DNA from: an uncultured Candidatus Saccharibacteria bacterium | GTDB lineage: Bacteria; Patescibacteriota; Minisyncoccia; Phycocordibacterales; UBA9988 | Length of the DNA stretch: 64,000 nucleotides | Assembly: GCA_964401135.1 (NCBI GenBank) | Contig: CAYNXC010000002.1 | Span: 16,457-80,456, forward strand | Direction of reading: 5' to 3' | Part shown: piece after piece, positions 1 through 64,000 of the stretch | Layout: each line of letters opens with the position of its first letter | Position numbering within the stretch: position 1 is the stretch's first letter | The notes under the pieces: model-generated | Told to the model about the DNA's origin: nothing | Databases searched by the model: none | What the model saw: only the letters and a program-made list of their open reading frames with translations | Made by a program: the position numbers and the translations under genes

Positions 1-3
1 CCT

Positions 4-651
4 GTGGTGAGCTATCTGATTCAGGGGGGGAAGTGTCGTGGCTGTGGCAGTAAGATATCCACACAATATCCACTGGTAGAATTAGGTACAGGTGTGCTCT
101 TTGCACTTACTCTCCAAGAGTTCTGTCCTCTGTTTACTATTGATGGAGCTTCTCTCTATATACCAGTTCTTACCGTCGTCTTTCATCTTGTTGTATGGAG
201 TATTTTGATGGCCATTACCGTGTATGACATTCGCCACAAGATCATCCCAGACGGTCTCGTGTACGCGTTTATTGGCCTCGCCTTTCTCTATGCTGCGCTT
301 ATGGAGGTAGATGCGCGGTGGGTGGGGGCGGCGACCCTTATGGCGGCGTTCTTTGCAGCACTCTGGTTCTTTTCTAGCGGCCGGTGGATGGGCTTTGGGG
401 ACGCCAAGCTCGCACTAGGGATAGGTCTCTTCTTGGGGCCGAGCAGGGGACTTGCGGCGCTCATCCTCGCTTTTTGGATTGGTGCGCTTTTTGGTATCTC
501 GCTACTTCTCTTCCGCGGACGCTATGCTACAATGAAGGTCGAGGTACCCTTTGCTCCCTTTCTGATCCTCGGCACAGTCCTCACCTTTTTCGCACACTTA
601 GATATGCAGGGGGTACTATCTCTCTTCTCATTCACTGATGTACTATACTGA
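4..651 (+). CDS. pilD: Prepilin peptidase (A24 family, PilD-like). The 5' end is cut by the window edge.
   Basis: Has the N-terminal zinc-binding CxxC pairs (GGKCRGCGSKIS), a polytopic membrane profile and the conserved GFGDAKL active-site Asp. It sits immediately upstream of the pilin genes. Confidence 0.8.
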   Translation: MVSYLIQGGKCRGCGSKISTQYPLVELGTGVLFALTLQEFCPLFTIDGASLYIPVLTVVFHLVVWSILMAITVYDIRHKIIPDGLVYAFIGLAFLYAALMEVDARWVGAATLMAAFFAALWFFSSGRWMGFGDAKLALGIGLFLGPSRGLAALILAFWIGALFGISLLLFRGRYATMKVEVPFAPFLILGTVLTFFAHLDMQGVLSLFSFTDVLY

Positions 652-1255
652 CACAAAAAAAAGAGGATTCACGCTGATAGAGATGTTGGTAGTACTTGCA
701 ATAATTGGTGTGATTTCAGCTATACTTATACGACGCGGATCTCTTAACCCGCCAGAGGTAAAGCTAGATCTAGCTGCACAAGACTTGGCCACTGCAATTA
801 GACAGGCGCAGATCTCAGGGTCTACAGGAAGTGGTTTACCTGGATCAGACGCATATGAGCCAATGACTAACAATGAAGATGCATCCTCTATCGCATATGG
901 AGTCTCTTTGCGAAAAGATCAAAAGTCTCTCGCTTTTTTTAGAGACAAAAACAATAGTCATCAATTCGACTATAATGATAGTCTTGTTTTTAGATACTAT
1001 TTTCCTTCTGGTGTGAAATTGACAGATGTGATACTTTCTGATCCTACTAAATGTGATATGGGTGACGCAGTGATATTTTTATTTAAAGTTCCATTTATAA
1101 CTCTTGAAGAACTTTATTGTAAACCTGCAAGTCATAATGGTCTTACAAATATCGATTCTGACTACATCGGTCTAACATTAGGGATAGATGGGAGTACAAA
1201 AAAAAGACAAGTAAAAATAAACCAAGCTGGGTTCATTCAGATCATCAGCATCTAA
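638..1255 (+). CDS. Type IV pilin-like protein with a prepilin leader (G|FTLIEML).
   Basis: N-terminus KKRGFTLIEMLVVLAIIGV matches the class III signal peptide and N-methylation motif with Glu at +5. Confidence 0.7.
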   Translation: MYYTDTKKRGFTLIEMLVVLAIIGVISAILIRRGSLNPPEVKLDLAAQDLATAIRQAQISGSTGSGLPGSDAYEPMTNNEDASSIAYGVSLRKDQKSLAFFRDKNNSHQFDYNDSLVFRYYFPSGVKLTDVILSDPTKCDMGDAVIFLFKVPFITLEELYCKPASHNGLTNIDSDYIGLTLGIDGSTKKRQVKINQAGFIQIISI

Positions 1256-2082
1256 TGATTATGAGAAGAATAAAAAGAGATCAATTCCTATCAGGTGAGA
1301 TGCATAGCGGCTTTACTCTCGTGGAGCTTATTGTTGCAATCGGAATATTTATCGTTGTCGCATTGATAGTGACTGGGATGATTGTGTCTCTCATGCGCCT
1401 CAACCGATCAAATAGGCAATCTCGTCTATTGCTCACAAGCATGAATACTGTAATGGATGCCATCACTCTTCCAGCTCGCGAGCGCGCTCCTGGTACCGTC
1501 TTCTTCTGTAGATCAGGATCTGAGGACAAAATCGGCGAAGCAATATATTATCCAAAGTGGCGTTATTCCGGAGATATAGCAAGAGAGAGAGAAGTCTCCA
1601 TCAGCGGCATTGTGACCGACTCAAATAATGAATTGCTTTGTATAAAGTGCCCAATTGCGGGTGCCTGCAGCGGGACAAATCAAGTTCCTAGTCTCTATGG
1701 TAGCTCTATCTCATTCCTTTCTCAGGTTAAAGTAGAAGATGAACTTGTATATGAGGAACTGTCGTTCTATCGTAGTGATAGAATACCAGGGAAGGGGGCG
1801 ATTTATATGAGTAAGTGTCACCTTGATAAATCAGATAAAGATGACGCGGACCCACCTTCCACCTCCCGCTGTACAGTATTTAAACAACAGGTCACTCCAG
1901 ATGATGTAAATGTCACGCAGTTTAATATAGTGCCCTTTACTAGTCCTGTGAGCGATGCTTATGCCCCAACATATGGAGGTATAAATCAGCAAGGGGTCCA
2001 AATAATCATTGAAGCAAAGACTATGTCTTCACCTGCCAAAACTATCCATTTACAGACGGCCATTGCCGCAAGGCAATTATAG
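1255..2082 (+). CDS. Type IV pilin-like / minor pilin.
   Basis: Has the GFTLVELIVAIGIFIV prepilin motif after a short basic leader. Confidence 0.65.
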   Translation: MIMRRIKRDQFLSGEMHSGFTLVELIVAIGIFIVVALIVTGMIVSLMRLNRSNRQSRLLLTSMNTVMDAITLPARERAPGTVFFCRSGSEDKIGEAIYYPKWRYSGDIAREREVSISGIVTDSNNELLCIKCPIAGACSGTNQVPSLYGSSISFLSQVKVEDELVYEELSFYRSDRIPGKGAIYMSKCHLDKSDKDDADPPSTSRCTVFKQQVTPDDVNVTQFNIVPFTSPVSDAYAPTYGGINQQGVQIIIEAKTMSSPAKTIHLQTAIAARQL

Positions 2083-2091
2083 GTAGTATAT

Positions 2092-2881
2092 ATGCATACA
2101 ATCCTACGACAATTTCTTCCCTACCGAAAAGGATTCACGCTCGTGGAGACGATTGTGGCTGTTGGAATTATTGTATTAATGATTACTGTACCAATATCGG
2201 TATATATCCGATCTAGCCGGATGATCAGAGAAGAGATGAATGATCTGACTGCATTGTATTTACAACAAGAGGCGATAGAGATTATGAAGATGACTATCAG
2301 GTCTGATAAGCAATATAAAGATGAGGATGCGCTCTCCACATATAAAGAGGATAATATAGATAAAGGGTATTTCTTTGCTCGATGTAATGGGACTTGTGAC
2401 GCTACAGAGAAACTCAACGATATAAGAATCGGGAGTAATAGACCTGTAGGCGATTATCACCTATATAATTGTGGACGGTGGGGAGGTGTACAGAATTACT
2501 GCAATGCAGCACCGAAAAGCATAACTTCTTTTTTTGCTGATAGTTTCTTAAATGCGGGGACGAGGGTAGCAGATGTAAATAATGGAGGATATACCTATAC
2601 ATTAATAGAATGCGGCAGTCCTTATTACGCATATAAAGAAGGATGTAGTCCAAGTTATAAGCGTACCATCTTTAGTCGGAATGTGTCGATAGAGTTGCAA
2701 TATACTGGAATCCCCTATTTCTGTTACAAGGATTTTGAGACAGCGACTGTGAATCCACCTTATAAAGATAAGTTAGATAATCAATTTTATGACTCCGTCA
2801 GACTTACCTCCAGTGCGACATGGAAGGGCAGGAAGGAAAAATTGCCGGAATTATCAACTGTTATGTATAGGCCATTCTTAG

Positions 2882-2895
<14 letters not shown>
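2092..2895 (+). CDS. Type IV pilin-like / minor pilin.
   Basis: Has the KGFTLVETIVAVGIIVL prepilin motif. Confidence 0.65.
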
Positions 2896-5463
<2,568 letters not shown>

Positions 5464-5475
5464 TAGGATTCGCGT

Positions 5476-5772
5476 ATGCAGAACAGTGTCATAACGCGTG
5501 ACGATGTGGAACGGCTTGCAGAGCTTGCTCGTCTTGAGTTGACGGGAGAAGAAAGAGAAGTGCTCACAAAGGACCTCACATCCATCCTCTCATATGTCTC
5601 TGAACTCAATTCAGTAGATGCGGTAATTGAAATGGGGCGAGAGGCAACTCACAATACAATGCGAGAGGACAGTAATCCACACGAGCCGGGAATCCACACT
5701 GACGATCTGTTATCTGCCGCGCCGAAGGTGGAGAACGGATACCTTTCAGTTAAACAAATTCTTTCAAAATAG
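5476..5772 (+). CDS. gatC: Glu/Asp-tRNA amidotransferase subunit C.
   Basis: About 98 aa, begins ITRDDVERLAELARLEL, and lies directly upstream of gatA. Confidence 0.85.
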   Translation: MQNSVITRDDVERLAELARLELTGEEREVLTKDLTSILSYVSELNSVDAVIEMGREATHNTMREDSNPHEPGIHTDDLLSAAPKVENGYLSVKQILSK

Positions 5773-5773
5773 T

Positions 5774-7186
5774 ATGGCAGTCTCTCTTAGTGCACTTACC
5801 ATACAGAGTGCGAGTACTCAACTCTCCGAGGGCTCACTGAGTGCTCAAGAATTGACCGAAGCGTACCTTGCGCGCATTGGCATAGAAGATAGTGAGGTAC
5901 ACGCATACCTTGAAGTGTTTAGTGACGCGCTCGCGCAAGCAGAAGCTCTTGATGAACGGAGAAAGAGAGGGGAGCGCCTTGGCGCTCTTGCAGGCATCCC
6001 ACTTGCGGTGAAGGACAATATCTTGATCAAAGGAAGGAAGGTGAGTTCTGCGTCAAAGATTCTTGAAGGCTACACCGCCTCCTATGATGCGACGGTAATA
6101 CAAAAGTTACGAGAGGCTGGCGCTATCTTTCTTGGCCGAACCAATATGGATGAGTTTGCAATGGGCGGATCAACAGAGAACTCTGCCTTTGGTCCCACAA
6201 AGAATCCACGAGATACCAGTAAGGTGCCCGGTGGATCTTCGGGAGGCTCTGCGGCGGCCGTCTCTGCAGATATGGCTCTGGCGGCACTGGGGTCTGATAC
6301 GGGAGGGTCAATCCGTCAGCCGGCAGCCTTTTGTGGTGTGGTGGGCTTAAAGCCTTCTTATGGGCGAGTCTCGCGCTCCGGGCTTATAGCGATGGCGTCC
6401 TCTCTTGATCAGATTGGGCCATTTACAAAGACAGTTGCTGACGCAGAACTCCTGTTTAATGCGATTATAGGTATTGATCCAATGGACTCTACGACCGTTG
6501 ACCCTTCACAGGTATTGGTGAAGGCGGGAGGGAAGAAGATTGGCGTCCCAAGGCATTTTTTGGAGAAGGGAGTTGATCCAGATATACTCGCGCGTTTTGA
6601 AGAAACGCTCACAGAGCTCCGTGCAAAGGGCTATGAAGTATGTGACATCAGTCTCCCCGCAATTACTCACTCGCTCGCCGTCTATTACATCCTGATGCCG
6701 GCAGAAGTCTCTACCAACCTTGCGCGCTTTGACAGTGTGCGCTTCGGTCTGCATGTAGATGGTAAGGATCTCCTTGATGATTATATGAAGACGCGCGGAG
6801 CTGGATTTGGCAGGGAGGCAAAGCGCCGTATTATTCTCGGTACCTATGTGCTCTCTGCGGGCTACTATGATGCCTACTACGCACGGGCCAGTGCGATGCG
6901 CTCGGTGATACGGCGAGATTTTGAGACAGCCTTTACCTCGGTTGACGCGATTGCCATCCCCACGACTCCTTCGCCCGCATTTGCGCTGGGTGAAAAGGCA
7001 GCTGACCCGCTCCAGATGTATCTAGAAGATATTTTCACCGTGCCAGCAAATATTGCCGAGCTCCCTGCCATCTCTATCCCCTCGGGGATGACGAAAAAGG
7101 GATTACCGGTCGGATTCCAACTGATTGCGCCGTACTTTGGCGAGTCCACACTCTTTAGCATAGGTAAAGACATCAATGTGGGTTGA
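5774..7186 (+). CDS. gatA: Glu/Asp-tRNA amidotransferase subunit A (amidase).
   Basis: Amidase signature GGSSGGSAAAV and catalytic Ser/Lys context. The ATG at 5774 is in-frame with the longer track ORF that starts at 5627. Confidence 0.9.
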   Translation: MAVSLSALTIQSASTQLSEGSLSAQELTEAYLARIGIEDSEVHAYLEVFSDALAQAEALDERRKRGERLGALAGIPLAVKDNILIKGRKVSSASKILEGYTASYDATVIQKLREAGAIFLGRTNMDEFAMGGSTENSAFGPTKNPRDTSKVPGGSSGGSAAAVSADMALAALGSDTGGSIRQPAAFCGVVGLKPSYGRVSRSGLIAMASSLDQIGPFTKTVADAELLFNAIIGIDPMDSTTVDPSQVLVKAGGKKIGVPRHFLEKGVDPDILARFEETLTELRAKGYEVCDISLPAITHSLAVYYILMPAEVSTNLARFDSVRFGLHVDGKDLLDDYMKTRGAGFGREAKRRIILGTYVLSAGYYDAYYARASAMRSVIRRDFETAFTSVDAIAIPTTPSPAFALGEKAADPLQMYLEDIFTVPANIAELPAISIPSGMTKKGLPVGFQLIAPYFGESTLFSIGKDINVG

Positions 7187-7760
7187 CGCACTATTTTACT
7201 ATTTCTACCAACTCCTCCGCTTTGTGCGCGGGCTTGCCTTGGCGACATGGGATGGAGATATTCTCCTTGTCCCTGCAGTTGCAAATGCATTTTTTTGGTA
7301 CAAACTAATCGTGGTTATTTTTTCTGTCACTGCTGCGTCGTTGATTGCGTGGTATGTGTACAAAATTATTTTGATGGATATTGAGAAAGAGAGAGGAGAG
7401 CGCGCTGAAGCAGAAAAAGTTACTATAGAAAAAACACGCACAAAAAATGAGATACGCTGGAACTTCATTCAAGAAAAACTTAATTCTGATAATGAGTCAG
7501 ATTGGCGGATTGCCATTATTGAAGCGGATACTATCCTTGATGAGATTGTTGGCACCATGAACTTAAATGGAGGGAGTCTTGGTGAGAAGATGAAGGTTAT
7601 AGAGAAGAGCGACTTCAACACATTGGACGATGCGTGGGAGGCGCACAAGGCTCGCAATAGGGTGGCACATGACGGGAATGCGGTCCCGCTCTCGTCACGA
7701 GAAGCGAGGCGCATCATCGGTCTGTACGAGAATGTGTTCCGTGAGTTTGGATATGTCTAA
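7176..7760 (+). CDS. Hypothetical membrane-anchored protein with a C-terminal HEPN-like Rx4H motif.
   Basis: Two N-terminal TM helices, a charged coiled region, then HKARNRVAHDG (R-x4-H). Confidence 0.4.
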   Translation: MWVDALFYYFYQLLRFVRGLALATWDGDILLVPAVANAFFWYKLIVVIFSVTAASLIAWYVYKIILMDIEKERGERAEAEKVTIEKTRTKNEIRWNFIQEKLNSDNESDWRIAIIEADTILDEIVGTMNLNGGSLGEKMKVIEKSDFNTLDDAWEAHKARNRVAHDGNAVPLSSREARRIIGLYENVFREFGYV

Positions 7761-7784
7761 TTGTATGCTATAGTCATCTCGTAT

Positions 7785-7859
<75 letters not shown>

Positions 7860-7944
7860 CGATGAAAAACGCCAATACTACATTGGCGTTTTTCTGTTTT
7901 TATGGCACTATGGGAGTCGTCAGGAGAGAGATAGAAAATGTCTT

Positions 7945-8018
7945 GCCGGGGTAGCTCAGTCGGTTAGAGCGTGGGACTCATAAACCCAAGGTCGTGAGTT
8001 CGATTCTCACCCCCGGCA
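7945..8018 (+). tRNA. tRNA-Met or tRNA-Ile2 (anticodon CAT, elongator type).
   Basis: Acceptor stem GCCGGGG/CCCCGGC and anticodon loop ACTCATAAA. The G1-C72 pair rules out an initiator. Confidence 0.75.
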
Positions 8019-8065
8019 CGAGGTTCCTGTATATTCTTTGAGCTTTTTGCTAGGATGATGTCGTT

Positions 8066-8142
8066 GCAGATGTAGCTCAACTGGTTAGAGCACCCGCCTG
8101 TCACGCGGGAGGTTGCGGGTTCAAGTCCCGTCGTCTGCGCCA
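8066..8142 (+). tRNA. tRNA-Asp (GTC).
   Basis: Near-identical to canonical bacterial tRNA-Asp. Anticodon loop CCTGTCACG, CCA encoded. Confidence 0.85.
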
Positions 8143-8223
8143 GTTCTTAATGTTTAAGGACAGCCCTAAAACATTCACCAGAGGCGAATGTTCGGGCGGA
8201 CAATTTCCATAGGAAACTGTTTT

Positions 8224-8296
8224 GCCGTTGTAGCTCAGTTGGTAGAGCAACTCCATGGTAAGGAGTAGGTCGTCGGTTCAATTCCGACCAACGGCT
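8224..8296 (+). tRNA. tRNA-Thr (GGT).
   Basis: Acceptor GCCGTTG/CAACGGC, anticodon stem ACTCC/GGAGT and loop ATGGTAA. Confidence 0.8.
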
Positions 8297-8308
8297 CATA
8301 ACAATAAG

Positions 8309-8381
8309 GCCACCTTAGCTCAGTTGGCAGAGCGGCGCATTCGTAACGCGCAGGTCCCCAGTCCGATTCTGGGAGGTGGCT
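8309..8381 (+). tRNA. tRNA-Thr (CGT).
   Basis: Anticodon arm GCGCATTCGTAACGCGC resembles E. coli thrW. T-arm is CCCAG/CTGGG. Confidence 0.75.
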
Positions 8382-8431
8382 CAACATAAGTCTTATTCCA
8401 CCGTTTTGCGGATATATCCTGCTCGTATATA

Positions 8432-9331
8432 ATGTGGTTGATGGCAGAGACAGGTGCCCGGGAGGCGCTTACAGAAAAGATTTCCGCTGTGGAAGCACGG
8501 ATGGCCGACCCGCACTTTTGGGAGGACAAGGATCGTGCACAAGACTTGCTGAAGGAGTACAGTCAACTCAAACAAGAACTACGCGATCTGAATCCATACG
8601 ATAAGGGGAATGCGGTCTTAACCATCTTTGCCGGAGCCGGCGGAGATGATGCAGAAGATTTTGCCGCTCTGCTCTTTAACATGTACAGTCGCTTTGTCGC
8701 TCGTAAGGAGTGGAGTATCCGTACGCTCCATGAGAATGAAAATGACCACGGTGGCTACCGCAACATCACTGCAGAGATCAAAGGAGCGGGGGCCTACGGG
8801 ACACTTAAGCATGAGTCGGGAGTGCATCGGCTGGTGCGCATTTCGCCTTTCAACGCCAAAAAGCTCCGCCACACCTCATTTGTGATGGTTGAGGTGGTCC
8901 CGGAGTTCACTCGTGTGGAGGATGTAGAGATTCCAGAGAGCGATCTCACGATAGAGTATGCAAAGTCATCGGGGCCTGGCGGACAGAATGTGAATAAACG
9001 CGAGACTGCGGTGCGCATTGTCCACAACGCGACAGGACTCTCGGCTCACTGTGAGAGCGAACGCTCGCAGGCACAGAACAGAGAGAAGGCACTCGCCATC
9101 CTTCGTGGTAAACTCTATCGGAGGTTGGAAGATGAGCGAGTCGCCAAGGTGGAGAGTATGTACATCAGTAAGACGACGGATGCCGAGTGGGGCAATCAAA
9201 TCCGCTCGTATGTGCTCCATCCATACAAAATGGTGAAAGACCATCGGACTGAAGTGGAGACGCACAATGTGGATGCAGTACTTAGAGAAGGGGAGCTTGA
9301 TGAATTTATTGCCGCAGAACAAACACTATGA
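8432..9331 (+). CDS. prfB: Peptide chain release factor 2. N-terminally short, with no programmed frameshift.
   Basis: RF2-specific SPF motif (RISPFNAKK) and the GGQ motif (SSGPGGQNVNK). Confidence 0.9.
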   Translation: MWLMAETGAREALTEKISAVEARMADPHFWEDKDRAQDLLKEYSQLKQELRDLNPYDKGNAVLTIFAGAGGDDAEDFAALLFNMYSRFVARKEWSIRTLHENENDHGGYRNITAEIKGAGAYGTLKHESGVHRLVRISPFNAKKLRHTSFVMVEVVPEFTRVEDVEIPESDLTIEYAKSSGPGGQNVNKRETAVRIVHNATGLSAHCESERSQAQNREKALAILRGKLYRRLEDERVAKVESMYISKTTDAEWGNQIRSYVLHPYKMVKDHRTEVETHNVDAVLREGELDEFIAAEQTL

Positions 9332-10008
9332 TTGTCTTTGATAAAGTAAGTAAGATATATTCAGACAATTCAAAGGCGCTTGATTGCGTCAGTTTTGAGA
9401 TTGAGTCAGGTGACTTTCTCTCTATTGTGGGGCAGTCTGGGGCAGGGAAGTCCACCCTCCTCAAACTTATTTTGGTAGAAGACGAGCCTAGCGATGGAAC
9501 TGTCTTTTTTGATAAAATTGATGTGCATAGGCTGACTCGCCGAGAACTCCCACACTTACGCAGACGCATAGGGTCAATCTTCCAAGACTTCCGACTTTTA
9601 CCAGACAAGACAGCCTATGAGAACATTGCCTTTGCCATGGAGGCGGCAGGGAGGAGTGATGAGGAAATCGAGTCTGATGTTCCGCATGCGCTTGATCTGG
9701 TGGGATTAAAGCAAAAAATTTGGAGCTTCCCCCGCGAGATGTCTGGAGGAGAGAAGCAGCGCGTAGCCATTGCTCGCGCTATCGTCAATCAACCTGATCT
9801 CATTATTGCAGATGAGCCGACAGGGAACTTAGATCCGCTTAACACCTTTGAAATTGTGCAGATCTTGAAAAAAATCAATGACCTCGGGACTACGGTCATT
9901 TTGACCACTCACAATAAAGGGGTCATTGATTCATTAAAAAAGCGCGTCATCACGCTTGAGAATGGTCGCATAGCGCGCGATGACTCACACGGTAAGTATG
10001 TACTATAA
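9328..10008 (+). CDS. ftsE: Cell-division ABC ATPase FtsE.
   Basis: Walker A GQSGAGKST, ABC signature LSGGEKQR and Walker B IIADEPTGNLD. Confidence 0.9.
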   Translation: MIVFDKVSKIYSDNSKALDCVSFEIESGDFLSIVGQSGAGKSTLLKLILVEDEPSDGTVFFDKIDVHRLTRRELPHLRRRIGSIFQDFRLLPDKTAYENIAFAMEAAGRSDEEIESDVPHALDLVGLKQKIWSFPREMSGGEKQRVAIARAIVNQPDLIIADEPTGNLDPLNTFEIVQILKKINDLGTTVILTTHNKGVIDSLKKRVITLENGRIARDDSHGKYVL

Positions 10009-10013
10009 GTAAT

Positions 10014-10940
10014 ATGTTCTGGGTATATATTCGTCGCACAATCAAATCGGGATTCATCAGTTTTTGGCGTAACAGTACTATCTCGCTTGCTGCCATTCTC
10101 GCTATGATTATTACCCTCACGGTGGTGGGGTCTCTGATGATTGGTAATGTGTTTCTCTCCGCATTTCTAGATACCGTGAAAGAGAAGGTGGATGTAACGG
10201 TCTACTTTACTATTGACGCGACAGAGACCGATATTCTTGCCTTGAAAAAATCTCTAGAAGCGCTCTCTGAAGTACGGCGTGTAGAGTATGTCACACGCGA
10301 GCAGGCACTCTTAGCATTTAAAGAACGCCACAAGGACGACGCAGTGATGCTTGCCGCTCTTGATGAGGTAGGAGGTAATCCTCTGCGTGCCAGTCTCAAC
10401 ATTAAAGCGAAGGAGCTCTCACAGTACGAGGGTGTGAGCAAGTTCCTGGAAGGAGATTCCGCGCTTGCTCCTGGTGGAGGAGATATTATTGAGAAGGTAA
10501 ACTATCGGCAAAACAAAGTGGTGATAGAGCGGATGAACACCATTCTTGCCTATACAAGAAAGGTGGGTGCTGGTATCTCTATTGTACTCGCCATTATGTC
10601 TATTATGGTGACAGTCAATACTATCTCGCTCGCACTCTACTCATCTCGAGACGAGATCTCGGTGATGAAGTTGGTGGGTGCGGCAAACAACTTTGTGCGC
10701 GGTCCTTTTATGATGCAGGGAGCGATGTATGGTGCCGTTTCTGCCATCCTTGCCACTGCACTCCTTTACCCAGCAACATTTTGGCTAGGGCGGAGTACGG
10801 AGGACGCTTTTGGGGGGTTGAATATCTTCCGTTACTATATTGCTGATTTTGGACAGCTCTTTCTTACTCTACTTGGAGTGGGGATATTCCTCGGGATGAT
10901 ATCTAGCCTCTTTGCTCTCTCCCGCTATCTGAAGGTCTAA
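10014..10940 (+). CDS. ftsX: Cell-division permease-like protein FtsX.
   Basis: 4-TM FtsX topology with a large periplasmic loop, immediately after ftsE. Confidence 0.85.
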   Translation: MFWVYIRRTIKSGFISFWRNSTISLAAILAMIITLTVVGSLMIGNVFLSAFLDTVKEKVDVTVYFTIDATETDILALKKSLEALSEVRRVEYVTREQALLAFKERHKDDAVMLAALDEVGGNPLRASLNIKAKELSQYEGVSKFLEGDSALAPGGGDIIEKVNYRQNKVVIERMNTILAYTRKVGAGISIVLAIMSIMVTVNTISLALYSSRDEISVMKLVGAANNFVRGPFMMQGAMYGAVSAILATALLYPATFWLGRSTEDAFGGLNIFRYYIADFGQLFLTLLGVGIFLGMISSLFALSRYLKV

Positions 10941-10941
10941 T

Positions 10942-12618
10942 ATGCCAAAGCGCCATAAATACATCTTTATCCTCGGCGGTGTCATGTCAGGAGTAGGGAA
11001 AGGTGTAACGACTTCCTCCATTGCAAAAATTCTTAAAGCACGGGGCTACAAAGTCAACCCAGTTAAAATTGATCCATACCTGAATGTGGATGCCGGCACC
11101 ATGAACCCTATTGAGCATGGAGAAGTGTTTGTATTGGACTCTGGGCTCGAGTGTGATCAGGATATGGGCAACTATGAGCGCTTCTTAGATCTCACCCTAC
11201 CTCCAGAGAACTATATGACGAGCGGTATGGTCTACAAGCACATTATTGATAAAGAGCGTGCTCTTGGTTATGGTGGGAAGTGTGTGGACCCGGTACCTTA
11301 TATCTGTGAAGAGATTCATCGTCGCCTCAAGCGCTCGGAAGAGAAGACGGTAGCAGACATTACGCTTGTTGAGATAGGAGGGACCGTGGGTGAATACCAG
11401 AATACAATGTTTATTGAAGCGGCGCGCATTCTTAAGCTCAAGCATCCAGACGATGTGCTCTTTGTGTTAGTGAGCTACCTCCCCGTGCCTGGTAAGATCG
11501 GGGAGATGAAGACAAAACCAACACAGTACGCGGTGCGCACTATGAATAGCTACGGAGTGCATCCAGACATCATCATTGCGCGGAGCGACCGACCTTTGGA
11601 TAAAAAACGCAAAGAGAAGATTGCCGTCTCAAGTAATATCGCGGTGGAAGATATTATCTCTGCACCAGACACAGAGAGTATCTATGAGATCCCACTCAAT
11701 TTTGAAAAGGATGAACTCTCAAGCCGTCTCCTTGGACGATTGAAGCTCCGTCCAAAGCAGACTGATTTGAGTGACTGGCGAGCCATGTCTGCCCGTACAC
11801 AAAGAGCAAAAGAGGAAGTGTCAATCGCGATCGTGGGGAAGTACTTTAAGACGGGCGACTTTGTACTCTCTGATGTCTACATTTCAGTGATTGAATCGTT
11901 AAAGCACGCGGGCTCTGCGCTCAATAAGAAGGTTGTCATTAGCTGGCTGGATTCAACAGAATATGAGCCTGCCTCGCCGGAAGGTATGAAGGACGCAGAG
12001 AAGCCGAAAGGTCTATCGCAGTATGCAGGCATCTTGGTTCCTGGCGGTTTTGGCGAGCGTGGGGTGGAGGGCAAGATTAAGGTTATAGAGTACGCGCGTA
12101 CGCATCGGGTGCCCTACTTTGGCATCTGTTACGGCATGCAGTTGGCGGTCATTGAGTATGCACGGCATATACTTAGACTTCCCGGAGCGCATACGACAGA
12201 AATTGATCCGGAGACTAAACACCCCGTCATAGATATTATGCCAGAGCAGAAAGGACATATGCGTGATGCAAAGTATGGTGCAACGATGCGCCTAGGTGCA
12301 TTCCCAGCAGAGCTTACTTCTGGCACCATTGCCGCGCTCGCGTATAGGCAGAGTTCCATCAGTGAACGCCACCGACATCGCTATGAGGTGAACTCTGACT
12401 ATGTAAAACAGATAGAGGATGGAGGTGGGGTCTTTTCAGGGAAGTCGCCCAATGGAGTGCTGATGGAAATTTTTGAACTCCCTACAAGAGTACATCCATT
12501 CTTTGTGGGGACGCAGTTCCACCCCGAGTTTAAATCATCGCCACTCAATCCGCATCCACTCTTTGTCGCTTTTATCAAAGCGGCGGCACGATCTAAAGTC
12601 TCTCGACGAAGAAAGTGA
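10942..12618 (+). CDS. pyrG: CTP synthase.
   Basis: N-terminal synthetase domain GGVMSGVGKG and C-terminal glutamine amidotransferase domain (GICYGMQ). 558 aa. Confidence 0.95.
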   Translation: MPKRHKYIFILGGVMSGVGKGVTTSSIAKILKARGYKVNPVKIDPYLNVDAGTMNPIEHGEVFVLDSGLECDQDMGNYERFLDLTLPPENYMTSGMVYKHIIDKERALGYGGKCVDPVPYICEEIHRRLKRSEEKTVADITLVEIGGTVGEYQNTMFIEAARILKLKHPDDVLFVLVSYLPVPGKIGEMKTKPTQYAVRTMNSYGVHPDIIIARSDRPLDKKRKEKIAVSSNIAVEDIISAPDTESIYEIPLNFEKDELSSRLLGRLKLRPKQTDLSDWRAMSARTQRAKEEVSIAIVGKYFKTGDFVLSDVYISVIESLKHAGSALNKKVVISWLDSTEYEPASPEGMKDAEKPKGLSQYAGILVPGGFGERGVEGKIKVIEYARTHRVPYFGICYGMQLAVIEYARHILRLPGAHTTEIDPETKHPVIDIMPEQKGHMRDAKYGATMRLGAFPAELTSGTIAALAYRQSSISERHRHRYEVNSDYVKQIEDGGGVFSGKSPNGVLMEIFELPTRVHPFFVGTQFHPEFKSSPLNPHPLFVAFIKAAARSKVSRRRK

Positions 12619-12651
12619 TGCGATAGTCTTGCGAGAAGGAGATCTTTTCTC

Positions 12652-13155
12652 TTATCTACCGAGCGTAATCGGGATCTCCATAGCGTCATCGTTCTCTGGC
12701 AAGCCGGAGGCATTACTCTTTTGTAGGATGAGCGAGCCACGGCTGGAGTAGCGTTCCTCTTTTGTGTCAAAGGTGAGTGTGGCGGTGAAGGGGACATAGT
12801 CAGTGGTCATCCAATCACTCTGCGCGGTGGCTACTCCCTGTGCAATGATCCTCCCATCCCAGTCAACAAGCACGACGGGGAAGGTGGCTTCAAAGTACCA
12901 CTGTCCGCGCGCTTCTCCTTTTACCGTGAGTGGACTCGTGATGGAGTCTCCCGCCTTGGGGTAGCTTACGCGAATGAGTTCGCTTTGCATTGGCTCAGAC
13001 ACAGGCACCTCTCCTGTCCTAGAAACATAAAGAAGCCCAATACCTGCGATGAGTATAATCACCGAAATAGGTATGAGAGTGCGTGCGTAAGGGGAGTGGG
13101 ACATATTATCTTTTACGCCCCCATTGTAAGCGGGGCTTTTCTCCGTGCTCTCCAA
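12652..13155 (-). CDS. Secreted/membrane-anchored protein with an Ig-like (Gmad2-type) domain.
   Basis: N-terminal TM anchor, then a beta-rich domain (TVKGEARGQWYFEATFPVVLVDWDGRIIAQG). Confidence 0.45.
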   Translation of the reverse strand: MESTEKSPAYNGGVKDNMSHSPYARTLIPISVIILIAGIGLLYVSRTGEVPVSEPMQSELIRVSYPKAGDSITSPLTVKGEARGQWYFEATFPVVLVDWDGRIIAQGVATAQSDWMTTDYVPFTATLTFDTKEERYSSRGSLILQKSNASGLPENDDAMEIPITLGR

Positions 13156-13191
13156 TAATACTCATACGGTAAAGGAAGCACAAGTTCAATA

Positions 13192-13262
13192 CTGCCGGGC
13201 AGGGACTCGAACCCCAATACCATGCTCCAGAGGCATGTGTCCTACCATTAGACGACCCGGCA
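13192..13262 (-). tRNA. tRNA-Gln (CTG).
   Basis: Reverse complement folds as a cloverleaf with a U1-A72 acceptor pair and anticodon loop CTCTGGA. Confidence 0.8.
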
Positions 13263-13502
13263 ATAGCGTTCATACTCTACCACTTATATGATGCCTTTTC
13301 CATAGCCTTTCACCGCTCGTCTTAGGATAAGAAGAGAGTATAGTGAGTACAGAGCACATTTCTTTGAGATATATTAGACTAGAATAGTACCCAGTTATAC
13401 TCACATATCTTTCTCAAGTAGTACCATTCGCAGAAGTACGCATAAAAGATAATCCATCTGCGCTGGCGCGAGAGGGTACAGTGAACAAGAAAAGAATTAC
13501 TT

Positions 13503-14201
13503 ATGCTATCGCGCACTAGACGAGCAAAAATAGTCTCGCAAGAGTTAAAAAGACTTTTCCCGGGTGAATTAAAAACTCCACTCCACTACCGCACACCTTG
13601 GCAATTGCTAGTCGCGGTTATTCTCTCTGCGCAGTGTACTGACGAGCGAGTGAATGAGGTAACAAAAAAACTTTTTAGGAAGTATAAGAGTATCCACGCC
13701 TTTGCTTTAATTAAGCAAAGCGAGCTGGAGCAGGATATCTATTCAACAGGCTTTTACCGCAACAAGGCACAGAGCATCATCGGTGCAATGCGTGTGCTTG
13801 AGCATCGCTTTCACAGTACCTTACCAAAAACAATCCCAGAGATGCTCGTCATCCCCGGTGTAGGGAGGAAGACGGCCAGTGTGGTGCTTGGGCATATCTA
13901 CGGAGTGGTTGATGGAATTGCGGTAGATACGCATGTGCGTCGACTCGCGCGGAAGTTTGGGTTATCAGAGGAGTATGATCCTGGGAAGATAGAACGGGAC
14001 CTTATGGTACTGATCCCTAAAAAAGAGTGGTGGGATGTCGCCTGTCGACTCAAAGCATATGGGCGCATCTATAGTCCTGCTCGGCAAGGAGATGATGACC
14101 CTATATCTATCTGCCTTCAGCGAGGCAAGAAAAAGCCCCAACGCGCGAGTGCGGTTGGGGCTACAGAAAAAAGATCAAACAAAGATACTAGGCTACATTA
14201 A
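13503..14201 (+). CDS. nth: Endonuclease III family DNA glycosylase/AP lyase.
   Basis: HhH-GPD motif (LVIPGVGRKTASVV), catalytic Lys/Asp context and a C-terminal Cys-containing tail. Confidence 0.85.
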   Translation: MLSRTRRAKIVSQELKRLFPGELKTPLHYRTPWQLLVAVILSAQCTDERVNEVTKKLFRKYKSIHAFALIKQSELEQDIYSTGFYRNKAQSIIGAMRVLEHRFHSTLPKTIPEMLVIPGVGRKTASVVLGHIYGVVDGIAVDTHVRRLARKFGLSEEYDPGKIERDLMVLIPKKEWWDVACRLKAYGRIYSPARQGDDDPISICLQRGKKKPQRASAVGATEKRSNKDTRLH

Positions 14202-16661
14202 CTAATAGACGATCAGCTTTCTTCCGTACATATGCGGGAAGAAGTAGACACTGGGCCATGTGGCTCCGATTTCACCGGGACTCTTACGAGCCCCTCCGAA
14301 GGTGAAGATCCCACCCCACTTATCCAGTGTGTAAAAACCTTGAGGGCAGGATGGCGAGAAATCAAACTCTGTGAAGATTGATTCAGCATCAATCCCGTAG
14401 AGTCCCTCGTCTCCCTCATCTTGAGGTGTGGATGGGTCGTCAAACCCGTTCACGACATAAGGCATGCCGACGATGGTAATGAGCGACCCTGGATGAGCTG
14501 GATCGTCATTCCTGGTGAAGTAGACAGGGTTAGTGACCTTGTCTACGGGTACAGGATGTATTCCCCCCCATCCATCAAAGATAACGAGTCCTCTTTGACT
14601 TGGATGGAGCTCAATATCGCGAGCAATATCAAGTCCGGGAAAGAATGGCCACACATACGATTCTCCATCTAGGAGCTTGAGCGGATCGTCATTGGGACGA
14701 TCCGAGTATGTTCCTGGGAGCACTTCGGTGCCGTTCGCGTCAAGAAGGAATCTGCCCCCCTGACTATCTAGGATAATATACCCCTCGGCTGAATCATCCT
14801 TGTTGGGATTGATGACTGCAAAGGCGACAGCCCGGATGGATGCTCCTCCTGGATTTGGAAACCCAGCATGGCGCATCTGACCGAAAGGGATGTCGTAGCC
14901 GATAGGGAGCTGGTCGGTGTGCGGCACCAAGGCTCCTTGCCCTGGCACCTTCGCCGTCCCAGCTCGGTAGATACCACCAAAGTCGGTAAGTACCCAGAAG
15001 CCGTCTCCGCTCGGCGCGACTGTGAGATCTACTGCGCGCCCCATAGAGAATTGACCTCCCACTTGAAAGAAGAAGTCTTGCGTCGGTGTACTCACCGGAT
15101 TATTGATGAAAGTGGCAACGCCACTCCCATCAATGATTGCAAGATCTTCATCCTCTCGCACTCGTTCAGCATCAATTGCAACTCCCTGAGAGGACGCATA
15201 GCCCCCATTCATCACTGGCGGATTACCCGCCTTGTGTAGACTACCGAAGTTGTCTAGTACATAGAAGCCTCGGTCGCAGAAACTTTGGGTTTCTGTAGGG
15301 GTTGCAGACGGCGTGTTGGTTGGCGGGATAGTTGTACTTGTTGGCGTAGCAGTCGGTACAGAAGTCTTTGTCTGTGTTGCGGTCGGAGTCGGGGAGTGAG
15401 TATGTGTTGGTGTATTTTCCGGGCAACATCCTTTAGCGAGAAAACGACTGGCACGATTGTCCGATTCATTTTCTTCATCAATGAGATTGTCCGGGTCTAC
15501 TTCAACAGTAGCTCCATAACCACCGCTGCATACGGGATGGAATGGATCGTTTTTGATGACCCATACCTTCTCTGTATTTGGAGCGATCTCTCCATCCACG
15601 ACATCTTCGTAGTCTTTACCAAACAAATTGGCGAAGACACGAATATCTTCTACCGCCACAGACCCAGTGTTCATAATGTGAACGCGCAGAGCGTACACTG
15701 TCCAGTCTGCAATACATCCTCCTTCGGGAAATGCTTCCAGATCACTAGAGAGCAGTTCAAACCATGCCGAGAGGTTAGATTTTCCTGCTTGTGTCCCTGT
15801 TGCAGTTGCCGTCGCTGTGCTCGTAGGAGTAAATGTCTTCGTCGTTGTCGGTACAGAAGTCTTTGTCTGTGTTGCGGTCGGTACCCCAGTCTCTGTCTTG
15901 GTCGGTGTTGAAGTCTTTGTTGAAGTTGCCGTCCTCGTGTTGGTCTCTGTCTTTGTTGTAGTGACCGTCTTAGATGCCGTAGGCGTCCTCGTATTGGTCA
16001 CAGTCGGAACTCCTGTGTAGGTCTTGGTCTTACTCGCCGTCTTGGTAGGCGACGATGTAGGCCACAATGTGGCCGTCTTTGTTACCGTCGGCTCCCTCGT
16101 CTCTGTTTGTGTGGATGTGAGGGTTGCCTCCGCTTCTGATGCTGTTTTGGTAGCTGTACTCGTAGGAGTTTGCGTACTGGTGTGTGAGGCCGTGGGGGTG
16201 GGAGTTCTCGTTGCTGTATCACTCGCCACACTTGTTGGAGTGCTGGAAGGCGCCGCGCCTGGGCAATCACACGGGAAGTATGAGAGCCCGTTCTTGGCAT
16301 TATCCGCTCCCTCTGACACTTCCACCACACTATTATCCACATCAACAATGATACGGATGCCGTAGCGTTGGCATGGTGCATCTGTTGGGAGCACCCGATC
16401 AACCTCTAGGGTCTTTGTTTCCCCTGGAGCGAGCGAAGCTATCTCAAAGAATGTTTCTTCACCGTACATGGTGATGAGAACCCGGAAGTCTCTAGCTTCA
16501 GCGTCTCCGACATTTTTGATGACTCCGCTACCGTGATACGATTGTCCCCTCACGAGGCACCCAGTAGCGAAGTGATTCGCTACTGTAACCTGCAAGTCGG
16601 GGAGTGCGTATGCGGCAGAAGTCACACACAATACAACAAGCATCTCAACTATTTTCTTCAT
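14202..16661 (-). CDS. Large secreted cell-surface protein with CARDB-like domains and a long Thr/Pro-rich low-complexity linker.
   Basis: Signal peptide MKKIVEMLVVLCVTSAAYA, CARDB-like VIKNVGDAEARDF segments and TPTPT/TKT repeat tracts. 819 aa. Confidence 0.7.
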   Translation of the reverse strand: MKKIVEMLVVLCVTSAAYALPDLQVTVANHFATGCLVRGQSYHGSGVIKNVGDAEARDFRVLITMYGEETFFEIASLAPGETKTLEVDRVLPTDAPCQRYGIRIIVDVDNSVVEVSEGADNAKNGLSYFPCDCPGAAPSSTPTSVASDTATRTPTPTASHTSTQTPTSTATKTASEAEATLTSTQTETREPTVTKTATLWPTSSPTKTASKTKTYTGVPTVTNTRTPTASKTVTTTKTETNTRTATSTKTSTPTKTETGVPTATQTKTSVPTTTKTFTPTSTATATATGTQAGKSNLSAWFELLSSDLEAFPEGGCIADWTVYALRVHIMNTGSVAVEDIRVFANLFGKDYEDVVDGEIAPNTEKVWVIKNDPFHPVCSGGYGATVEVDPDNLIDEENESDNRASRFLAKGCCPENTPTHTHSPTPTATQTKTSVPTATPTSTTIPPTNTPSATPTETQSFCDRGFYVLDNFGSLHKAGNPPVMNGGYASSQGVAIDAERVREDEDLAIIDGSGVATFINNPVSTPTQDFFFQVGGQFSMGRAVDLTVAPSGDGFWVLTDFGGIYRAGTAKVPGQGALVPHTDQLPIGYDIPFGQMRHAGFPNPGGASIRAVAFAVINPNKDDSAEGYIILDSQGGRFLLDANGTEVLPGTYSDRPNDDPLKLLDGESYVWPFFPGLDIARDIELHPSQRGLVIFDGWGGIHPVPVDKVTNPVYFTRNDDPAHPGSLITIVGMPYVVNGFDDPSTPQDEGDEGLYGIDAESIFTEFDFSPSCPQGFYTLDKWGGIFTFGGARKSPGEIGATWPSVYFFPHMYGRKLIVY

Positions 16662-16919
16662 TTTACCATCCTCCTCTTTCGTCTCCGTCGGTTTTTATTT
16701 GTAGTTGCCTAGCAACTCTGTGTCAAAGACCTGTCTATGCCGCTCTTGCAGCATCCTCCTATTATAGCATAAGCAAATTAGTTTGGCAAGTGGTTAGCCA
16801 GCAGAGAATTGACATCATATTGGAAATATGCTATAGTTGGAAAACCCTGAAAAGGATTGACATTTTGGGGATTTACTAGTAGGGTCGTCGTGTTAGACAT
16901 GATAAAGCTAAAAATTACT

Positions 16920-18158
16920 ATGTATAAGCAAATATTCGCAAGTTCTCTTGTCGCTATCGCGCTCATCGCGCTTAGTGCAGCTCTCATACCAGCTTCACCA
17001 GTTCATGTTGCGCTTGCTGAAGAGGGGTTTTGTGGTGATCAGGTCGTTAATCAGTCATCGGAGGAGTGTGACGGCGGTGCTGGATGTACCAGTGGCTGTG
17101 TCTATGCCTTCTGCGGTGACGGAGTAGTGAATCAGGCGGCAGAGCAATGCGATGGTACTTCTGGAGTAACATCTGGTTTTAAATGCACCAGCGGCTGTAT
17201 TCTTACACCCGTGTCTGAAGCTCCATTTTGTGGAGATGGTATCGTGAACCAGCCTGACGAGAAATGTGACGGCGGTGCAAACTGTACCAGTGGCTGTCTT
17301 CTCAAAGAGGAAGGTGGTAATGGTGGTGGCGGTGGTGGGGGAGGTGGAGGTGGAGGTTCAAGTGGCGGCTCCTCATATCCTCGTCTCTCTGTTGCACAGA
17401 ACGGCGCTGTTCCCCAGGTTCGCGCTAATTCCAATACCGTCGGTTCTCTCTCTATCCGTAACTACGGCAGAGTGACTGCTCAGAATGTTGAGATATCCAT
17501 TGCTTCTCTCCCTGTAGGATTCTCTTACAACGGAAAAACTGCGGTTATCTCCACTTCTACTGTGTGGGTCATTACTAGCAATGATTTTACTAGCTCCACA
17601 GGGAGTGGATGGTTGTATCCTCGCCTCTGGCGCATCGGCAACCGACCGAATGGCGATATAGCGATCATGAACATTCCTCTTACTGTTGGTCCGAGCGTAA
17701 AGCCGGGGACCTACGAGATTAGAGTGAATGCTCACATCAGTAACGCAATGGTGATCGACAGAAATGTTCCTGCAACATTTAAGATTACTGTCGTTGCTGG
17801 GGCAACCCCTGTGGTAAAAGTTCCTGCTAAGACAGTCGTGAAGGCTCCCGCTAAGAAGCAGGTCGCGGCAGTTACCAAGCCCGCTGTGAAGCCTAAGGCG
17901 ACTTCAACCATCTGTATCCCGACAGACGAGTATGCTGCACTTATGGCGGCATCAACAACTAGTGTTGTCACCGAGCCTACGAATGCACTTGCCGCCCTCG
18001 GTCTTCTCTTTGACCTTGGGACGGGGAGTCCGTGCTTCGGCCTCCTCGTGCTCCTTCTGATTATTCTCGCGGTAATTATTGCCATCCGGCTCATCTTCCA
18101 CTATATGGATGCTGGGACTGATGGAGCTCCGCACAATCAGATGCCACTCATCAAGTAA
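16920..18158 (+). CDS. Surface-anchored protein with four Cys-rich repeats (CGDGVVNQ..E.CDGG, Myxococcus-type), a poly-Gly linker, a CARDB-like domain, a Lys/Ala/Pro-rich stalk and a C-terminal TM anchor.
   Basis: Four CGD(Q/G)VVNQ..E(E/Q)CDG repeats, a G14 run, and a C-terminal LLVLLLIILAVIIAIRLIF anchor. Start assigned to MYKQ (signal peptide) inside the longer track ORF. Confidence 0.65.
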   Translation: MYKQIFASSLVAIALIALSAALIPASPVHVALAEEGFCGDQVVNQSSEECDGGAGCTSGCVYAFCGDGVVNQAAEQCDGTSGVTSGFKCTSGCILTPVSEAPFCGDGIVNQPDEKCDGGANCTSGCLLKEEGGNGGGGGGGGGGGGSSGGSSYPRLSVAQNGAVPQVRANSNTVGSLSIRNYGRVTAQNVEISIASLPVGFSYNGKTAVISTSTVWVITSNDFTSSTGSGWLYPRLWRIGNRPNGDIAIMNIPLTVGPSVKPGTYEIRVNAHISNAMVIDRNVPATFKITVVAGATPVVKVPAKTVVKAPAKKQVAAVTKPAVKPKATSTICIPTDEYAALMAASTTSVVTEPTNALAALGLLFDLGTGSPCFGLLVLLLIILAVIIAIRLIFHYMDAGTDGAPHNQMPLIK

Positions 18159-18215
18159 AGTAACTCCAACAAACATAAAGACCCGCTTCAAGAGCGGGCT
18201 TTTATGTTGCGCGGC

Positions 18216-18665
18216 TTAAAACAGCGACTCTACAATTTTTTTAACTTCTGTCCCATCCGCATTTCCACCGAGCTCTTTCATGACCGCGCCAACGAGGATC
18301 CCGACTTTACCCGTGTCACTCATCCCCAGTTCCGCCTTTTTCGCTTCTGCAATGCGGCGGATATCATCCTCTCCCGCATTCTTGGGGAGTAAGGGTTCAA
18401 TATAAGTAAGCTCCTTTTCCTCTTGTGCTACCAGGTCGGCACGGCCACCTGCCGAGAATTGCGCAATGGAATCTTTATGTTGCTTGACTGCCCGTCTAAT
18501 GACGCGTAGTGCCAGCTCATCTGGCACGGGACTGTCGGGCGCTTTTTTTTCCGCAACCAGCTCGTTGGTGAAGGCGGCAAGGAGTGACCTCAAGGTATTG
18601 ACCTTAGTTGTATCCTTCTGTCTCATTGCCTCCTTCATATCATTTTTGACGCTTTCTTGTATCAT
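18216..18665 (-). CDS. GatB/YqeY domain protein.
   Basis: 149 aa with a YqeY-like helical profile (MKEAMRQKD...GKVGILVGAVMKELGGNADG). Confidence 0.75.
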   Translation of the reverse strand: MIQESVKNDMKEAMRQKDTTKVNTLRSLLAAFTNELVAEKKAPDSPVPDELALRVIRRAVKQHKDSIAQFSAGGRADLVAQEEKELTYIEPLLPKNAGEDDIRRIAEAKKAELGMSDTGKVGILVGAVMKELGGNADGTEVKKIVESLF

Positions 18666-18686
18666 AGGTAATCATTCTAGCATCCT

Positions 18687-21656
18687 ATGCGTACACAGAA
18701 AAGCACCTTCTCTAAACTTTACACGGCGCTCAATTCACGCCAGCGCGAGGCCGTGGACGCGATAGAGGGTCCAGTAATTGTGATAGCGGGGCCTGGGACG
18801 GGGAAGACGCAGGTATTGACGCTGCGCATTGCAAATATATTGAAAGAGACCGATGTGGGGCCGGAGGCAATCCTTGCTCTTACCTTTACCCAGTCAGCGG
18901 TTGCCACGATGCGTGCTCGTCTTGCCGAGATTGTAGGGAGCGCCGCCTACCGTGTACACATGTACACCTTCCACGGCTTTGCCAACTCCATCATTAAGCG
19001 TTACCCCGAGTACTTCCCGCGGATTATCGGATCGCGTACCGCAGATCGCATAGACTCGCTCCGTATTGTGGAGCAGGCGGTACTCACTCGCAGGCTTAAG
19101 GCAATTAAACCTTTCGGTAACCCGCTCTACTATGTGAGCTCCATTGTCCGAGCCATTGAAACATTAAAACGAGAAAATATCTCTCCTTCCGTATTTGCCG
19201 CACTTCTGCGTGCGGAGGAGCGAACACTTAAGCAAGGTGTGCCAAAAGGAATCCGCGCATCAGCGTGGGCTTCTCGTCTCAAACGCCATGAACGGAATCG
19301 CGAACTCATACTGGTGTACCGTGCCTACGAGGAGACGCTCAAGCGCGAACGACTCTACGATTACGGTGATATGATCATGGAAGTGGTGCGCGTACTCTCT
19401 GAAGAGAAGGATCTCCTCCTCTCTCTACAAGAAGAGTACATCTATATTCTTGCTGACGAGCACCAAGACGCAAATCAAGCGCAAAATAAAATATTGGAAT
19501 TACTCGGTAGCTTTCACGAGAATCCAAATCTCTTTATCGTGGGAGATGAGAAGCAGGCAATCTACCAATTCCAGGGTGCCTCGCTGGACAACTTTCTCTA
19601 CTTTACCAAACGCTTCCCAACAGCAAAGATTATTGAGCTCTCTGATAATTACCGCTCTACGCAAACCATCCTTGATGCGGCGCACTCACTTGCTAATGCC
19701 GCACCGCCGGACAGCCGCTTAAGTACAGCGCGACTTACCGCAAAGAAGATGAAGGGGGAGGATCCTATCTCCCTTCTCTCTATCCCGCGGGGTGATGAGG
19801 AGCCTAAGTACATTGCTGGAAAGATCAAGGCACTCATCACTCATGGCGTCCCAGCAGAAGAGATTGCGGTGCTCTACCGAGATAACGGTGATATGGCGCC
19901 TTTTGCATCAGCACTTGCCACAGAGGGAATAGAGACGCTAATCAGTTCAGACACAGATGTACTGGACGACCCTGCACTCAAGGAGCTCCTCATCCTTTTG
20001 TATGGCGCAGAGTATATGGATGAAGATAAGCGCCTTGCAGAACTCCTCTGCCTCCCGCTCACACAGGTGCCTGCGCATATACGCTATGCACTCTACGCGT
20101 ATGCGGCTGACGCAAAGATGCCTCTCTACCGAGTTCTTGCCCACGCGGATCAGGTAACTACTCTGCGTGAAGAGGAGGTGAAAGAGGCGCTACATTTTTC
20201 TCGGAAATTGTCACAGATGAATGCCATCGCACACACCTATGCGCTCCCTGCAAGTGTGGATTGGCTTATTAATAAGAGCGGTTACCGAGAAGCAGTCCTT
20301 ACCTCCACGACTGACGCAAGCGCGACATTGGAAAGACTTTCTAGCTTCTTTGCGGAACTGAAGCACTATGCAGAGCGCTACCCTAACCACAAACTAAAAG
20401 AATTTCTTGAGTATATCACCGCGATACAGAATCACGGTCTCTCTATACCCGAGCGCACGGTAGGGAAGCGCGGTGTCCGTCTCATGACGATGCACCGATC
20501 AAAAGGGCTTGAGTTTGATGTCGTGTTTATTGTCCGAGCCTTCCACGGACATGTGGGTGGGCGCGCCTCGCGTGAGCGTTTTGACTTACCGTTGCGTGGG
20601 AGTGCCTTAGGAGAGAGGATAGGAGTAGACGACGAGCGGAGACTCTTTTATGTGGCACTTACGCGGGCGCGTAAGCAAGCACTCCTCTCCTACAGCAGTA
20701 GTGCAGAGGATGGAACCGCACTTTTGCCAACCCAGTTTGTCTCGGAGTTGGATCAGCTTTACCTAGCTTCTTCTCAAGTTATATTAAAAAAAGAAAAAAA
20801 TAAGACCTTGGCTCCTCTCTCATACACTATACGGCCGGCTCATACTGTGCCGGATAGGGAATACCTACGGACACTCTTTTTGGAACGAGGATTCTCGGTC
20901 ACACATCTCAATAATTACCGGAGCTGTCCGTGGAAATACTTTTTTGTGAATCTCTTACGCATCCCAGAGGCAAAGAGTAAACACCTTATTTACGGGAGTG
21001 CAATCCATGCCGCGCTCAAAGAGCTGTACGGTAGTGTGGGGAGGGGAGGAAAGATCTCTCTCACTCGCGTCGTCCATGTGTTTGAAGAGCTTGTAGCACA
21101 AGCCCCTATCTTGCCCATAGAGCGTGAGGAACTCCTCGCTAAAGGGCGTGCGGCGCTCCGCGGTTATGTACAGACTCATCAAGGCGCGCTACCGAAAGAG
21201 GTGCGCACTGAGTACGCAGTACGAGGGATACCTTTCCCTATTGATGGAAAAGATGTAGTGCGTTTAAACGGTGTGCTGGACAGGATCACACTGCTACCGG
21301 ATGGGACGGTACTGGTGAGCGATTACAAGACTGGACACTATAAAACACATAATGAACTCCTTGGTAAAACAAAAAATGCGGACGGGAACTACTGGCGTCA
21401 ATTAGTGTTTTATAAACTACTCTTGGATACGCAAGGCGTCTTTACAATGAAAGATGGGGAGATTGTCTTTGTGGAGCCGGATGAAAAGGGCCGCTATCGT
21501 AGTGAGCGTTTTACCATTACACTGGAGGATGTGGAGATACTGAAAACAGAATTAACGACAGTACTCAATGATATTGCTACGCTCGCATTCTGGGATCGTA
21601 GTTGCTCCGACCCTGACTGTGAGTACTGCACACTCGCGCAGTTGATGAAAAAATAA
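18687..21656 (+). CDS. UvrD/PcrA-family SF1 helicase fused to a C-terminal PD-(D/E)XK (RecB/Cas4-like) nuclease with a Cys cluster.
   Basis: Walker A GPGTGKTQV, helicase motifs through DEHQD. C-terminal domain has Cys residues before and after the nuclease core (RSCPWKYF ... CSDPDCEYC). Confidence 0.85.
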   Translation: MRTQKSTFSKLYTALNSRQREAVDAIEGPVIVIAGPGTGKTQVLTLRIANILKETDVGPEAILALTFTQSAVATMRARLAEIVGSAAYRVHMYTFHGFANSIIKRYPEYFPRIIGSRTADRIDSLRIVEQAVLTRRLKAIKPFGNPLYYVSSIVRAIETLKRENISPSVFAALLRAEERTLKQGVPKGIRASAWASRLKRHERNRELILVYRAYEETLKRERLYDYGDMIMEVVRVLSEEKDLLLSLQEEYIYILADEHQDANQAQNKILELLGSFHENPNLFIVGDEKQAIYQFQGASLDNFLYFTKRFPTAKIIELSDNYRSTQTILDAAHSLANAAPPDSRLSTARLTAKKMKGEDPISLLSIPRGDEEPKYIAGKIKALITHGVPAEEIAVLYRDNGDMAPFASALATEGIETLISSDTDVLDDPALKELLILLYGAEYMDEDKRLAELLCLPLTQVPAHIRYALYAYAADAKMPLYRVLAHADQVTTLREEEVKEALHFSRKLSQMNAIAHTYALPASVDWLINKSGYREAVLTSTTDASATLERLSSFFAELKHYAERYPNHKLKEFLEYITAIQNHGLSIPERTVGKRGVRLMTMHRSKGLEFDVVFIVRAFHGHVGGRASRERFDLPLRGSALGERIGVDDERRLFYVALTRARKQALLSYSSSAEDGTALLPTQFVSELDQLYLASSQVILKKEKNKTLAPLSYTIRPAHTVPDREYLRTLFLERGFSVTHLNNYRSCPWKYFFVNLLRIPEAKSKHLIYGSAIHAALKELYGSVGRGGKISLTRVVHVFEELVAQAPILPIEREELLAKGRAALRGYVQTHQGALPKEVRTEYAVRGIPFPIDGKDVVRLNGVLDRITLLPDGTVLVSDYKTGHYKTHNELLGKTKNADGNYWRQLVFYKLLLDTQGVFTMKDGEIVFVEPDEKGRYRSERFTITLEDVEILKTELTTVLNDIATLAFWDRSCSDPDCEYCTLAQLMKK

Positions 21657-21667
21657 ATTATTTATCG

Positions 21668-21748
21668 TCAGAATACTGTTCATTTTTCTCGCGCTTTACC
21701 CACTTCTGTGGGCTCCGACGCGCCTCAAAAAATGAACAGTATTCTTTT
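21668..21748. terminator. Long bidirectional hairpin between the convergent helicase and MFS genes.
   Basis: An 18-bp perfect inverted repeat AGAATACTGTTCATTTTT / AAAAATGAACAGTATTCT encloses a GC-rich inner hairpin and is followed by a T-run. Confidence 0.5.
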
Positions 21749-21749
21749 T

Positions 21750-22916
21750 TTATCGCGTGTCAGTAAGTGATAGAGCGAAGCGGATACTTACAAGGAGTAC
21801 TACGCCGAGTATAAAAAAGAGTGAGGGGATGAGCGTAACGGTAAGTACAAGCGCGGCAAGGAGCGGTGCAATGACATACGAGAGCGGCATCATATTCCGT
21901 GAGAGAGCAATGATTGCGGTATCGTGTCCATCAACATGCTTAAAGAGGTAACTCTCCTTCATCACCTCTAAGAAGCTTGCCCCAACGCGCGAAAGAAAGA
22001 GTATCCCCATCCACACGAGCACACTGCTTGAGTCGGTAGACCACACAAGAAAGCTTGCAAAAGACATCATCAAGAGTCCCGCAACCATAAACTCTTGTTC
22101 ACCAGTGTAGCGGTCTGCCAAGCTCCCCAATACATACTGAAAGAGGACAAAGGGAGTGAGCATCACTGTGAAGATGAGTCCGAGTTGTTCCCACGAGAGG
22201 CCGAGCGAGCGCAGGTAGAGAGGAATGTAGATAACCATAATGGCGTAGAACACATTGAGCATGAGATCCAAGAGGAGCGCGTTGTAAACATTTCGCGTGT
22301 GGCCAGTACGGCCTCGGATGATGCGCATAAACGCTCGCGCGAGAGAAGGGGTGTGGATCGGGGCACCTTCTTTTCCGTCTCGCGTGGTACTCCACAAAGC
22401 AATGAGCGTGGCGATGAGTGCCATACTTGCGGCTGTAAGGTACACGAGCGAGATCGTCTGTGTTGCAAGCACTCCTGCGAGAAAAGGGGAGAGAAGCCAC
22501 GCTGTATTGACGACGGTGAGGTAAAGCCCGCGTATCCTACCCGTCTTAGTATCTACCGAGAGTTGTTCAAGCCGTAGATCTAACGAGAACATCGTGATTA
22601 TGCCAAGCGCATAGAAGACGATGAAGGCAAGGGTTGAGAAAAGAGGAGAAGTAGAGCCGTAGAGTACCAGGAGCGCCGCTGCCGTCGCTACCATCAAGAG
22701 CGTTGCTAAGTGTTGGACGCCAAGTTTGGTAAGGATGTGCGGGAGCGCGCTCATAGAGACGATAGTGATGAGCGCGGCGATCGTGTACACATAGCCGACT
22801 ACAGTCTCACCAACAAGCGGAGAGAGGTATGAGGAGCCAACATAAGCAGAGAGTGCCATGGTGGCCGCAAAGAAAAAACCAGTCACATGGAGCAGGGAAA
22901 TATTTTTTGAACGCAT
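21750..22916 (-). CDS. MFS transporter.
   Basis: 12-TM profile, 388 aa. Confidence 0.7.
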   Translation of the reverse strand: MRSKNISLLHVTGFFFAATMALSAYVGSSYLSPLVGETVVGYVYTIAALITIVSMSALPHILTKLGVQHLATLLMVATAAALLVLYGSTSPLFSTLAFIVFYALGIITMFSLDLRLEQLSVDTKTGRIRGLYLTVVNTAWLLSPFLAGVLATQTISLVYLTAASMALIATLIALWSTTRDGKEGAPIHTPSLARAFMRIIRGRTGHTRNVYNALLLDLMLNVFYAIMVIYIPLYLRSLGLSWEQLGLIFTVMLTPFVLFQYVLGSLADRYTGEQEFMVAGLLMMSFASFLVWSTDSSSVLVWMGILFLSRVGASFLEVMKESYLFKHVDGHDTAIIALSRNMMPLSYVIAPLLAALVLTVTLIPSLFFILGVVLLVSIRFALSLTDTR

Positions 22917-22924
22917 CTCCCTTA

Positions 22925-24760
22925 TTATACTTCAATCAGGACCGGTAGGATGATAGGCCGCTTGTGAGTTTCTTGGAAGAGGAGTCTGCCAACACTCTCG
23001 CGTACCTCGTTACGCACATAATCAAAGTTGATTGGATGCTGTCGTTCTGTAGCAGATTCAATAGTCTTTTTTACCAGGAAGCGCACCTTACGCAAGAGGT
23101 CTTGTGACTCTTTGAGGTACACAAAGCCGCGAGAAATAATGTCAGGAGACTTGCGCACTTTACCCGTCTTCAAGTTGATAATGGCGACAATCATAAAGAT
23201 GCCTTCTTCAGAAAGCATCTGCCGGTCGCGGATCACGACATCCTTTACATCTCCGGTGCCGAGGCTGTCTAACATCACAATTCCTGCGGAGGCGTTCTCT
23301 TTGCGTTTGATAATGCGCTTACCCCCATCGGTAATTTCAATCACACTACCGTTGTCTGGCACGATGATGTTTTTATCGGGCATGCCGAGCCTCTCCGCCA
23401 TATCTGCATGCACACGGAGCATGTGGTGATGTCCGTGCACGGGGATAAAGAAGCGCGCCTGTACCATGGAGTGTACCCACTCCAGCTCACCGCCGTAGGA
23501 GTGGCCCGATGAGTGCACATCAGCAATGTTATTGTGAATGATTTTTGCCCCCTGTCGAGCGAGGTTGTCCTTCAACTTCTGTACAGCCTTCTCATTTCCA
23601 GGGATTACCGAGGAGGAAAGAAGGATCACATCACCGCGCTTTAACTTGACCGTCTTGTGCTGACGGTTAGCAATGCGCATGAGCGCCGCATACTCGTCGC
23701 CCTGCGCGCCCGTCGCCAGTACAATAATTTTATTGTCCGGATAGTTCTGCATCTCCTCTGCTGGAATGATGGTGCCGCGCCGGATTGAGAGGAGTCCGAG
23801 CTCTTTTGCAATCTCTACATTTGTTTTCATAGAACGACCTTCCACAACAATCTTCTTTCCCATCTCTTCTGCGTCTTTGATGATGAAGATGATGCGCTCT
23901 AAGAGTGAGGCGAAGGTACCCACAATGAGCCGTCCCGTTGCCTCAGAGAGTATTTTGTGAAGGTTGATGTGCACATCACGCTCGGAATAGGAGAAGCCTG
24001 GCTTCTCAACATTAGTTGAGTCGGCGATGAGGAGAAGATTTTTTTCTTTTCCAATCTTCCCATAAGTCTCTACTTCGTTGGGCTCCGGTGTGCCGTTTTT
24101 GTGATCTATTTTAATGTCACCAGTTATGACGATGTCCCCGTAGGGGGTATGCATAATGACGCCGATAGTGTCGGGGATGGTGTGTGTGGTACCGAAGAAT
24201 GAGAGAGAAAAGCTCTTTCCAATACGCAGTGATTCTCCTGCGGCAACTACCTCTATGGCGAGCTTAGGGAGGTGAGGGAACTCCTCTTGCCGCTTCTTAA
24301 TCATCACTGCGGTGAGGAGTGTGGTATAGATAGGAGGGTTACCAATCTTCCCGATAACAAAAGGGATGCCACCGATGTGATCCAGATGCCCATGGGTGAT
24401 GACAACCCCCTTTACCATAGACTTACGCTCTTCAAGGTAGGAGGTGCCGGGTACAATGTAGTCAACCCCCGGCGTCTGCTCGTCGGGGAATTGCACACCA
24501 ATATCTACCACAATAATCTCATCGCCAAACTCAATGGCGGTCATATTTTTGCCAATCTCTTCTACACCTCCTAATGGAATGATACGGATGTCTCCGTGGG
24601 CAAGCTTAGGTATTGGGGCTTTCTTACGCTCCTTAGGCCCCCTCTCTTCATCATTGTTGACACTGTAATCGGATGGGTTGCTCCCGTGAGCGGCAGTCTT
24701 TCGCATTATATGCGGAGAGGAGCGCCGCATGCGCCGTTCTTTCTGTTGTTCTTTTTCCAT
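22925..24760 (-). CDS. rnj: Ribonuclease J (metallo-beta-lactamase/beta-CASP).
   Basis: HGHLDHIGG motif and beta-CASP region, with a basic N-terminal extension. 611 aa. Confidence 0.9.
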   Translation of the reverse strand: MEKEQQKERRMRRSSPHIMRKTAAHGSNPSDYSVNNDEERGPKERKKAPIPKLAHGDIRIIPLGGVEEIGKNMTAIEFGDEIIVVDIGVQFPDEQTPGVDYIVPGTSYLEERKSMVKGVVITHGHLDHIGGIPFVIGKIGNPPIYTTLLTAVMIKKRQEEFPHLPKLAIEVVAAGESLRIGKSFSLSFFGTTHTIPDTIGVIMHTPYGDIVITGDIKIDHKNGTPEPNEVETYGKIGKEKNLLLIADSTNVEKPGFSYSERDVHINLHKILSEATGRLIVGTFASLLERIIFIIKDAEEMGKKIVVEGRSMKTNVEIAKELGLLSIRRGTIIPAEEMQNYPDNKIIVLATGAQGDEYAALMRIANRQHKTVKLKRGDVILLSSSVIPGNEKAVQKLKDNLARQGAKIIHNNIADVHSSGHSYGGELEWVHSMVQARFFIPVHGHHHMLRVHADMAERLGMPDKNIIVPDNGSVIEITDGGKRIIKRKENASAGIVMLDSLGTGDVKDVVIRDRQMLSEEGIFMIVAIINLKTGKVRKSPDIISRGFVYLKESQDLLRKVRFLVKKTIESATERQHPINFDYVRNEVRESVGRLLFQETHKRPIILPVLIEV

Positions 24761-24766
24761 ATCTAC

Positions 24767-26464
24767 TTAATTGTAATAGTTTGCAAATATCTTCCAGACG
24801 CGATCGCTTGCGTAGTGCCACTCACTGACGCGAGAGAAGCGATCTGAAGGTGTGGTGATGGGCGGCAGGGCGACTCCTTTGAGAGAGTCAGGTATGATAT
24901 AAATAAATTGTGGAGCGTAGAGGAAGATAGCTGGTGTCTCTTCGCGAATGATTGCCTGAAACTCCTCTATTTTTTTGCTCCGCTCGATATTATCAGAGAT
25001 GCCGCGAGCTTTTTCTAATAATGTATCAGTGGAGGCGTTCGTGTAGAGGGCGATATTTAACCCTGGATCTAGGCGCTGAGATGAATGCCAGAAAGAGAAT
25101 GGGTCTGGATTTCTCCCCACGACCTCACCAAAAAGGAGCGCATCGTACTTGCGTGGGCGGATGACGAGATTTTTCAGATCACTCTCCTCATAGTATTGCG
25201 TACGCACTGAGACGCCGATACTTTCCCACGCCTCTTTCAAAAGCTCCGCACTTGCTTTGAGTTCAGGTATGTTTGAAGTGTCTAAAGTAAACTCTAATGT
25301 CTCTGTCCCACTCTTGCTTGTCTTTGCGCGGACGCCGTTTGCGTTAAGGACCCATCCATTTTTTTCTAGGAGCTCCTCCGCTTCTCTTACTTGCACAGAA
25401 TCCACAGTACTTGAGCTTGTATATCCGAGCGACCCTGGTGGGATAGGTCCATCAATCTCCACTCCATAGCCGTAGAGTACCTCGTTCACGATGCGTGTGC
25501 GTGGTGCTACGAGGGAGAGCGCTTCGCGGACTTCTGTATGGGTAAAGATTGGTGCCTCGCTCTGATTAACAAAGACGCCAAAAATACGAGGGAGCGGTGC
25601 CGTGCGCACTGAGATACCACGCTTCGCAATCGCTCGTGCTATGTCAGGGGAGACTGCCCCCATACTCTCAATATCTCCTTTCTCGTAGGCGGCGATTATG
25701 TCCTCACTCTTCCCATAAAAGCGGATCGTGATAGCAATCTTCGCATCGTCATGCACAGTCCGCTGTGCAGGTACAAGCTCGTAACTGGTAGGGATACCAT
25801 TATTATCTCTGGTGACAGAGGCTACTTTGTATGGCCCAGAACCTATAGGGACGACATTGTGCTCACTGAATTGGAATTGTTCCGCATCTACTCCTGCCCA
25901 CTTATGTTTTGGGAGTATGCCCATCGTCGTATTTTCTAAAAAGCTGGCGTACGGTTGGCGTAAGGTGAACTCAACCGTGTGAACATCTATCTTAGCAACG
26001 GTCACTCCTTCCCAACTTGCGCGCTTGGGGCTCTTAATACTTGAATCTAATGCTTTTTGTACTGTAAATACAACATCGTCGGCAGTAACTGGCTCGCCAT
26101 CATGCCACTTCTCGCCTTTTTTTAAGGTGAAGATGTAACTGGTGCCGTTGGGGCCTATTGTCACCTTTTCTGCGAGATCGGGTTCTAGGCTCCCGTCCTC
26201 GCGTACACGCATCAGTCCTGAGTATACAAGAGCGGTAAGATCACGGTCTGCATCAGATGCGGCAAGCACGGGGTTGATAAAGTGTGGGATGCCGATGACT
26301 CCCTCAATGAGGACCCCGTCTGTGATTGGTACTTCAATAAGTGCGTATTGATTCAGCTTCCACAAGAATCCGAGCAAGCTTACGACCGCGAGTGTTGCGA
26401 GTGAGAAAAGGCCAACCCGACCGTAAAGGCCGAATGATTGATTAACTGTGTGTATCTCAGCCAT
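24767..26464 (-). CDS. ABC transporter substrate-binding protein, family 5 (peptide/nickel type).
   Basis: Signal anchor then an SBP_bac_5-like fold. Start set at MAEIH (26464), which removes the overlap with secG. The track ORF extends to 26590. Confidence 0.75.
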   Translation of the reverse strand: MAEIHTVNQSFGLYGRVGLFSLATLAVVSLLGFLWKLNQYALIEVPITDGVLIEGVIGIPHFINPVLAASDADRDLTALVYSGLMRVREDGSLEPDLAEKVTIGPNGTSYIFTLKKGEKWHDGEPVTADDVVFTVQKALDSSIKSPKRASWEGVTVAKIDVHTVEFTLRQPYASFLENTTMGILPKHKWAGVDAEQFQFSEHNVVPIGSGPYKVASVTRDNNGIPTSYELVPAQRTVHDDAKIAITIRFYGKSEDIIAAYEKGDIESMGAVSPDIARAIAKRGISVRTAPLPRIFGVFVNQSEAPIFTHTEVREALSLVAPRTRIVNEVLYGYGVEIDGPIPPGSLGYTSSSTVDSVQVREAEELLEKNGWVLNANGVRAKTSKSGTETLEFTLDTSNIPELKASAELLKEAWESIGVSVRTQYYEESDLKNLVIRPRKYDALLFGEVVGRNPDPFSFWHSSQRLDPGLNIALYTNASTDTLLEKARGISDNIERSKKIEEFQAIIREETPAIFLYAPQFIYIIPDSLKGVALPPITTPSDRFSRVSEWHYASDRVWKIFANYYN

Positions 26465-26528
26465 CGTCGGCAGTAGACGCCGAGGGGCTTCTTTCTCTAT
26501 AGTGTTCACAAGTAGAAAAACGGTGCGT

Positions 26529-26774
26529 CTAGCGAGCCAGATAGTTGATGAGCTCCGGCGCGAGCGCAGAGAGGGCAAACAAAACTGCAATTACTATTGT
26601 AGCAATAAACATAACTTTCTCAATACCGCGTTTGCGAAAGTTGGGACCGCTTGAATCTCCACCGCCAAATGCCGATCCAAGCCCCGCCTCGTTTTGCTGA
26701 AGCAGAATAGCTCCGATCATTAAAACCGAGAGTGCAACCTGAATCCACGGGAGTAGCGGGATGAGACTAGACAT
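26529..26774 (-). CDS. secG: Preprotein translocase subunit SecG.
   Basis: 81 aa, two TM helices with a Gly-rich loop (LLQQNEAGLGSAFGGGDSSG). Confidence 0.7.
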   Translation of the reverse strand: MSSLIPLLPWIQVALSVLMIGAILLQQNEAGLGSAFGGGDSSGPNFRKRGIEKVMFIATIVIAVLFALSALAPELINYLAR

Positions 26775-26872
26775 GTTGGGTGTACATTAGCAGAGAGAAA
26801 GTTGACAGTCAACCATTGCTCATTATAATACGAGTGCTTACGAGGTAATTACTAGTATAATATAAGCACACT

Positions 26873-27187
26873 ATGGCACAAAAAATACATATCAAACCAC
26901 TCGGAGACCGCGTTCTTGTTGAGCCGCTTAAGGAGGACGATAAGGGAGGTAAGACCAAGGGGGGGATCATTATCCCAGAGACTGTGAGTAAGGAGCGTCC
27001 AGAAGAAGGGCGCATCGTTGCGTGCGGTGAAGGGAAGCGCGGAGATGACGGAGTATTGGTCCCGCTTTCCGTACGGAATGGGGATAGAATTATTTTTTCA
27101 AAGTATGGACCGGATGAAATAAAGGTTGACGGGAAGGAATACTTGATCGTGAGCGAGTCGAATATTTTAGCAATCATTGGAGAGTAA
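26873..27187 (+). CDS. groES: Co-chaperonin GroES.
   Basis: IKPLGDRVLV...GGIIIP mobile-loop signature. 104 aa. Confidence 0.95.
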   Translation: MAQKIHIKPLGDRVLVEPLKEDDKGGKTKGGIIIPETVSKERPEEGRIVACGEGKRGDDGVLVPLSVRNGDRIIFSKYGPDEIKVDGKEYLIVSESNILAIIGE

Positions 27188-27209
27188 GATAGACGCAGAT
27201 CAAAAATTT

Positions 27210-28871
27210 ATGGCGAAACAAATACTATTCAATAATAATGCTCGCAAATCCCTTAAGAAGGGGATAGATACACTTGCTGAGGCAGTCAAGATGACCCTCG
27301 GCCCCCGTGGTCGTGCGGTGGTCATTGATAAGGGTTACGGTGCACCACAGGTCACCTTGGATGGAGTAACGGTTGCAAAGGCGATAGAACTTGAAGATAA
27401 GTTTGAGAATGTAGGCGCCGATCTCATCAAGCAAGCGGCAGACAAGACAAACGATAAAGTTGGTGACGGGACGACCACCTCGGTGGTACTTGCTCAGGCC
27501 ATTATTGAGGGTGGAGAGAAGGCGGTTGCCGAGAAAGGATTTAATGTGATCCACCTCGCTGACGAACTGATGCGAGAGAGTGAGTCAGTGATTGCCGCAC
27601 TAGAGGATCAGAGCGAGTCAATTGATGACACGAAGAAAATTGAGGAAGTAGCCACACTCTCGTCAAAAGATTCTGACATCGGCAAGCTTATTGCTGATGT
27701 GATCAAGAAGGTTGGTAAGGACGGCGTGGTGACAATTGAGGACTCTAACACGGGGCTCAACTCATCTGAGCTGGTGGAGGGTATGCAGTTTGATAAGGGT
27801 TATGCCTCTCCATATATGATTACTAATCCTGACCGAATGGATGCGGAGTACGAGGATCCATATATTCTTATCACAGATAAAAAGATCTCTGCTATTAAAG
27901 AGATACTTCCACTCCTTGAGTCGCTCGCTCAGAAGGGGAAAAAGGATTTGGTGATTATTGCTGATGATGTGGATGGCGAAGCTTTGACCACACTCATTGT
28001 GAACAAACTTCGTGGCACCTTTAACGCACTTGCGGTGAAGGCGCCTGCCTTTGGTGATCGCAAAAAGGAGATGCTAGCAGACATCGCAGTACTCACGGGT
28101 GGGAAGGTTGTCTCTGAGGACATAGGTTTGAAATTGGAGAACATTGATATGTCGGTACTCGGTCGCGCACACCGGGTAATCTCTACCAAGGACTCCACAA
28201 CCATCGTGGGCGGTAAGGGGAAGAAGAGTGATGTTGAGGAGCGTTCTCTTGCCATCAAAAAGCAGATAGAGAATACAGAGTCAACCTACGACAAGGAGAA
28301 GTTGCAAGAGCGCCTCGGCAAACTCTCGGGTGGTGTTGCGGTGATTAAAGTGGGTGCGCCAACAGAGTCGGCACAAAAGGAGCTCAAACAGCGCGTGGAG
28401 GATGCCGTTGCGGCAACTAAGGCGGCTATGGAGGAGGGAATTATCCCCGGAGGTGGTATTGCACTCTTTAATGTGGTACTCGGCCTCACAGAAGAAAAGA
28501 CTCCAGACACGATTAACGCCTATGCGCGGATGATACTACGCCGAGCGGCCGAGTCACCTATCATCGCTATTTTTGAAAATAGTGGTGAGGATCCAAAGAA
28601 GTGGATGAAGGAGCTCGCAGAGCGGAAGTCTACGATGAAGGGGAAGGCGGAGCGCTCATGGATCGGATTTAACGCCAAGAGTAACACGGTAGAAGATCTG
28701 AAAAAGGCGGGAATCATTGACCCTCTTAAGGTCACGAAGACTGCCTTTAGAAATGCGGTCTCGGTGGCATCTAACTATCTCACCATCGGCGCGGCCGTTA
28801 CCGACATCCCTAAAAAAGAAGAGCCATCGCACGGCCATGGCGGTGGTATGGGTGGCGGGATGGATTACTAG
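27210..28871 (+). CDS. groEL: Chaperonin GroEL.
   Basis: [13 protein letters not shown] start, the GDGTTT ATP-binding motif and a C-terminal [10 protein letters not shown] tail. Confidence 0.95.
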
Positions 28872-28902
28872 CCCGAATATCAAACACTCGGTGTTTGATA
28901 GA

Positions 28903-28935
28903 AAAAGCTCCTGTTGAACAGGAGCTTTTTTGGTA
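28903..28935 (+). terminator. Rho-independent terminator after groEL.
   Basis: Perfect hairpin AAAAGCTCCTGTTGAACAGGAGCTTTTTT, preceded by a second hairpin CAAACACTCGGTGTTTG. Confidence 0.8.
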
Positions 28936-29071
28936 TGATATGGTATAATACAGGCATTAGTAGCAGAGTGGCTCTTGTGACTGTCTCTGATTTTGCGTCT
29001 CCCAATCAACAGCGGACGCTTGTCGGATCAGACCTTGGTACAGTCCGATTTATTAAATAATTAGCATAGTC

Positions 29072-29629
29072 ATGTCACCCACATATATCATTCTCGGGCT
29101 ACTTGCGGTCATTATCATCGCGATCGCTATTGTATACAACAGCCTAGTGCGGCTCGCAACGCGCACCAAGGAGGCCTGGGCCGACATTGAGGTCCAACTA
29201 AAACGACGCTACGACCTCATCCCTAATCTTGTCAGCACCGTGAAGGGCTACGCCTCACACGAGTCAGCCACTTTTGAGAAGGTGACGGAAGCGCGCACCA
29301 AGGCCATGAGCGCGCAGACGCCGGCCGAGCACGGCGCAGCAGAGAATATGCTCTCTGGCGCCCTTAAGAGCATATTTGCTCTCTCGGAGGCCTACCCCGA
29401 CTTGAAGGCGAACCAGAACTTCCTAGAGCTCCAACGCGAGCTTGCCGACACGGAGAACAAGGTCCAGGCGGCGCGCCGCTTCTATAATGGCAATGTGCGT
29501 GACCTCAACATCAAGATCGATTCTTTCCCTAGTAATCTGATTGCGGGGAGCTTTGGTTTTACCAAGCAGGAATTCTTTGATATTCCCGACAACGACGCGG
29601 CTCAACAGCCGGTGGAGGTAAAATTTTAA
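29072..29629 (+). CDS. lemA: LemA family protein.
   Basis: N-terminal TM plus the LemA signature NSLVRL...AWADIEVQLKRRYDLIPNLV. Confidence 0.85.
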   Translation: MSPTYIILGLLAVIIIAIAIVYNSLVRLATRTKEAWADIEVQLKRRYDLIPNLVSTVKGYASHESATFEKVTEARTKAMSAQTPAEHGAAENMLSGALKSIFALSEAYPDLKANQNFLELQRELADTENKVQAARRFYNGNVRDLNIKIDSFPSNLIAGSFGFTKQEFFDIPDNDAAQQPVEVKF

Positions 29630-29631
29630 GT

Positions 29632-31539
29632 ATGGATGCGCGTAACACTCTTGTTACGCTTGCCGTCTCGGCTCTATCTCTGTGCGCATTTACTGTTTCT
29701 GCACAGGAGAACCGGCAGTACTGGTATAACGCAATAGATACGCGTATTGAAGTGAATGCCGACTCTACACTCTCGGTTGAAGAGCGGCAGAACTATCGCT
29801 ACGAAGGTGAGTACCATAAGGGCTGGCGCTCCATTGCTCTCAAAGACATTAGTTATATCTCTGAAGTTGAAGTCTATGACGGAGCGACAGGAAAAAAATT
29901 ACAATGGAGCTCATCAAGACTTGATAAGACGAATCCAAACAGCTGGGGGCATTACACCACATACAAAGGGAATGGCGCACAGGTAATTGAGTGGTACTAC
30001 AATCTACGCGACACTTCTCACATCTGGGTACTGCGCTACACTGTGCATGGAGCAATCACATTTGGAACGCAGTTTGACCGCCTCTACTACAACCTTTTTA
30101 CCGACTACGATGTGCCAGTACACACTGCGTCGGCAAGCATCATACTTCCGCAAGGACTCTCAAGCAGAGATGCACTCTACGCATACCGTGATGGAGTAAA
30201 TAAGTCTCTGATAAACAAATCTGTAGAGCAGACGGGCGCTTCCGATGTGTATGTCGTCAATGGAGCACTCTTTGATCCAGGAGCAGACTTTACCATTGAT
30301 CTCTCGTGGCAGAAGGGTTATGTGCTGCGGTCAGCGTTTTGGAAGGATTGGTTTGCCCACAATTATGGGTATGTACTCGGGAGTCTTATTGTGCTTTTCT
30401 CTATTCTCTACTGGATTGTCTACTTTGTGCGTAAGGAAGTGTTACCAAAGGGCCGCGGTACCATCATCCCACAGTATGAGCCACCGCGTGGCTTGCGTCC
30501 TGCGCTTGCCGAGCTTTTGATAAAAGAGGGGGTATCACGGCGAACTTGGCCAGCGACCATCGTTGATCTTGCTGTGCGGGGTTATGTGGAAATCAAAGAG
30601 GAAAAGGGGCGGACAATAGTAAAAAATATTTCTTTACTCATTATAGTGATAGCTCTAGCGGTGCTTGCTATCGCTAGTTTTAATCCCTTTTACTTTGTGA
30701 TGTTTGTAGTTGTTGCAATCTATTTTTTCAAAACAGGACTTAAATATAGCTCGCAGTACGAAGTTAAAGGCATAAAACCATATGAGACCGATATGCAATT
30801 AGAGTCGTATGAGCAATCATTTCTTAAAACACTTTTTTCTTTGAATGACGAAAATGTTTTTCGCACCAAAGATCTCACGAGTATGCACTTCAACACGGCT
30901 AAGTATGTGCAGTTTGGAGAAGATATGCAGAAACTCCCCCAAGTATTGAAAGACAGAGCAGGCCAAGAAGCATGGTTTGCCGTGGACTTTAAAAAAGAAG
31001 GGAAGGGTCAGGGGATTGGCTGGTTTCTTGTTTCTGCCGCCATTGTACTCACTATCTATTTTTGGAATTCCGATTTTGTGCAGATAGCGGAAATTGTCTC
31101 ATCCGTATTAATTCTTTGTGCGGCAATATTTTTCCTCGCCCCCTCCGAGGCACGGCTCTCGCAGGAGGGGAGGGAACTGCGTGAGGAGTGGCTTGGCTTT
31201 AAACTCTACTTGGAGACTGCCGAGCGCTATCGTCTGCAAAATCTTACTCCCGACTTGTTTGAAAAATTCTTGCCCTACGCTATTGTTTTTGGAATTGAGA
31301 AGAAGTGGGCCAAGGCCTTTGAGGGGATGCAGGTCCCACCACCCTCGTGGTACCATGGAGCCCTGGTTGCGGGGAGTATGGGGGATGGCGTATCTGGTGC
31401 GGGCTTCTCGGCAAGCGCGTTTAGCTCCAGCTTCTCGTCATCATTTGCAAGCGCCTTCTCATCCTCCGCGGGGAGTGGCGCCTCGGGAGGGGGCGGAGCT
31501 GGTGGTGGTGGGGGAGGTGGGGGTGGCGGCGCAAGTTAA
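29632..31539 (+). CDS. DUF2207 family membrane protein (LemA partner) with a Gly-rich C-terminus.
   Basis: Signal peptide, a large extracytoplasmic domain, several TM segments and a C-terminal GGGGAGGGGGGGGGGAS tail. The adjacency to lemA is the usual arrangement. Confidence 0.75.
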   Translation: MDARNTLVTLAVSALSLCAFTVSAQENRQYWYNAIDTRIEVNADSTLSVEERQNYRYEGEYHKGWRSIALKDISYISEVEVYDGATGKKLQWSSSRLDKTNPNSWGHYTTYKGNGAQVIEWYYNLRDTSHIWVLRYTVHGAITFGTQFDRLYYNLFTDYDVPVHTASASIILPQGLSSRDALYAYRDGVNKSLINKSVEQTGASDVYVVNGALFDPGADFTIDLSWQKGYVLRSAFWKDWFAHNYGYVLGSLIVLFSILYWIVYFVRKEVLPKGRGTIIPQYEPPRGLRPALAELLIKEGVSRRTWPATIVDLAVRGYVEIKEEKGRTIVKNISLLIIVIALAVLAIASFNPFYFVMFVVVAIYFFKTGLKYSSQYEVKGIKPYETDMQLESYEQSFLKTLFSLNDENVFRTKDLTSMHFNTAKYVQFGEDMQKLPQVLKDRAGQEAWFAVDFKKEGKGQGIGWFLVSAAIVLTIYFWNSDFVQIAEIVSSVLILCAAIFFLAPSEARLSQEGRELREEWLGFKLYLETAERYRLQNLTPDLFEKFLPYAIVFGIEKKWAKAFEGMQVPPPSWYHGALVAGSMGDGVSGAGFSASAFSSSFSSSFASAFSSSAGSGASGGGGAGGGGGGGGGGAS

Positions 31540-31544
31540 AACAT

Positions 31545-32429
31545 ATGTACAAATCATACGATAGCAATGTGCGGATGACCTGGCTCTTAATGACAGTATT
31601 CTTGCTCGTGGTGATAGGGATTGGCTTCTCTTTTGCACAAGTCTACGGTGATCCGGCAATCCTCTACGGCGCAGTACTCTTTGCGCTCATAATGAACTTT
31701 TTCTCATACTGGTACTCGGACAAAATTGTGCTCTCTATCTCTGGTGCGCGCCCCGCAGATAAAGAGACCTACTGGGATCTCTACACGGTGACAGAGAATC
31801 TTGCCATCACTGCCGGCATCCCAATGCCAAAGCTCTATGTGATCCCCGATGCGGCACCGAATGCCTTTGCAACAGGGCGTAATAAGGAGCACGCGGCGGT
31901 TGCGGTGACGGAGGGGCTCCTGGGGATACTCAATCGGAGCGAGTTGGAAGGTGTGATTGCCCACGAGCTCTCGCATATAAAAAATCGCGACATTCTCCTC
32001 TCCACGATTGTAGTGGTGCTTGTTGGCTTTGTCTCCATTCTCTCCGATATGTTTTTGCGTGGTGCGGTCTGGGGTGGGGGAGATAGAGAGAATCGCGCTG
32101 GTGGCATCTTGGTACTTGCTGGCTTGATACTTGCAATACTTTCTCCCATTGCAGTGACACTCATCCAACTTGCTGTCTCGCGTAAACGAGAGTTCCTCGC
32201 CGATGCCTCTGGTGCGCTCCTCACGCGCTACCCTGAAGGGCTCGCGAGTGCGCTTAAAAAAATATCCAGTTACCCTGGCGAGCTCAAGAGTGCGCGGCAG
32301 GCAACAGCACACCTCTACATCAGCAATCCTTTTAGGGGAAAGCATGTCGCAAAACTTTTTATGACCCATCCGCCGGTAGAAGAGCGTATCCGTGCACTCA
32401 TGGGACTTAAAACCGAGGCCGAAGTTTAG
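31545..32429 (+). CDS. htpX: M48 zinc metalloprotease HtpX.
   Basis: HELSHIKNRD HExxH motif and a 4-TM topology. Confidence 0.85.
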   Translation: MYKSYDSNVRMTWLLMTVFLLVVIGIGFSFAQVYGDPAILYGAVLFALIMNFFSYWYSDKIVLSISGARPADKETYWDLYTVTENLAITAGIPMPKLYVIPDAAPNAFATGRNKEHAAVAVTEGLLGILNRSELEGVIAHELSHIKNRDILLSTIVVVLVGFVSILSDMFLRGAVWGGGDRENRAGGILVLAGLILAILSPIAVTLIQLAVSRKREFLADASGALLTRYPEGLASALKKISSYPGELKSARQATAHLYISNPFRGKHVAKLFMTHPPVEERIRALMGLKTEAEV

Positions 32430-32503
32430 CTTTGGGATGGTTGCGAGAGCATCAGATAAAAAGGTATAAAGGGGGAGAGGCGTTCAAACGCTTAATAAGC
32501 AAT

Positions 32504-32588
32504 GGAGGGGTCGCATAGAGGCCTAGTGCGCGCGCTTGGAAAGCGCGTAAGGGTTACACCTTCGAGGGTTCGAATCCCTCCCTCTCCG
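32504..32588 (+). tRNA. tRNA-Ser (GGA), class II with a long variable arm.
   Basis: Acceptor GGAGGGG/CCTCTCC, anticodon stem CGCGC/GCGCG, loop TTGGAAA, variable hairpin AAGG-GTTACA-CCTT and T-arm GAGGG/CCCTC. Confidence 0.8.
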
Positions 32589-32666
32589 CACTAAGAACCT
32601 GGTAGTTTTGTGACCCAAGTACCTAAGGTTGTAGGGCGACCCAGGTACCTAGTAATTACCTGGAAA

Positions 32667-33911
32667 ATGCCCGACGAATATCGCAATCATCATTACGTAC
32701 CACAGTGGTACCAAAAGAAGTTCATGCTACCGAACGAGCATGAGTTATTTCACTTGGATTTAAAACCCGAGACGTTCACCGATCCTCGCGGCGTGGTTCA
32801 TACCAAGAAGCCATTACGGCGACAAGGTAGTAAAAAGTGTTTCGTCCAAGAGGATCTTTATACGACGAAGATTCAAGGTATCGAAACAAAGGATATAGAG
32901 AAATATTTCTTCGGCGATATTGATACCAAAGGTCGTCCTGCTGTCGAATATTTCGAGGGGTTTGATTATCCCCTTAAACCCTGGGGTGAATCACTTCAGG
33001 ACATCATGCGTTACATGAGTACACAGAAGCTCAGGACTCCGAAAGGTCTATCATTTCTTAGCGAGAAAATTGGAAGTAAGGATAAGGACGCGATTCTACG
33101 CAATATGATCCGAGTGCGTAATGTTCATGCCGCTATTTGGATGGAATGCGTCTGGCTTATTGCAGACGCTTCACAGTCGGAGACTAAATTCATCATCTCA
33201 GACCATCCCGTTACTGTTTATAATCGTGAATGCGGTCCTCGATCCAGTTACTGTCGAGACTCAAATGACCCCGAGATATGGCTTCAAGGTACGCATACAA
33301 TTTTTCCACTTTCCATAGATAAGGTTCTCATTCTCACAAATTTATCCTGGGTGCGGAATCCATATCAATCCGCAACCAATCTACGACCGAATCCAAATCC
33401 ATACCGCAATGCGATATTCAAATTTACTGACGTTCAGGTTCGACGACAATTAAGTGAACAAGAGGTACGAGAAATCAATTTCATCATAAAAAGCCGAGCT
33501 TCCCGATATGTAGCCGCAGCCAAAGAAGAATGGCTTTACCCAGAAAGACATGTATCCAAATCAGATTGGAACAAATACGGTCATGGATATCTTTTGATGC
33601 CCGATCCTCGCGCTATTCATTGGGGAGGAACCATAATGTGGGGCGGTGGCCCAGGCGGTCCAGGTGCAATGGATGAATATGGAAGACTGCCCGGAGATCC
33701 TGATTTTGAAGCAGAGACAACCAAAGGTAAGGAGTACCAAACGCTCCCTTGGTTTCAGGGAGAATTTGCAAAGCTGTTCGGTCCTTATCGCCGAGGCCGT
33801 TGTATGCAACATATTGAAATTGAAAAGGAACGGGACGATGATGAATTTCACCAGTACCATCTCGGTCTTCAGAAAAAGAGCTATAAGGAACGACACGGCA
33901 AGAAGAAATAG
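32667..33911 (+). CDS. DUF4238 family protein (HHYVPQ and SDHPV motifs). Cargo of the tRNA-Ser-adjacent island.
   Basis: The N-terminal RNHHYVPQWYQKKF and the central KFIISDHPVTV match the two hallmark motifs of DUF4238. The track ORF starts at 32610, but 32667 (MPDEY) is more plausible. Confidence 0.55.
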   Translation: MPDEYRNHHYVPQWYQKKFMLPNEHELFHLDLKPETFTDPRGVVHTKKPLRRQGSKKCFVQEDLYTTKIQGIETKDIEKYFFGDIDTKGRPAVEYFEGFDYPLKPWGESLQDIMRYMSTQKLRTPKGLSFLSEKIGSKDKDAILRNMIRVRNVHAAIWMECVWLIADASQSETKFIISDHPVTVYNRECGPRSSYCRDSNDPEIWLQGTHTIFPLSIDKVLILTNLSWVRNPYQSATNLRPNPNPYRNAIFKFTDVQVRRQLSEQEVREINFIIKSRASRYVAAAKEEWLYPERHVSKSDWNKYGHGYLLMPDPRAIHWGGTIMWGGGPGGPGAMDEYGRLPGDPDFEAETTKGKEYQTLPWFQGEFAKLFGPYRRGRCMQHIEIEKERDDDEFHQYHLGLQKKSYKERHGKKK

Positions 33912-33914
33912 TTT

Positions 33915-35225
33915 TTAGTTGGAGTCCTCTGTAAGCAGAGTAATCTTCTTATCGTTCAGCACCAATCTGCTTCTTAGATGACCCATCAGTTCACGCTTCT
34001 CAAGCGGTGTACCCTCGCGGAGTACGTATTTTGCATATTCCTTTGTCGCAATATCGTCTTCATCGATCTGCATCTTGGGCTTGCCTTTGACCGCAAGTCT
34101 CTGCAATCTATTGAATCGCTTAATTTCTTCTTCGAGCTTCATCCGCATGCCAAGCTCGTTCATGGTGAGCTTGTCGATAATCTTGAATAGTTCCTCGACG
34201 AGTTCTTCCTCGCGGATATATTTGTTCTTGCAGTTCCTGTCTCTCGCTTTCGAGCAAGAGTAGTAGACGTACTTTGCATTCGTGCCATCTTTGAGCAGTT
34301 TGTATTTCTCCTGCGCCGTGATGCCCGATCCGCACATGCCACAGGTAAATAATTTGGTGAAGGCAAACTCTCTGTTCTCGCGCACAACTTTGTCGCGCTT
34401 CAATTGCTCCTGCACTTTCTTGAATAATTCCTCGCTGATTAGCGGCTCATGTGTTCCTTGATACCAGTTGCCGCTGTTCTTTGGATACTCGAATGGTCCG
34501 TAATAAATGGGCATCTGGAGCATGCGATATACACCAGAGAGTGTGAGTGGCTTGTTACCTCGCGTATAGAAGTTAAGCTCGAAACGGAGCCAGTTGTACA
34601 CTTTTCTACCGCTCCACAAATCGTATGCCACTTTTTCAAACATCTGCTTCACGATCGGTGCACGTTGCGGATCAATAACGATACGGCATTTCTTTTCTAT
34701 CAATTTCTGGTTGAGATATCCGAGCGGCGCCATGCCCGGCCACAACCCCATCTCCACTCTCGTTCTCAAACCTCGCTTCACGTTGATGCCCCGGTTGTCG
34801 TTCTCGAGCTTCGCCTGCGATCCAAGGATCATGAGGAGGAATTTTTCATTCGGATTATTAGTAAACTTTTGTCCGTAGGTGCGTATTTCCTTGAGCTTTC
34901 CAACGTCCATAAGATCGATCACTTTGCCGAGGTCGCCTGCGTTACGGCTGATGCGATCCGGCGCCCATGTGAGGATACCGTTGTATTTGTCATCCCTAAT
35001 TTCTTCGATGATCTCGTTAAATACAGGGCGCTGGCCAGTCTCCTTGGCGGAGTGAGATTCTCGCTTCATTGTCACAACTTCCAAATTTTCTCGCTCTGCT
35101 AGCTGGAGCATCTCCTTGATCTGGGAATCGATAGAAAGCGCCTGTCGTTCCTCCGCTTCGCTCGACTTGCGGGCATACAGGCAATATCTGATTGGTTTCT
35201 GTTCCTTTACGGTTGCGTTTTCCAT
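33915..35225 (-). CDS. Large serine recombinase (integrase).
   Basis: N-terminal resolvase catalytic domain (YARKSS catalytic Ser, DRISRN), a recombinase domain, and a Cys4 zinc ribbon (CGMCGS...CSKARDRNC) with a coiled-coil tail. 436 aa. Confidence 0.85.
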   Translation of the reverse strand: MENATVKEQKPIRYCLYARKSSEAEERQALSIDSQIKEMLQLAERENLEVVTMKRESHSAKETGQRPVFNEIIEEIRDDKYNGILTWAPDRISRNAGDLGKVIDLMDVGKLKEIRTYGQKFTNNPNEKFLLMILGSQAKLENDNRGINVKRGLRTRVEMGLWPGMAPLGYLNQKLIEKKCRIVIDPQRAPIVKQMFEKVAYDLWSGRKVYNWLRFELNFYTRGNKPLTLSGVYRMLQMPIYYGPFEYPKNSGNWYQGTHEPLISEELFKKVQEQLKRDKVVRENREFAFTKLFTCGMCGSGITAQEKYKLLKDGTNAKYVYYSCSKARDRNCKNKYIREEELVEELFKIIDKLTMNELGMRMKLEEEIKRFNRLQRLAVKGKPKMQIDEDDIATKEYAKYVLREGTPLEKRELMGHLRSRLVLNDKKITLLTEDSN

Positions 35226-35349
35226 GCATACACGAACATACCGGATACGGGTACGAAGTCTAGCCGCATACGAAACACAGAGCAGAAGCGGGAGGAAGTC
35301 AACTACACAAAAATCCCGAGGGAAGCTAAGGTCTTTTAGGGGGTGAGAA

Positions 35350-35562
35350 TTAAAAACTAATGAGATTGTTCACTTTAAGCCCTAGTGCTTTGGCGATCTT
35401 CTCCATGTTGGTGAGTGTAATGTTTTTCTCGGCACGTTCAATCATACCGATGTATGTCCTGTGGACTTTAGCCAACTGCCCTAAGCGCTCTTGAGAAATA
35501 TCGCGTTTCAGTCGTTCTTCTCGGACTCTTTTGCCAAATTGTATGAGAATAGTCTTGTTCAT
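35350..35562 (-). CDS. XRE-family HTH transcriptional regulator (cI/Cro-like repressor).
   Basis: 70 aa with the HTH_3 motif (SQERLGQLAKVHRTYIGMIERAEKNITLTNMEKIAKAL). Confidence 0.8.
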   Translation of the reverse strand: MNKTILIQFGKRVREERLKRDISQERLGQLAKVHRTYIGMIERAEKNITLTNMEKIAKALGLKVNNLISF

Positions 35563-35586
35563 CTACACCGTTAAGTGTAGGAATTT

Positions 35587-35651
35587 GCTAACTTTGGTTC
35601 TATATACTATAGTTAGCATATATTCTTGAGAATTTTCATTGCAAAATTCTC
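35587..35651. promoter_or_regulatory. Two palindromic candidate operators in the divergent region between the XRE gene and the surface-protein gene.
   Basis: GCTAACT-N17-AGTTAGC at 35587..35617 and GAGAATTTT-N6-AAAATTCTC at 35628..35651. Confidence 0.4.
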
Positions 35652-35661
35652 GGGGGGGGGG
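35652..35661 (+). repeat. G10 homopolymeric tract 20 nt upstream of the ATG of the surface-protein gene.
   Basis: cGGGGGGGGGGtaaaattgagaacaatattcATG. It abuts operator palindrome 2. Confidence 0.9.
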
Positions 35662-35681
35662 TAAAATTGAGAACAATATTC

Positions 35682-36521
35682 ATGAATAAAATCTTTAAAA
35701 GACTACTCGTATTTGCGGTACTATTTGCTCTTACTTCTTCGAATGTTTTTGCTGCAACTAAAACCTGGGACTTTTCCACTTCGTCGGACTACACTTTTGA
35801 TACTACTAAAATTGAAGTCATAGGAGGACAAGCACAATTGAAAGCTACAACAACTCCTGCTTGGTATGACACCAGTTGGAAATATAGAAAGAAAATATCA
35901 ATTGACCATACAAAAATATCGTCAGATTTAACAGATTTTCCTGTTCTCGTTAATCAAACTTCTGACTCAGACTTGGCAGCCAAAGCGTTAACGTCAGGTA
36001 ACGATATATTTTTCACTTCATCTGATGGAGTTACAAAACTAAGCCACGAAATAGAGACATATGCATCAACAACAGGAGCTTTAGCTGCATGGATTAAAGT
36101 TCCTACAGTATCCTCTTCTGTAGATACTGATGTTTATATGTATTATGGTAATGCTGCAGCTTCTGCTCAAGCGAATGCAAATGGAGTATGGGATAGTAAT
36201 TCAATTGTTGTTCAACATCTTAATGCTACTACTAGCCCAGCACTAGACTCAACATCTAATGCGAATAGTGGAGTTCAGTCTGGAGGAGTTACTTTCAGTG
36301 CAACAGGCAAGATAGGTAATGCTGTGAGCATGGACGGTGTTAATGACAAACTATCCTTAACAAGTAATAGTGGCTTAAACGCAACAGGCACCCTAAGTAT
36401 TAGTGCATGGGTAAATAGAACTGCATCGGGCAAGATGAGGGTAGTTGCAAAAACAGTTACTACTGGAACAACTGACAACCCATATGATTTTGGTATAAAT
36501 ACGGATAATACACTTTATTTA
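35682..36521 (+). pseudogene. 5' fragment (about 280 codons) of a large secreted DUF2341/LamG-like surface-protein gene, interrupted by IS insertion.
   Basis: Signal peptide MNKIFKRLLVFAVLFALTSSNVFAA, a DUF2341-like WKYRKKISIDHTKISSDLTDFPVLV, and a LamG-like region. The frame runs into the IS left inverted repeat and stops 9 codons later. Confidence 0.75.
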
Positions 36522-36551
36522 AGGGAACTATATACAATGTTACCCTAAAAA

Positions 36552-37085
36552 TTAATTAGATTTTGGTTTGTCTAAATCTTCCAAAGAAAAGCCCAGGTCA
36601 GGAAAAATAAGATTTCTTAGATAAATACTCCCTGCAAAAAGAACGGTATTAATATCAACTCCAGACTGGAAAGCCCCTTGTTTGAGTGATTCTACAACAT
36701 CAGGACAATGTATTGGTAACTCCATCATTATCTCGGATATTACTTTCTCTGCATCATAAGGATTAGTCGTATTTTTACTTTGAACTAATTTTAGAAGTTC
36801 GTCTTTTTTTGCGTCAATAATTTCTTTAATTCCGCTATCATCTAAGATAGCTTGCCCTCTTGAGTTTAATTGTCGTGGAGAATTAGCAGGTGCAATTTTG
36901 TCTTTCCATAGAATATCCAGTTTAGGGAACATATCTGCCACTTTGGGTTTAATGTCTTTAATATCTTCCAGCATAAAATTTGTTCTTTCATCAATCCTCG
37001 CAATCAATTCACGAGTATTACCCAACAGGATAGCAGAAATCCAGTTACCTGCTTTTTTGGCTAAATTAAGGGCTTGTTGTTCCAT
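36552..37085 (-). CDS. Hypothetical 177-aa passenger protein of the IS element, function unknown.
   Basis: Intact ORF between IRL and the transposase gene, on the opposite strand. No motif recognised. Confidence 0.5.
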   Translation of the reverse strand: MEQQALNLAKKAGNWISAILLGNTRELIARIDERTNFMLEDIKDIKPKVADMFPKLDILWKDKIAPANSPRQLNSRGQAILDDSGIKEIIDAKKDELLKLVQSKNTTNPYDAEKVISEIMMELPIHCPDVVESLKQGAFQSGVDINTVLFAGSIYLRNLIFPDLGFSLEDLDKPKSN

Positions 37086-37197
37086 AGGATTATTACATTA
37101 CTAGTATATCAAAACGGCTGTTGCAAGTTAATACTAGTCAAAAAGTTACCCCCAATTATTACTTGACAACCCTATTGTGATCGTATAAGCTATAGGT

Positions 37198-38115
37198 ATG
37201 GATAGCCGATACAAAACCTTGGTAGAGTTCCTCGCCCACTTTAAGGATGAGGAAACCTGTCAAAAATACTTTGAGCAAATCCGCTTCTCCCAAGGCGAGT
37301 ATTGCCCTCATTGTAACCACAGTAAAATCAACCGCTTTTCAGACGGCAAACGCTTTCGCTGTGCTAAGTGCAAAAAGGACTTCACTATTAAGACCAAGAC
37401 CGTCTTTGGCGAAAGCAAAATCTCAATGCAGAAATGGTTTGTCGCAATTTACCTTTTGTCCGTCAATAAGAAAGGCATTAGCTCTATTAACCTAGCCGAG
37501 CAAGTGGGCGTTACTCAAAAGACCGCGTGGTTTATGGATCATCGTATTCGTAAAGCCTTGAAACAAAATAGCGGTCAGTTGTTTGGCACAGTAGAAATAG
37601 ACGAAACCTATATCGGCGGCAAGGAAAAGAACAAGCACGCCCACAAGCGAACCAAGCGCACCCAAGGCCGAAACACTTTGACCAAAACCCCTGTAATGGG
37701 AATGATACAGCGAGGCGGTGCAATGAAAGCCAAAGTGATAGATAATGTAAAGATGCGAACCTTGGAAAGTCTGATTATTGAAAATGTAAAAATTGGGACA
37801 CAGCTCTACACAGACGAGTTTTTGTCTTACTCCAAAATCGGCAGTCTCTTTGCTCACGAGGCCGTGTCACACGGCAAAGGCCAGTATGTAAAAGGTGATA
37901 GCCACTCCAACACCGCCGAGAGTTTTTGGGCATTGTTTAAGCGTGGCTACTACGGCACTTACCACAACATGAGTAAGAAGCATTTGCAGAAGTATGTGGA
38001 CGAGTTCGTGTATCGCTTTAACAACCGAGCCGTGGAGCTAGCCGATGTATTCACTGATGTCGTGGCGAATGTAGCGGGTAGCGAGAAGCTGGCTTATAAG
38101 ACTCTTACCGCTTAA
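37198..38115 (+). CDS. IS1595-family DDE transposase.
   Basis: N-terminal zinc ribbon (CPHCNHSKI...FRCAKCKKDF), VEIDETYIGGKEKNKH, SNTAESFWALFKRGYYGTYH and YVDEFVYRFNNR blocks characteristic of IS1595/ISXO2-like transposases. Confidence 0.85.
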   Translation: MDSRYKTLVEFLAHFKDEETCQKYFEQIRFSQGEYCPHCNHSKINRFSDGKRFRCAKCKKDFTIKTKTVFGESKISMQKWFVAIYLLSVNKKGISSINLAEQVGVTQKTAWFMDHRIRKALKQNSGQLFGTVEIDETYIGGKEKNKHAHKRTKRTQGRNTLTKTPVMGMIQRGGAMKAKVIDNVKMRTLESLIIENVKIGTQLYTDEFLSYSKIGSLFAHEAVSHGKGQYVKGDSHSNTAESFWALFKRGYYGTYHNMSKKHLQKYVDEFVYRFNNRAVELADVFTDVVANVAGSEKLAYKTLTA

Positions 38116-38116
38116 T

Positions 38117-39025
38117 ATGTCCCCACGAGAACGCAAATATCACGAGGGGTTAGGGGTAGACTTTAATCAAGCTCTTGTCTCTATTGCTGGTGAGAACCGA
38201 ACCGAGCGGAGTATCGCCGCCCGACCATTTCTAAAGTGGGTCGGTGGCAAGCGGTCAATCCTGCCAGAGCTTCTAAAGCGGTTGCCGACCAAGTATGACG
38301 CTTACCATGAGCTGTTTCTAGGCGGTGGTGCGTTGTACTTCGCCGTCCAGCCAGAGGAGGCTTATCTGTCTGATGTAAACTTCCACCTCATCCTTACTTT
38401 CAAGGCGGTGCGAGATGATCTGGACAGCTTAATCCGTCAGTTAAAAATCCACGAACGATTACACAACAAGGAATACTATCTCAAAGCTCGCCAGAAGCTC
38501 TTTAAGGAAAAGGACACCACCAAACTGGCGGCTCTCTTTATCTACCTCAATAAAACTTGCTTCAATGGTCTTTACCGAGTAAACAAGGGGGGTGGCTTCA
38601 ATGTCCCGATGGGCGACTACAAAGACCCAAACATTTTAGACGAGGAAAATCTGCGTAATGCTTCAAAGGTTTTAGCGACCGCCGAGATTAAACAGCACGG
38701 CTTTGAGCATACCAAAATCTACAAAGGCGACTTCTACTATCTTGACCCGCCCTATCACGAAACCTATAGCGGTTATGATGGCTCTGGCTTTGGCGATGAA
38801 CACCACCGCAAGCTCGCCGAGTTCTGCAAACAGATAGACCAAAAGGGCAGTTACTTTATGCTCTCCAACAGCGACACGCCATTTGTCAGAGAGTTATATA
38901 AGGGCTATACTATTGAGCAAGTAGAGGCTTCACGAAATGTCTCTTGCAAAGCCCACCAGCGAGGCAAAGAAAATGAGCTTATCATCCGAAACTACACCAA
39001 TAACGGGGGGCGGACAAGCCAATAA
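38117..39025 (+). CDS. Dam-family N6-adenine DNA methyltransferase (alpha class).
   Basis: FLKWVGGKRSILPELL (SAM-binding motif I) and YYLDPPY (motif IV). About 300 aa. Confidence 0.85.
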   Translation: MSPRERKYHEGLGVDFNQALVSIAGENRTERSIAARPFLKWVGGKRSILPELLKRLPTKYDAYHELFLGGGALYFAVQPEEAYLSDVNFHLILTFKAVRDDLDSLIRQLKIHERLHNKEYYLKARQKLFKEKDTTKLAALFIYLNKTCFNGLYRVNKGGGFNVPMGDYKDPNILDEENLRNASKVLATAEIKQHGFEHTKIYKGDFYYLDPPYHETYSGYDGSGFGDEHHRKLAEFCKQIDQKGSYFMLSNSDTPFVRELYKGYTIEQVEASRNVSCKAHQRGKENELIIRNYTNNGGRTSQ

Positions 39026-39473
39026 AACGGGCAGTGTTTTAGAGCTATTTATCAAGCGACTTTTAGAGGACAACGGCTACACCGCCTTTCCTAACCACAA
39101 AGCCCAGCTATTCGCCAATCGTAAAACTGTCGGTGGTAAGCAATACTCTACCCAAGTTCCTTGTGGTACGAGTATCTACGAAACCCAGCGTAAATGCGAC
39201 TTCTTGATCATGAACCAAGACAAGTTCCCCGATGGACTGGTGATTGAGTGCAAGTGGCAACAGTCTACTGGCTCGGTAGACGAGAAGTACCCTTTTACCT
39301 TGTTTAACATCATCAAGATCGGCGTGCCAACCATCATTCTGCTGGACGGCAACGGCTACAAAAAGGCGGCGATGAAGTGGTTAAAAGACCAAGTGAACCC
39401 ACAGAGAGCCTTAATCGGCGTTTACAATATGGCCGAGTTTCAAGCTATGGTAAATAAGGGGTTTTTAGGTTAG
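38937..39473 (+). CDS. Short PD-(D/E)XK nuclease, the putative restriction endonuclease partner of the Dam methylase.
   Basis: CDFLIM...GLVIECKWQ gives a D...ExK core. It overlaps the 3' end of the methylase gene (possible true start M13 at 38973), and its stop is inside the IRR. Confidence 0.55.
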   Translation: MSLAKPTSEAKKMSLSSETTPITGGGQANKTGSVLELFIKRLLEDNGYTAFPNHKAQLFANRKTVGGKQYSTQVPCGTSIYETQRKCDFLIMNQDKFPDGLVIECKWQQSTGSVDEKYPFTLFNIIKIGVPTIILLDGNGYKKAAMKWLKDQVNPQRALIGVYNMAEFQAMVNKGFLG

Positions 39474-39490
39474 GGTAACTTTGTATATAA

Positions 39491-42190
39491 TTCCCTTATT
39501 TAAATCGTGCAGATTCAAGTGTTGTAAATTTTCTATCAAGTTCAACAACTGTACCGACAAATTCATGGACAAAAATTGAAGTAATTGATGACACTGTCGT
39601 TAAAAGTGCTTTCAACAGCGTCTCAAAATTAGTCACCCTAGCGACATCTACAAGAGCGTGGCAGGGGGTAGCAAGTGATGGGACTTATATCTATGCAATT
39701 GGACAAAATGCTATTTCGCAGTTTGATATGCAAGGTAATTTTATAAAAGAAAAGAATAATGTATACAGTGGTTTTACTGGTGGCAACATCCTAGGTAATG
39801 GAACAGTAATTAATGGAAAGTTATATGTCGGGGCATATAATGCGAATACTTTAGGAGCGTCAACAAATCCTAATTACACTCCGTTATCAGATCTTCAATC
39901 AAAAATTGCTGTCTTTAGCCTATCTGATTTTTCATTAATTGAAGATTTTAACCTTGGTACTCAAGTAAAAATTGCTGAGGGTGTTGATTATCACAATGGT
40001 TACTTTTGGGTAGTTGATGGATGGTTTGATACTTTCGTCGTAAAAAAATACGATACTAGTTTTAATTTAGTCTCTACGTATAGCTTGCCTGTAGCAAATG
40101 CTTTCGCTGGAGAATTAACATACCAAAATATTAATTGGTATGGGAATGACATTTTTGTTAATTGGCATGGCTCAAATTCTTTTGGACAAACCTATGCTTA
40201 TGGGTTGGATCATTATTCTTTTGACGGAACAAATTTTAATTTTGTAGAACGATTAAGACCAGTAACATATGGTGCAGGTCAAGGTATTGCAATTGTCGGA
40301 AATACGTTTTATTGGGCAGATAGACCTGGAAATGCGATCTACAAATCAACATATGTTGGAGCTGGAAATGGTGATGATGGTATTGATCCATCACATACAA
40401 AATTTTTCATAAATGGAGTTGGTGAGCTTGCTCATGTAAGTACTGGCTCTCTCACTGTGCTTTCACCTACAAGTAATACCAGTCCAACGGTTATTGGAAC
40501 TAGGGGCGATTCAAGTAGTTTTTATAAAGGTGTCATAGATGAAGTTCGAATTTCAAATGCGGCAAGATCAGATGCATGGGTCTCGGCAAGTTACGCCAAT
40601 GAAAACTCACCAAGTACATTCTATTCGATGGGTTCGGAACAAAAAAATTATGCAGCTACTAACCCGACTGTTAATCCCACATCATTAAATGCGCAAGCCT
40701 TCTCATCCCTGTCAGGCTTTTCAGCAGTTGAAGTAAGTAATGGAGGAAATATAAAGTATCAAGTTTCAAATGATGGAGGAACCACATGGTATTGGTACAA
40801 CTCTGGCTGGAATACAACAACTTCAGGATACTCTGAGACAAATGCATCTTCAACTATAAATACAAATATCGCTTCTTTACCTGTAGGAAGTGGATCATAC
40901 TTATTTAAAGCATATTTAAATTCTGATGGAACGCAGCAACCTCAGATAGACAGTGTGGTGCTCACATACTCTGCGCCACTTGATATTACAGCTCCTATTA
41001 TATCTGCGATAGCGTCTTCTACATCCCAAACTTCAGCAACTATTACCTGGACGACCGATGAATCAGCCACATCAACGGTAAATTATGGTCTTAACACTTC
41101 ATACGGTACAGCGTCATCCTCATCATCTCTCGTTACCTCTCATTCGATATCCTTGTCAGGATTAACCGCATCAACCGCATACCATTTCCAAGTAGCATCA
41201 GCTGACGCTTCTGGAAACGTTGCAACTTCTTCAGACTATACATTCACCACAACAGCAGTGCCTGACACAACGCCTCCGGTCATTTCATCAATTTCTTCCG
41301 GTTCACTTTCAACTTCAGGAACAACTATAACTTGGACCACTGATGAAGCTGCGGATTCCCAAGTTAACTACGGCACAAGTGCCTCATATGGATCACAGAC
41401 GACCCTTGATTCAACACTAGTGACGAGTCACTCCATTGTAATTTCAGGTCTTTCTGCAGGAACGACGTATCACTACCAAGTAGTGTCAAAAGATGCTTCT
41501 GGAAACACAGCTACATCTTCTGACCAAACCTTTACCACTTCAGCACAGCCTTCGAGCGGGGGTTCATCAAGCGGATCATATTCCGGAGGAGGCTCAATCC
41601 TTATCCAACCTTCTGTGCCGGGCTGTCCTACAGGATTCAATTGTGTAGTAAATCCAACCCCTACCATTTTACCAAATACTTTTACTCGTGATCTCACCAT
41701 AAAAAGTACTGGTAGTGATGTGAAGGTATTGCAGCAGTTCCTGATCGCTAAAGGCTTTCTTGCGAGCGGCAATGACACGGGATACTTTGGTCCTCTGACG
41801 CAAGCTGCTCTCGCGCAATACCAGCTTTCGATGGGTATTAAACCATCGGTTGGATATTTCGGCTCACTTACTCGTGCAGTCATTGCTGTCTCGCAGAACA
41901 TATCACCTACTACTCCATCAATATCAACAAATCCGACGGTACTTCCAAGCACGTTTACTCGAGATCTGTATTTCGGCATGAGTGGAGACGATGTAAAACT
42001 CTTGCAAAAGTTCCTTAATGACCATCAATTTATAGTCAGCCAAACTGGCGCAGGATCTCCAGGACTTGAATCAAATTATTTCGGCCCAGCCACCCGAGAC
42101 GCCCTTATTCGTTTTCAGACTTACAATCACATAGTCCCTGCAGTAGGGTATTTTGGTTCGCTTACACGCCAATTCGTAAATGGTCAGTAG
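39491..42190 (+). pseudogene. 3' portion (about 896 codons) of the IS-interrupted surface-protein gene, with two FN3-like domains and two peptidoglycan-binding (PG_binding_1-like) domains.
   Basis: The frame is open from 39491, immediately after the IRR. ITWTTDESATSTVNYG...AYHFQVASADASGN occurs twice (FN3/PAP-N-like), and GSDVKVLQQFL...YFGPLTQAAL occurs twice (PG-binding). The track ORF starts at an internal ATG, 39728. Confidence 0.75.
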
Positions 42191-42233
42191 GAGTGGATAA
42201 CCCGACTACACAAATCTAAAGAAGGAAGCTAAG

Positions 42234-42596
42234 TTACTTACGTTCGTCCTCAGGCCATGGCTTTGGGCCGAACATCTCGTCGATCTTCTTGATCTCGTCT
42301 TCTGTAAGTTCGCGCTTCGGAGGCCGTTCCGGTACTGGGTCTCCTTTGTACTTCGGCGGCTTTCCGTCCATATGCTCCCAGATGAGCTTGATCATCCGAT
42401 GATCGCCGTCCAGTGCCATCCTTATGATTTTCTCAACCAACGCATCTGCAATAGTCTTGTCTTTATCACTCACAATCCTTTTACTGAGTATCTCTTGGAA
42501 TTGGCTCGTTAGTGTTTTGCCCGGAGGCCTTCCGTTCAAGTTTCTTCTCGGGTCGAATCCGCTTTGGAATGGCTTGAGGTTATTGATGTTGCCCAT
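42234..42596 (-). CDS. Small basic protein with an N-terminal LKPFQSGFDPRRNLNGRP motif (DUF5681-like / AT-hook-like). Tandem paralogue 1.
   Basis: Start placed at MGNINNLKPF by alignment with the neighbouring paralogue. Confidence 0.5.
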   Translation of the reverse strand: MGNINNLKPFQSGFDPRRNLNGRPPGKTLTSQFQEILSKRIVSDKDKTIADALVEKIIRMALDGDHRMIKLIWEHMDGKPPKYKGDPVPERPPKRELTEDEIKKIDEMFGPKPWPEDERK

Positions 42597-42945
42597 GGTC
42601 GTTTCGTTTAAAATACTTCTCAAAATCCGCCTGTTCTTCGGGCGTGTACTCGACCTTTTCTTGCGGTACAAATGGGGTAGGTACCACAAACTCGTCAGGC
42701 ACCTTGCCGTCCACTTGGTCGATGACCATACTCATGGCTTTCAGGTTGCCCTTGGCCGCCTTCCACACAAGCTGCATTACGATAGCCTTATCCTTCCGTG
42801 CCATCTTGCCGTTGAAGTAGACTTTCTCCTTCAATATTTCCATAATCACGGTTCTCACATTCCGAGAACCCTTCGGTCTACCCTTGGTATTCCTTCTTGG
42901 ATCGTACCCTGATTGAAAGGGCTTCAATGTTTTTATATTTCCCAT
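42580..42945 (-). CDS. Small basic protein with an N-terminal LKPFQSGYDPRRNTKGRPKGSRN motif. Tandem paralogue 2.
   Basis: Start placed at MGNIKTLKPF. The shared N-terminal motif and the central helical block align with paralogue 1. Overlaps paralogue 1 by 17 bp. Confidence 0.5.
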   Translation of the reverse strand: MGNIKTLKPFQSGYDPRRNTKGRPKGSRNVRTVIMEILKEKVYFNGKMARKDKAIVMQLVWKAAKGNLKAMSMVIDQVDGKVPDEFVVPTPFVPQEKVEYTPEEQADFEKYFKRNDHGQHQ

Positions 42946-43252
42946 ATCTGGTATTTTACCGGCTTTTTTGTTTGTAAAGGGGTGCATTACTTTCTCGCAG
43001 TTATTTTCACAGATAAAAGGGTGAAAAACGGCTTCTTTTAAGCCTTCGATTTTTCCCGTAATTTCACAGTATTTACGGGTATTTTGACCCCGACCCACAA
43101 ACCTCCTTCGGCTTCCCGAAAAAGTGCTAGAATACCCTTACGACACCTAATCATATGGGTACCGTACCCATAGCCCCCGCAAATTGAAACTTCCTGTTCC
43201 GAAAGCCGAATTGACCGTTGCATGAATAGTATTATCGTCCTAATATATATAC

Positions 43253-43651
43253 ATGAAAGGATACACAGCAAATATTGAGAAGGATACGGTAGCAAACAGT
43301 AGCTTCCGTAAGGTGCTCTATACGGGCAAGCACAGCCAGTTGGTACTGATGAGCATCCCGCCCAAGGGAGAGATTGGTCTGGAGACGCATACAGACAACG
43401 ACCAGTTTTTCCGTTTTGAGAAAGGGGTGGGGAAGTGCCTCATTGATGGTAACGAGTACGCGGTAGGGGACGGTGTCGCGGTGGTGGTCCCTGCAGGAGC
43501 AGAGCACAATGTTATTAACACATCAGAGATCGATGATCTCAAGCTTTACACTATTTACTCGCCATCACATCATAAGGACGGGATCATCCGTGCGACGCGA
43601 GAGGAGGCAGAGGCCAATGAGGCAGAGTTTGACGGCGTGACGAGTGAGTAG
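43253..43651 (+). CDS. Cupin-domain protein.
   Basis: Conserved-barrel motifs G(X)5HxH-like (LETHTDNDQFF...) and PAGAEHNVIN. Confidence 0.65.
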   Translation: MKGYTANIEKDTVANSSFRKVLYTGKHSQLVLMSIPPKGEIGLETHTDNDQFFRFEKGVGKCLIDGNEYAVGDGVAVVVPAGAEHNVINTSEIDDLKLYTIYSPSHHKDGIIRATREEAEANEAEFDGVTSE

Positions 43652-43656
43652 TAGAG

Positions 43657-43845
43657 TTGAGAGATATGAAGATAGATACAACAACCAAGTGGCTTATCGG
43701 AGCCTTTATCGTCGCTGTCATCCTCGCGTATGGATGCTATGCTAAACGGCCCCTCACGGAGCAAATAGGGGATCCTGACGGCTATATAGCCCCCTCTGGT
43801 TCCCCAACAACCACCGCTCCTACCACCACGCCACCAGCATTCTAA
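43657..43845 (+). CDS. Small single-TM protein with a Thr/Pro-rich tail (hypothetical).
   Basis: 62 aa, one TM segment. The call rests on operon position alone. Confidence 0.3.
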   Translation: MRDMKIDTTTKWLIGAFIVAVILAYGCYAKRPLTEQIGDPDGYIAPSGSPTTTAPTTTPPAF

Positions 43846-43853
43846 GGGGAGTC

Positions 43854-44420
43854 TTACTCTTGCACTCGCTCTACATATTCACCCGTCTCTGTGTTGATAC
43901 GCAAAATATCACCCTCGTTTACAAAAAGTGGTGCATTAATTCCCGCTCCAGTCTCTAAGGTGACTAGTTTAGTCCCGCCCTGAGCCGTATTCCCTTTGAT
44001 CCCTGGAGGCGCTTCTTTGACTTTTAGTTCAACTTTTATGGGTAGTTTGACTCCGATATTCCGTTCTTGGAATGAGAGGAGCTCTACTAAGGAGTTGGGC
44101 TTCATGAACTTGCCTTGGACACCGATAAAGTCTTCAGAGAGTGAGAAGCGCTTGCTCGGATCATCTTTCTCACAGAACCAGTATTCTCCTCTATTGATAT
44201 AGATATACTTTACTTCACGAGATAGGATCTCTGCTTCCTCTGTCTTCTCACTTGCGTGGAAGGAATACTCCATCACTTTACCTGTCATCAAGTTTTTAAG
44301 TTTTGTGGCGTTGACCGGCTTGCGCATCTGCTTACGAAATACATGCGATGAAAGCACTTCGTACGGCTCCCCCTCCATCACCACATATTTTCTTGGCTTG
44401 ATTTCATTATAGTCCAACAT
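43854..44420 (-). CDS. efp: Elongation factor P.
   Basis: KGNTAQGGTKLVTLETGAGINAPLFVNEGDILRINTETGEYVERV matches the EF-P C-terminal OB domains. Start at MLDYNEIK inside the longer track ORF. Confidence 0.9.
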   Translation of the reverse strand: MLDYNEIKPRKYVVMEGEPYEVLSSHVFRKQMRKPVNATKLKNLMTGKVMEYSFHASEKTEEAEILSREVKYIYINRGEYWFCEKDDPSKRFSLSEDFIGVQGKFMKPNSLVELLSFQERNIGVKLPIKVELKVKEAPPGIKGNTAQGGTKLVTLETGAGINAPLFVNEGDILRINTETGEYVERVQE

Positions 44421-44507
44421 ACGAGAGCCACTGTACCCTAAGCGACCTTTGGGAGTCAAGGAGCGTTAGCGTATAATAAAGGTCGAATAGCTTTATCTCT
44501 ATACAAC

Positions 44508-45092
44508 ATGCGTATGCTCTCCGACGAAAAGTACCAAGCGCTTATGGCAGAACCGGATGAGGTGGTGCTTACCGCATCTCTCACCTCTCCGCGAGCATTT
44601 GAAATAATCGTCTCTCGCTACCAAGTGGCTTTTCGTCGGAAGGCACGGCGTATTCTTGGAGACCGGCCAGAAGTGGATGATGTTGTTGTAGATACCTTCG
44701 CAAAAATTTATTTTAGCGCACAGAGTTTCCATGCTACTTCGAGTAGCTCATTCCGCTCATGGGGCTATCGCATTCTTACCAACACCGTACTCTCATCGTA
44801 CCGCGCACTTAAACGGTCTGGGCGTCTCTCCGCACAGAGTGCTTTTGACGAGCGATGGTATGAAGAAGTCCCCGATCCTCGTGACGAGTATGCAGCTCAC
44901 GGCCTTACAGACTATGTAGCGTCAGTCTTGCGGCGCTTGCCGGGGCATTTCTCTCGGATTCTTTCTTATTATTTTATTGATGGTCGTCCCCAGCGTGAGA
45001 TCGCACGCATTGAGGGTATTTCCATCTCGGCGGTAAAGACGCGCCTCCTGCGTGCTCGGAGAGAGTTTCGTCGCGTTGCCGAGACTCTGTGA
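44508..45092 (+). CDS. Sigma-70 family (ECF-like) RNA polymerase sigma factor.
   Basis: Region 2 (VVVDTFAKIY) and a region 4 HTH (REIARIEGISISAVKTRLLRARREF). Confidence 0.7.
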   Translation: MRMLSDEKYQALMAEPDEVVLTASLTSPRAFEIIVSRYQVAFRRKARRILGDRPEVDDVVVDTFAKIYFSAQSFHATSSSSFRSWGYRILTNTVLSSYRALKRSGRLSAQSAFDERWYEEVPDPRDEYAAHGLTDYVASVLRRLPGHFSRILSYYFIDGRPQREIARIEGISISAVKTRLLRARREFRRVAETL

Positions 45093-45108
45093 TACAATTG
45101 TTATTAGT

Positions 45109-45453
45109 ATGACTACCGCAAATCCAATCATGTTGCGCACGATGCGTCGCGTCTACTTCTCGTGGATATGTCGCATCTTCACAAACCCTACCTTCGTTAA
45201 GCTAGGGCTCTTTCTCTATGCCTGCGGTCACCTCAGTCTCTATGTCTCGTACCGTTCAGTGCTCAATAATGTACCCAGCTTCTCCTTAGACAGAAGTGCC
45301 CCCTACCTGCGTGACGCTTTTCTCCATACAGAGATGTTTACGCAGACGCTCATCGCGCTTGCACTCATTGTCGGACCCTTTCTCGCTTATGACGCGGGTC
45401 GCAATCTTTCTCTCTATCTGCGCCGTCGTATGATCACAGGTTCTTTTCAGTAA
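45109..45453 (+). CDS. Hypothetical membrane protein downstream of the sigma factor gene. Possible anti-sigma-like protein.
   Basis: Two TM helices. Its position overlapping the sigma gene end suggests co-transcription. Confidence 0.3.
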
Positions 45454-46453
45454 AACTTGCTTTAATCTTCTTTACGAGCTCAGCTCGTACTTTTGGATTC
45501 TCTCTCAAAAAAGTGCGTGTTGCGTCGTAGCCCTTACCAAGTTTCGTATCTCCGGTAGAGTATGAGGCGCCACTTTTAGTGATGGCACCAATTTTTTCTG
45601 CAAGTGCAATGATCTCACCCTCCGGTGAAATCCCCTCGTTGTAGAGGATATCAAACTCTGCCTGTTTAAATGGCGCAGCGACCTTGTTCTTAACAACTTT
45701 GACACGGGTACGGTTGCCTACCACTTCTTCCCCTTTCTTAATCTGTGCGAGACGGCGCACATCTAAGCGCACTGACGAGTAAAACTTGAGCGCTTTTCCA
45801 CCCGGGGTCGTCTCTGGATTCCCAAACATAACCCCAATCTGCATTCGTATCTGGTTGATGAAGATAACCACCGTCTTAGAGCGTGCCACAATTGCTGTCA
45901 TCTTGCGGAGAGCCTGTGACATCAGCCTAGCTTGTTTGCCCACATGTTGGGCGCCGACATCACCTTCAATCTCATCTTTTGGGGTGAGTGCCGCCACTGA
46001 GTCTACGACTACCACATCGACAGAACCAGAGCGGATAAGCGTCTCTGCAATCTCGAGTGCCTGTTCCCCGTAATCGGGTTGTGAGATGAGGAGTTGGTCG
46101 GTCTTTACCCCAATCTTTCTCGCATAATCAGGATCCAAGGCGTGCTCCGCATCAATATAGGCACAGACGCCGCCTTTCTTCTGTGACTCCGCAACGATGT
46201 GGAGTGCGAGTGTAGTTTTCCCCGATGACTCGGGCCCAAAGATTTCAATGATGCGTCCGCGGGGCACTCCGCCAATCCCCAAAGCATCATCCAAAGATAG
46301 GGATCCGGTAGGGATGGCATCGATACCTACCTTAGGCCGCTCGCCCAGCATGAGGATGGCGCCGTCGCCATATTTACTCTGTATTGCTTTGATGGTGTTC
46401 TCTATCGTACCGACGCCTGATTTCTCTACCTTTTCTTTTTTGCTGAATGCCAT
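45434..46453 (-). CDS. recA: Recombinase RecA.
   Basis: Walker [10 protein letters not shown] and L1/L2 loops (full-length RecA, 339 aa). Confidence 0.95.
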
Positions 46454-46454
46454 A

Positions 46455-46802
46455 TTATTTCAGAATTACATGTAATATCTCTTTTGTCTCTCGATTAAAA
46501 CGGTCTTGAGCTACGACGGTAATCACATTATACCCCGGTAATAGCAAAAGTGAGTCACGAAAGAGACCTTGCTCATCAGTAAAAATTCTCCTACCGTTTA
46601 CGGTGAGACTGGCTATATTTTTCGCATATCCTCTGAGGATGACGACAGGTTTCTCTAAGGTCTCACCATCCGTGGGAGTGTCTACAGTGAGTACGGGTCC
46701 TGCAATAAATGCGGCACTCCGATTGACTGCATATCCAACAATAATGAGAGCTATGAGCGCCCCTAATCCCCACGAGAGCCAGAGTGAGCGGTTCTGTATC
46801 AT
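46455..46802 (-). CDS. Hypothetical membrane-anchored protein with an Ig-like extracytoplasmic domain.
   Basis: N-terminal TM, then a beta-rich domain. Translationally coupled between recA and ftsK. Confidence 0.4.
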
Positions 46803-48985
46803 AGTACTTCAGCCTCTACTTCTCCGCCTTGTCTCCCGTACACTTCTCGCGGCTTTGCTCCATCAGCGGGGCCGATAACCCCTCGTTCTTCCAGCATATC
46901 AAGGAGCCGTGCGGCACGAGCATAGCCTACCTTAAGACGGCGCTGGAGGTATGAGGCAGAGGCCTTTCCCGCTTCCATAATAATTTCTCGCGCTTCTTCG
47001 TAGAGCTCATCATCATCCCCACTATCCATCTCATTATCATTCCAAGCTCCCGCACTGGTTCCGCTTCCTGCGTCAGCCCCAACAGAGATATCTTGGGGGA
47101 TTTCATCACGGTAGTGATCACGGAGCCATGAGACAACATGCTTCACTTCTCTCTCAGATATGAAGGCAGATTGAAGTCGTATTGGCTTACTCATATCTCC
47201 CGAGAGATAGAGCATGTCACCAGAGCCAAGTAATTTTTCTGCTCCCGCCATATCAAGAATGGTCCGTGAGTCAATCTGCGAAGCAACTTGGAGGGCAATG
47301 CGTGAAGGGATATTTGCTTTAATCAAACCGGTGATAATTTCTACACTTGGTCGCTGCGTAGATAGGAGAAGGTGTATACCAACCGCGCGAGACATTTGTG
47401 CGAGACGCACGATCCCTGCTTCCATCTCGCGTGGGTAGGTGGTCATAATATCGGCGAGCTCATCAATCACGATGACGATGTACGGCATCCGGTCAGGGAG
47501 ATCAGTCTCATCTCCTCCTTTCTCGTAGGCTGGCTCAACCACATTTTTATGGTAAGACTCAATGTCACGCACTGCCTCTTTCTCAAGAATGTCGTAGCGC
47601 CGATCCATTTCTTTAGCCGCCCACTTGAGTGACATAATAGCTTTTTTTGCGTCAGTTATGACGGGGGTAAGGAGGTGTGGAATATTGTTGTATACCGTGA
47701 GCTCAACTCGCTTTGGGTCTACCATAATGAAGCGGAGTTTATCTGGTGCGTTACGGTACAGGAGGGATGTAATAATGGCGTGAATGGTGACTGACTTTCC
47801 TGATCCGGTTGCACCTGCGACGAGGAGGTGAGGAGCCCTTGCGAAGTTTGCAAAGTGTGCGGTGCCAGCAATCGCTCGGCCAAGAGAGATGAGGAGCGGG
47901 TGATGTGACTCGGCAAACTCTTTTGCGCCAATGAGCGAAGCCATACCCACTTTAATCTTTGAAGTATTTGGTATTTCAATGCCGACGAGAGATTTACCTG
48001 GGATGGGCGCTTCGATGCGGATAGGGTGAGCGGCAAGAGCAAGTGAGAGATCATTCTGGAGTCCTACAATGCGGGCAAGTTTTACTCCCTCTGCAGGTTT
48101 GAGTGCGTAGCGGGTAATAGATGGGCCGATGGAGATCTCATCCATCTCTACAATGATGCCAAAGTTTGCGAGTGTGCGTTTGATGATGTTCGCATTCGCT
48201 TTAATGTCTCCCACACCCGGTTTACCCGAGTCTCCCTCTAAGAGGTCTAATGGGGGTGGTATGAAGCCTTCTGTATTTGCCTTTCCCTTAAACCCAACGA
48301 GGCGGCTGAAGGCGCCCAAGTCTTGTGTGCCGCCGGAGCCGTCATTGATTTTGATTGGGCGTTCCTCTTGCCCCTTACTACCGCTTGTCTCGGTGACTAT
48401 GTTTTTATCTCCACCCAGTACAGTAAGAGGAGTGGTATTGTTTACATCCTCTTCTGAACCATCCTCATCATCTCCTCGGCGGAGCACCTTTCCAAATAGT
48501 TTCCAATCAAGAGTGAGATTAGTCTCAAACATAATAAAGATTGCAATAAGCAGTACAGCAGAGAGAATTGCGAATGCCACATATTGCTCAAATAGATTAA
48601 CTAGTGGACGAGCAATGAGTCCTCCCACCATCCCCCCCGCCGGCTCCCCTGCTGTGAGGTAGAGAAGTCCGAGACTTGAAGCAAAAATAAAGATACTGCT
48701 GATGGTTCTCCATGAAGAGACCGAAGGGTCAGAGAGACGGAAGAAGGATGCGGCTAAGAGAAGGCAGAGTGCCGGTAGTATTAAAAAGCCTCCACCAAGG
48801 ATATGAGAAAGAGATCTGTAGGTGAGTACTCCGGCTGGACCAGCTTTCTCAAAGAAGGCGAGCACAAAGAATATTGCGGCTACAATCGCAAGTACACCAA
48901 GGATGCCGTGCCGAGTTTCTTCCTTCATCTTACGCACTGGCTGTTTTAGCTCCCTTGGCTCGTGTTTTTTTGATCTGCGCGCCAT
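46799..48985 (-). CDS. ftsK: DNA translocase FtsK/SpoIIIE.
   Basis: N-terminal TM domain, a Pro/Gly linker, the motor domain (Walker A GATGSGKSV) and a C-terminal gamma winged-helix (YLQRRLKVGYARAARLLDMLEERGVI). Start set at MARRSKK. The track ORF extends to 49066. Confidence 0.9.
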   Translation of the reverse strand: MARRSKKHEPRELKQPVRKMKEETRHGILGVLAIVAAIFFVLAFFEKAGPAGVLTYRSLSHILGGGFLILPALCLLLAASFFRLSDPSVSSWRTISSIFIFASSLGLLYLTAGEPAGGMVGGLIARPLVNLFEQYVAFAILSAVLLIAIFIMFETNLTLDWKLFGKVLRRGDDEDGSEEDVNNTTPLTVLGGDKNIVTETSGSKGQEERPIKINDGSGGTQDLGAFSRLVGFKGKANTEGFIPPPLDLLEGDSGKPGVGDIKANANIIKRTLANFGIIVEMDEISIGPSITRYALKPAEGVKLARIVGLQNDLSLALAAHPIRIEAPIPGKSLVGIEIPNTSKIKVGMASLIGAKEFAESHHPLLISLGRAIAGTAHFANFARAPHLLVAGATGSGKSVTIHAIITSLLYRNAPDKLRFIMVDPKRVELTVYNNIPHLLTPVITDAKKAIMSLKWAAKEMDRRYDILEKEAVRDIESYHKNVVEPAYEKGGDETDLPDRMPYIVIVIDELADIMTTYPREMEAGIVRLAQMSRAVGIHLLLSTQRPSVEIITGLIKANIPSRIALQVASQIDSRTILDMAGAEKLLGSGDMLYLSGDMSKPIRLQSAFISEREVKHVVSWLRDHYRDEIPQDISVGADAGSGTSAGAWNDNEMDSGDDDELYEEAREIIMEAGKASASYLQRRLKVGYARAARLLDMLEERGVIGPADGAKPREVYGRQGGEVEAEVL

Positions 48986-49103
48986 AACGGTGGATCCATT
49001 GTAGCACAGCCACCGCGGTGAGATATGCACACGCGTTGACTTCAGCCATGTCCGATATATAATCATGGTTAAAGACAGTCATACAGATGATGTCCCAGAA
49101 ATT

Positions 49104-49757
49104 ATGCTCAAGGACAATGCTAGGGACAATAAAAGACTAAACGATATTCTCTCTTTTGTTCGTGTAAAGATAGAGAGGTTAACCGTTGCTACATACCGAG
49201 TCAGTGATTTTTTGAACGATGCTGAACCGCTCAAGAGACGGCTACGAGAGTATGCACTCAAGACACTCACAGAATCTGGAAGAGAAGATGCTCTCTCTGT
49301 CCTCTCTCCTACCCTTCGTACGATGACTCTCTTATGTGACACTGCGTCTGTAACACGGGTTGGATCGACTATGAACTTTAGTATCCTCTCTGACGAGTAT
49401 TCTTCTCTTATCACACTCATCAGTGATGAATTACTCATCCCTTCTCTCTCTGGGGTGAAGGAGGTTTATCTCTCGTCGTTTACTGTCCCCGTACCACAGA
49501 TTCAAGCAGTACCTTATAAAGGACACCAAAAGGACATAAAGGACAAAGAGATAAAAAATGGCAGTGCAGATCGTTCGGATCGGATTATTGCCTATATCAA
49601 GGACCATCCAGGATCGGGGATAAAAGTTATATCCAAACTTTTTCCCGGGGTAAGTGAGAAGACGGTCCAGCGTGAGTTATTAACCCTCGTCTCTCGTGGG
49701 ATTTTGCAAAAAGAAGGTGAGCGTCGCTGGAGCCGTTATAGCTTAAAAACAGGTTGA
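49104..49757 (+). CDS. Hypothetical protein with a C-terminal winged-helix DNA-binding domain.
   Basis: C-terminal IIAYIKDHPGSGIKVISKLFPGVSEKTVQRELLTLVSRGIL is DeoR/wHTH-like. Confidence 0.35.
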   Translation: MLKDNARDNKRLNDILSFVRVKIERLTVATYRVSDFLNDAEPLKRRLREYALKTLTESGREDALSVLSPTLRTMTLLCDTASVTRVGSTMNFSILSDEYSSLITLISDELLIPSLSGVKEVYLSSFTVPVPQIQAVPYKGHQKDIKDKEIKNGSADRSDRIIAYIKDHPGSGIKVISKLFPGVSEKTVQRELLTLVSRGILQKEGERRWSRYSLKTG

Positions 49758-50067
49758 CTTTTGGGGCTCAGTGCGGTACCCTTGAGTCTGACAGTACTGA
49801 GCCGTGCGGTTATCCACACGCTCTCTCTTTGCGGAGAGTGTGACCCGCACTATAATTGACTGTATACAGTAATGGTTCGTACTCGGCGTGTCTTGAACAT
49901 TGACAAGTAAATAGTGAAATTCATTTCCAATTGTTATTAACCCGTTGGCGCAATGGTGTGCCGGCGTGTTGGTAAGTAGGTGAATCGCGAATGCGAGTCG
50001 AAGCGCGCGATGATCCGGTATTAAAAAAGGCTTATTAGAATTATTAGGTTATCAGTATTATTAAAAC

Positions 50068-52104
50068 ATGAAAAAAATTGCATTGCTTACCGTTGCAGTG
50101 CTTGCACTTGGTGCTGTCGTAGTGCCCGCTTCAGCGAGCGCGTTGACCGCAAATGAAATCTTGCAAGCGTTGTCAGCGGATCCAGCCCTGCTCTCGCAAC
50201 TACAGGCACTCCTCGGTGGTACAGCCACAACTGGCGGTACATCATCAGCAGGAAGCCTTGCTGCAGTTCAGGCACTTACTAAAGATTTGACTATCGGTTC
50301 AAAGGGTGCGGATGTAACCGCTCTCCAGACCTGGCTCGTAGAGGAAGGATACATGGTAATGCCGGTAGGCGTTCCTATGGGATACTTTGGGACTTTGACA
50401 CAGAAGGCCCTCGCACAGTGGCAAGCAGAGAATGCAGTCACTCCTGCAGCAGGATACTTTGGTCCTAAGACCCGAGGCGTTATCGCTACACTCTCAAGCA
50501 CAGTCACTCCTGGCGGCACCTTGCCAGCAGGTTGTACTTCAACAGCTGGTTACAGTTCCACAACTGGTGCAAAGTGTGATGGTTCCACAACTGGTTCAAC
50601 CACTGGTGGAACAATCTCAACACCCGGTGTTGAAGGTACGCTTTCTGCAACACAGTCAACATCCGGAATCAGTTCAACTATCTATGAAGGTGATGATCAG
50701 GTAGCTATCCTCGGTGTTAAACTTGAGGCAGACAGCTCTGACATCATGGTTCAGAGAGTGAAGATTGACCTTGGTACAACCACGAAGATCTACAACAAGA
50801 TCTACTCAAAGTTGTATGTCACTGAAGGAGGTAACCTCCTTGCAGAGGCAGCACTCAACTCATCCACAGTGGTGAAAGAGAGCGGCCGCTACTACATTAC
50901 GATCTCAGGCTTCAACCTCCTTGTTCCTAAGGATGGTTCCAAGACGGTCGTAATCAAGGCGGATGTGTACTCAAGCATTGATTCAACAGATCGTAGCGCT
51001 GGTGACATTACCCTCTCATGGGGTGTTCGCCTAGCTTCAAATGGTTTCCGTGGTGTTGATGGTGCTGGTATTGACCAGTACGCAGGTACAACTTCAATCG
51101 GTAAGTCGATTACTATATCGGCAAGCCTCGTTGAATCAGCAACACTTGACCTCGCAGATAACTCAAGCTCTCCTTCAGCAGCCGATGTAGTTGCTGCAGA
51201 TGGTTCAGCAAACAATGAACTTGATAAGTTGACCCTCCTCACTTTCAACCTTACTGCAAAGAAGGATGATGTGACAGTGACCGACCTTGCAATTGATATT
51301 GACAAGGGAGGCACCGGTGGAGCAACAGCTTCAACAACAGTGTACCTCTATGAGGGTGACACTGAGCTCGAAAACGCAACTGTTGATAGCAGTGCTGCAA
51401 ACGGCAGCTATGTAGTCTTCTCAAGCGACGAGCTCTTCACAGTTTCAAAGGATGCGACCAAGACCTTGACTGTTAAGGTTGATGTCCGAAACGCTAATGG
51501 AACAGTGTCGACGCTGTCAGCGACTGCTTCTTCATCTGGTATCACTGCTGAGAACTCACAAGGCGACACAGTGTCAGTCAGTGGTTCAGCAACTGGCGAG
51601 TCACAGTATGTACGTAATGTTGGTCCAGTGTTCACATTGGTATCAAAGAGTGTAGAGCGCTCAGTTTCAACTGACAATCAAATCTCTACAACCACATCAC
51701 AAGCAACCTTCACCGTTAAGGTAAAGGCAGTAGGTGGCAGTATCACCTTTGGTTCTGTTGCTTCTACCGCTCCGATGTTTGGTAGCTCAACTCCGTACTT
51801 CGTGACCTATGTCAACGGTGCAGCGCAGACGCTCCTGGTCGCTTCATCCACAGACTTCTCAATCCCTTCATCGGGAGTGACCACGTCTGGATTGGATAAC
51901 AGCTTCACCTTGGCAGAAAACAATGAAGTAACCATCCCAGTATCATTCACCTTTGTCAGTAAGACTGCGGCTGGCGCAAATGCGTTTACAGGTTCAAACT
52001 CTGTCGCGACTGCGCTTGAGCGCATCCGCTGGGCAGGTGCACAGACCACGACCTTTATGGCTGGCGACACTGATTGGAGAGCTTCAAGCGTAACAATGCC
52101 GTAA
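50068..52104 (+). CDS. Large secreted protein with N-terminal peptidoglycan-binding repeats and Ig-like/Big-type beta domains.
   Basis: Signal peptide MKKIALLTVAVLALGAVVVPASASA and two PG-binding-like segments (GADVTALQTWLVEEGY...YFGTLTQKALAQWQ, YFGPKTRGVIA). Confidence 0.65.
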   Translation: MKKIALLTVAVLALGAVVVPASASALTANEILQALSADPALLSQLQALLGGTATTGGTSSAGSLAAVQALTKDLTIGSKGADVTALQTWLVEEGYMVMPVGVPMGYFGTLTQKALAQWQAENAVTPAAGYFGPKTRGVIATLSSTVTPGGTLPAGCTSTAGYSSTTGAKCDGSTTGSTTGGTISTPGVEGTLSATQSTSGISSTIYEGDDQVAILGVKLEADSSDIMVQRVKIDLGTTTKIYNKIYSKLYVTEGGNLLAEAALNSSTVVKESGRYYITISGFNLLVPKDGSKTVVIKADVYSSIDSTDRSAGDITLSWGVRLASNGFRGVDGAGIDQYAGTTSIGKSITISASLVESATLDLADNSSSPSAADVVAADGSANNELDKLTLLTFNLTAKKDDVTVTDLAIDIDKGGTGGATASTTVYLYEGDTELENATVDSSAANGSYVVFSSDELFTVSKDATKTLTVKVDVRNANGTVSTLSATASSSGITAENSQGDTVSVSGSATGESQYVRNVGPVFTLVSKSVERSVSTDNQISTTTSQATFTVKVKAVGGSITFGSVASTAPMFGSSTPYFVTYVNGAAQTLLVASSTDFSIPSSGVTTSGLDNSFTLAENNEVTIPVSFTFVSKTAAGANAFTGSNSVATALERIRWAGAQTTTFMAGDTDWRASSVTMP

Positions 52105-52199
52105 ACAGCTACTTGTGATAGCTTCAAAAACACCCCTTCGGGGGTGTTTTTGTTTTGTATTTTTTTGTGTAGTAATGGAGGATGTATTAAAATGAATAT

Positions 52200-53189
52200 A
52201 TGGCAGATGCTCCCCCTCCGAGTCCGCAAAATATGGACGGGTTTTGGCTCATTGCAATTCTCTCTCTCGTCTTTTTTGTGTGGGTGTCACAAGGTGGACC
52301 AACGCAATTTGAAGCAGGGAAGAACGCGACCAGCACTTGGCGTAGAGCAACGACAAATACTTCTTCACGCACAACAAAAACACCATCAAATACGAGTAGC
52401 ACAAAAGGCAGTACTACGAGTATAAAAAATTCCCCATACGCAGGGAAAGTAAGGATTACGAGTAAGGGGAGCGCCGCATCAGCAATTCAAGTCAACCAAG
52501 AGTATATTACCCTTCAAAATACAACACGAGACGAGTATATTGCTATCTCGGGATGGAAGCTCGTTAACGGTCGTGACTCACGCTACTACTCGACCAGTAG
52601 CTCTACACAACTTATCTATTACAAACCAGACTCGGTGGTGATCCCCTCTGGTACGCGCTATTTGACAGGGAAGACAAAAAACACCCTCTCCCTCATTGTG
52701 CTTGCACCAAAAGATCGCGCCCATATTGTTACGGGGAAGATGCCCAACCAATCCCCCTACGCAATCCCCTCAAGTTTTAAGTTGAACAAATGTGTCGGGT
52801 ACATTGAGGCGCTCTCTCTGTATAAATTCACTCCAGCAGTGAGTCTGCAGTGCCCTGCCCCTTCAAAAGAGACAGATATCAATAATCTAGAACAATCGTG
52901 TTACGACTATGTCCGGAGACTCTCACGCTGTCACACTCCAGAATTCAGGGTGGTGGAGGGGATTGATTATGTTGACTCAACCACAGGCCTGTCAGAATAT
53001 TGCAAGCGCTATGTGAGGGAGCGATTTTCGTACGATGGCTGTCTGACGCGATATGCAAGTGATGAAGATTTCTTGAGCCCGATATGGTATGTGTACCTTA
53101 ACTATTCACACCAACTCTGGGATGTGAATCGCGATCGGATTTTGCTCTATGATGCACAGGGTAAGCTGATTGATGAGTTAAAGTACTAA
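52200..53189 (+). CDS. Membrane-anchored protein with a lamin-tail-like (LTD) domain.
   Basis: TM anchor, Ser/Thr-rich linker and EYITLQNTTRDEYIAISGWKLVNGRD (LTD-like). Confidence 0.45.
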   Translation: MADAPPPSPQNMDGFWLIAILSLVFFVWVSQGGPTQFEAGKNATSTWRRATTNTSSRTTKTPSNTSSTKGSTTSIKNSPYAGKVRITSKGSAASAIQVNQEYITLQNTTRDEYIAISGWKLVNGRDSRYYSTSSSTQLIYYKPDSVVIPSGTRYLTGKTKNTLSLIVLAPKDRAHIVTGKMPNQSPYAIPSSFKLNKCVGYIEALSLYKFTPAVSLQCPAPSKETDINNLEQSCYDYVRRLSRCHTPEFRVVEGIDYVDSTTGLSEYCKRYVRERFSYDGCLTRYASDEDFLSPIWYVYLNYSHQLWDVNRDRILLYDAQGKLIDELKY

Positions 53190-53193
53190 GGCT

Positions 53194-54489
53194 ATGAAAT
53201 ATATCTCGCTCATACTCTCCGGACTGGCACTTACAAGCGGTACAGCGGTCTTTGCAGCGACAAGTGCGATTACAACAATTGAGGTAACATCAGACGCGCA
53301 AACAGTTGCACCGAATGCTGTATCAGGAAAGATCACCGTCTCTCTCAAGAATGCAAGCGGGGAGTCAGAAAAGATAGATGAGTCATCAAATAAACTTTCT
53401 CTCATCAGCAGTTCAGCTACTGGTGAATTTTCTTCCAATGCGGATAATTGGGAAAAAATAAACGAGCTTACGGTGAATAAAAATACCGCAAGTCGCGGTT
53501 TTTATTATAAAGATGGTACTGAAGGACTTCATATACTTTCCTTTGTGCTTACTAGTGGAGAGACGGGAAAGAACTGGTCTACTACGCATAAGATTACTAT
53601 TGGGAGCGGGGGAACGGCGAGCTCAACAGGGGATGCGAGCACGACAACAGCAACTACTGCCAGTACCACCGCTACTAACAATGTAAACTCTTCTTCTGCT
53701 GGTGGATCTAGTCTCTCCTCCCACGAGAGTTCAGCAAGAGTTACAAATATACTCCTCGCGCCTCCCTTCTCCATATCAGCTGGTCGTGAGCGTTTGGGAA
53801 ATACCGGTGCACCACTCCTCTTTCATGCAGTGAGTAACATTAAAGAAATTGGAGGAGTGAACTACCGTTGGTCCTTTGGAGATGGGAGTGGTGGCACTGG
53901 AGCACTGATTTCTCATCAGTATCAATTACCCGGTCTCTATACAGTCGTGCTCATGGGTACGCGCGGTACTGAAGAAGCAGTATCTCGGACCCGTGTTCGG
54001 ATTATTACTCCTGATCTACATATCATACGCACCATGCGATCGGCTGATGGCGCACTCTCTCTTGTGGTAAAGAATCGTAGTGACTATGAGTGCAACATTG
54101 GACGATTTGCCGTACGGGCAGGATCTAGTACTGAGACATTTGCTCCCGACACCATTATCCCGGCACAGAGCGAAGTCTCTCTTGTTACGGGCGTTCCTTA
54201 CCAGAGCGGAGTACCGGTATCTCTCGTTGCACCGAATAGAGCCATACTCACGACGGAGACCAGAACAGACTCATCGTTACAGAGACTCGCAATAGCACTG
54301 AGGAGTCTCCCCCGTCAAAACATCTCTCCTCACAATCCCTCTCTCCCTCCTCAGATTCTTGTTGGCAGTACTACTTCTGTTTTTCTTCGTGCATCAGGAG
54401 AGAGTCAGCGGGCCGGGCTTATAGTGGTGCCAAAGAGTAAAGAGCGTGGATTCTTAGAGAAGTTCTGGAAACGATTGTGGGATAGGTGA
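53194..54489 (+). CDS. Secreted PKD-domain protein.
   Basis: Signal peptide MKYISLILSGLALTSGTAVFA and a PKD-like VNYRWSFGDGSGGTGALISHQYQLPGLYTVVL. Confidence 0.55.
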   Translation: MKYISLILSGLALTSGTAVFAATSAITTIEVTSDAQTVAPNAVSGKITVSLKNASGESEKIDESSNKLSLISSSATGEFSSNADNWEKINELTVNKNTASRGFYYKDGTEGLHILSFVLTSGETGKNWSTTHKITIGSGGTASSTGDASTTTATTASTTATNNVNSSSAGGSSLSSHESSARVTNILLAPPFSISAGRERLGNTGAPLLFHAVSNIKEIGGVNYRWSFGDGSGGTGALISHQYQLPGLYTVVLMGTRGTEEAVSRTRVRIITPDLHIIRTMRSADGALSLVVKNRSDYECNIGRFAVRAGSSTETFAPDTIIPAQSEVSLVTGVPYQSGVPVSLVAPNRAILTTETRTDSSLQRLAIALRSLPRQNISPHNPSLPPQILVGSTTSVFLRASGESQRAGLIVVPKSKERGFLEKFWKRLWDR

Positions 54490-54735
54490 TATACTACAGG
54501 CACTATGCGTTATTTTAATGGGACTTTCTGGAAAATGTTTGCCGGATTTCTCTGTATTATTCTTCTCGGTGTTGTGGGGGTACTACTCTTGGGCTCTGCA
54601 TCCAAGGACGCCCCGCAAGAGGGCTTTACAACGAGTATTGGATAGGATATATTCTTTAGGAACCGGAGACAGTAGGCATTCAAGTCCTACCGAGGGGTCG
54701 AACGGTTTTTAGTAGCCGTTTTTTTGTTCAATAGT

Positions 54736-55230
54736 ATGGCAATTAGTAGAGAGAAAAAGAAAGAAATTCTTGGAAGATTACAACGAGTGATACGCGATTC
54801 AGCCTCTCTCGTCTTTGTGAACTTCCATGGCTTACACTCAAAAGACACAGCACTGTTACGGAAAGGACTCCGAGAGAAAGGTGTGTCGTATACAGTTGCG
54901 AAAAAGACACTGATAAAAAAAGCACTTGAAGATACTCGGGAAGCAGGTGCTCTCCCTGAACTCGGCGGTGAGGTAGGTATCGCCTACGGGGATGATGCTC
55001 TTGCACCTGCTCGAGAGATATGGCAGTTCTCAAAGACGCGCAAGGATGCACTCCGTATTCTTGGCGGCCTCTTCGAGGGTTCTTTTCGAGATGCGGGTAG
55101 TATGATAGAGATTGCGAGTATCCCTGGTAAGGAGATTCTGTACGGGAAGCTTGCCTTCTTAATCCAGTCGCCACTGACAAGATTAGTGGTAGCTCTTGAT
55201 CAGATTGCACAGAAAAAAGATAATAATTAA
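54736..55230 (+). CDS. rplJ: 50S ribosomal protein L10.
   Basis: [33 protein letters not shown] matches the L10 N-terminus and is followed by rplL. Confidence 0.9.
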
Positions 55231-55235
55231 TCACT

Positions 55236-55613
55236 ATGGCAGACGAAAAATTCAAGGATATCATTGAAAAGATAGAGTCACTCTCCGTACTTGACCTGCA
55301 TGAATTGGTCAAGGCGTTGGAGGAGAAGTTTGGTGTGTCAGCAGCTGCTGTCGCGGTAGCCGCACCAGGAGCAGGAGCCGCAGGAGCTGAGGCTGAGGCA
55401 AAGGACTCGTTCACTGTTGAGCTGACTTCAGCGGGTGATAACAAGATTGGGGTGATCAAGGCATTAAAAGAGGCTCTTGGTCTAGGACTGAAAGAGGCAA
55501 AGGATCTTGCAGAAGGTGCCCCTGCCGTCTTAAAGGAGGGAGTGAAGAAGGAGGATGCCGATGCGCTCAAGAAAGCTCTTGAAGATGCCGGCGGAAAGGT
55601 AACACTGAAATAG
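55236..55613 (+). CDS. rplL: 50S ribosomal protein L7/L12.
   Basis: N-terminal dimerisation helix, an Ala/Gly/Glu hinge and a C-terminal domain ([22 protein letters not shown]). Confidence 0.95.
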
Positions 55614-55630
55614 CCCATATACTATAATTT

Positions 55631-55675
55631 CCGAAGTCGGACTTCCGCCTCCGGGAGGTGGTCCGACTTTGTTCG
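55631..55675 (+). terminator. Rho-independent terminator after rplL.
   Basis: GAAGTCGGAC...GTCCGACTT stem with an inner CCGCCTCC/GGAGGTGG helix, followed by a T-rich run. Confidence 0.7.
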
Positions 55676-55708
55676 TATTCTTTGATTTTTTACTACCTCG
55701 GGTGTAGG

Positions 55709-56326
55709 ATGGCTCTAATGGAAATACTGCCAAAGCTCTTCGGCCCTGTCCGGCTTAAGGTGCTCCGATTCTTTCTCCAGCATCAAGATGGCCTCTATGA
55801 GGATAAAGATATTGCCAAGCGCCTCAAGGTCTCTGTTCCTGCTCTTCGAAAAGAGTTGAAGTTGCTTGAGAGTGTCGGTCTTATTAAGCACAAGTTAGCC
55901 CATGCCCCCGTCACTTCTACCCGTGGAGGGCGGCGCACTTTTAATGGATGGTTCCTCCAGCGCATTTCTGTTATCGGGCCACTGAAAAAATTCATATTCA
56001 ATTCCGTCCCGTTTAAGAATGATGAAGTGGTAAAGCGCCTACGAGGGGTTGGCAAGATTAAATTGTTAATCGTATCAGGCGTCTTTATTCAAGCAGACAT
56101 GACACCTGCTGATATTCTGATTGTGGGAGATAATTTACGACGGGGAGTAGCAGACGGCGCCCTTCGTACAATGGAAGCAGAAATTGGTCGGGAGCTCAAT
56201 TACGCATTATTTGAAACACACGATTTTCTCTACCGTCTTGAGGCCTACGATAAATTCATTCGAGAAATATTTGAAGGACCGCATATAAAGATCATTGATC
56301 GCCTGGGATTGAAAGAGCAAGAATAA
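55709..56326 (+). CDS. Hypothetical protein with an N-terminal winged-helix (ArsR/MarR-like) domain.
   Basis: LRFFLQHQDGLYEDKDIAKRLKVSVPALRKELKLLESVGLI is HTH-like. Start set at MALMEIL. Confidence 0.4.
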   Translation: MALMEILPKLFGPVRLKVLRFFLQHQDGLYEDKDIAKRLKVSVPALRKELKLLESVGLIKHKLAHAPVTSTRGGRRTFNGWFLQRISVIGPLKKFIFNSVPFKNDEVVKRLRGVGKIKLLIVSGVFIQADMTPADILIVGDNLRRGVADGALRTMEAEIGRELNYALFETHDFLYRLEAYDKFIREIFEGPHIKIIDRLGLKEQE

Positions 56327-56440
56327 GTAAACGGTTATCCACAACTATAGATACTAGGGAAGCACAACATCCGCGCTGGAGTGTTATCATAGAGGTTGGT
56401 CATCAAAAGCATTTTATCAGTAGTATAATTCTTTGTATCT

Positions 56441-57199
56441 ATGTACGATTCTATCACGGCAGCTGTCGCAACAACGGCACCTCAAGTGGTGGGTACGACC
56501 GGAGCTTTTTCAATTCTCTCTGACTCCGGGGCGGCACTCACCTCATCGTTTGAGAAAATCGCGGCTGGTATTTATATCTTCGCACCTCGTATCATTATCG
56601 CAATCCTTATCCTTGTTCTTGGATGGGTCATTGGTGCATTCTTGGAGCGAGCAGTGAGGGAAGTGCTACGCTCACTCAAGATGGATCGCGCTCTCGCTAA
56701 TGTGGGGGTTGACGAGCTCGTCTCTCACACCGGAATGCAGCTCAATAGCGGCTCTTTCATCGGTGGGCTCATCAAGTGGTTTATCATCGCGGTCTTTCTC
56801 GTTGCTGCGGTTAATGTGCTTGGCTTGGTTGATCTCAATGTCTTTTTGAATGTCATTGTGCTCTCCTTCCTTCCAAACATCATTGTCTCCGCGCTCGTCT
56901 TAATGGTTGCCGCGATACTCTCTGATGCAGTGCAGCGCCTTGTATACTTTTCTGCAAAGGGGACGGGAGTAAAGTCAGCACACCTCTTAGGGCTCATCGC
57001 AAAGTGGTCAATCTGGATCTTTGCTCTCTTGGTAGTGATGAATCAACTCAATATCGGAGCAGAGTTTGCTCAAATCCTCTTCACTGGGATCATCTTTATG
57101 GTAGCGCTCGCAGGAGGTCTTGCCTTTGGTCTTGGAGGACGGGATTGGGCAGCAGGCATCTTGGAGCGGGTTACTGATGATTTGGGTGGCAAAAAGTAG
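56441..57199 (+). CDS. Polytopic membrane protein with repeated conserved-TM-helix units (MscS-N-terminal-like).
   Basis: Six predicted TM helices in a repeating pattern. Confidence 0.5.
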   Translation: MYDSITAAVATTAPQVVGTTGAFSILSDSGAALTSSFEKIAAGIYIFAPRIIIAILILVLGWVIGAFLERAVREVLRSLKMDRALANVGVDELVSHTGMQLNSGSFIGGLIKWFIIAVFLVAAVNVLGLVDLNVFLNVIVLSFLPNIIVSALVLMVAAILSDAVQRLVYFSAKGTGVKSAHLLGLIAKWSIWIFALLVVMNQLNIGAEFAQILFTGIIFMVALAGGLAFGLGGRDWAAGILERVTDDLGGKK

Positions 57200-57206
57200 T
57201 ATTCTC

Positions 57207-57262
57207 TAGATGTAAGAATGGTGTCAATGAAGCCCTTTTTGGGCAGGTTGACACCATTTTTT
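57207..57262 (+). terminator. Rho-independent terminator.
   Basis: AATGGTGTCAA...TTGACACCATT stem followed by TTTTTTGTT. Confidence 0.7.
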
Positions 57263-57486
57263 GTTAGTATATAATGGCCTCAATGTCTATAGGGTATCAA
57301 CTAATGTTCAAACGGCGATGAGCTAGAGGGATATGTCTGGTGCTCGAGAGCCGCTTGAACGAAGCGGATTTTTTTACCCCAGCGACAGAAGACTTTCTTT
57401 GAAAACTGAATAGCAGGTAACATCTGTAAAGAGAATTAGAATTGTAAGAGAAAGATGATGTAAAGATTTCCTAATAGGAAATGGCG

Positions 57487-60468
<2,982 letters not shown>

Positions 60469-60530
60469 TCCTATTAGGAAACCTCTACATCATTTATCGT
60501 TCTCTTCACTCTGATCTTCTGTATTTTGTT

Positions 60531-60628
60531 CTGGTGGTTTGGTGGAGGGGTCACACCCGGCTCCATTCCGAACCCGGCAGTTAAGCCCTCTAGCGCCGAT
60601 GATACTCGTAAGGGGAAAGTAGGTGACC
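60531..60628 (+). rRNA. rrf: 5S ribosomal RNA.
   Basis: Helix I CTGGTGG/CCGCCAG, and CCATTCCGAACCCGGCAGTTAAGCCC conserved loop C/helix III sequence. Confidence 0.85.
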
Positions 60629-60668
60629 GCCAGAACAAAGTTCAGAAGATCTGCTATACTTATATAAT

Positions 60669-61436
60669 ATGGATCCATGGGCACGCAGGCGACAGACCAT
60701 AGTCCTAGGTATAGTTACATTTGTTGCACTCGGTATTGCCGTTGGTGCGTATTTTTTGTACCGCCCAGCTCCCTCGTGTAGTGATGGCATACAGAATCAG
60801 GGTGAGCTTGGCAGAGACTGTGGTGGTCCCTGTGCTCCTGTGTGCCAAGGAGAGGCGCGCCCTTTGGTTGTTGAATGGGTGAGAGTTTTCCCCGTAAGCA
60901 GTGGTCTCTATGATATAGTTGCACGGGTGAGTAATCCAAACGAGGCGATTGGCACACCTACATTCTCATACACATTTGAGCTATTTGATAGTGAAAATCT
61001 TTCTATTACCAGAAAAATGGGTACGACATTCGTCAATCCAAACGAGTCGTTCTATATCTTTGAGAGTCTTATCTCTGCGGGGGCTCGCATCCCCGCGCGG
61101 GCAGTGCTCACCATCGATACTACACACGCATGGTCTCGCTATACCGATACCGTCCCCAAGCTCTCTATTGTAAATAAGCAGTATGTAGATGTTCCTGCGC
61201 CACTTGCATCCGCAACGCTCATCAATAATACGCTCAAGACATTGACCAATATCCGCGCGCTAGTAGTCCTATTTAACGAGGATGGGATTGCCTACGGTGC
61301 CAGTGCTACGATGGTGAAGACTTTAGCAAAAGATGCACAAGAACCTCTCTCGTTCACCTGGCCATCCTCTTTCGGCATCGATCCTGCACGAGTAGATATG
61401 CAGTCTCGTGTTTCTGTCTGGGGTGATCTGCTGTAG
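60669..61436 (+). CDS. Hypothetical membrane-anchored extracytoplasmic protein, translationally coupled to the SEDS gene.
   Basis: N-terminal TM (IVLGIVTFVALGIAVGAYFL) and a Cys-rich segment. The stop lies 3 nt before the ftsW/rodA start. Confidence 0.45.
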   Translation: MDPWARRRQTIVLGIVTFVALGIAVGAYFLYRPAPSCSDGIQNQGELGRDCGGPCAPVCQGEARPLVVEWVRVFPVSSGLYDIVARVSNPNEAIGTPTFSYTFELFDSENLSITRKMGTTFVNPNESFYIFESLISAGARIPARAVLTIDTTHAWSRYTDTVPKLSIVNKQYVDVPAPLASATLINNTLKTLTNIRALVVLFNEDGIAYGASATMVKTLAKDAQEPLSFTWPSSFGIDPARVDMQSRVSVWGDLL

Positions 61437-61438
61437 TT

Positions 61439-62575
61439 GTGACGACTCTGACACAATTTTTTGGGCGCGTACGCATTGATTGGGTCCTCTTCTGCGCCGT
61501 GCTCCCGCTCCTTGCCGCTGGGCTGGTAACAATGGAGTCGTTTGAGAGTGGAGCGGATTACTTTTTTGTGCGGCAATTAGTGTGGGTACTCATTTCAGTC
61601 GCAACATTCCTTTTCGTGAGTGCGGTAGACTGGCGTTTTTTGAAGCGCAGCGGCGTGTTGACAGGACTATTTATTGCGATGGCGCTTGTGCTCCTTGCCC
61701 TTTTTGGCCTGGCGCACACGGTGCGTGGCGTGCAGAGTTGGCTCATCTTTGGCGGGGTCTCTTTTCAACCGGCTGATTTTGCGAAGCTTATCTTAATTAT
61801 CCTTCTCGCAAAATATTTTTCTCGTCGACATATTGAGATCGCCAATGTCCGCCATATCCTAGTCTCTGGTGTGTACGCATTTATCTTTTTTATACTCGTC
61901 TTTCTTCAGCCAGATTTTGGCTCTGCGATGATTATTTTTGCCATCTGGTTGGGTATGGTACTGGTGTCGGGGATTAGTAAACGGCACTTACTTATTGTGT
62001 TTCTGATTGGAGTGGCGACATTTCTCTTCGCGTGGACGAGCGTTTTGGAGGATTATCAAAAGGCGCGTATAGAAACTTTCTTAGACCCACTCTCCGATAT
62101 CCGCGGCTCCGGCTACAATGTGTACCAGAGTATGATTGCCGTTGGGTCGGGTCAGCTGGTGGGAAAGGGAGTTGGACTGGGAACACAATCTCGACTCAAG
62201 TTCTTGCCAGAGTACCAGACTGATTTTATTTTTGCAGCCTTTGCCGAGGAGTGGGGCTTTGTAGGGGTAATTATCCTTTTCTTACTCTACGGTATTGCCT
62301 TCTGGAGAATTATTGTGACTGCGCGACAGGGAGCGACTAATTTTGAGTCGTTCTATGGACTGGGTATCGCCATAATGTTTTTGAGTCACTTTGTGATCCA
62401 TGTGGGGATGAACATAGGACTCCTGCCTGTCACGGGCTTGCCGCTCCCCTTTATGAGCTACGGCGGGTCACACCTTCTGATGGAGTTTGTTGCTCTTGGT
62501 ATCCTTATGAGTCAGCGCCGCTACACGCGTGCCTTTCACCGCGACGACATGCAGAATGAGTTTGTGGGGGTATAA
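61439..62575 (+). CDS. ftsW: SEDS-family peptidoglycan glycosyltransferase (FtsW/RodA).
   Basis: 10-TM profile with the conserved C-terminal block NIGLLPVTGLPLPFMSYGGSHLLMEF. Confidence 0.9.
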   Translation: MTTLTQFFGRVRIDWVLFCAVLPLLAAGLVTMESFESGADYFFVRQLVWVLISVATFLFVSAVDWRFLKRSGVLTGLFIAMALVLLALFGLAHTVRGVQSWLIFGGVSFQPADFAKLILIILLAKYFSRRHIEIANVRHILVSGVYAFIFFILVFLQPDFGSAMIIFAIWLGMVLVSGISKRHLLIVFLIGVATFLFAWTSVLEDYQKARIETFLDPLSDIRGSGYNVYQSMIAVGSGQLVGKGVGLGTQSRLKFLPEYQTDFIFAAFAEEWGFVGVIILFLLYGIAFWRIIVTARQGATNFESFYGLGIAIMFLSHFVIHVGMNIGLLPVTGLPLPFMSYGGSHLLMEFVALGILMSQRRYTRAFHRDDMQNEFVGV

Positions 62576-62594
62576 ATAAAATATGGCTTAACTA

Positions 62595-63298
62595 TGGAGG
62601 TGAGACTTCCATCAATCAATGGATAACTCGTTATGACTCGAGTCTTCGCGTTCTTGTGCAAGCCAATCGAGAGTCTCTTGATAAAATCGTTCAGGCGTCT
62701 CAAACCATTGAGAAAGAAAGGATGTATCAACAACTTTTATACGACCATTATCATATGCACCGTCCTTCTTAGATAAATAATCTTGGAAACTTGACCAAGG
62801 GTAGGTGATAATGGAAGTCTCACTTCCATCAAAAGGATTACTATGAATGTAATGAGGGAGCCAATTAAAGTGCTCGTCAGAGATCACTGGCTTAGACTTG
62901 AACCTCCCTTGGAAAAGTGCACCGACTCGACTGTATCTCAAGTTAAAATAATTAGTATAACCAGTGCCAAGTTTTCTCATAAACTTAGTAAGCCCATATT
63001 CAACTCGTTGCCGTATCATAAGGTGGTAATGATTTGGCATTAAGCAATAAGCCATCAGCTCAACTAGTTGCCCATCCAATTCATGGCTAAGTGATGGAAG
63101 TCTCACTTCCATCAGACGGTGTGCGTTTGGATCAGTTGCTTCGGTAGAGTTAAAAAGTATTAAGGATGCAATAAAACGAGATCGATCGGCATCATCTAAA
63201 AATATGTCTCTTTTTTCAACCCCTCTATTATAGATATGAAAAATTGTGTCTGTATCATCCATGCGTCTCTATTATTGATGGAAGTCTCACTTCCATCA
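62595..63298. repeat. Cluster of four REP-like 23-nt palindromes (TGATGGAAGT-CTC-ACTTCCATCA) around and inside the RAYT gene.
   Basis: Copies lie at 62595..62614 (inverted orientation, one G·U mismatch), 62809..62831, 63092..63114 and 63276..63298. Confidence 0.85.
62612..63262 (-). CDS. REP-associated tyrosine transposase (RAYT; IS200/IS605-like Y1 HuH), with two in-frame REP palindrome insertions.
   Basis: IFHIYNRG (beta1), LMPNHYHLMI (HuH), GTGYTNYFN (Tyr region) and ALFQGRFKSK (RAYT-specific) motifs. At 216 aa it is longer than typical RAYTs (150-170 aa). Confidence 0.8.
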   Translation of the reverse strand: MDDTDTIFHIYNRGVEKRDIFLDDADRSRFIASLILFNSTEATDPNAHRLMEVRLPSLSHELDGQLVELMAYCLMPNHYHLMIRQRVEYGLTKFMRKLGTGYTNYFNLRYSRVGALFQGRFKSKPVISDEHFNWLPHYIHSNPFDGSETSIITYPWSSFQDYLSKKDGAYDNGRIKVVDTSFLSQWFETPERFYQETLDWLAQEREDSSHNELSID

Positions 63299-63388
63299 GA
63301 GTGAGGTGAATAGGATAGATGATGCTGCCACACGCGGGCCTTCCACCGCGACGACATGCAGAATGAGTTTGTAGGGGTGTGATCAGGA

Positions 63389-63982
63389 TTACTTGCAGGG
63401 CATACCCCAGGTGACTGTTCTATCCTTAGCATTTGTGGATGAGTTATCTTCTGGATTATAATCATACTTCTTACCATCACAGAGAATCACCCCATCAGAC
63501 CCTTCAGACGGGTTTATCATCTTTTCTAGTTTAAATACAATCATATAACATGCGCCGTTTGGACAATAGTTACCCGATGAGTATTGTGAATAATATGCGT
63601 AGATAAAATTATTACCCGTATCATTAGTAGGAGGATTCTTACTAGAGACAGCTGTATTTATTGGATCAGTAGGAAGTTTCGGAAGATATTTTGACAAATT
63701 ACTCTGCAATGAGTCCCATTCTGCAGGCACATTGCTTTTCAGCCAGCCGCTGCTGATGGTAACATGTGGATAATGCCCATTATCAGCACGATATAATTCT
63801 AACGCATTCATTATCTGTCTCACCTCCTGAAGTCTTTTTGTATCCCTCGCCTTCTTTCTCGCATCATCCACACTCACCAATACAATAGACGAAAGTACCC
63901 CAATGATGCCAATCACGACCAAGAGTTCTATGAGGGTAAAACCCGTCTTACGGGACGGGCCCCATACATTTACATGCGCCAT
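63389..63982 (-). CDS. Type II secretion/type IV pilus major pseudopilin-like protein (GspG/PulG-type).
   Basis: RKTGFTLIELLVVIGIIGVLSSIVLVSVDDARKKARDTKRLQEVRQIMNALELYRADNGHYP matches the prepilin leader plus the conserved GspG alpha-helix. Confidence 0.75.
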   Translation of the reverse strand: MAHVNVWGPSRKTGFTLIELLVVIGIIGVLSSIVLVSVDDARKKARDTKRLQEVRQIMNALELYRADNGHYPHVTISSGWLKSNVPAEWDSLQSNLSKYLPKLPTDPINTAVSSKNPPTNDTGNNFIYAYYSQYSSGNYCPNGACYMIVFKLEKMINPSEGSDGVILCDGKKYDYNPEDNSSTNAKDRTVTWGMPCK

Positions 63983-64000
63983 ATGATGATGATAGAGAGA

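Follow-up and report, generated by a model that had tools for sequence, protein, structure and literature searches.

Does the DNA that follows a tRNA-Ser(GGA) gene in this stretch of 64,000 nucleotides (the window) form a mobile island and, if so, where does it end, what inserts it and what might its cargo do? A preliminary description had seen here a mobile island with a large serine recombinase (LSR) and a DUF4238 protein as cargo, and had confined it to positions 32504-35666. We consider it likely that the locus holds a phage-derived integrative island, placed at the tRNA-Ser end by its LSR and carrying an anti-phage DUF4238 protein in a variable slot. The host appears to be a Vogelbacteria-like member of Patescibacteria; the best named RecA matches come from Candidatus Vogelbacteria, with 91% identity.

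The range of ~3 kb first proposed proved too small: it takes in no more than the first third of the island, which is about three times larger. The island measures 10.6 kb (32591-43181) and had a size of 7.6 kb before insertion of an IS1595 transposon. It lies between two CCGCA cores on the + strand, attL at 32586-32590 and attR at 43177-43181. The tRNA-Ser(GGA) gene (32504-32589, + strand) is present as described (ARAGORN call; Rfam tRNA RF00005, 51 bits) and is intact after insertion: the attL core is formed by its last two acceptor-stem bases, the discriminator G and two trailer bases. Host DNA restarts at attR, with a cupin gene at 43253, and it is precisely at 43177 that contigs L010-L016 part from the window sequence. 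CCGCA is all that attL, attR and the insert-free junction described below have in common; the common core is CCGC in a second copy of the island (contig L001). Serine integrases use short attP and attB sites that share few base pairs around a 2-bp crossover, and the 4-5 bp common to attL and attR fit this expectation. The crossover falls inside CCGC, which narrows the putative crossover dinucleotide to these bases; strand exchange at this place would keep the mature tRNA sequence. The B arm of the attachment site consists of the T-arm and the 3' acceptor strand of tRNA-Ser(GGA).

Both ends of the island are conserved. The left end, or P' arm (32591-32663, + strand), contains a pair of direct GACCC-box repeats with an inverted repeat around them. 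The direct repeats are 25 nt long and 76% identical (32601-32625 and 32627-32651), the bracketing inverted repeat is 13 nt long (32590-32602 and 32641-32653), and a further inverted pair, CCAGGTA/TACCTGG, is located at 32641-32647 and 32657-32663. The whole segment folds as a long imperfect palindrome (mean fold z of -2.3 for the top strand and -2.1 for the other). About 50 related elements show this pattern at their left ends, immediately behind tRNA-Ser, so it is not a chance feature. The repeats had been read as att half-sites. They are real, but the crossover is better placed in CCGC, and the GACCC repeats belong to a conserved block of ~70 nt on the element side of attL, where a role as half-sites is putative. 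The right end, or P arm (43065-43176, + strand), was delimited by an nhmmer profile of family right ends and by alignment of ends. It holds GACCCCGACCCAC boxes, an outward-facing extended -10-like sequence, TGCTAGAAT, at 43125-43133, and a T-arm mimic, ATGGGTACCGTACCCAT, at 43155-43171. Seven nucleotides (43170-43176) separate the last C triplet of the mimic from CCGC, which is the spacing seen in the tRNA when ends are aligned. The profile matches 43065-43180 (E=2.5e-24), its last 4 nt being the CCGC of attR, and finds ends in 18 other loci. The attP half-sites of serine integrases show imperfect dyad symmetry. Across 14 elements this symmetry is weak: complementarity peaks at 0.364 at C|C of CCGC versus a background of ~0.24, with peaks of similar height elsewhere.

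The mobility of the island is supported by an insert-free junction and by a second tRNA-Ser site in different flanks, which bear out the mobile nature ascribed to it in the preliminary description. Five contigs from five samples (L010, L011, L013, L015 and L016), 98-100% identical to the right flank, start with 23-27 nt of the tRNA-Ser 3' end, the same 27 nt as in the window, joined straight at CCGCA to window position 43182 onward. They provide the insert-free locus that the preliminary description had proposed to look for, each with only 23-27 nt of tRNA sequence. Because so little of the tRNA stands at the contig starts, and because no contig bridging HtpX, tRNA and cupin was found, these contigs could alternatively represent the attR of another island with an exact repeat of the tRNA end. 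In contigs L012 and L014, other sequences are joined at the same CCGC. In L001, a copy of the island 99.85% identical and devoid of the IS lies behind a tRNA-Ser(UGA) gene (anticodon read by eye) and before unrelated DNA.

This second copy also bears on whether the element is still mobile. One may hypothesize that it is a decayed prophage remnant, with LSR and att ends persisting as relics and presence or absence reflecting old insertions and deletions. Consistent with this idea, no contig was found in which the right end of this island is joined to its left end in the circular attP junction CATAGCCCCCGCACTAAGAACC, and no excision factor was identified in the island. However, a nearly identical copy at a different tRNA-Ser, in different flanks, requires recent site-specific integration; in addition, the LSR reading frame is intact, in a family kept at 70-92% identity, and both ends match family profiles strongly. 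We thus regard a remnant as unlikely, and the current activity of the island as putative. Right-to-left junctions of related elements (P|P') do occur in L030, L035 and L067; situated inside long contigs, they are compatible with tandem arrays.

The candidate integrase is encoded at 33915-35225 (- strand), convergent with the DUF4238 gene as previously noted. Its 436 aa contain the complete LSR domain set, Resolvase (PF00239, E=5.5e-18, residues 16-160), Recombinase (PF07508, 1.7e-14) and Zn_ribbon_recom (PF13408, 2e-9), with a four-Cys zinc ribbon visible in the sequence as CxxC...Cx7C and a catalytic-serine motif, YARKSS, within LYARKSS...SIDSQ as read from the translation. The protein matches the integrase family PHROG 95 (3.7e-65), and its nearest solved structures, SPbeta YokA and the A118 integrase, are distant (E ~1e-9). 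Serine integrases carry out integration without host factors, and we infer that this LSR catalyzes the integration of the island.

Close relatives of the LSR are encoded by no fewer than 575 species genomes, almost all from Patescibacteria, and the LSR is the sole gene common to all elements of the family. A tRNA-Ser gene is found convergent with the LSR, 103-8485 bp past its stop codon, in 61 of the 80 best loci; among the remaining 19, 16 have less than 5 kb of sequence past the LSR stop. According to ARAGORN, the anticodons in the 61 loci are GCT (25), TGA (20), GGA (6), 'ACT' (6) and CGA (4). The element end that follows tRNA-Ser is conserved in the family, as is the far end in the 18 loci where it was found, giving element sizes of 3.2-15 kb. 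The smallest elements (L092, L084 and L082) have little beyond right end, LSR, slot and left end. More distant LSR relatives adjoin tRNAs other than tRNA-Ser. We found no description of this integrase family in the literature searched.

Such a broad distribution might suggest that the region is core, vertically inherited DNA and that the LSR, as an invertase or resolvase that became domesticated, resides near tRNA-Ser by chance. Indeed, LSR relatives are conserved across Patescibacteria about as well as RecA (70-92% versus 76-91% identity). This scenario is already contradicted by the insert-free junction and the second insertion site. The preliminary description had proposed that one gene order shared by all relatives would denote core DNA: the pairing of LSR and tRNA-Ser does recur, but it involves five anticodon classes and a different cargo each time, and genes on both sides of the LSR vary between genomes. 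Furthermore, the conserved terminal sequences occur exactly where synteny breaks, and tandem copies are observed. Vertical inheritance is therefore very hard to sustain.

The cargo slot extends from the left end to the LSR stop codon. Its length ranges from 0 to 8.5 kb and its content differs between elements: 142 ORFs from 47 slots match 158 Pfam families, including R-M, DRT, Lamassu, Septu, PARIS and AbiL-type proteins as well as metal-efflux ATPases. In the window, the slot is occupied by a DUF4238 protein of 414 aa (32667-33911, + strand). The ORF spans 32610-33911, and the likeliest start is the ATG at 32667, as in gene calls and in the homologue consensus. The hallmarks HHYVPQ and SDHPV reported earlier are indeed present, in the motifs NHHYVPQ and ISDHPV, and the match to Pfam PF14022 is clear (E=4.5e-17, 62.8 bits for a cut-off of 27). 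All of 91 homologues keep residues H9, V11, D179, H180 and P181 unchanged; the invariance of H9 and D179-H180 suggests a hydrolytic active site, perhaps, at a guess, that of a nuclease. The AF2 model is confident (pLDDT 89.6) and resembles no solved structure in the PDB. In structural comparison the sole significant match comes from the P2-like phage Smp131 (E=1.1e-6, identity just 14%), and the window protein has a C-terminal extension of ~120 aa beyond the ~298-aa form of the phage protein. The protein has no match in phage GenBank records. The defence-library search recommended in the preliminary description gave none either: no model of PADLOC-DB v2.0.0 matches at E<=0.01, in a library that may hold no model for this family.

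The anti-phage role that the preliminary description gave for the family is borne out by published work: DUF4238 is a single-gene anti-phage system from a P2-prophage hotspot, active against T7 in E. coli, by a mechanism that is unknown (Rousset et al. 2022, PMC9122126). Neighbors of 34 close DUF4238 homologues vary and include no conserved partner gene, consistent with a single-gene system. We propose that the window protein is a putative single-gene anti-phage effector, presumably active in its present host; standard assays do not allow CPR hosts to be grown. Alternatively, DUF4238 might serve the element itself, as a recombination directionality factor or a replication or maintenance protein. 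Its position directly between attL and LSR, its unresolved mechanism and a fold without solved counterpart would be compatible with such a function, as would the same convergent DUF4238-LSR layout in L101, L102 and L108, where the two genes are 79-80% and 72-73% identical to those of the window. However, DUF4238 is carried in the slot by none of the 80 related elements from genomes, unrelated cargo occupies the slot elsewhere, an LSR adjoins just a few of the 34 close homologues, most of which lie with no family LSR nearby, and a family member protects E. coli on its own. An element-serving function is thus quite improbable, and we retain an anti-phage role as the favored interpretation.

The gene upstream of the LSR, in the same orientation, encodes an XRE/HTH_3 regulator of 70 aa (35350-35562, - strand; PF01381, 2.4e-13). 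On its side away from the LSR is a palindrome-rich region (35563-35666) that may contain operators or promoters and separates the regulator from a surface-protein gene on the + strand. Palindromes are located at 35583-35598/35606-35621, with a perfect 9-bp pair at 35628-35636/35643-35651; two sigma-70-like matches are found on the + strand, no more than chance gives. An XRE repressor with a palindrome-rich divergent promoter had been proposed here. The regulator and the palindromes are real, but the XRE gene is not a conserved part of the family, being upstream of the LSR in 0 of 80 relatives, and the surface-protein gene alone diverges from it. We describe it as an accessory regulator specific to this element. 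Its best PADLOC match is an R-M controller (PDLC03665 Control_protein, 1.5e-21). Its location argues against a role as the C protein of an R-M system: the only R-M genes lie at a distance of ~2.5 kb within the IS, which was acquired separately, and L001, L004 and L009 have the XRE gene but lack this IS.

The surface-protein gene encodes 1175 aa of the DUF2341/LamG/FN3/PG-binding type and is uninterrupted in L001, L004, L007 and L009. In the window it is cut by the IS into a 5' part (35667-36522, + strand; PF10102) and a 3' part (39496-42190, + strand; LamG, FN3-like and two PG_binding_1 domains by Pfam), collinear with the intact gene in L001. The intervening IS1595-family transposon (36523-39495), recognized by its terminal inverted repeats (26 nt, 2 mismatches) and Pfam matches, carries passenger genes: a 177-aa ORF, orf177 (36552-37085, - strand), the transposase (37198-38115, + strand; PF12762, 9.2e-44), a Dam-like D12 methyltransferase (38117-39025, + strand; PADLOC type II MTase, 2.3e-88) and a PD-(D/E)XK nuclease (38937-39473, + strand). 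It is flanked by an 8-bp target duplication, TTATTTAA (36515-36522 and 39496-39503), present as a single copy at the unfilled site in L001; the insertion is recent. Farther right are two overlapping small DUF5681 ORFs (42234-42689 and 42580-43098, - strand; PF18932, 1.3e-5 and 7.3e-9), which match PHROG 26239, of unknown function. In L001 the gene calls give lengths of 79 aa and 135 aa; in L004 the pair is fragmented. Both the IS insertion and the DUF5681 region fragmented differently between strains would also be expected of a prophage remnant.

The same can be said of the gene content. No capsid, terminase, replication or transfer genes are found in the island, no island protein has a PHROG structural match, and the capsid, portal, terminase and tail genes of a functional temperate phage are missing. 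Relatives nevertheless support a phage ancestry: in ten IMG/VR contigs with LSR relatives 54-85% identical, six ORFs match TerL families and five a TerS family, and ParB-methylase genes are present too. Larger genomic elements have a ParB-MTase and TerS-like module in common. The island may then be a phage satellite, or mobilizable island, packaged and transferred by a helper phage whose LSR belongs to the same family, with DUF4238 directed at competing phages or at the helper. Eleven larger family members have the ParB-methylase gene, followed in seven by a partner ORF that is TerS-like in the two tested, and no capsid genes were seen in larger members (~20 ORFs scanned). At 3-15 kb the elements fall short of tailed phages in size, their tandem arrays recall those of satellites, and the DUF5681 ORFs of the island match a phage PHROG. 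On the other hand, tblastn and Pfam reveal no ParB-MTase/TerS module in the window island, no function is assigned to DUF5681 and no helper phage was identified. We retain the satellite scenario as a tentative possibility.

Under the preferred reading of a phage-derived integrative island, the LSR would have recombined an attP made of right-end arm, CCGC and left-end arm with the terminal bases of the tRNA-Ser gene, acting as attB. The right-end arm would copy the shape and spacing of the tRNA T-arm, and the same enzyme family would integrate at all five tRNA-Ser anticodon classes called by ARAGORN across Patescibacteria. DUF4238 most likely guards the host, and hence the island, against other phages, and XRE is probably a repressor of the integrase operon, of the divergent surface-protein gene or of both, its presumed targets. 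More broadly, and with slightly better than even confidence, we propose a large, apparently undescribed clade of Patescibacteria LSRs that use tRNA 3' ends (T-arm and acceptor strand) as attB, with an attP arm imitating the T-arm. Sub-clades would have switched their target from tRNA-Ser to tRNA-Asp, -Gln, -Glu, -Asn and -Trp. Temperate CPR phages and derived small islands or satellites would rely on these enzymes, with the attL-side slot as a shuttle of defence and metal-resistance genes across the radiation.

The LSR and the phage integrases SPbeta SprA/YokA, Listeria A118 Int, phiC31 and Bxb1 share a domain architecture of resolvase, recombinase and zinc ribbon in which the catalytic serine is N-terminal, an integrase gene near one element end, and few base pairs common to attP and attB. 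The LSR differs in targeting tRNA gene 3' ends rather than a coding or intergenic site, in an attP arm that imitates the tRNA T-arm with identical spacing, in its short length, in its Patescibacteria hosts and in having no known directionality factor. The DUF4238 protein shares PF14022, the N-terminal H-x-V-P and central D-H-P motifs, and a single-gene position in a variable slot of a phage-related element beside an attachment site with DUF4238 of the P2-prophage hotspot (PMC9122126); the Smp131 protein matches it in fold, but at 414 versus ~298 aa and 14% identity. The transposon resembles IS1595-family elements in its DDE_Tnp_IS1595 and zinc-ribbon transposase, terminal inverted repeats and 8-bp target duplication, whereas its complete type II R-M-like pair (D12 methylase, PD-(D/E)XK nuclease), 177-aa ORF and location inside the island surface-protein gene set it apart. 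Finally, tRNA islands with tyrosine integrases (P4-like elements, PICIs and tycheposons) likewise insert at a tRNA 3' end and leave the tRNA intact. They also compete for one site, form tandem arrays and act as cargo or defence hotspots, and some LSR-family members are, like them, small with a TerS-like gene. Here, however, the enzyme is a large serine recombinase, a class found in only 27 of 937 tycheposons (bioRxiv 10.1101/2020.12.28.424599), and the identity block is 4-5 bp rather than tens of base pairs: the type of island is already known, and this variant of it is unusual.

Every feature that the preliminary description had read from the sequence was found in its place by ARAGORN, Pfam and repeat analysis. 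A tRNA-Ser(GGA) gene (32504-32589, ARAGORN) is followed by the gene for a 414-aa DUF4238 protein (Pfam DUF4238, E = 4.5e-17; most likely start ATG at 32667), by a convergent gene for a large serine recombinase (LSR, 33915-35225) carrying all three domains of these enzymes, its catalytic activity being putative, and by the gene for a 70-aa HTH_3/XRE protein (35350-35562). The direct and inverted repeats reported in the 80 bp 3' of the tRNA and the palindromes upstream of XRE were recovered, as were both DUF4238 hallmarks, NHHYVPQ and SDHPV, which are invariant across 91 homologues. The repeats after the tRNA are the conserved left end of an element family.

To delimit the element, assemblies encoding exactly identical proteins were collected; they yielded three kinds of contigs, which were mapped onto the window with blastn before their junctions were read. 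The tRNA-Ser locus without the insert, which the preliminary description had proposed looking for, is represented by five contigs from five samples (L010, L011, L013, L015 and L016; 98-100% identity to the right flank of the window), whose first 23-27 nt come from the 3' end of tRNA-Ser and run straight into window position 43182 onward. The insert-free junction, which rests on these short tRNA overlaps at contig starts, reads ...TCCCTCCCTCTCCGCA joined to AATTGAAAC. In the window, the left junction on the tRNA side (attL) reads ...CTCTCCGCA joined to CTAAGAACC, and the right junction on the side of the host cupin gene at 43253 (attR) reads ...CATAGCCCCCGCA joined to AATTGAAAC; CCGCA is the only sequence that the two have in common. 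In contig L001, a copy of the island 99.85% identical to this one follows another class II tRNA, whose anticodon (UGA) was read off the sequence by eye, and is itself followed by unrelated DNA. Its right junction, CCCCCGC followed by CAAAAAC, shrinks the shared block to CCGC. In the first ~26 nt of two further contigs (L012 and L014), the right ends of other elements are joined at the same CCGC beside the cupin flank, hence the site has several occupants in the population. These junction comparisons place the limits of the island at two cores (32586-32590 and 43177-43181), for a core-to-core length of 10,591 bp. The proposal of a mobile island beside tRNA-Ser thus stands, backed by the insert-free junction and by the second site in L001, while its extent had been drawn too short, at 32504-35666.

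The crossover lies inside CCGC, whose bases are the two final ones of the acceptor stem, the discriminator G and the first of the trailer; the mature tRNA is therefore left unchanged. The empty host site (attB) would then read HtpX...CCCTCTCCGCAAATTGAAAC, and the circular form of the element would carry the attP junction CATAGCCCCCGCACTAAGAACC. Exact-protein look-ups of HtpX, with two start sites, gave no match, and contigs encoding LemA all end before the tRNA; no long insert-free contig was recovered. Neither an attP junction nor an excision factor or transfer route was found for the window island. The host flank directly after attR (43181-43215, AAATTGAAACTTCCTGTTCC) resembles by eye, with small indels, the left-end consensus of the family (ATTGACAACCTGTTAG); it may represent either a half-site preferred by the integrase or what is left of a previous element.

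From left to right, the island comprises the conserved left end (~70 nt), the DUF4238 gene (plus strand), the LSR and XRE genes (minus strand), a palindrome-rich divergent region, a plus-strand gene for a 1175-aa surface protein (DUF2341/LamG/FN3/PG-binding), two small minus-strand DUF5681 ORFs and the conserved right end (~115 nt); no genes for structural, replication or transfer functions were found in it. An IS1595-family transposon with 26-nt inverted repeats (36523-39495, 2,973 bp) interrupts the surface-protein gene and is bordered by an 8-bp target duplication, TTATTTAA (36515-39503 with the duplications). This copy, which is found in the window and in L003/L008 and is absent from L001, L004, L007 and L009, contigs that encode the same proteins, is therefore a recent, polymorphic insertion. 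Its passengers are a Dam-like D12 methylase, a PD-(D/E)XK (PDDEXK_11) nuclease and a 177-aa ORF, which makes this insertion sequence a carrier of a restriction-modification pair. As listed, the ORFs for methylase and nuclease share 89 nt (38937-39025); public annotation calls a shorter nuclease of 166 aa, so the real start probably lies downstream.

We read the XRE protein as an element-specific regulator whose putative targets are probably the palindromes at 35583-35651 and the LSR operon. Its best PADLOC match is a restriction-modification controller protein (1.5e-21). A role as controller of the nearby restriction-modification pair was ruled out, since the only such genes nearby arrived with the IS, and so was a role as conserved family component, phmmer finding a match upstream of LSR in none of 80 loci. 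Elsewhere in the island, a 29-nt direct repeat (79% identity) occurs at 35302-35330 and 42205-42233, each copy just past the stop codon of a minus-strand gene, XRE and the distal DUF5681 ORF, respectively. It may be due to chance, or be a common terminator or regulatory piece.

Homologues of the LSR number more than 8,000; identity is 71-92% for the top 120, which carry names from Kaiser-, Uhr-, Nomura- and Paceibacteria. The best named matches of the host RecA are to Candidatus Vogelbacteria (91%), then to Parcubacteria/Paceibacterota (76-82%). A scan of one genome per species found LSR relatives in at least 575 genomes, and the best 80 loci are nearly all from Patescibacteria. In 61 of these 80 loci, a convergent tRNA-Ser lies 103-8,485 bp past the LSR stop, with anticodons GCT (25), TGA (20), GGA (6), 'ACT' (6) and CGA (4). 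Among the other 19, 16 have less than 5 kb of sequence past the LSR stop and one has a tRNA-Asp instead. The six 'tRNA-Ser(ACT)' genes called by ARAGORN (L035, L036, L054, L066, L078 and L088) have an anticodon that is not expected in bacteria and could be miscalled class II tRNAs or unusual CPR tRNAs.

Immediately past CTCCGC and a further 3 nt, the loci share one left end, GACAAyyTnnTAk and then two GACCC boxes ~26 nt apart. Looking for the right end as a reverse-complement copy of the left one was unsuccessful, with the true end missing from the top matches; it was located by homology and an nhmmer profile. This profile matches 18 loci, giving element sizes of 3.2-15 kb, and the pattern is ...GACCCCGACCCAC...TGCTAGAATACCCTTA...TGGGTACTTAACCC, 7 nt, CCGC. 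The smallest elements consist essentially of right end, LSR, a slot of variable content and left end. Junctions of a right end, CCGC and a left end lie inside three long contigs (L030, L035 and L067), with three right ends within 2 kb in L035; such internal junctions indicate tandem arrays.

In the right arm, GGGTACTTAACCC lies 7 nt ahead of CCGC, just as GGGTTCGAATCCC does in the tRNA, and 9 of 13 bases of the two match. Given this T-arm-like arm at identical spacing, the integrase probably recognises, on both partners, a half-site resembling the T-arm. The inferred attP shows weak dyad symmetry, peaking locally at the CC of CCGC. Most members have a left end that forms a long imperfect palindrome (mean z = -2.3 for one strand and -2.1 for the other), and folds of single sequences show the hairpin, with z below -2 in 61% of members. 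In the ~70 nt past the crossover (32591-32663 in the window; ~38 left ends in the family), hairpin stems vary in sequence while pairing is kept. RNAalifold found no consensus structure in the aligned left ends, because the stems shift register between sequences, and neither island end matches any Rfam family. The two direct GACCC boxes lie inside this hairpin, and a similar box, GACCCCGACCCAC, occurs at the right end (43085-43097), oriented the same way. Possible roles for the left end are those of an accessory binding site, an RNA, or a terminator-like insulator separating the tRNA and LSR genes. The right end also contains, some 50 nt in from its boundary, an extended -10-like motif of strong conservation, TGCTAGAAT (43125-43133), that points outward to the host cupin gene; it recurs in the right ends of ten other family loci, and were the element circular or in tandem, the motif would point at the cargo slot. 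A simple promoter scan leaves it unflagged. As the promoter and terminator scans did no better than on shuffled sequence, we regard TGCTAGAAT as a conserved motif whose promoter role is only putative.

Eleven larger elements share a ~445-aa fusion of ParB_N and an N6/N4 DNA methylase, followed in seven of them by a small partner ORF; the two partners checked match HTH_Tnp_1_2 and terminase-small-subunit-like families. The pair resembles a packaging module of the satellite type; the window island lacks it. LSRs at 45-85% identity also occur in 37 IMG/VR contigs. In ten of these that were scanned (LSRs 54-85% identical), six ORFs match terminase large-subunit families and five a small-subunit family. 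Distant LSR relatives (45-63% identity in IMG/VR; 74% in the genome locus L045) are convergent to tRNA-Asp, -Gln, -Glu, -Asn or -Trp, either ~105-150 bp past the LSR (L152, L157, L164, L174 and L045) or at 2-4.3 kb (L167, L168, L171 and L173), which suggests that sub-clades may have been retargeted to other tRNAs. Based on the terminase-family ORFs, the ParB-methylase modules and the varied tRNA neighbours, the clade has the look of an integrase family belonging to temperate CPR phages, which would make the window island a small island or satellite of phage origin.

The slot, bounded by the left end and the LSR stop, varies in length from zero to 8.5 kb. In 47 slots, 142 ORFs match 158 Pfam families, including restriction-modification enzymes, DRT reverse transcriptases, further LSRs, LmuA, PtuA, AriA, AbiL and GajB-like proteins, and P-type metal ATPases with CsoR. 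DUF4238 occupies the slot in none of the 80 best family loci, which marks it as exchangeable cargo outside the integration machinery. Its close homologues (55-94% identity) have varied contexts: the convergent DUF4238-LSR layout is seen again in three loci (L101, L102 and L108), and another (L104) has the order HtpX, tRNA-Ser(GGA), DUF4238. The suggestion that DUF4238 is an antiphage effector of unknown mechanism agrees with the literature: a single DUF4238 gene from a P2-prophage hotspot strongly protects E. coli against T7, by an unknown mechanism (PMC9122126), and later surveys list DUF4238 as a defence system. An AlphaFold model built with 91 sequences is confident (pLDDT 89.6, pTM 0.91). 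A PDB profile search gave no match and Foldseek against the PDB a best E of 0.69; the sole significant structural match of the model is to an uncharacterised protein (298 aa) from the P2-like phage Smp131 (E = 1.1e-6), so that structural comparison of the model yields no functional lead. The invariant residues prompt the suggestion of a putative His/Asp hydrolase. A confident model with no solved-structure match, combined with invariant His and Asp residues, gives mechanistic studies a clearly defined target in DUF4238.

By itself, the flagged locus belongs to known kinds, and novelty sits in the LSR family behind it. In textbook descriptions, serine integrases avoid tRNA genes, and tRNA targeting is a hallmark of tyrosine integrases. 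From its sites, a very widespread serine-integrase clade appears here to read the tRNA T-arm and acceptor end, with attP carrying a mimic. We found no literature specific to serine recombinases of Patescibacteria/CPR or to tRNA-end-specific LSR clades, in a search of incomplete coverage that leaves novelty unproven. If true, such a clade would be a natural experiment in the evolution of serine-integrase site choice, and could provide integrases with known, conserved landing sites for Patescibacteria, which have almost no genetic tools. The variable slot beside attL also shows a route by which defence genes such as DUF4238 pass between reduced-genome bacteria. In its mode of working, the window island is like serine-integrase prophages and islands; in its site at a tRNA 3' end, competition for that site, tandem arrays and cargo hotspot, it is like tyrosine-integrase islands. 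The nearest published concept that we found is that of tycheposons, among which an LSR is present in only 27 of 937 elements (bioRxiv 10.1101/2020.12.28.424599).

Follow-up and report, generated by a model that had tools for sequence, protein, structure and literature searches.

Does the run of ten G at the start of a large surface-protein gene act as a switch for that gene, and by which route would a change in its length be felt? The tract lies in the 119-nt spacer between the surface gene and a divergent regulator gene, within a 64-kb stretch of DNA that we refer to as the window. An earlier note on this sequence had proposed potential phase variation layered on repressor control, and its description of the spacer is accurate: G10 occupies 35652–35661, with 20 nt between the tract and the ATG at 35682; a palindrome with 9-bp arms (35628–35636 and 35643–35651) and a 6-nt centre abuts the tract; GCTAACT-N17-AGTTAGC lies upstream at 35587–35617; and the adjacent divergent gene is an XRE gene encoding a 70-aa HTH_3 protein (35350–35562, minus strand). 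Our analysis leads us to favor a reading in which the promoter spacer subjects the surface gene to phase or volume variation, and to this reading we assign a probability of roughly 60% from sequence comparison. The elements at the center of this reading are listed below; here and in later lists, features without a direction are given without a strand.

35652–35661, plus strand: G10 homopolymer, putative hypermutable element with alleles G9, G10 and G11
35639–35667, plus strand: predicted start-proximal promoter P2, with -35 TTGCAA at 35639–35644, a 17-bp spacer at 35645–35661 and -10 TAAAAT at 35662–35667
35682–36522, plus strand: 5′ part of the surface gene, encoding a signal peptide, DUF2341 and the start of LamG, cut by a transposon
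36523–39486: IS1595-family transposon of 2964 bp (Pfam DDE_Tnp_IS1595, 9.2e-44), absent from contigs L001, L002 and L182
39487–42190, plus strand: 3′ part of the surface gene, encoding the rest of LamG, fn3 / Pur_ac_phosph_N-like repeats and two PG_binding_1 domains (P0001, 100% identical)

The length of the tract does change, in sequence that is otherwise identical. The G10 allele of the window is shared by contig L166 (SRR10580904), which is 100% identical to the window across 14.7 kb and probably comes from the same sample; G11 is carried by L001, L167 and L180 (SRR27197509) and by L182 (SRR27197517), and G9 by L002 (SRR27901409). No differences were found in the intergenic region outside the tract among the G9, G10 and G11 carriers, and over the ~10 kb aligned between the window and L001, tract length is the sole difference outside the transposon, with zero substitutions. 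A G7 run taken as a control was constant in length in strains 0.6–1.0% diverged by substitution and gap-free over 5–10 kb. Additional alleles were sought through the flanking genes (LemA, cupin and small island ORFs); this search produced the G11 contig L182 and a broken assembly, L003/L192, and yielded no tract lengths beyond G9, G10 and G11. The broken assembly belongs to SRR27197514, the fourth sample in the G11 series; it splits the locus over two contigs, of which L192 starts at the first G of the tract and carries exactly ten G. Such a start is expected of a de Bruijn assembler if G10 and longer alleles coexist, and the assembly break is an indirect hint of mixed tract alleles inside this sample. 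The other contig, L003, ends at 35620; a direct effect of the tract was rejected as the cause of this end, which does not match the expected position.

At ten bases, the run exceeds the length of about 8 nt at which homopolymers become prone to slippage, and it is the only run of eight or more G or C in the 64-kb window. When the window was shuffled, G8 matches were equally numerous in 10 of 100 shuffles, so the mere existence of the tract is weak evidence for a function. The tract is missing from all relatives in a comparison set built on the neighboring regulator, which comprises 160 XRE-homologue loci of 59–90% identity from many phyla, 153 of them with enough upstream sequence to be compared. 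We considered and rejected G tracts as a general upstream trait of the XRE family, as G/C runs of at least 7 occur in a scattered 7 of the 153 loci, several of them within terminator-like hairpins and none equivalently placed. Judged by its alleles, the tract is evidently a hypermutable site.

A consensus scan for sigma-70-like sites returned two on the plus strand, P1 and P2, the second of which encloses the tract. P2 scores 9/12, a level that the scan reaches about 1.6 times in every 700 nt of shuffled sequence. Ten of the 17 bases in its spacer belong to the tract, which accordingly sits between the predicted -35 and -10 of the gene that it would regulate, and the G9, G10 and G11 alleles correspond to spacers of 16, 17 and 18 bp. 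The -10 of P2 ends 14 nt before the ATG, and the resulting leader of ~6–9 nt is odd by E. coli standards. Across the window, a promoter scoring at least 8/12 with its -10 ending 3–16 nt before the start codon is present at 16 of 45 gene starts versus 6% of random positions, and SD-like motifs are found in only 8 of 46 genes; a start-proximal promoter therefore appears to be the usual gene-start architecture here. The earlier suggestion that tract length alters promoter spacing or RBS context is thus supported in its first half, the tract falling in the predicted P2 spacer. Its second half is unlikely, given the scarcity of SD-like motifs, the 20 nt that separate the tract from the ATG and leader folds that are essentially the same in all three alleles.

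In the mechanism that we propose, slipped-strand events would act on a G run that makes up most of the P2 spacer, ahead of a gene for a 1175-aa secreted and peptidoglycan-anchored surface protein. The gain or loss of one G would set the spacer at 16, 17 or 18 bp and so alter promoter strength, and the outcome would be heritable yet reversible differences between lineages in the amount of surface protein. Such a switch would act on transcription, as phase or “volume” variation does at porA, fetA and tp0126. We infer that P2 is the promoter truly in use, that spacer length affects expression and that, within a population, the tract switches often and reversibly. Because all of the alleles fall within the generally functional range of 16–18 bp, the effect of slippage could be a modest tuning of expression rather than ON/OFF control.

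This arrangement has well-described counterparts. In Neisseria, a tract between the -35 and -10 controls expression of porA (poly-G) and fetA (poly-C) (PMC5320596), and T. pallidum tp0126 has a poly-G in its promoter spacer with an optimum of 17 bp (PMC7864442). As in these genes and in tprL (poly-G), the window has a G/C homopolymer of ~8–14 nt between the hexamers of an outer-surface protein gene, with a strain-dependent tract length; 17 bp, the spacing given by G10 here, is optimal in the known systems (PMC5320596, PMC7864442). Unlike those systems, the present host is not an animal pathogen but an uncultivated, ultra-small, Vogelbacteria-like member of the Patescibacteria, the promoter is start-proximal with a very short leader and no SD, and a 7.6-kb serine-recombinase island carries the gene as cargo. 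We consider that the locus is probably a real and functional promoter-spacer contingency locus.

The remainder of the spacer is occupied by two inverted repeats, a second promoter-like site and the control region of the divergent gene, which together with the regulator gene itself comprise the following features.

35350–35562, minus strand: 70-aa XRE/HTH_3 regulator of the R-M controller (C) protein family (Pfam HTH_3; HRTY recognition helix)
35574–35602, minus strand: candidate XRE promoter, with -35 TAGAAC at 35597–35602, a 17-bp spacer and -10 TACACT at 35574–35579; weak, 7/12
35585–35619: IR1, putative C-box-type double operator of XRE, TTGCTAACTTTGGTTCTATATACTATAGTTAGCAT, which includes the outward promoter-like site P1
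35587–35617: GCTAACT (35587–35593) and AGTTAGC (35611–35617), N17 apart, the outer part of IR1
35585–35613, plus strand: promoter-like site P1, TTGCTA-17-TATAGT, with -35 at 35585–35590 and -10 at 35608–35613, from the consensus scan
35628–35651: IR2, a perfect 9-bp inverted repeat, GAGAATTTT-CATTGC-AAAATTCTC, with arms at 35628–35636 and 35643–35651

Upstream of the tract, a conserved 34-bp double operator of the divergent XRE would form an independent second layer of control. Compared with solved structures, XRE is closest to C.BclI (1.9e-11) and C.AhdI (3.1e-11), with C.Esp1396I also close and HRTYI aligned. About 25 nt before the XRE start, a near-identical 34-bp element (TTGCTAACTnTGGTTCTACATACTATAGTTAGCA in window orientation) recurs in 103–108 of the 153 loci. 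The consensus from 108 loci, in XRE orientation, is ATGCTAACTATAGTATGTAGAACTAAAGTTAGCAAGTG, which consists of two palindromic boxes 15 bp apart with a TGTA centre; the window has TATA at this centre versus TGTA in 108/108 relatives, a change of an invariant G to A. Two palindromic boxes around a TGTA centre are the C-box architecture of HRTY-type C proteins, and in C.PvuII the OR overlaps the -35 (PMC2175313). Inverted repeats of at least 7 bp arise in 14.5% of shuffles of the 119-nt spacer; the arms of IR1 are thus unremarkable by chance, and support for this element comes from its conservation instead. With conservation at the homologue loci, membership of XRE in the C-protein family and a C-box architecture paired with an HRTY helix, the identification of the upstream palindrome as the XRE double operator has good comparative support. 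The -10 of the candidate XRE promoter lies 11 nt before the XRE ATG and its -35 falls inside the promoter-proximal operator box. The window therefore resembles the C.PvuII, C.BclI, C.AhdI and C.Esp1396I systems in its HRTY helix, its double C-box operator and its candidate -35 in the proximal box, but departs from the C-box in having half-boxes of AAC-N4-GTT rather than GACT-N3-AGTC and, as noted, a TATA centre.

Like R-M C proteins, XRE homologues immediately precede type II endonucleases of various kinds, and the next gene is usually one of these (MamI, ScaI, MunI, BstXI, Eco29kI, BglI). In the window, the gene after XRE encodes not an endonuclease but a serine recombinase, and the island that carries both has no R-M genes. 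Since many homologues precede endonucleases while the neighbor here is a recombinase, XRE is evidently a C-family protein by descent that does not control an R-M system at this locus. XRE presumably controls its own expression along with that of the serine recombinase gene that follows, and when bound it would cover P1, the outward site pointing toward the surface gene. The hexamers of P1 double as operator half-sites, so their conservation is no proof of promoter activity. In at least 37 XRE relatives an ATG lies 6–8 nt past the P1 -10, as for a leaderless divergent small gene, and the window has ATA there. Divergent methyltransferase genes were examined as the usual target of P1 and rejected, as the upstream neighbors of the homologues are heterogeneous. 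P1 could also transcribe the surface gene, independently of tract length.

The palindrome that abuts the tract appears to be of a different nature. IR2 overlaps the -35 of P2, and its last base directly precedes the first G of the tract; a perfect inverted repeat of at least 9 bp arises in the 119-nt spacer in 1.2% of dinucleotide shuffles. It is single-copy in the window, no IR2-like sequence was found upstream of XRE homologues (0/153 loci), and it bears no resemblance to the half-sites of the XRE operator, from which we conclude that IR2 is probably not an XRE site. Of the two palindromes that the earlier note had taken for XRE operators, GCTAACT-N17-AGTTAGC retains that role and IR2 loses it. 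We regard IR2, over the -35 of P2, as a lineage-specific candidate operator for a factor other than XRE; a search of viral contigs for its exact pattern gave no match. In a transcript reading through from P1, IR2 is predicted to fold into an RNA hairpin of 12–14 bp. IR2 and the tract were also considered as an intrinsic terminator or attenuator, and this was rejected, as neither strand has a T run and the terminator scan was empty. Folds of the P1-initiated leader give the same hairpin at near-equal energy for G9, G10 and G11, with z about -1 versus shuffles, and an allele-dependent RNA structure was rejected on these grounds. An Rfam search of the leader returned no family, even at E <=1.

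Several other accounts of the tract have to be set against promoter-spacer variation. Any G10 would be prone to slip, and the lengths observed here may mark a neutral mutational hot spot at which they differ without regulatory effect. Spacers of 16–18 bp are usually all functional, which favors such an account, yet the known systems show a measurable change in strength across 16, 17 and 18 bp (PMC7864442). The tract is kept in no relative and a G10 run is not very improbable from composition, but within an AT-rich spacer it should decay fast unless maintained. The surface gene is dispensable, with an IS-disrupted allele and island-free strains in existence; nevertheless, a tract flanked by two good hexamers that end 14 nt ahead of the start codon of a surface gene reproduces the known layout of a contingency locus, and on balance we consider neutrality unlikely. 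Errors of sequencing or assembly are a highly improbable source of the different lengths. While homopolymers of ten or more bases are error-prone, all of the relatives come from short-read metagenome assemblies and the SRR27197514 assembly breaks at the tract, two samples agree on G11 and two assemblies on G10, with G9 in L002. Furthermore, assemblers output the majority path, no further indel occurs within ~10 kb, and the G7 run is stable among the diverged strains compared.

The tract might instead act after transcription or through the geometry of regulatory elements. In a translational model, transcripts from P1 would use a short-leader TTG at 35626, which opens a frame through the tract. 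Allele translations lend this model some appeal: with G10 the frame stops at TAA 35662, with G9 the stop TAA overlaps the surface-gene ATG and would allow translational coupling, and with G11 the frame is fused in frame to the surface ORF, adding 19 residues before the signal peptide. The P1 -10 ends 12 nt before the TTG, within the start-proximal range of this genome, and the relatives with a leaderless small gene just past P1 offer a parallel. We nonetheless hold the model to be very improbable, as a TTG that has no SD and is off the extreme 5′ end makes a poor start codon, the 12-aa peptide lacks homologues, the conservation of P1 is confounded by its operator half-sites, and nothing requires the TTG frame. 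Equally little credence attaches to the proposal that the tract alters the phasing of three GAGAA(T)T copies (35628, 35645–35651 inverted, and 35669) or acts through a 5′-UTR RNA element. No candidate binding protein presents itself for these copies, IR2 occurs once in the window, the leaders of all three alleles fold almost alike and with no greater stability than shuffles, and Rfam offers no match; in its favor are a TTGAGAA direct repeat, with copies 41 nt apart, that flanks the tract, and the statistically unusual IR2. There is also a precedent from H. influenzae, in which SSR phase variation is reported to act via a 5′-UTR RNA element, with RNase III and 5′-UTR processing involved (PMC12721329). 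Both cases have, ahead of a surface-related gene, an intergenic repeat beside a sequence that can form a hairpin; unlike the H. influenzae case, the predicted leader fold here is unaffected by tract length and the tract lies upstream of the P2 -10.

Promoter-spacer variation in the window itself would act on a gene that is no longer whole. The large surface-protein gene of the earlier note is real, its uninterrupted form in L001, L002 and L182 encoding 1175 aa with DUF2341, Laminin_G_3, fn3 / Pur_ac_phosph_N-like repeats and two PG_binding_1 domains, but in the window it is split by a transposon, and the ORF from ATG 35682 encodes 288 aa with the signal peptide and DUF2341. The contigs with the intact gene were located via an exact-protein look-up of XRE; an exact look-up of the 288-aa truncated product gave no record, and the surface gene had no close homologue with which it could be compared. 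The element responsible belongs to the IS1595 family by its transposase, its terminal inverted repeats of ~26 bp (36514–36548 and 39470–39504) and its 8-bp target duplication, TTATTTAA, and the uninterrupted target site is present in L001 and L002. Besides the transposase, the element encodes a D12 adenine methyltransferase, a PD-(D/E)XK nuclease and a protein of 177 aa for which no matches were found. The surface gene is thus, by its sequence organization, insertionally inactivated in the window. The domain make-up of the intact protein is typical of a contingency-gene product.

The transposon is nested in a larger mobile element, which has the following parts.

32504–32589: tRNA-Ser(GGA), the island insertion site
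32590–43181: mobile island of 7.6 kb, not counting the transposon, inserted at the tRNA-Ser(GGA) 3′ end, with CCGCA at both junctions
33915–35225, minus strand: large serine recombinase (integrase) downstream of XRE (Pfam Resolvase, Recombinase, Zn_ribbon_recom; PHROG integrase)

The island contains XRE, the recombinase, a DUF4238 gene and the surface gene. Five contigs of other samples (L183, L184, L186, L188 and L189) have empty sites in which the tRNA end joins 43182, two further contigs have different elements at the same tRNA-Ser site, and in L002 the same island adjoins another tRNA-Ser; three lineages only carry the island. An att site right after the surface gene in L001 was considered and rejected, as L001 is collinear with the window minus the transposon. 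Insertion at tRNA-Ser, the empty sites and the relocation in L002 mark the tract-controlled gene as apparent mobile-element cargo, variable in island presence, in IS disruption and in tract length. Its knockout by a transposon in one population and its absence from most strains point to strong fluctuating selection on the surface gene.

The prevailing view of Patescibacteria is that they live attached to other microbes, with their large surface proteins as the likely contact organs. To our knowledge, most of what is known about surface-protein variation in this group concerns diversity-generating retroelements and coding repeats. The full-text literature that we searched holds no report of phase variation in Patescibacteria: a study of the candidate phyla radiation describes a hypervariable coding repeat and not a promoter homopolymer (PMC6851277), and the “phase variations” of another paper are meant in the geochemical sense (PMC6792436). 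The mechanism put forward here is classical, and what would be new is its occurrence in a group without a described case in the literature searched. If the reading is true, and a promoter homopolymer on a mobile island changes in length faster than any other site, stochastic switching of surface proteins, classical in pathogens, would extend to environmental symbionts, and the island would offer a ready-made switch module that can spread horizontally. A more elaborate scenario would make this the first CPR contingency locus, in which a serine-recombinase island moves between the tRNA-Ser sites of different Patescibacteria genomes with a giant, probably host-attachment, surface protein. Its tract would set both the spacing of P2 and the frame relative to an upstream short-leader start under a domesticated C-protein switch, giving three states, coupled with G9, uncoupled with G10 and fused with G11; taken as a whole, we find this scenario distinctly improbable.

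The identity of the host follows from its RecA, which is 91% identical to that of Candidatus Vogelbacteria and marks the organism, by this comparison, as a Vogelbacteria-like member of the Parcubacteria / Patescibacteria. Genes for 23S rRNA, 5S rRNA and seven tRNAs are also present in the window.

The regulatory gene upstream of the surface-protein gene encodes a homologue of restriction-modification (R-M) controller (C) proteins, XRE (35350-35562), which is preceded by a C-box-type operator and followed by a large serine recombinase (33915-35225). As a recombinase rather than an endonuclease follows the C protein homologue, the timing switch of an R-M system may have been co-opted here for integrase control. 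These genes lie on a mobile island at a tRNA gene, and the surface-protein gene on this island is itself interrupted by a transposon. The main features are as follows.

32590-43181: serine-recombinase island, 7.6 kb, at the 3' end of tRNA-Ser(GGA) (32504-32589)
36523-39486: IS1595-family transposon, inserted in the LamG-coding part of the surface gene
36552-37085, minus strand: 177-aa protein, transposon cargo
38117-39025: D12 adenine methyltransferase, transposon cargo
38937-39473: PD-(D/E)XK nuclease, transposon cargo
50068-52104: gene for a 678-aa protein that weakly matches PG_binding_1

The island is bounded by CCGCA at both junctions. Its site is empty in five contigs among L183-L189, while in L185 and L187 the tRNA-Ser(GGA) site is occupied by other elements instead. 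The same island is found in L002, but there it adjoins another tRNA-Ser. The transposon possesses terminal inverted repeats of ~26 bp and is flanked by an 8-bp target duplication, TTATTTAA; the surface genes of L001, L002, and L182 lack it. Its methyltransferase and nuclease form a complete-looking type II R-M pair, and the 177-aa protein has no family match.

At the operator center (35603-35606) the window, L001, and L002 carry TATA in place of TGTA, the central G of which is kept in 108 of 108 homologue loci. No other C-box position is as well conserved as this G, according to the literature. Directly 5' of the XRE start codon (35563-35580) there is also a small inverted repeat, CTACAC-N6-GTGTAG, one arm of which coincides with the candidate -10 element (TACACT) of the XRE promoter; at the same position in relatives L085-L091 the arms covary (e.g., ACCTAC...GTAGGT and ATCTAC...GTAGAT). 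In the closest Patescibacteria relatives (L084, L092, L004, and others), the gene divergent from XRE encodes a very small hydrophobic protein, e.g., MNIYLFIVIIVILLGVF..., with its ATG 6-8 nt downstream of the operator TATAGT; the corresponding ATG has been lost in the window.

Assembly of SRR27197514 is interrupted within this region, with contig L003 ending at window position 35620 and L192 beginning at 35652, leaving exactly 31 nt (35621-35651) missing between them. The right-hand break, at the start of L192, is compatible with mixed lengths of the G tract. For the left-hand break, conceivable causes are a variant close to the (AT)3 run at 35618-35623, a further element with the same operator, or trimming by the assembler.

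Across the whole window, Shine-Dalgarno motifs were found at only eight of 46 gene starts. A -10 box 3-16 nt before the start, with a -35 box at 16-18 bp, was present at 16 of 45, compared to 6% of random positions. Together, these observations suggest that leaderless or very short-leader mRNAs are widespread in this Vogelbacteria-like genome.

The 678-aa gene is a further variable envelope-associated gene: comparison of the window with L180 shows several indels in it, along with clusters of substitutions, between nearly identical flanking sequences.

What the first reader, a model, noticed from the sequence alone, without database searches (positions are those of the whole stretch)
36516..39502. 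An IS1595-family element carrying a Dam methyltransferase, a short PD-(D/E)XK nuclease and an unknown gene has inserted cleanly into a large surface-protein gene
Two 27-bp terminal inverted repeats, complementary at 25 of 27 positions, bound a 2,975-bp segment. The segment encodes an IS1595-type DDE transposase plus three passenger genes. The left repeat is AGGGAACTATATACAATGTTACCCTAA at 36522..36548 and the right repeat is TTAGGGTAACTTTGTATATAATTCCCT at 39470..39496. The segment is flanked by a 6-bp direct repeat, TATTTA. Removing the element and one TATTTA copy joins the upstream fragment (...GINTDNTLYL) to the downstream open frame (NRADSSVVNFLSSSTTVP...) exactly in-frame. This reconstructs a secreted protein of about 1,175 aa (DUF2341/LamG, FN3 x2, PG-binding x2). 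The nuclease stop codon sits inside the right repeat and the host frame terminates inside the left repeat, so the insertion is probably recent. IS1595 members are known to carry passenger genes. A self-mobilising R-M module on one, landing in a cell-surface gene, is less commonly described.
Basis: seen in the sequence. Interest (0 to 1): 0.8.

Follow-up and report, generated by a model that had tools for sequence, protein, structure and literature searches.

The report
Insertion sequence carrying a restriction-modification system
A 3-kb jumping gene that carries its own GATC DNA-methylase and a matching miniature restriction nuclease has recently split a surface-protein gene, and it belongs to a widespread, apparently undescribed family whose transposase promoter always contains the methylase's own target site.

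Summary
The element is window 36523-39495 (2,973 bp). It has 26-bp inverted repeats (24/26 matching) and an 8-bp target duplication TTATTTAA, not 27 bp plus 6 bp. Removing it restores an uninterrupted 1,175-1,180-codon LamG/FN3/PG-binding gene.

It is a transporter IS of the IS1595 family. One tight operon encodes the transposase, a DpnM-like Dam methylase and a 166-aa PD-(D/E)XK nuclease (Pfam PDDEXK_11, related to the catalytic half of DpnII).

I recovered 24 complete relatives with the same ends from CPR bacteria, other phyla and phage-like contigs. Twenty have perfect 8-bp duplications.

The Dam-nuclease pair also occurs without any transposase, for example in Nostocales and on an Alicyclobacillus plasmid. 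It is therefore a restriction-modification-like module and not a transposition accessory.

Two further points emerged:
- All 26 distinct promoters of the main clade carry an invariant TGATC in the spacer. This suggests the element's own methylase controls transposase expression, as host Dam does for IS10 and IS50.
- The interval between the left repeat and the promoter is a variable cargo slot. Here it holds ORF177, a low-GC gene of unknown function from a chromosomal CPR family.

No empty site was found and no activity was tested.

The parts
35667..36522 (+). 5' fragment of the interrupted host gene. It encodes a signal peptide, DUF2341 and the first part of a Laminin_G_3 domain. As it stands, the frame reads on into the left repeat and stops at 36546-36548.
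   Evidence: Laminin_G_3 profile positions 1-58 end at the junction.
36515..36522 (.). Left copy of the 8-bp target-site duplication TTATTTAA.
   Evidence: It is identical to 39496-39503. 20 of 24 complete elements (window included) have 8-bp duplications.
36523..36548 (+). Left terminal inverted repeat (IRL), GGGAACTATATACAATGTTACCCTAA.
   Evidence: It matches IRR at 24/26 positions. The same sequence ends the related elements.
36552..37085 (-). ORF177, the gene in the variable cargo slot, function unknown. It has a long N-terminal helix plus a helical domain. The slot spans 36549-37153 and has GC 0.33-0.35, against 0.43-0.52 for the core.
37103..37131 (-). Promoter-like site for ORF177 (TTAACT, 17-nt spacer, TATACT with TG), divergent from the transposase promoter.
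   Evidence: This is a consensus match only.
37163..37191 (+). Conserved operon promoter. It consists of -35 TTGACA (37163-37168), ACCC, a variable 5-mer, the invariant TGATC (GATC at 37179-37182), 3 nt, and a -10-like TAAGCT (37186-37191).
   Evidence: TGATC is invariant in 26 of 26 distinct elements at a fixed distance from TTGACAaCCC.
37198..38115 (+). IS1595-family transposase, 305 aa, with an N-terminal zinc ribbon and a DDE domain.
38117..39025 (+). Dam-family, DpnM-like N6-adenine DNA methyltransferase, 302 aa. It has the FxGxG and DPPY motifs and starts 1 nt after the transposase stop.
38973..39473 (+). Minimal 166-aa PD-(D/E)XK nuclease (PDDEXK_11), the putative GATC restriction endonuclease. 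It overlaps the dam 3' end by 53 nt, and its stop codon lies inside IRR. An alternative ATG lies at 38937.
   Evidence: D76 and E92-C-K94 are invariant.
39470..39495 (-). Right terminal inverted repeat (IRR). Its reverse complement reads GGGAATTATATACAAAGTTACCCTAA.
39496..39503 (.). Right copy of the 8-bp target-site duplication TTATTTAA.
39504..42190 (+). 3' fragment of the interrupted host gene. It is open in frame from the junction and encodes a propeller-like region, the end of the Laminin_G_3 domain, two FN3-like domains and two PG_binding_1 domains.

Best explanation
The feature is an intact transporter insertion sequence (tIS) of the IS1595 family. It transposed into an AT-rich site (TTATTTAA) inside a 1,175-1,180-codon secreted LamG/FN3/peptidoglycan-binding protein gene on the chromosome of a candidate-phyla-radiation (probably Paceibacteria) bacterium, and inactivated that gene.

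Shown:
- The ends, the 8-bp duplication and the exact restoration of the host frame.
- A compact operon of transposase, Dam methylase and nuclease, with a 1-nt gap, a 53-nt overlap and the nuclease stop inside IRR.
- The same unit at 20 or more independent sites in many lineages.
- The three genes diverging together (pairwise identity correlations r = 0.85-0.92).

Inferred with good support: the cargo is a miniature DpnII-type type II restriction-modification module. The DpnM-like methylase protects GATC, and the 166-aa nuclease, which corresponds to the catalytic half of DpnII enzymes, cuts unmethylated GATC.

Inferred from the known behaviour of type II R-M systems: the module defends the host against unmethylated DNA. 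It also makes the element addictive, because cells that lose it would be cut as methylation dilutes out.

Inferred from sequence conservation only: the single promoter in front of the transposase has an invariant GATC in its spacer, just upstream of the -10 element. The element's own methylase therefore probably sets the activity of the promoter that drives transposase, methylase and nuclease. By analogy with IS10 and IS50, an unmethylated or hemimethylated promoter (just after entry into a naive cell, or just after replication) would be more active, and full methylation would damp it. This would give methylase homeostasis and confine transposition to those moments.

The 600-bp interval between IRL and the promoter is a cargo slot that differs between close relatives. 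In this copy it holds ORF177, a low-GC gene from a chromosomal CPR gene family of unknown function, with its own divergent promoter.
For: Structure and insertion:
- establish the repeats, the duplication and the frame restoration.
- Searches show one LamG domain split between the two fragments.
- Searches show the same junctions in another assembly (Logan, run SRR10580904); it is not known whether the reads are independent of the window's.

Family:
- Searches place the transposase above the IS1595 curated cut-offs.
- Searches give 24 complete elements with the same 26-bp ends, 20 with perfect 8-bp AT-rich duplications.
- A 97.7%-identical element sits at a different site in another sample (L008 and L009).
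- Hosts include Paceibacterota, Saccharibacteria, Moraniibacteriota, Verrucomicrobiota, Acidobacteriota, Planctomycetes, Desulfobaccales and phage-like or IMG/VR contigs.
- One search gives the co-divergence of the three genes.

R-M reading:
- the best solved relative of the methylase is DpnM (2dpm, 3e-57), and the FNGLYRVN...FNVP hairpin is conserved.
- the window nuclease hits Pfam DpnII profile positions 142-265 of 278 at E = 4e-4 to 5e-4 (20 bits). 48 of 64 family members match that profile (best E-value 1.6e-6).
- one homolog is named 'DpnII family type II restriction endonuclease' by NCBI.
- D76 and E92-x-K94 are invariant.
- the nuclease is next to a Dam-family gene in about 83 of 87 surveyed loci. 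These include about 38 cyanobacterial (mainly Nostocales) genomes with a convergent arrangement and no transposase, and an Alicyclobacillus plasmid where the pair sits next to an Abi gene.

Promoter:
- TTGACAaCCC-N5-TGATC occurs in 26 of 26 distinct elements (transposase identity down to 59%). The five intervening columns are variable.
- three of four much more distant tnp-dam-nuclease elements (39-48% transposase identity) also have GATC within the -35/-10 core, at different positions.
- PMC4265352 documents Dam-sensitive IS50 and IS10 transposase promoters.

Slot:
- the core (37154-39495) is about 78% identical to L025 and L007. The slot shares nothing with them but IRL.
- One search gives the GC contrast.
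- ORF177 relatives are single chromosomal genes in CPR genomes.
Against: - No enzyme activity, methylation state or transposition was measured.
- The nuclease is only 166 aa, about 60% of DpnII. Its match to the DpnII profile is below Pfam's gathering score (20 bits against 23), so GATC cleavage is inferred from its partner and from remote homology.
- No empty-site allele of the host gene was found. Recency and the single-gene ancestry rest on internal evidence.
- The invariant TGATC could be conserved for a reason unrelated to methylation, for example as a protein operator. The direction of any methylation effect is unknown.
- One distant element (L060) lacks a promoter GATC.
- Stand-alone Dam-nuclease loci do not have the conserved promoter.
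- Four of 24 elements lack a duplication.
- Some phylum assignments come from metagenome bins and could be binning errors.
Confidence: 0.8

Rival explanations
1. The nuclease is not a restriction enzyme. It is a transposition accessory like Tn7 TnsA, a restriction-enzyme-fold nuclease that cuts the second strand at the element ends. On this reading Dam is an orphan regulatory methylase.
For: The nuclease is unusually small for a type II enzyme, and its stop codon lies inside IRR. It is strictly co-inherited with the transposase in the IS clade. Its DpnII match is below the gathering score.
Against: Homologous nuclease-Dam pairs are common with no transposase and no repeats: Nostocales in convergent orientation, Holosporales, a complete Paceibacterota chromosome, and an Alicyclobacillus plasmid next to Abi. 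The nuclease is linked to Dam far more consistently than to the transposase. Ordinary IS1595 elements transpose without such a partner (established knowledge of the family).
Confidence: 0.05
2. The element is a fixed relic that no longer moves. The R-M module is simply a domesticated host defence system that happens to be flanked by old IS ends.
For: Only one copy occurs in the 64-kb window. No empty site was found. Stand-alone Dam-nuclease loci without transposase exist, which shows the module can outlive the IS.
Against: The transposase is full length and above family cut-offs. The 8-bp duplication is perfect. The two host-gene fragments have no further stops or frameshifts over 3.5 kb. A 97.7%-identical relative sits at a different site in another sample (L008 and L009).
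Confidence: 0.1
3. The invariant GATC in the promoter has nothing to do with methylation. It is part of a protein operator (for the transposase zinc-ribbon/HTH or a host factor) or of a promoter element.
For: The neighbouring TTGACAACCC is equally invariant, so the whole block could be one binding site. Stand-alone R-M relatives lack the motif. One distant element has no promoter GATC.
Against: The invariant tetranucleotide is exactly the inferred target of the methylase encoded 1 kb downstream. The five bases between ACCC and TGATC vary freely. Distant elements with different promoters again place GATC in the -35/-10 core, at other positions. This argues for the site itself and not for a particular operator. 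IS10 and IS50 are precedents (PMC4265352).
Confidence: 0.3
4. The juxtaposition is an assembly chimera, or the two host ORFs are naturally separate genes.
For: The sequence comes from a metagenome assembly. The second assembly's contig ends about 300 bp beyond the element.
Against: Both junctions are reproduced in the Logan assembly of run SRR10580904. The duplication is exact, the frame is restored to the base, and one LamG domain is divided between the fragments. The same kind of junction is seen at 20 other sites.
Confidence: 0.02

Closest known systems
Transporter IS (tIS) of the IS1595 family (Siguier, Gagnevin and Chandler 2009, cited in PMC3129680; definition in bioRxiv 10.1101/2021.05.26.445724)
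   Same: It has a single DDE transposase with an N-terminal zinc ribbon, short imperfect terminal repeats and an 8-bp duplication. Passenger genes lie inside the repeats.
   Different: The passengers here are a complete R-M-like pair that co-evolves with the transposase across many phyla. There is also a separate exchangeable slot. I found no paper describing this lineage. ISfinder itself could not be queried.
Transposon-like R-M units of Furuta, Abe and Kobayashi 2010 (PMC2853133), especially the Neisseria gonorrhoeae unit with 26-bp inverted repeats, an 8-bp duplication, a type IIG RM homolog and a COG3677 transposase-like gene
   Same: An R-M system lies inside terminal inverted repeats with an 8-bp duplication, next to an IS1/IS1595-type transposase homolog.
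   Different: In that case the transposase looked inactivated and the R-M gene truncated, and it was a single instance. Here all genes are intact, the R-M is a type IIP-like DpnII relative, and dozens of independent insertions exist.
DpnII restriction-modification system of Streptococcus pneumoniae (DpnM methylase, structure 2dpm; R.DpnII, Pfam PF04556)
   Same: The methylase is a close DpnM relative (3e-57). The window nuclease aligns to positions 142-265 of the 278-position DpnII profile, and 48 of 64 family members match that profile. The inferred target is GATC.
   Different: The nuclease lacks the N-terminal half of DpnII (166 against about 280 aa). It falls in a separate Pfam family (PDDEXK_11) and misses the DpnII gathering score. 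There is no second methylase. The system sits on an IS.
Dam-regulated transposase promoters of IS10/Tn10 and IS50/Tn5 (Roberts et al. 1985 and Yin et al. 1988, as cited in PMC4265352)
   Same: GATC lies within the core of the transposase promoter. The proposed consequence is that transposase is made when the site is un- or hemimethylated.
   Different: Those elements depend on the host's Dam. This family brings its own methylase, in the same transcript as the transposase, and adds a nuclease. No experimental test exists here.
R-M systems autoregulated by methylation of a site in their own promoter, for example CfrBI (recalled from memory, not checked here)
   Same: The cognate site lies in the promoter of the operon that encodes the methylase.
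   Different: In the present family the conserved GATC promoter is found only when a transposase is the first gene.

Membership tests
IS1595 family insertion sequence | DDE transposase matching the family model | tested here: met
   NF033547 scores 199.6 bits (cutoff 75) and PF12762 scores 149.6 bits (cutoff 27).
IS1595 family insertion sequence | N-terminal zinc-ribbon domain of the transposase | tested here: met
   PF12760 scores 42.6 bits (cutoff 25.4), residues 16-60.
IS1595 family insertion sequence | Short terminal inverted repeats bounding the element | tested here: met
   The repeats are 26 bp with 24/26 matching. The same ends occur in 23 relatives.
IS1595 family insertion sequence | 8-bp target-site duplication | tested here: met
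   TTATTTAA flanks both ends. 20 of 24 complete elements (window included) have perfect 8-bp duplications. That 8 bp is the family norm is from memory of ISfinder.
IS1595 family insertion sequence | Subgroup assignment (ISNwi1-like ends 'ggnnatTAT', catalytic signature) | not tested
   The ends GGGAAyTAT resemble the ISNwi1-group consensus as I recall it. ISfinder was not available, so this is a lead only.
IS1595 family insertion sequence | Demonstrated transposition | not testable with these tools
   Evidence is indirect only: many independent sites, and 97.7%-identical elements at different sites.
Transporter IS (tIS) | Passenger genes unrelated to transposition lie inside the IS ends, with no second IS copy | tested here: met
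   Dam, the nuclease and ORF177 all lie between IRL and IRR. There is no other copy in the window.
Type II restriction-modification system, DpnII (GATC) type | Dam/DpnM-class N6-adenine methyltransferase with catalytic motifs | tested here: met
   TIGR00571 scores 286 bits. DpnM (2dpm) matches at 3e-57. The FLGGG and DPPY motifs and the DNA-contact hairpin FNGLYRVN..FNVP are present.
Type II restriction-modification system, DpnII (GATC) type | Restriction endonuclease belonging to the DpnII family (PF04556) | tested here: inconclusive
   The nuclease scores 20 bits against a gathering score of 23, matching only the C-terminal half of the profile. 48 of 64 homologs match at E <= 0.01, best 1.6e-6. 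This indicates a remote relative and not a member.
Type II restriction-modification system, DpnII (GATC) type | PD-(D/E)XK catalytic residues and a restriction-enzyme fold | tested here: met
Type II restriction-modification system, DpnII (GATC) type | Methylase and nuclease genes linked as a pair independently of other genes | tested here: met
   The pair is adjacent in about 83 of 87 loci, many without a transposase, and on the Alicyclobacillus plasmid.
Type II restriction-modification system, DpnII (GATC) type | Cleavage of unmethylated GATC and protection by the methylase | not testable with these tools
   This needs cloning and digestion, or a methylome.
Dam-controlled transposase promoter (IS10/IS50 type) | GATC within the -35/-10 core of the transposase promoter | tested here: met
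   GATC lies at 37179-37182, between TTGACA and the -10. TGATC is invariant in 26 of 26 elements. It is also present in 3 of 4 distant elements.
Dam-controlled transposase promoter (IS10/IS50 type) | Promoter activity depends on methylation state | not testable with these tools
   This needs reporter assays in dam+ and dam- hosts.

The most novel reading that the evidence does not exclude
This family is a self-contained 'epigenetic' transposon. By carrying its own GATC methylase in the same transcript as the transposase, and keeping a GATC in that transcript's promoter, it builds an IS10-like methylation switch that works in any host, including Dam-less CPR bacteria and phages. The promoter fires on entry into an unmethylated cell or just after replication. 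The co-transcribed miniature restriction enzyme punishes loss of the element. An exchangeable slot next to IRL carries lineage-specific accessory genes: ORF177, Cys-rich 'RHKCxxCAY' repeat proteins, and small membrane proteins.
Probability: 0.35. Interest if true: 0.8.

Novelty: new variant of a known kind. Interest (0 to 1): 0.62.

Why it matters
- R-M mobility: restriction-modification systems have long been argued to behave as selfish mobile elements, but clear cases where an R-M pair is an integral, co-evolving part of an autonomous transposon are few. This family offers dozens of natural insertions with exact ends across several phyla. These include the poorly understood CPR bacteria and their phages, so it can be used to study how defence systems spread.
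- Enzyme: the 166-aa nuclease, if it cuts GATC, would be an unusually small type II enzyme.
- Regulation: the invariant GATC in the promoter gives a directly testable hypothesis for how a transposon can bring its own cell-cycle or new-host sensor.
- Annotation: these units are currently labelled as three unrelated genes.

Tried and rejected
- Empty site. A scan of metagenome contigs with 413 aa spanning the junction found only one distant homolog (53% identity, L024). It starts after the junction and is therefore uninformative.
- TnsA-like role for the nuclease. Rejected because the Dam-nuclease pair exists widely without a transposase.
- Relic internal IRL next to the promoter as the route of cargo capture. 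The best match is 16/26, which is not convincing.
- DnaA-box-like TTATCCACA just upstream of -35. Exact boxes are present in five of the 25 surveyed elements and absent from the rest, including the window, so it is not treated as a family feature.
- att repeats for the surrounding serine-recombinase island. None found.
- Collection searches. The phage collection gave no match for the nuclease. The plasmid collection gave only the Alicyclobacillus hit.
- Slot proteins of relatives. No Pfam family.
- Enrichment of GATC upstream of dam in stand-alone loci. It was 10 of 16, which I judged no more than about chance (informal estimate).

Full report
**1. Observation**

The repeat finder reports one long inverted pair, 36514-36548 and 39470-39504. 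No other copy of the repeat occurs in the 64-kb window, even with six mismatches allowed.

Between the arms lie four ORFs:
- a 177-aa ORF on the minus strand (36552-37085);
- a 305-aa IS1595 transposase (37198-38115);
- a 302-aa Dam-family methylase (38117-39025);
- a PD-(D/E)XK nuclease whose frame overlaps the end of dam and whose stop codon (39471-39473) lies in the right repeat.

The curated models agree. NF033547 (IS1595) scores 199.6 bits against a cutoff of 75. PF12762 and PF12760 are both above threshold. TIGR00571 (dam) scores 286 bits. PF20472 (PDDEXK_11) gives 2.9e-38.

Deleting the element and one copy of the flanking repeat gives a single open frame, 35667-42190. It is 1,180 codons from the TTG start and 1,175 from the first ATG.

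**2. Correction of the ends**

The same bases can also be read as 26-bp repeats (GGGAAC...; 24/26 matching) plus an 8-bp duplication, TTATTTAA (36515-36522 and 39496-39503). Comparative data decide for the second reading. Every related element ends GGG...CCC, and 20 of 24 complete elements (window included) carry perfect 8-bp duplications. The element is therefore 36523-39495, or 2,973 bp. Both parses give the same reconstructed junction.

**3. The host gene is one gene**

The frame is restored exactly. In addition, a Laminin_G_3 domain is divided by the insertion. Profile positions 1-58 end at the junction in the 5' fragment, and positions 89-151 lie in the 3' fragment. The joined protein scores 52 bits, against 31 bits for the 3' fragment alone.

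The two fragments have no other stops or frameshifts over 3.5 kb, and the duplication is perfect. The insertion is therefore evolutionarily recent.

Another assembly (Logan, run SRR10580904) reproduces both junctions.

I could not find an empty-site allele.

**4. The element belongs to a large family**

The transposase has thousands of relatives. The top 120 are 66-100% identical and are mostly from Paceibacteria and other CPR sources. Many lie on 2.4-3 kb contigs, as expected for repeats that assemble on their own.

Reading the contexts of relatives showed the same trio everywhere: transposase, Dam and PDDEXK_11 nuclease, bounded by the same 26-bp ends.

A scan of species-representative genomes with the nuclease profile gave 271 hits, and a scan of IMG/VR gave 7. 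I examined 87 loci. Complete elements occur in:
- CPR lineages: Paceibacterota, Saccharibacteria, Colwellbacteria, Moraniibacteriota and Uhrbacteria;
- metagenome-assembled genomes assigned to Verrucomicrobiota, Acidobacteriota, Planctomycetes, Desulfobaccales, Gammaproteobacteria, Bdellovibrionales and Vulcanimicrobiota;
- phage-like contexts with RusA, HNH and CHAP genes, or D5 primase and Lar.

The target duplications are AT-rich: TTATCTAG, CTTATTAT, ATAGTTTT, GTTTTTGA, ATAATTTT, TAAAATTA and others.

A 97.7%-identical element sits at a different site in another sample (L008 and L009). Elements in a Moraniibacteriota bin and a Bdellovibrionales bin are 92% identical.

Identities of the three proteins to the window copy rise and fall together (r = 0.85-0.92). 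The trio therefore evolves as a unit.

**5. What the cargo is**

Methylase:
- Its best solved relative is DpnM, the Dam-type methylase of the pneumococcal DpnII system (2dpm, 3e-57). E. coli Dam and T4 Dam follow.
- The FxGxG and DPPY motifs are present, as is the hairpin that contacts GATC in Dam structures (FNGLYRVN...FNVP).

Nuclease:
- It is only 166 aa.
- D76 and E92-C-K94 are invariant across 64 homologs.
- At sequence level it aligns to positions 142-265 of the 278-position DpnII profile at E = 4e-4 to 5e-4, just under the gathering score. 48 of 64 family members hit that profile, best 1.6e-6.
- NCBI names one homolog a DpnII-family endonuclease.

Linkage:
- The nuclease is next to a Dam-family gene in about 83 of 87 loci, whether or not a transposase is present.
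- About 38 cyanobacterial (mainly Nostocales) genomes have the two genes convergent, with no transposase or repeats.
- Holosporales bins and a complete Paceibacterota chromosome have the pair alone.
- An Alicyclobacillus plasmid has it beside an Abi gene.

This pattern is what an R-M pair looks like. It argues against the idea that the nuclease is a TnsA-like helper of transposition.

I therefore read the cargo as a miniature DpnII-type GATC restriction-modification module. Activity and specificity remain untested.

**6. A conserved GATC in the promoter**

Aligning the region upstream of the transposase showed a conserved sigma-70-like promoter. In the window it reads TTGACA (37163-37168), ACCC, five variable bases, TGATC (GATC at 37179-37182), three bases, then a -10-like hexamer (37186-37191). 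The start codon is at 37198.

Across 26 distinct elements, with transposase identity down to 59%, the block TTGACAaCCC and the pentamer TGATC are invariant at fixed spacing. The five bases between them vary freely. In elements where an extra plus-strand ORF precedes the transposase, the same promoter sits in front of that ORF.

Three of four much more distant tnp-dam-nuclease elements (39-48% transposase identity, different promoters) also place GATC inside the -35/-10 core, at other positions. One does not.

Stand-alone Dam-nuclease loci lack the motif.

An invariant copy of the encoded methylase's own inferred target, in the promoter that drives transposase, methylase and nuclease, recalls the Dam-sensitive transposase promoters of IS10 and IS50 (PMC4265352). 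The difference is that this family supplies its own methylase.

The model I favour has three parts:
- An unmethylated or hemimethylated promoter is more active.
- Expression then peaks on arrival in a naive cell and just after replication, and is damped once the methylase has acted.
- This gives methylase homeostasis and times transposition.

This is inference from conservation, and the sign of the effect is unknown.

**7. The fourth gene occupies a variable slot**

The window element aligns to its closest relatives (L025, L007; about 78% nucleotide identity) only from 37154 onward. Apart from IRL, the first 631 bp are unrelated.

In relatives the IRL-to-promoter interval is either about 60-100 bp, giving 2.39-2.44-kb three-gene elements, or 300-1,050 bp holding different genes:
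- small Cys-rich proteins with repeated '...SQAGxGRHKCxxCAYxxGF' motifs;
- a 235-aa membrane protein;
- pairs of roughly 100-aa and 80-aa proteins, one with a C-terminal transmembrane helix.

None of these has a Pfam family.

ORF177 has GC 0.33-0.35, against 0.43-0.52 for the core, and its own divergent promoter-like site. Its relatives, about 1,250 cluster representatives, are mostly single chromosomal genes of CPR bacteria in varied neighbourhoods. These include between yebC and ruvC, between a ybaK-like gene and UDG, and downstream of trmD.

One other element (L023, transposase 70-71% identical) carries a 42%-identical homolog in the same slot.

Structure prediction gives a long N-terminal helix and a compact helical domain (pLDDT 87), with no informative fold match. 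Its function is unknown. It looks like a gene captured from a low-GC CPR genome.

**8. Comparison with what is known**

Transporter ISs, meaning an IS with passenger genes, are a recognised category described for the IS1595 and IS66 families (bioRxiv 10.1101/2021.05.26.445724; PMC3129680, citing Siguier et al. 2009).

Furuta et al. 2010 (PMC2853133) catalogued R-M genes in transposon-like units. One was a Neisseria gonorrhoeae unit with 26-bp repeats, an 8-bp duplication, a truncated type IIG gene and an apparently inactive COG3677 transposase homolog.

The present family is the same kind of thing but differs in several ways:
- all parts are intact;
- the R-M pair co-diverges with the transposase over a wide host range;
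- the nuclease is a minimal member of an uncharacterised Pfam family;
- the promoter carries the cognate site;
- there is an exchangeable slot.

Full-text searches for IS1595 with R-M, passenger genes or Dam, for PF20472, and for CPR with R-M and transposase found no description of it. ISfinder and REBASE could not be queried.

I therefore class it as a new variant of a known kind.

**9. Verdict**

- Confidence is high for the structure, the family membership and the recent clean insertion.
- Confidence is good for the R-M reading.
- Confidence is moderate for the methylation-controlled promoter.
- Nothing can be said about the function of ORF177.

Noticed in passing
L032, L034, L035, L041, L042, L050, L052 (interval between IRL and the transposase promoter): In these related elements the cargo slot encodes small Cys-rich proteins (56-185 aa). 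They carry one or two copies of a motif like 'APxEVxxxLPxSQAGxGRHKCxxCAYxxGF'. There is no Pfam family, so they may be a zinc-binding regulator or an anti-restriction factor.
   Followed up: partly
L003 flanks (1-4887 and 7299-10918); L045 flanks: The phage-like DNA around the L003 element has 1 GATC where about 25 are expected, in 8.5 kb. The L045 flanks have 7 against about 28 expected. This strong GATC avoidance is consistent with GATC restriction being a real pressure in these communities. The window itself has 240 observed against 315 expected.
   Followed up: partly
window 32504-43098: The interrupted gene lies in what looks like an integrated island. In order it contains tRNA-Ser (32504-32589), DUF4238 (32610-33911), a large serine recombinase (33915-35225, minus strand), an XRE regulator (35350-35562, minus strand), the surface-protein gene, and two overlapping paralogous DUF5681 genes (42234-43098, minus strand). 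No flanking att-like direct repeat was found.
   Followed up: partly
window 36200-36522 plus 39504-41700 (reconstructed protein residues about 190-650): The Laminin_G_3 domain of the host protein appears to be interrupted by a nested insertion of about 280 aa, a repeat-rich, propeller-like region (…GTYIYAIGQ…GYFWVVDGW…TFYWADRPG…). This region is also the only part conserved in the single metagenomic homolog, L024.
   Followed up: no
L003, L023, L025, L028, L030 (15-27 nt upstream of the -35); window 37143-37156: Exact DnaA-box sequences (TTATCCACA or its complement) lie just upstream of the transposase promoter in five of the 25 elements surveyed, and several others carry the one-mismatch variant TTATCCCCA. 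The window has only a degenerate version (GTTACCCCCAAT). Exact boxes are absent from the other 20 elements.
   Followed up: partly
L030 (Moraniibacteriota bin) and L031 (Bdellovibrionales bin); L008/L029 and L009: Near-identical elements occur in bins assigned to different phyla (92% nucleotide identity) and at different sites in different samples (97.7%). This reflects either very recent horizontal spread or binning error.
   Followed up: no
L023, L026, L030, L044, L054: These elements have both inverted repeats but no matching 8-bp duplication, and L030 differs at one base. Possible causes are recombination between copies, adjacent deletions or mutation after insertion.
   Followed up: no
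L013-L022, L113-L119: The ORF177 family is a widespread single-copy chromosomal gene of CPR bacteria. It often sits next to nucleic-acid-related genes (yebC and ruvC; ybaK-like and UDG; trmD). It has no annotation anywhere, although there are about 1,250 clusters at 50% identity.
   Followed up: partly
L066-L103 (Nostoc, Calothrix, Tolypothrix, Anabaena and related genomes): Cultured heterocystous cyanobacteria carry a convergent Dam plus PDDEXK_11 pair, with the nuclease about 40% identical to the window's. These are tractable organisms in which the enzyme's specificity could be tested.
   Followed up: no
window 57477-60635: 23S and 5S rRNA genes are present, and a cluster of five tRNA genes lies at 7785-8382. 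The window is therefore chromosomal and not plasmid or phage.
   Followed up: no

What the first reader, a model, noticed from the sequence alone, without database searches (positions are those of the whole stretch)
36552..37085. An unknown 177-aa passenger gene rides on the IS next to an R-M module and is a candidate novel accessory function
This is an intact ORF on the opposite strand, between the left inverted repeat and the transposase gene. I recognise no family motif in it (MEQQALNLAKKAGNWISAILLGNTRELIARIDERTNFMLEDIKDIKPKVADMFPKL...). Genes hitch-hiking with R-M modules on mobile elements are often controllers, anti-restriction factors, toxins or other defence-related genes.
Basis: inference. 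Interest (0 to 1): 0.6.

Follow-up and report, generated by a model that had tools for sequence, protein, structure and literature searches.

The report
Unknown cargo gene on a transposon
The 177-codon gene is real and travels inside an insertion sequence, but it is an independently captured cargo from a large uncharacterised protein family of tiny "candidate phyla" bacteria, not a part of the restriction system beside it, and its function is still unknown.

Summary
ORF177 (36552-37085, minus strand) is intact. It lies 3 nt inside the left inverted repeat of a 2,973-bp IS1595-family element (36523-39495) with a perfect 8-bp target duplication. Removing the element restores one 1,180-aa surface-protein gene.

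The protein matches nothing in Pfam, NCBIfam, PHROGs, PADLOC or the PDB, by sequence or by fold. It is still a true family member. About 1,300 clusters at 50% identity exist, nearly all from Patescibacteria. The architecture is an N-terminal membrane or amphipathic helix, a coiled coil, and a confidently modelled ~110-aa all-helical domain.

The link to the R-M module is not supported:
- About 25 other contexts of the family lack any Dam methylase, nuclease or transposase nearby.
- 15 sister elements carry the same R-M with an empty slot where ORF177 sits.

The family does recur as cargo. Four IS copies carry four different subfamilies, and three of them have complete ends with perfect target duplications. 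One phage carries a copy as a lone gene. Other cargo of this IS lineage is rich in defence genes.

My best guess, at about 0.35, is a stand-alone exclusion or defence-type accessory protein. A resident cell-physiology gene captured as cargo is nearly as likely. Interest is moderate.

The parts
36515..36522 (.). Left copy of the 8-bp target-site duplication (TTATTTAA)
   Evidence: Identical to 39496-39503.
36523..36548 (+). Left terminal inverted repeat (IRL), GGGAACTATATACAATGTTACCCTAA
   Evidence: The 35-nt repeat pair reported by the tool (arms 36514-36548 and 39470-39504, which include the target duplication) is 89% complementary. The first 23 nt of the IR (36523-36545) differ from the right end at 2 positions. 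The same IR consensus ends 60 or more related elements.
36552..37085 (-). ORF177, the passenger gene. A member of an uncharacterised family with an N-terminal long helix or coiled coil and a C-terminal ~110-aa all-helical domain.
   Evidence: GC is 0.348, against 0.455-0.482 for the rest of the element.
37103..37131 (-). Promoter-like site upstream of ORF177 (TTAACT-17-TATACT, with TG)
   Evidence: Consensus scan only. The number of such sites in the region is no higher than in shuffled sequence, so this is weak evidence.
37161..37189 (+). Conserved promoter-like block upstream of the transposase gene (CTTGACAnCCCTnnnnTGATCnTAT)
   Evidence: Invariant columns across 8 aligned elements, with or without cargo. 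It marks the inner edge of the upstream cargo slot.
37198..38115 (+). IS1595-family transposase (Zn ribbon plus DDE_Tnp_IS1595)
   Evidence: Pfam 9e-44 and 6e-11; NCBIfam transpos_IS1595 6e-59.
38117..39025 (+). Dam-family N6-adenine DNA methyltransferase (downstream cargo)
   Evidence: Pfam MethyltransfD12 6e-60; TIGR00571 3e-85.
38937..39473 (+). PD-(D/E)XK restriction nuclease (PDDEXK_11, weakly DpnII-like). The true start may be later than 38937.
   Evidence: Pfam 3e-38; weak DpnII 5e-4.
39470..39495 (-). Right terminal inverted repeat (IRR)
39496..39503 (.). Right copy of the target-site duplication (TTATTTAA)
35667..36522 (+). 5' part of the disrupted host gene (DUF2341 / LamG-type surface protein)
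39504..42190 (+). 3' part of the disrupted host gene (Laminin_G_3, fn3, PG_binding_1)
   Evidence: Joining this to 35667-36522 gives one 1,180-aa ORF.

Best explanation
ORF177 is a genuine, self-contained cargo gene of a 'transporter IS' of the IS1595 family. It occupies a variable slot between the left inverted repeat and the transposase promoter, and it is transcribed divergently from the transposase gene. In sister elements this slot is empty or holds unrelated genes.

The gene was not inherited with the R-M module. It was taken from a large family of Patescibacteria proteins (about 1,300 clusters at 50% identity) that normally sit as single genes in the chromosome.

The protein is built from three parts: an N-terminal membrane anchor, a coiled-coil stalk of variable length, and a compact, conserved, acidic ~110-aa all-helical domain of unmatched fold. 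The anchor is a true transmembrane helix in about two thirds of members. In the window's subfamily it is a short hydrophobic, possibly amphipathic, helix. The positive-inside rule places the helical domain in the cytoplasm.

Shown: gene reality, cargo status, independence from the R-M, repeated capture by the IS lineage, and one phage-borne copy.

Inferred: it acts alone, without a dedicated partner, at or near the inner face of the membrane. Its most likely role is a host-beneficial accessory trait of the exclusion or abortive-infection type, like a prophage 'moron'. That would explain why mobile elements keep picking it up. The confidence given is for this functional inference. Cargo status itself is about 0.9.
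For: Boundaries and mobility:
- Inverted repeats, a perfect 8-bp duplication and restoration of the host ORF define the element.
- Sister elements carrying family members have the same IRs. L011 has a 72%-identical transposase in the same head-to-head layout, with the IR 13 nt after the stop codon.
- L098 carries a copy in the upstream slot and L080 in the downstream slot, both with perfect target duplications.

Independent captures:
- The four IS-borne copies are each closer to non-IS members than to each other. The window copy is 68-69% identical to P0002-P0010 but 61% to the L011 copy. The L011 copy is 71% identical to P0045. The L080 copy is 47% identical to P0232. The L098 copy is 34% identical to P0117.
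- ORF177 GC is 0.348, against about 0.46 for the element core.

Slot variability: 15 R-M elements have an empty upstream slot and 10 have it filled with other genes.

Company it keeps. Other cargo of the lineage includes:
- an EcoRI-like nuclease with an N6 methylase;
- a STAND/AAA_22 NTPase (PADLOC PDC-S59);
- DUF5343 (PADLOC PDC-M34A, 1.7e-14);
- Schlafen/AlbA_2 with HATPase_c_4;
- DUF3800 and DUF5655;
- a protein with a weak match to the PADLOC DUF3644 model (7.7e-5), which I read as HEPN-like from an R-x4-H motif.

Phage copy: Megaira phage OP381185.1 encodes a member (hhalign probability 98.8%). It is a lone plus-strand gene between the exo/bet block and a regulator.

Architecture: model pLDDT is 84-86. 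173 of 267 members have a transmembrane-like N-terminus. No conserved neighbour was found in about 25 contexts.
Against: - There is no homology to any known defence protein (PADLOC, PHROGs).
- Only one phage among 50,697 records carries a member, no plasmid does, and two IMG/VR scans found nothing.
- Most members lie between housekeeping genes such as YebC/RuvC, RecA, ThrRS/LepA, SecA/Obg, ClpB, FtsH and RNase J.
- Where synteny is conserved, the gene diverges at about the same rate as its neighbours: 92.5% against 68-95% in one pair, and 68% against 66-92% in another. That looks like a stable cellular function and not an arms-race gene.
- The window's own protein lacks a true transmembrane helix.
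- The 'defence-rich cargo' argument is guilt by association, and many cargo genes of the lineage are themselves unknown.
Confidence: 0.35

Rival explanations
1. ORF177 is an extra copy of a resident Patescibacteria physiology gene, a membrane-tethered cytoplasmic coiled-coil protein. Candidate roles are DNA transactions, cell division or envelope homeostasis. The IS picked it up as neutral or dosage-beneficial cargo with no role in defence.
For: - The overwhelming majority of members are chromosomal, single-copy per locus, and sit among housekeeping genes.
- Synteny is conserved down to 68% protein identity, with divergence similar to that of neighbours.
- Recombination and repair genes recur nearby: RuvC, RecA plus SSB, RecG plus an EndoIII-like gene, an SNF2 helicase, and UDG plus PolX, in about 5 of about 22 contexts.
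- The N-terminal anchor, stalk and cytoplasmic globular domain resemble ZipA or EzrA-type tethers. This last point is my own knowledge, not a test.
Against: - Four IS-borne copies from four subfamilies, among roughly 30 distinct cargo-bearing elements, are far more than random capture of one gene family out of about 1,000 would give.
- One copy sits in a phage as an isolated gene.
- Some chromosomal copies sit beside mobile or toxin-antitoxin genes: MazF, HepT/DUF433, a DUF5906 primase-like gene and an LPD38 polyvalent protein.
- The gene is consistently lower in GC than its flanks, by a mean of 5 points in 18 loci.
- The repair-gene enrichment is modest and was diluted as more contexts were added.
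Confidence: 0.3
2. ORF177 is an accessory factor of the neighbouring R-M module, such as a controller that delays restriction, an anti-restriction or DNA-mimic protein, or a specificity or targeting subunit.
For: - It is physically adjacent on the same mobile element.
- The C-terminal domain is mildly acidic, pI 4.75.
Against: - 15 R-M-bearing sister elements have no gene in this slot, and 9 others carry different genes there.
- None of 42 other loci with a family member encodes the methylase or nuclease.
- The L080 and L098 elements carry the family without this R-M.
- There is no HTH, ArdA or Ocr family match.
- Most family members are membrane-anchored, which is unlike known C proteins or DNA mimics.
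Confidence: 0.05
3. ORF177 is an IS-encoded helper or regulator of transposition, expressed divergently from the transposase promoter. It might act as an inhibitor, a target-choice factor or a membrane tether for the transpososome.
For: - Three IS copies show the same head-to-head arrangement with the transposase gene and a 78-130-nt intergenic region.
- The cargo abuts the IR within 3-13 nt.
Against: - 76 of 80 related transposase loci lack it, yet they transposed with perfect duplications.
- In L080 it sits in the other slot and in the other orientation.
- The family is mostly found far from any transposase.
Confidence: 0.07

Closest known systems
Transporter insertion sequences (tIS) of the IS1595 family, i.e. 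IS with passenger genes (concept: Siguier, Gagnevin & Chandler 2009, as cited in PMC7986276 and PMC9330008)
   Same: - A single DDE transposase with the IS1595 Zn ribbon and DDE_Tnp_IS1595 domain.
- Short terminal inverted repeats that begin GG.
- An 8-bp target duplication.
- Non-transposition genes carried inside the IRs.
   Different: - This lineage has two cargo slots with a rich, interchangeable repertoire. The repertoire includes two kinds of R-M, a STAND NTPase, a Schlafen-like gene, DUF3800, DUF5343 and many small membrane proteins.
- It lives in Patescibacteria.
- ORF177's family has not been described as IS cargo or in any other role. I could not consult ISfinder, so whether this exact element is registered is unknown.
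Transposon-like mobile R-M units flanked by inverted repeats with 8-bp duplications (Furuta, Abe & Kobayashi 2010, PMC2853133)
   Same: A type II R-M gene pair lies inside imperfect terminal inverted repeats and was inserted with an 8-bp target duplication. Sometimes a transposase-like gene and a hypothetical gene are also present.
   Different: Here the transposase is intact and clearly IS1595-type. The extra gene, ORF177, is shown not to be part of the R-M unit but a separately exchangeable cargo.
Prophage 'moron' or superinfection-exclusion membrane proteins (e.g. lambda/P22 SieB, RexB). This comparison rests on my own knowledge, not on a test.
   Same: - Small size, about 180 aa.
- An N-terminal membrane helix in most members.
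- It acts as a single gene and is carried by mobile elements.
- In phage OP381185.1 it is an independently oriented gene between the recombination block and a regulator.
   Different: - There is no sequence or fold similarity to any of them.
- The window's protein lacks a full transmembrane helix.
- Most members are stable chromosomal genes, and no phenotype is known.
RecX (RecA regulator)
   Different: - No Pfam RecX match.
- No PDB sequence match to the RecX structures.
- hhalign probability of 0.5% against a RecX sequence that I recalled from memory and did not verify.
- Only 57 residues align structurally.
- RecX has no membrane anchor or coiled coil.

Membership tests
tIS (passenger-carrying IS) of the IS1595 family: is ORF177 a passenger of one? 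| Transposase with the IS1595 Zn ribbon and DDE_Tnp_IS1595 domain | tested here: met
   PF12762 9e-44, PF12760 6e-11, NF033547 6e-59.
tIS (passenger-carrying IS) of the IS1595 family: is ORF177 a passenger of one? | Terminal inverted repeats and an 8-bp target-site duplication that enclose the gene | tested here: met
   IRs at 36523-36548 and 39470-39495; TSD TTATTTAA on both sides; excision restores a 1,180-aa ORF.
tIS (passenger-carrying IS) of the IS1595 family: is ORF177 a passenger of one? | The passenger moves with the element, i.e. other copies carry a homologue inside their IRs | tested here: met
   L080 and L098 have family members inside IRs with perfect 8-bp duplications. L011 has the same layout with the IR after the stop codon, but the contig is cut in the transposase gene. 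No second identical copy of this exact element was found.
R-M controller (C) protein | Small XRE/HTH_3-type DNA-binding protein | tested here: not met
   No HTH family hit at E<=0.1. The model shows a 63-residue helix plus a 7-helix domain.
R-M controller (C) protein | Co-inherited with its R-M genes | tested here: not met
   15 sister R-M elements lack it. 42 other family loci lack the R-M.
Anti-restriction DNA mimics (Ocr, ArdA) | Sequence or fold match, and a strongly acidic DNA-like surface | tested here: not met
Known anti-phage defence proteins (PADLOC-DB 2.0) | HMM match to a catalogued defence protein | tested here: not met
   No hit for ORF177 or the L080 copy at E<=1 and E<=0.01 respectively.
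Abortive-infection / superinfection-exclusion single-gene modules (functional class) | Blocks phage infection when expressed | not testable with these tools
   This needs phage challenge assays.
Abortive-infection / superinfection-exclusion single-gene modules (functional class) | Carried as an autonomous gene by prophages or other mobile elements, often membrane-anchored | tested here: inconclusive
   One phage and four tIS copies carry it, and 65% of members have a TM-like helix. But most members are stable chromosomal genes, and the window's protein has no full TM helix.
RecX | RecX family sequence signature or three 3-helix repeats | tested here: not met
Type II toxin-antitoxin pair | A conserved adjacent partner gene | tested here: not met
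   No recurrent neighbour in about 25 contexts. The unknown neighbours are unrelated to each other and to the family.

The most novel reading that the evidence does not exclude
The ORF177 family is a previously unrecognised single-gene, membrane-proximal exclusion or abortive-infection system with a new helical fold. It would be widespread in Patescibacteria and would spread horizontally as interchangeable cargo of an IS1595-type transporter IS, and occasionally as a phage moron. If so, this IS lineage would be a compact shuttle for defence genes in organisms with about 1-Mb genomes.
Probability: 0.3. Interest if true: 0.7.

Novelty: new variant of a known kind. Interest (0 to 1): 0.45.

Why it matters
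Candidate-phyla-radiation (Patescibacteria) bacteria have tiny genomes full of unannotated genes, and little is known about how they exchange accessory traits. This locus shows an active IS1595-type element with two cargo slots. It shuttles R-M systems, other defence-like genes and an uncharacterised protein family of about 1,300 clusters with no fold match in the PDB (the AlphaFold database could not be searched here).

The same family has been picked up at least three or four separate times, and once by a phage. That marks it as a gene with selectable value on transfer, so it is a reasonable target for functional work. It also corrects an easy mis-annotation: the gene is not an R-M accessory. 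If the function turns out to be housekeeping, the finding reduces to an ordinary passenger gene.

Tried and rejected
3. A decayed inner IRL next to the cargo, which would indicate capture through a surrogate end. MAFFT suggested one, but local alignment against shuffles was not significant for the window or 23 other elements.
4. IR remnants or flanking repeats around chromosomal family members, which would indicate fossil IS insertions or cassettes. None was found.
5. A conserved partner gene. None was found, and the unknown neighbours are unrelated.
6. Domain fusions or source annotations among distant members. None exist: all are 'hypothetical' with no Pfam domains beyond coiled-coil noise.
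7. IMG/VR viral contigs (two scans) and PLSDB plasmids gave no relatives.
8. Foldseek against the PDB gave nothing with E<1.
9. The afdb50 library was unavailable.
11. An att repeat for the tRNA-Ser-adjacent element was not found.

Full report
**1. Observation**

It lies between a 26-nt terminal inverted repeat (36523-36548) and an oppositely oriented transposase gene (37198-38115). That gene carries the IS1595 zinc ribbon and the DDE_Tnp_IS1595 domain (Pfam 6e-11 and 9e-44; NCBIfam transpos_IS1595 6e-59).

Downstream of the transposase gene come a Dam-family methyltransferase (38117-39025; TIGR00571 3e-85) and a PD-(D/E)XK nuclease (38937-39473; PDDEXK_11 3e-38). The right inverted repeat follows at 39470-39495. 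Identical 8-bp direct repeats (TTATTTAA) flank the 2,973-bp element. Removing the element and one repeat copy fuses 35667-36522 with 39504-42190 into a single 1,180-codon ORF, a DUF2341/LamG/fn3/PG-binding surface protein.

**2. The protein**

ORF177 has no match in Pfam, NCBIfam, PHROGs or PADLOC. A family profile finds no relative among PDB sequences; the best hits have E>=0.013 and are coiled-coil noise.

It is nonetheless a conserved gene:
- 138 homologues at E<=1e-3 in the word-indexed search, with 45-69% identity and lengths of about 160-230 aa.
- 1,307 representative clusters at 50% identity in the exhaustive profile scan, 479 of them at E<=1e-10.
- Where a source names these proteins, they are 'hypothetical protein' from Paceibacterota, Saccharimonadales, Parcubacteria and other Patescibacteria MAGs.

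AlphaFold2 with the family alignment gives a long N-terminal helix (residues 2-64) and a compact seven-helix domain (75-172) with pLDDT above 90. The whole model has pLDDT 83.6 and the domain-only model 86.3.

Residues invariant in the alignment of 55 close homologues lie in the C-terminal domain or at its N-terminal edge: L59, S69, R71, G77, L81, S84, Y110, D111, E113, K135, G142, G152 and R157. Only S69, P70 and G77 stay invariant when distant members are added.

In 173 of 267 members the N-terminus is a transmembrane-like helix, followed by Lys/Arg. By the positive-inside rule this puts the conserved domain in the cytoplasm (my inference). The window's subfamily instead has a conserved 'KKVGNWxSAILLGNTRELIARIDERT' segment with only a short hydrophobic run. 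The stalk between the anchor and the domain varies in length.

**3. Where the family normally lives**

I examined about 25 distinct genomic contexts. Almost all are chromosomal and non-mobile:
- YebC-X-RuvC
- RecA-X, with SSB nearby
- RecG|X|EndoIII-like
- SNF2 helicase-X, with HepT/DUF433 nearby
- dCMP deaminase..X..UDG..PolX
- ThrRS|X-LepA
- SecA-orf-X-Obg
- ClpB-orf-X-DeoR
- FtsH-X
- RNase J-X
- MscL-X
- GrpB-X
- ABC-3-X|FTR1
- pilin-X-DacA

A few contexts are mobile-looking: MazF-X, X-DUF5906 (primase-like) and X|LPD38.

No neighbour recurs, and the unknown neighbours are unrelated to each other. None of the 42 loci contains a homologue of the window's methylase or nuclease. Only one, L011, contains the transposase. 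No IS inverted repeat lies near the chromosomal copies.

Where synteny is shared between lineages, the gene diverges about as fast as its neighbours. In one pair it is 92.5% identical against 68-95% for neighbours. In another it is 68% identical against 92% for ClpB and 66% for the DeoR-type neighbour. The gene is lower in GC than its flanks in all 18 loci tested, by a mean of 5 points.

**4. The IS lineage and its cargo**

A metagenome scan with the transposase returned 80 loci at 50-87% identity. The IR consensus (GGGAACTATATAC..TACCC) is found at their ends, and 12 of 15 elements checked have perfect 8-bp target duplications. Element sizes range from 2.4 to 3.8 kb.

The commonest form is IR-transposase-Dam methylase-nuclease-IR. 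Among R-M-bearing copies with a visible left end, 15 have only 69-127 bp between the IRL and the transposase gene, which is an empty slot. Ten, including the window, have 438-1,232 bp filled with genes that are divergent from the transposase gene.

An alignment shows that the cargo sits between the IRL and a conserved block that ends in an invariant promoter-like motif upstream of the transposase gene.

Cargo across the lineage is diverse:
- an EcoRI-like nuclease plus an N6 methylase;
- an nSTAND1/AAA_22 NTPase (PADLOC PDC-S59, 7e-8);
- DUF5343 (PADLOC PDC-M34A, 1.7e-14; six loci);
- SLFN/AlbA_2 with HATPase_c_4;
- DUF3800 and DUF5655;
- a protein with a weak match to the PADLOC DUF3644 model, which I read as HEPN-like from an R-x4-H motif;
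- a Cys-rich family;
- many small membrane or unknown proteins.

So the identifiable cargo is dominated by defence or candidate-defence genes.

**5. ORF177-family genes as recurrent cargo**

Besides the window, three elements carry family members:
- L011: 72%-identical transposase, the same head-to-head layout, and the IR 13 nt after the stop codon.
- L098: upstream slot, divergent orientation (E 2.7e-7 to the family profile).
- L080: downstream slot, same strand as the transposase gene (E 2.5e-19). L080 and L098 both have perfect duplications.

Each IS-borne copy is closer to non-IS members than to the other IS-borne copies. The window copy is 68-69% identical to P0002-P0010 and 61% to the L011 copy. 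The L011 copy is 71% identical to P0045. The L080 copy is 47% identical to P0232. The L098 copy is 34% identical to P0117. This implies at least three or four separate exchanges between chromosome and IS.

In the window the gene's GC (0.348) is far below that of the element core (0.455-0.482) and of the window as a whole (0.477). That fits a late, foreign acquisition.

One phage record of 50,697 encodes a clear member (tblastn 4e-11; hhalign probability 98.8%). It is Megaira phage MAnkyphage OP381185.1. The gene is a lone plus-strand gene flanked by minus-strand genes, between the exonuclease/Bet block and a regulator. Plasmids and IMG/VR gave nothing.

**6. What it most likely is and does**

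Shown:
- The gene is real.
- It is cargo of a transporter IS.
- It is not linked to the R-M.
- It has no dedicated partner.
- Mobile elements have acquired it repeatedly.

Inferred:
- It is a self-sufficient protein working at or near the inner face of the membrane. It probably forms an oligomer through its coiled coil and uses the conserved polar patch of the helical domain to bind a ligand or partner.
- Repeated capture by an element that otherwise carries defence genes, plus a moron-like position in a phage, points to an exclusion or abortive-infection type accessory function. I put this at about 0.35.
- The main rival, at about 0.30, is a resident physiological protein captured as neutral or dosage-beneficial cargo. 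It could be a membrane tether in DNA transactions or division. The stable, housekeeping-like chromosomal behaviour and the modest excess of recombination and repair neighbours support it.
- An R-M accessory role (about 0.05) is contradicted by the co-occurrence data.
- A transposition helper (about 0.07) is contradicted by its absence from 76 of 80 related elements.

**7. Comparison with what is known**

Passenger-carrying IS ('tIS') are an established category, and the IS1595 family is the classic case (Siguier et al. 2009, as cited in PMC7986276; tIS defined in PMC9330008). Transposon-like R-M units with inverted repeats and 8-bp duplications have been described (PMC2853133). All defining features of a tIS passenger that I could test are met.

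What is not described, as far as these tools can show:
- the two-slot modular organisation of this Patescibacteria lineage;
- the ORF177 family itself;
- its recurrent capture.

Membership in C proteins, anti-restriction mimics, catalogued defence families, RecX or toxin-antitoxin pairs was tested and not met.

**8. Verdict**

This is a confirmed passenger gene of unknown function from a large, unannotated family with no structural match in the PDB. It is a new variant of a known kind, a tIS with exchangeable cargo. Interest is moderate (0.45).

Noticed in passing
window 36523-39495; loci L031-L110: The IS1595-type lineage is a modular shuttle with two cargo slots: upstream, between the IRL and the transposase promoter, where the likeliest cargo ORFs run divergent from the transposase gene; and downstream, between the transposase gene and the IRR. 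Elements are 2.4-3.8 kb, and 12 of 15 checked have perfect 8-bp duplications. The commonest downstream cargo is the Dam methylase plus PDDEXK_11 nuclease pair. How cargo is exchanged is unexplained, since no inner IR relic was found.
   Followed up: partly
L047:154-450, L064:743-1123, L066:84-476, L067:4095-4415 (all minus strand): A Cys-rich 98-130-aa cargo family (repeated RHKCCxCA / RHQCAICAYHEGF motifs, no Pfam hit) occurs in the upstream slot of four different elements, all of them R-M-bearing. It is a better candidate for an R-M-linked factor than ORF177.
   Followed up: no
window 37161-37189: A block upstream of the transposase gene (CTTGACAnCCCTnnnnTGATCnTAT) is invariant across elements that share only 65-87% transposase identity with the window's. 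It is probably the transposase promoter or operator, and it marks the inner edge of the cargo slot.
   Followed up: partly
window 32504-35562 and 42234-43098: A tRNA-Ser(gga) is followed directly by a DUF4238 gene, a large serine recombinase and an XRE-type HTH gene. On the far side of the disrupted surface-protein gene lie two overlapping DUF5681 ORFs. This may be an integrated element or island, but no att-like direct repeat was found.
   Followed up: partly
window 35667-36522 + 39504-42190: The IS interrupts a 1,180-aa DUF2341/LamG/fn3/peptidoglycan-binding surface protein, whose GC (about 0.40) is also below the window average (0.477). The insertion looks recent, with perfect target duplications and an intact reading frame on excision.
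   Followed up: yes
L123 (phage OP381185.1) 7923-8459: A Caudoviricetes phage assigned to the alphaproteobacterial endosymbiont Megaira carries a family member. The family is therefore not strictly confined to Patescibacteria. It is the only hit among 50,697 phage records.
   Followed up: partly
L117:4626-4686 and 4757-4817: A pair of 61-nt direct repeats (82% identical) lies just downstream of a chromosomal family member. Its significance is unknown.
   Followed up: no
L041:3475-3540: This element has two IRL-like copies 43 bp apart at its left end.
   Followed up: no
window 38937-39025: As called from the first start codon, the nuclease ORF overlaps the end of the methylase gene by 89 nt. 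The Pfam match begins at residue 27, so the real start is probably later.
   Followed up: no
window 57477-60635: A 23S rRNA gene and a 5S rRNA gene lie near the right end of the window, and a cluster of five tRNAs lies at 7785-8381. They could be used to place the organism taxonomically. I did not do this.
   Followed up: no
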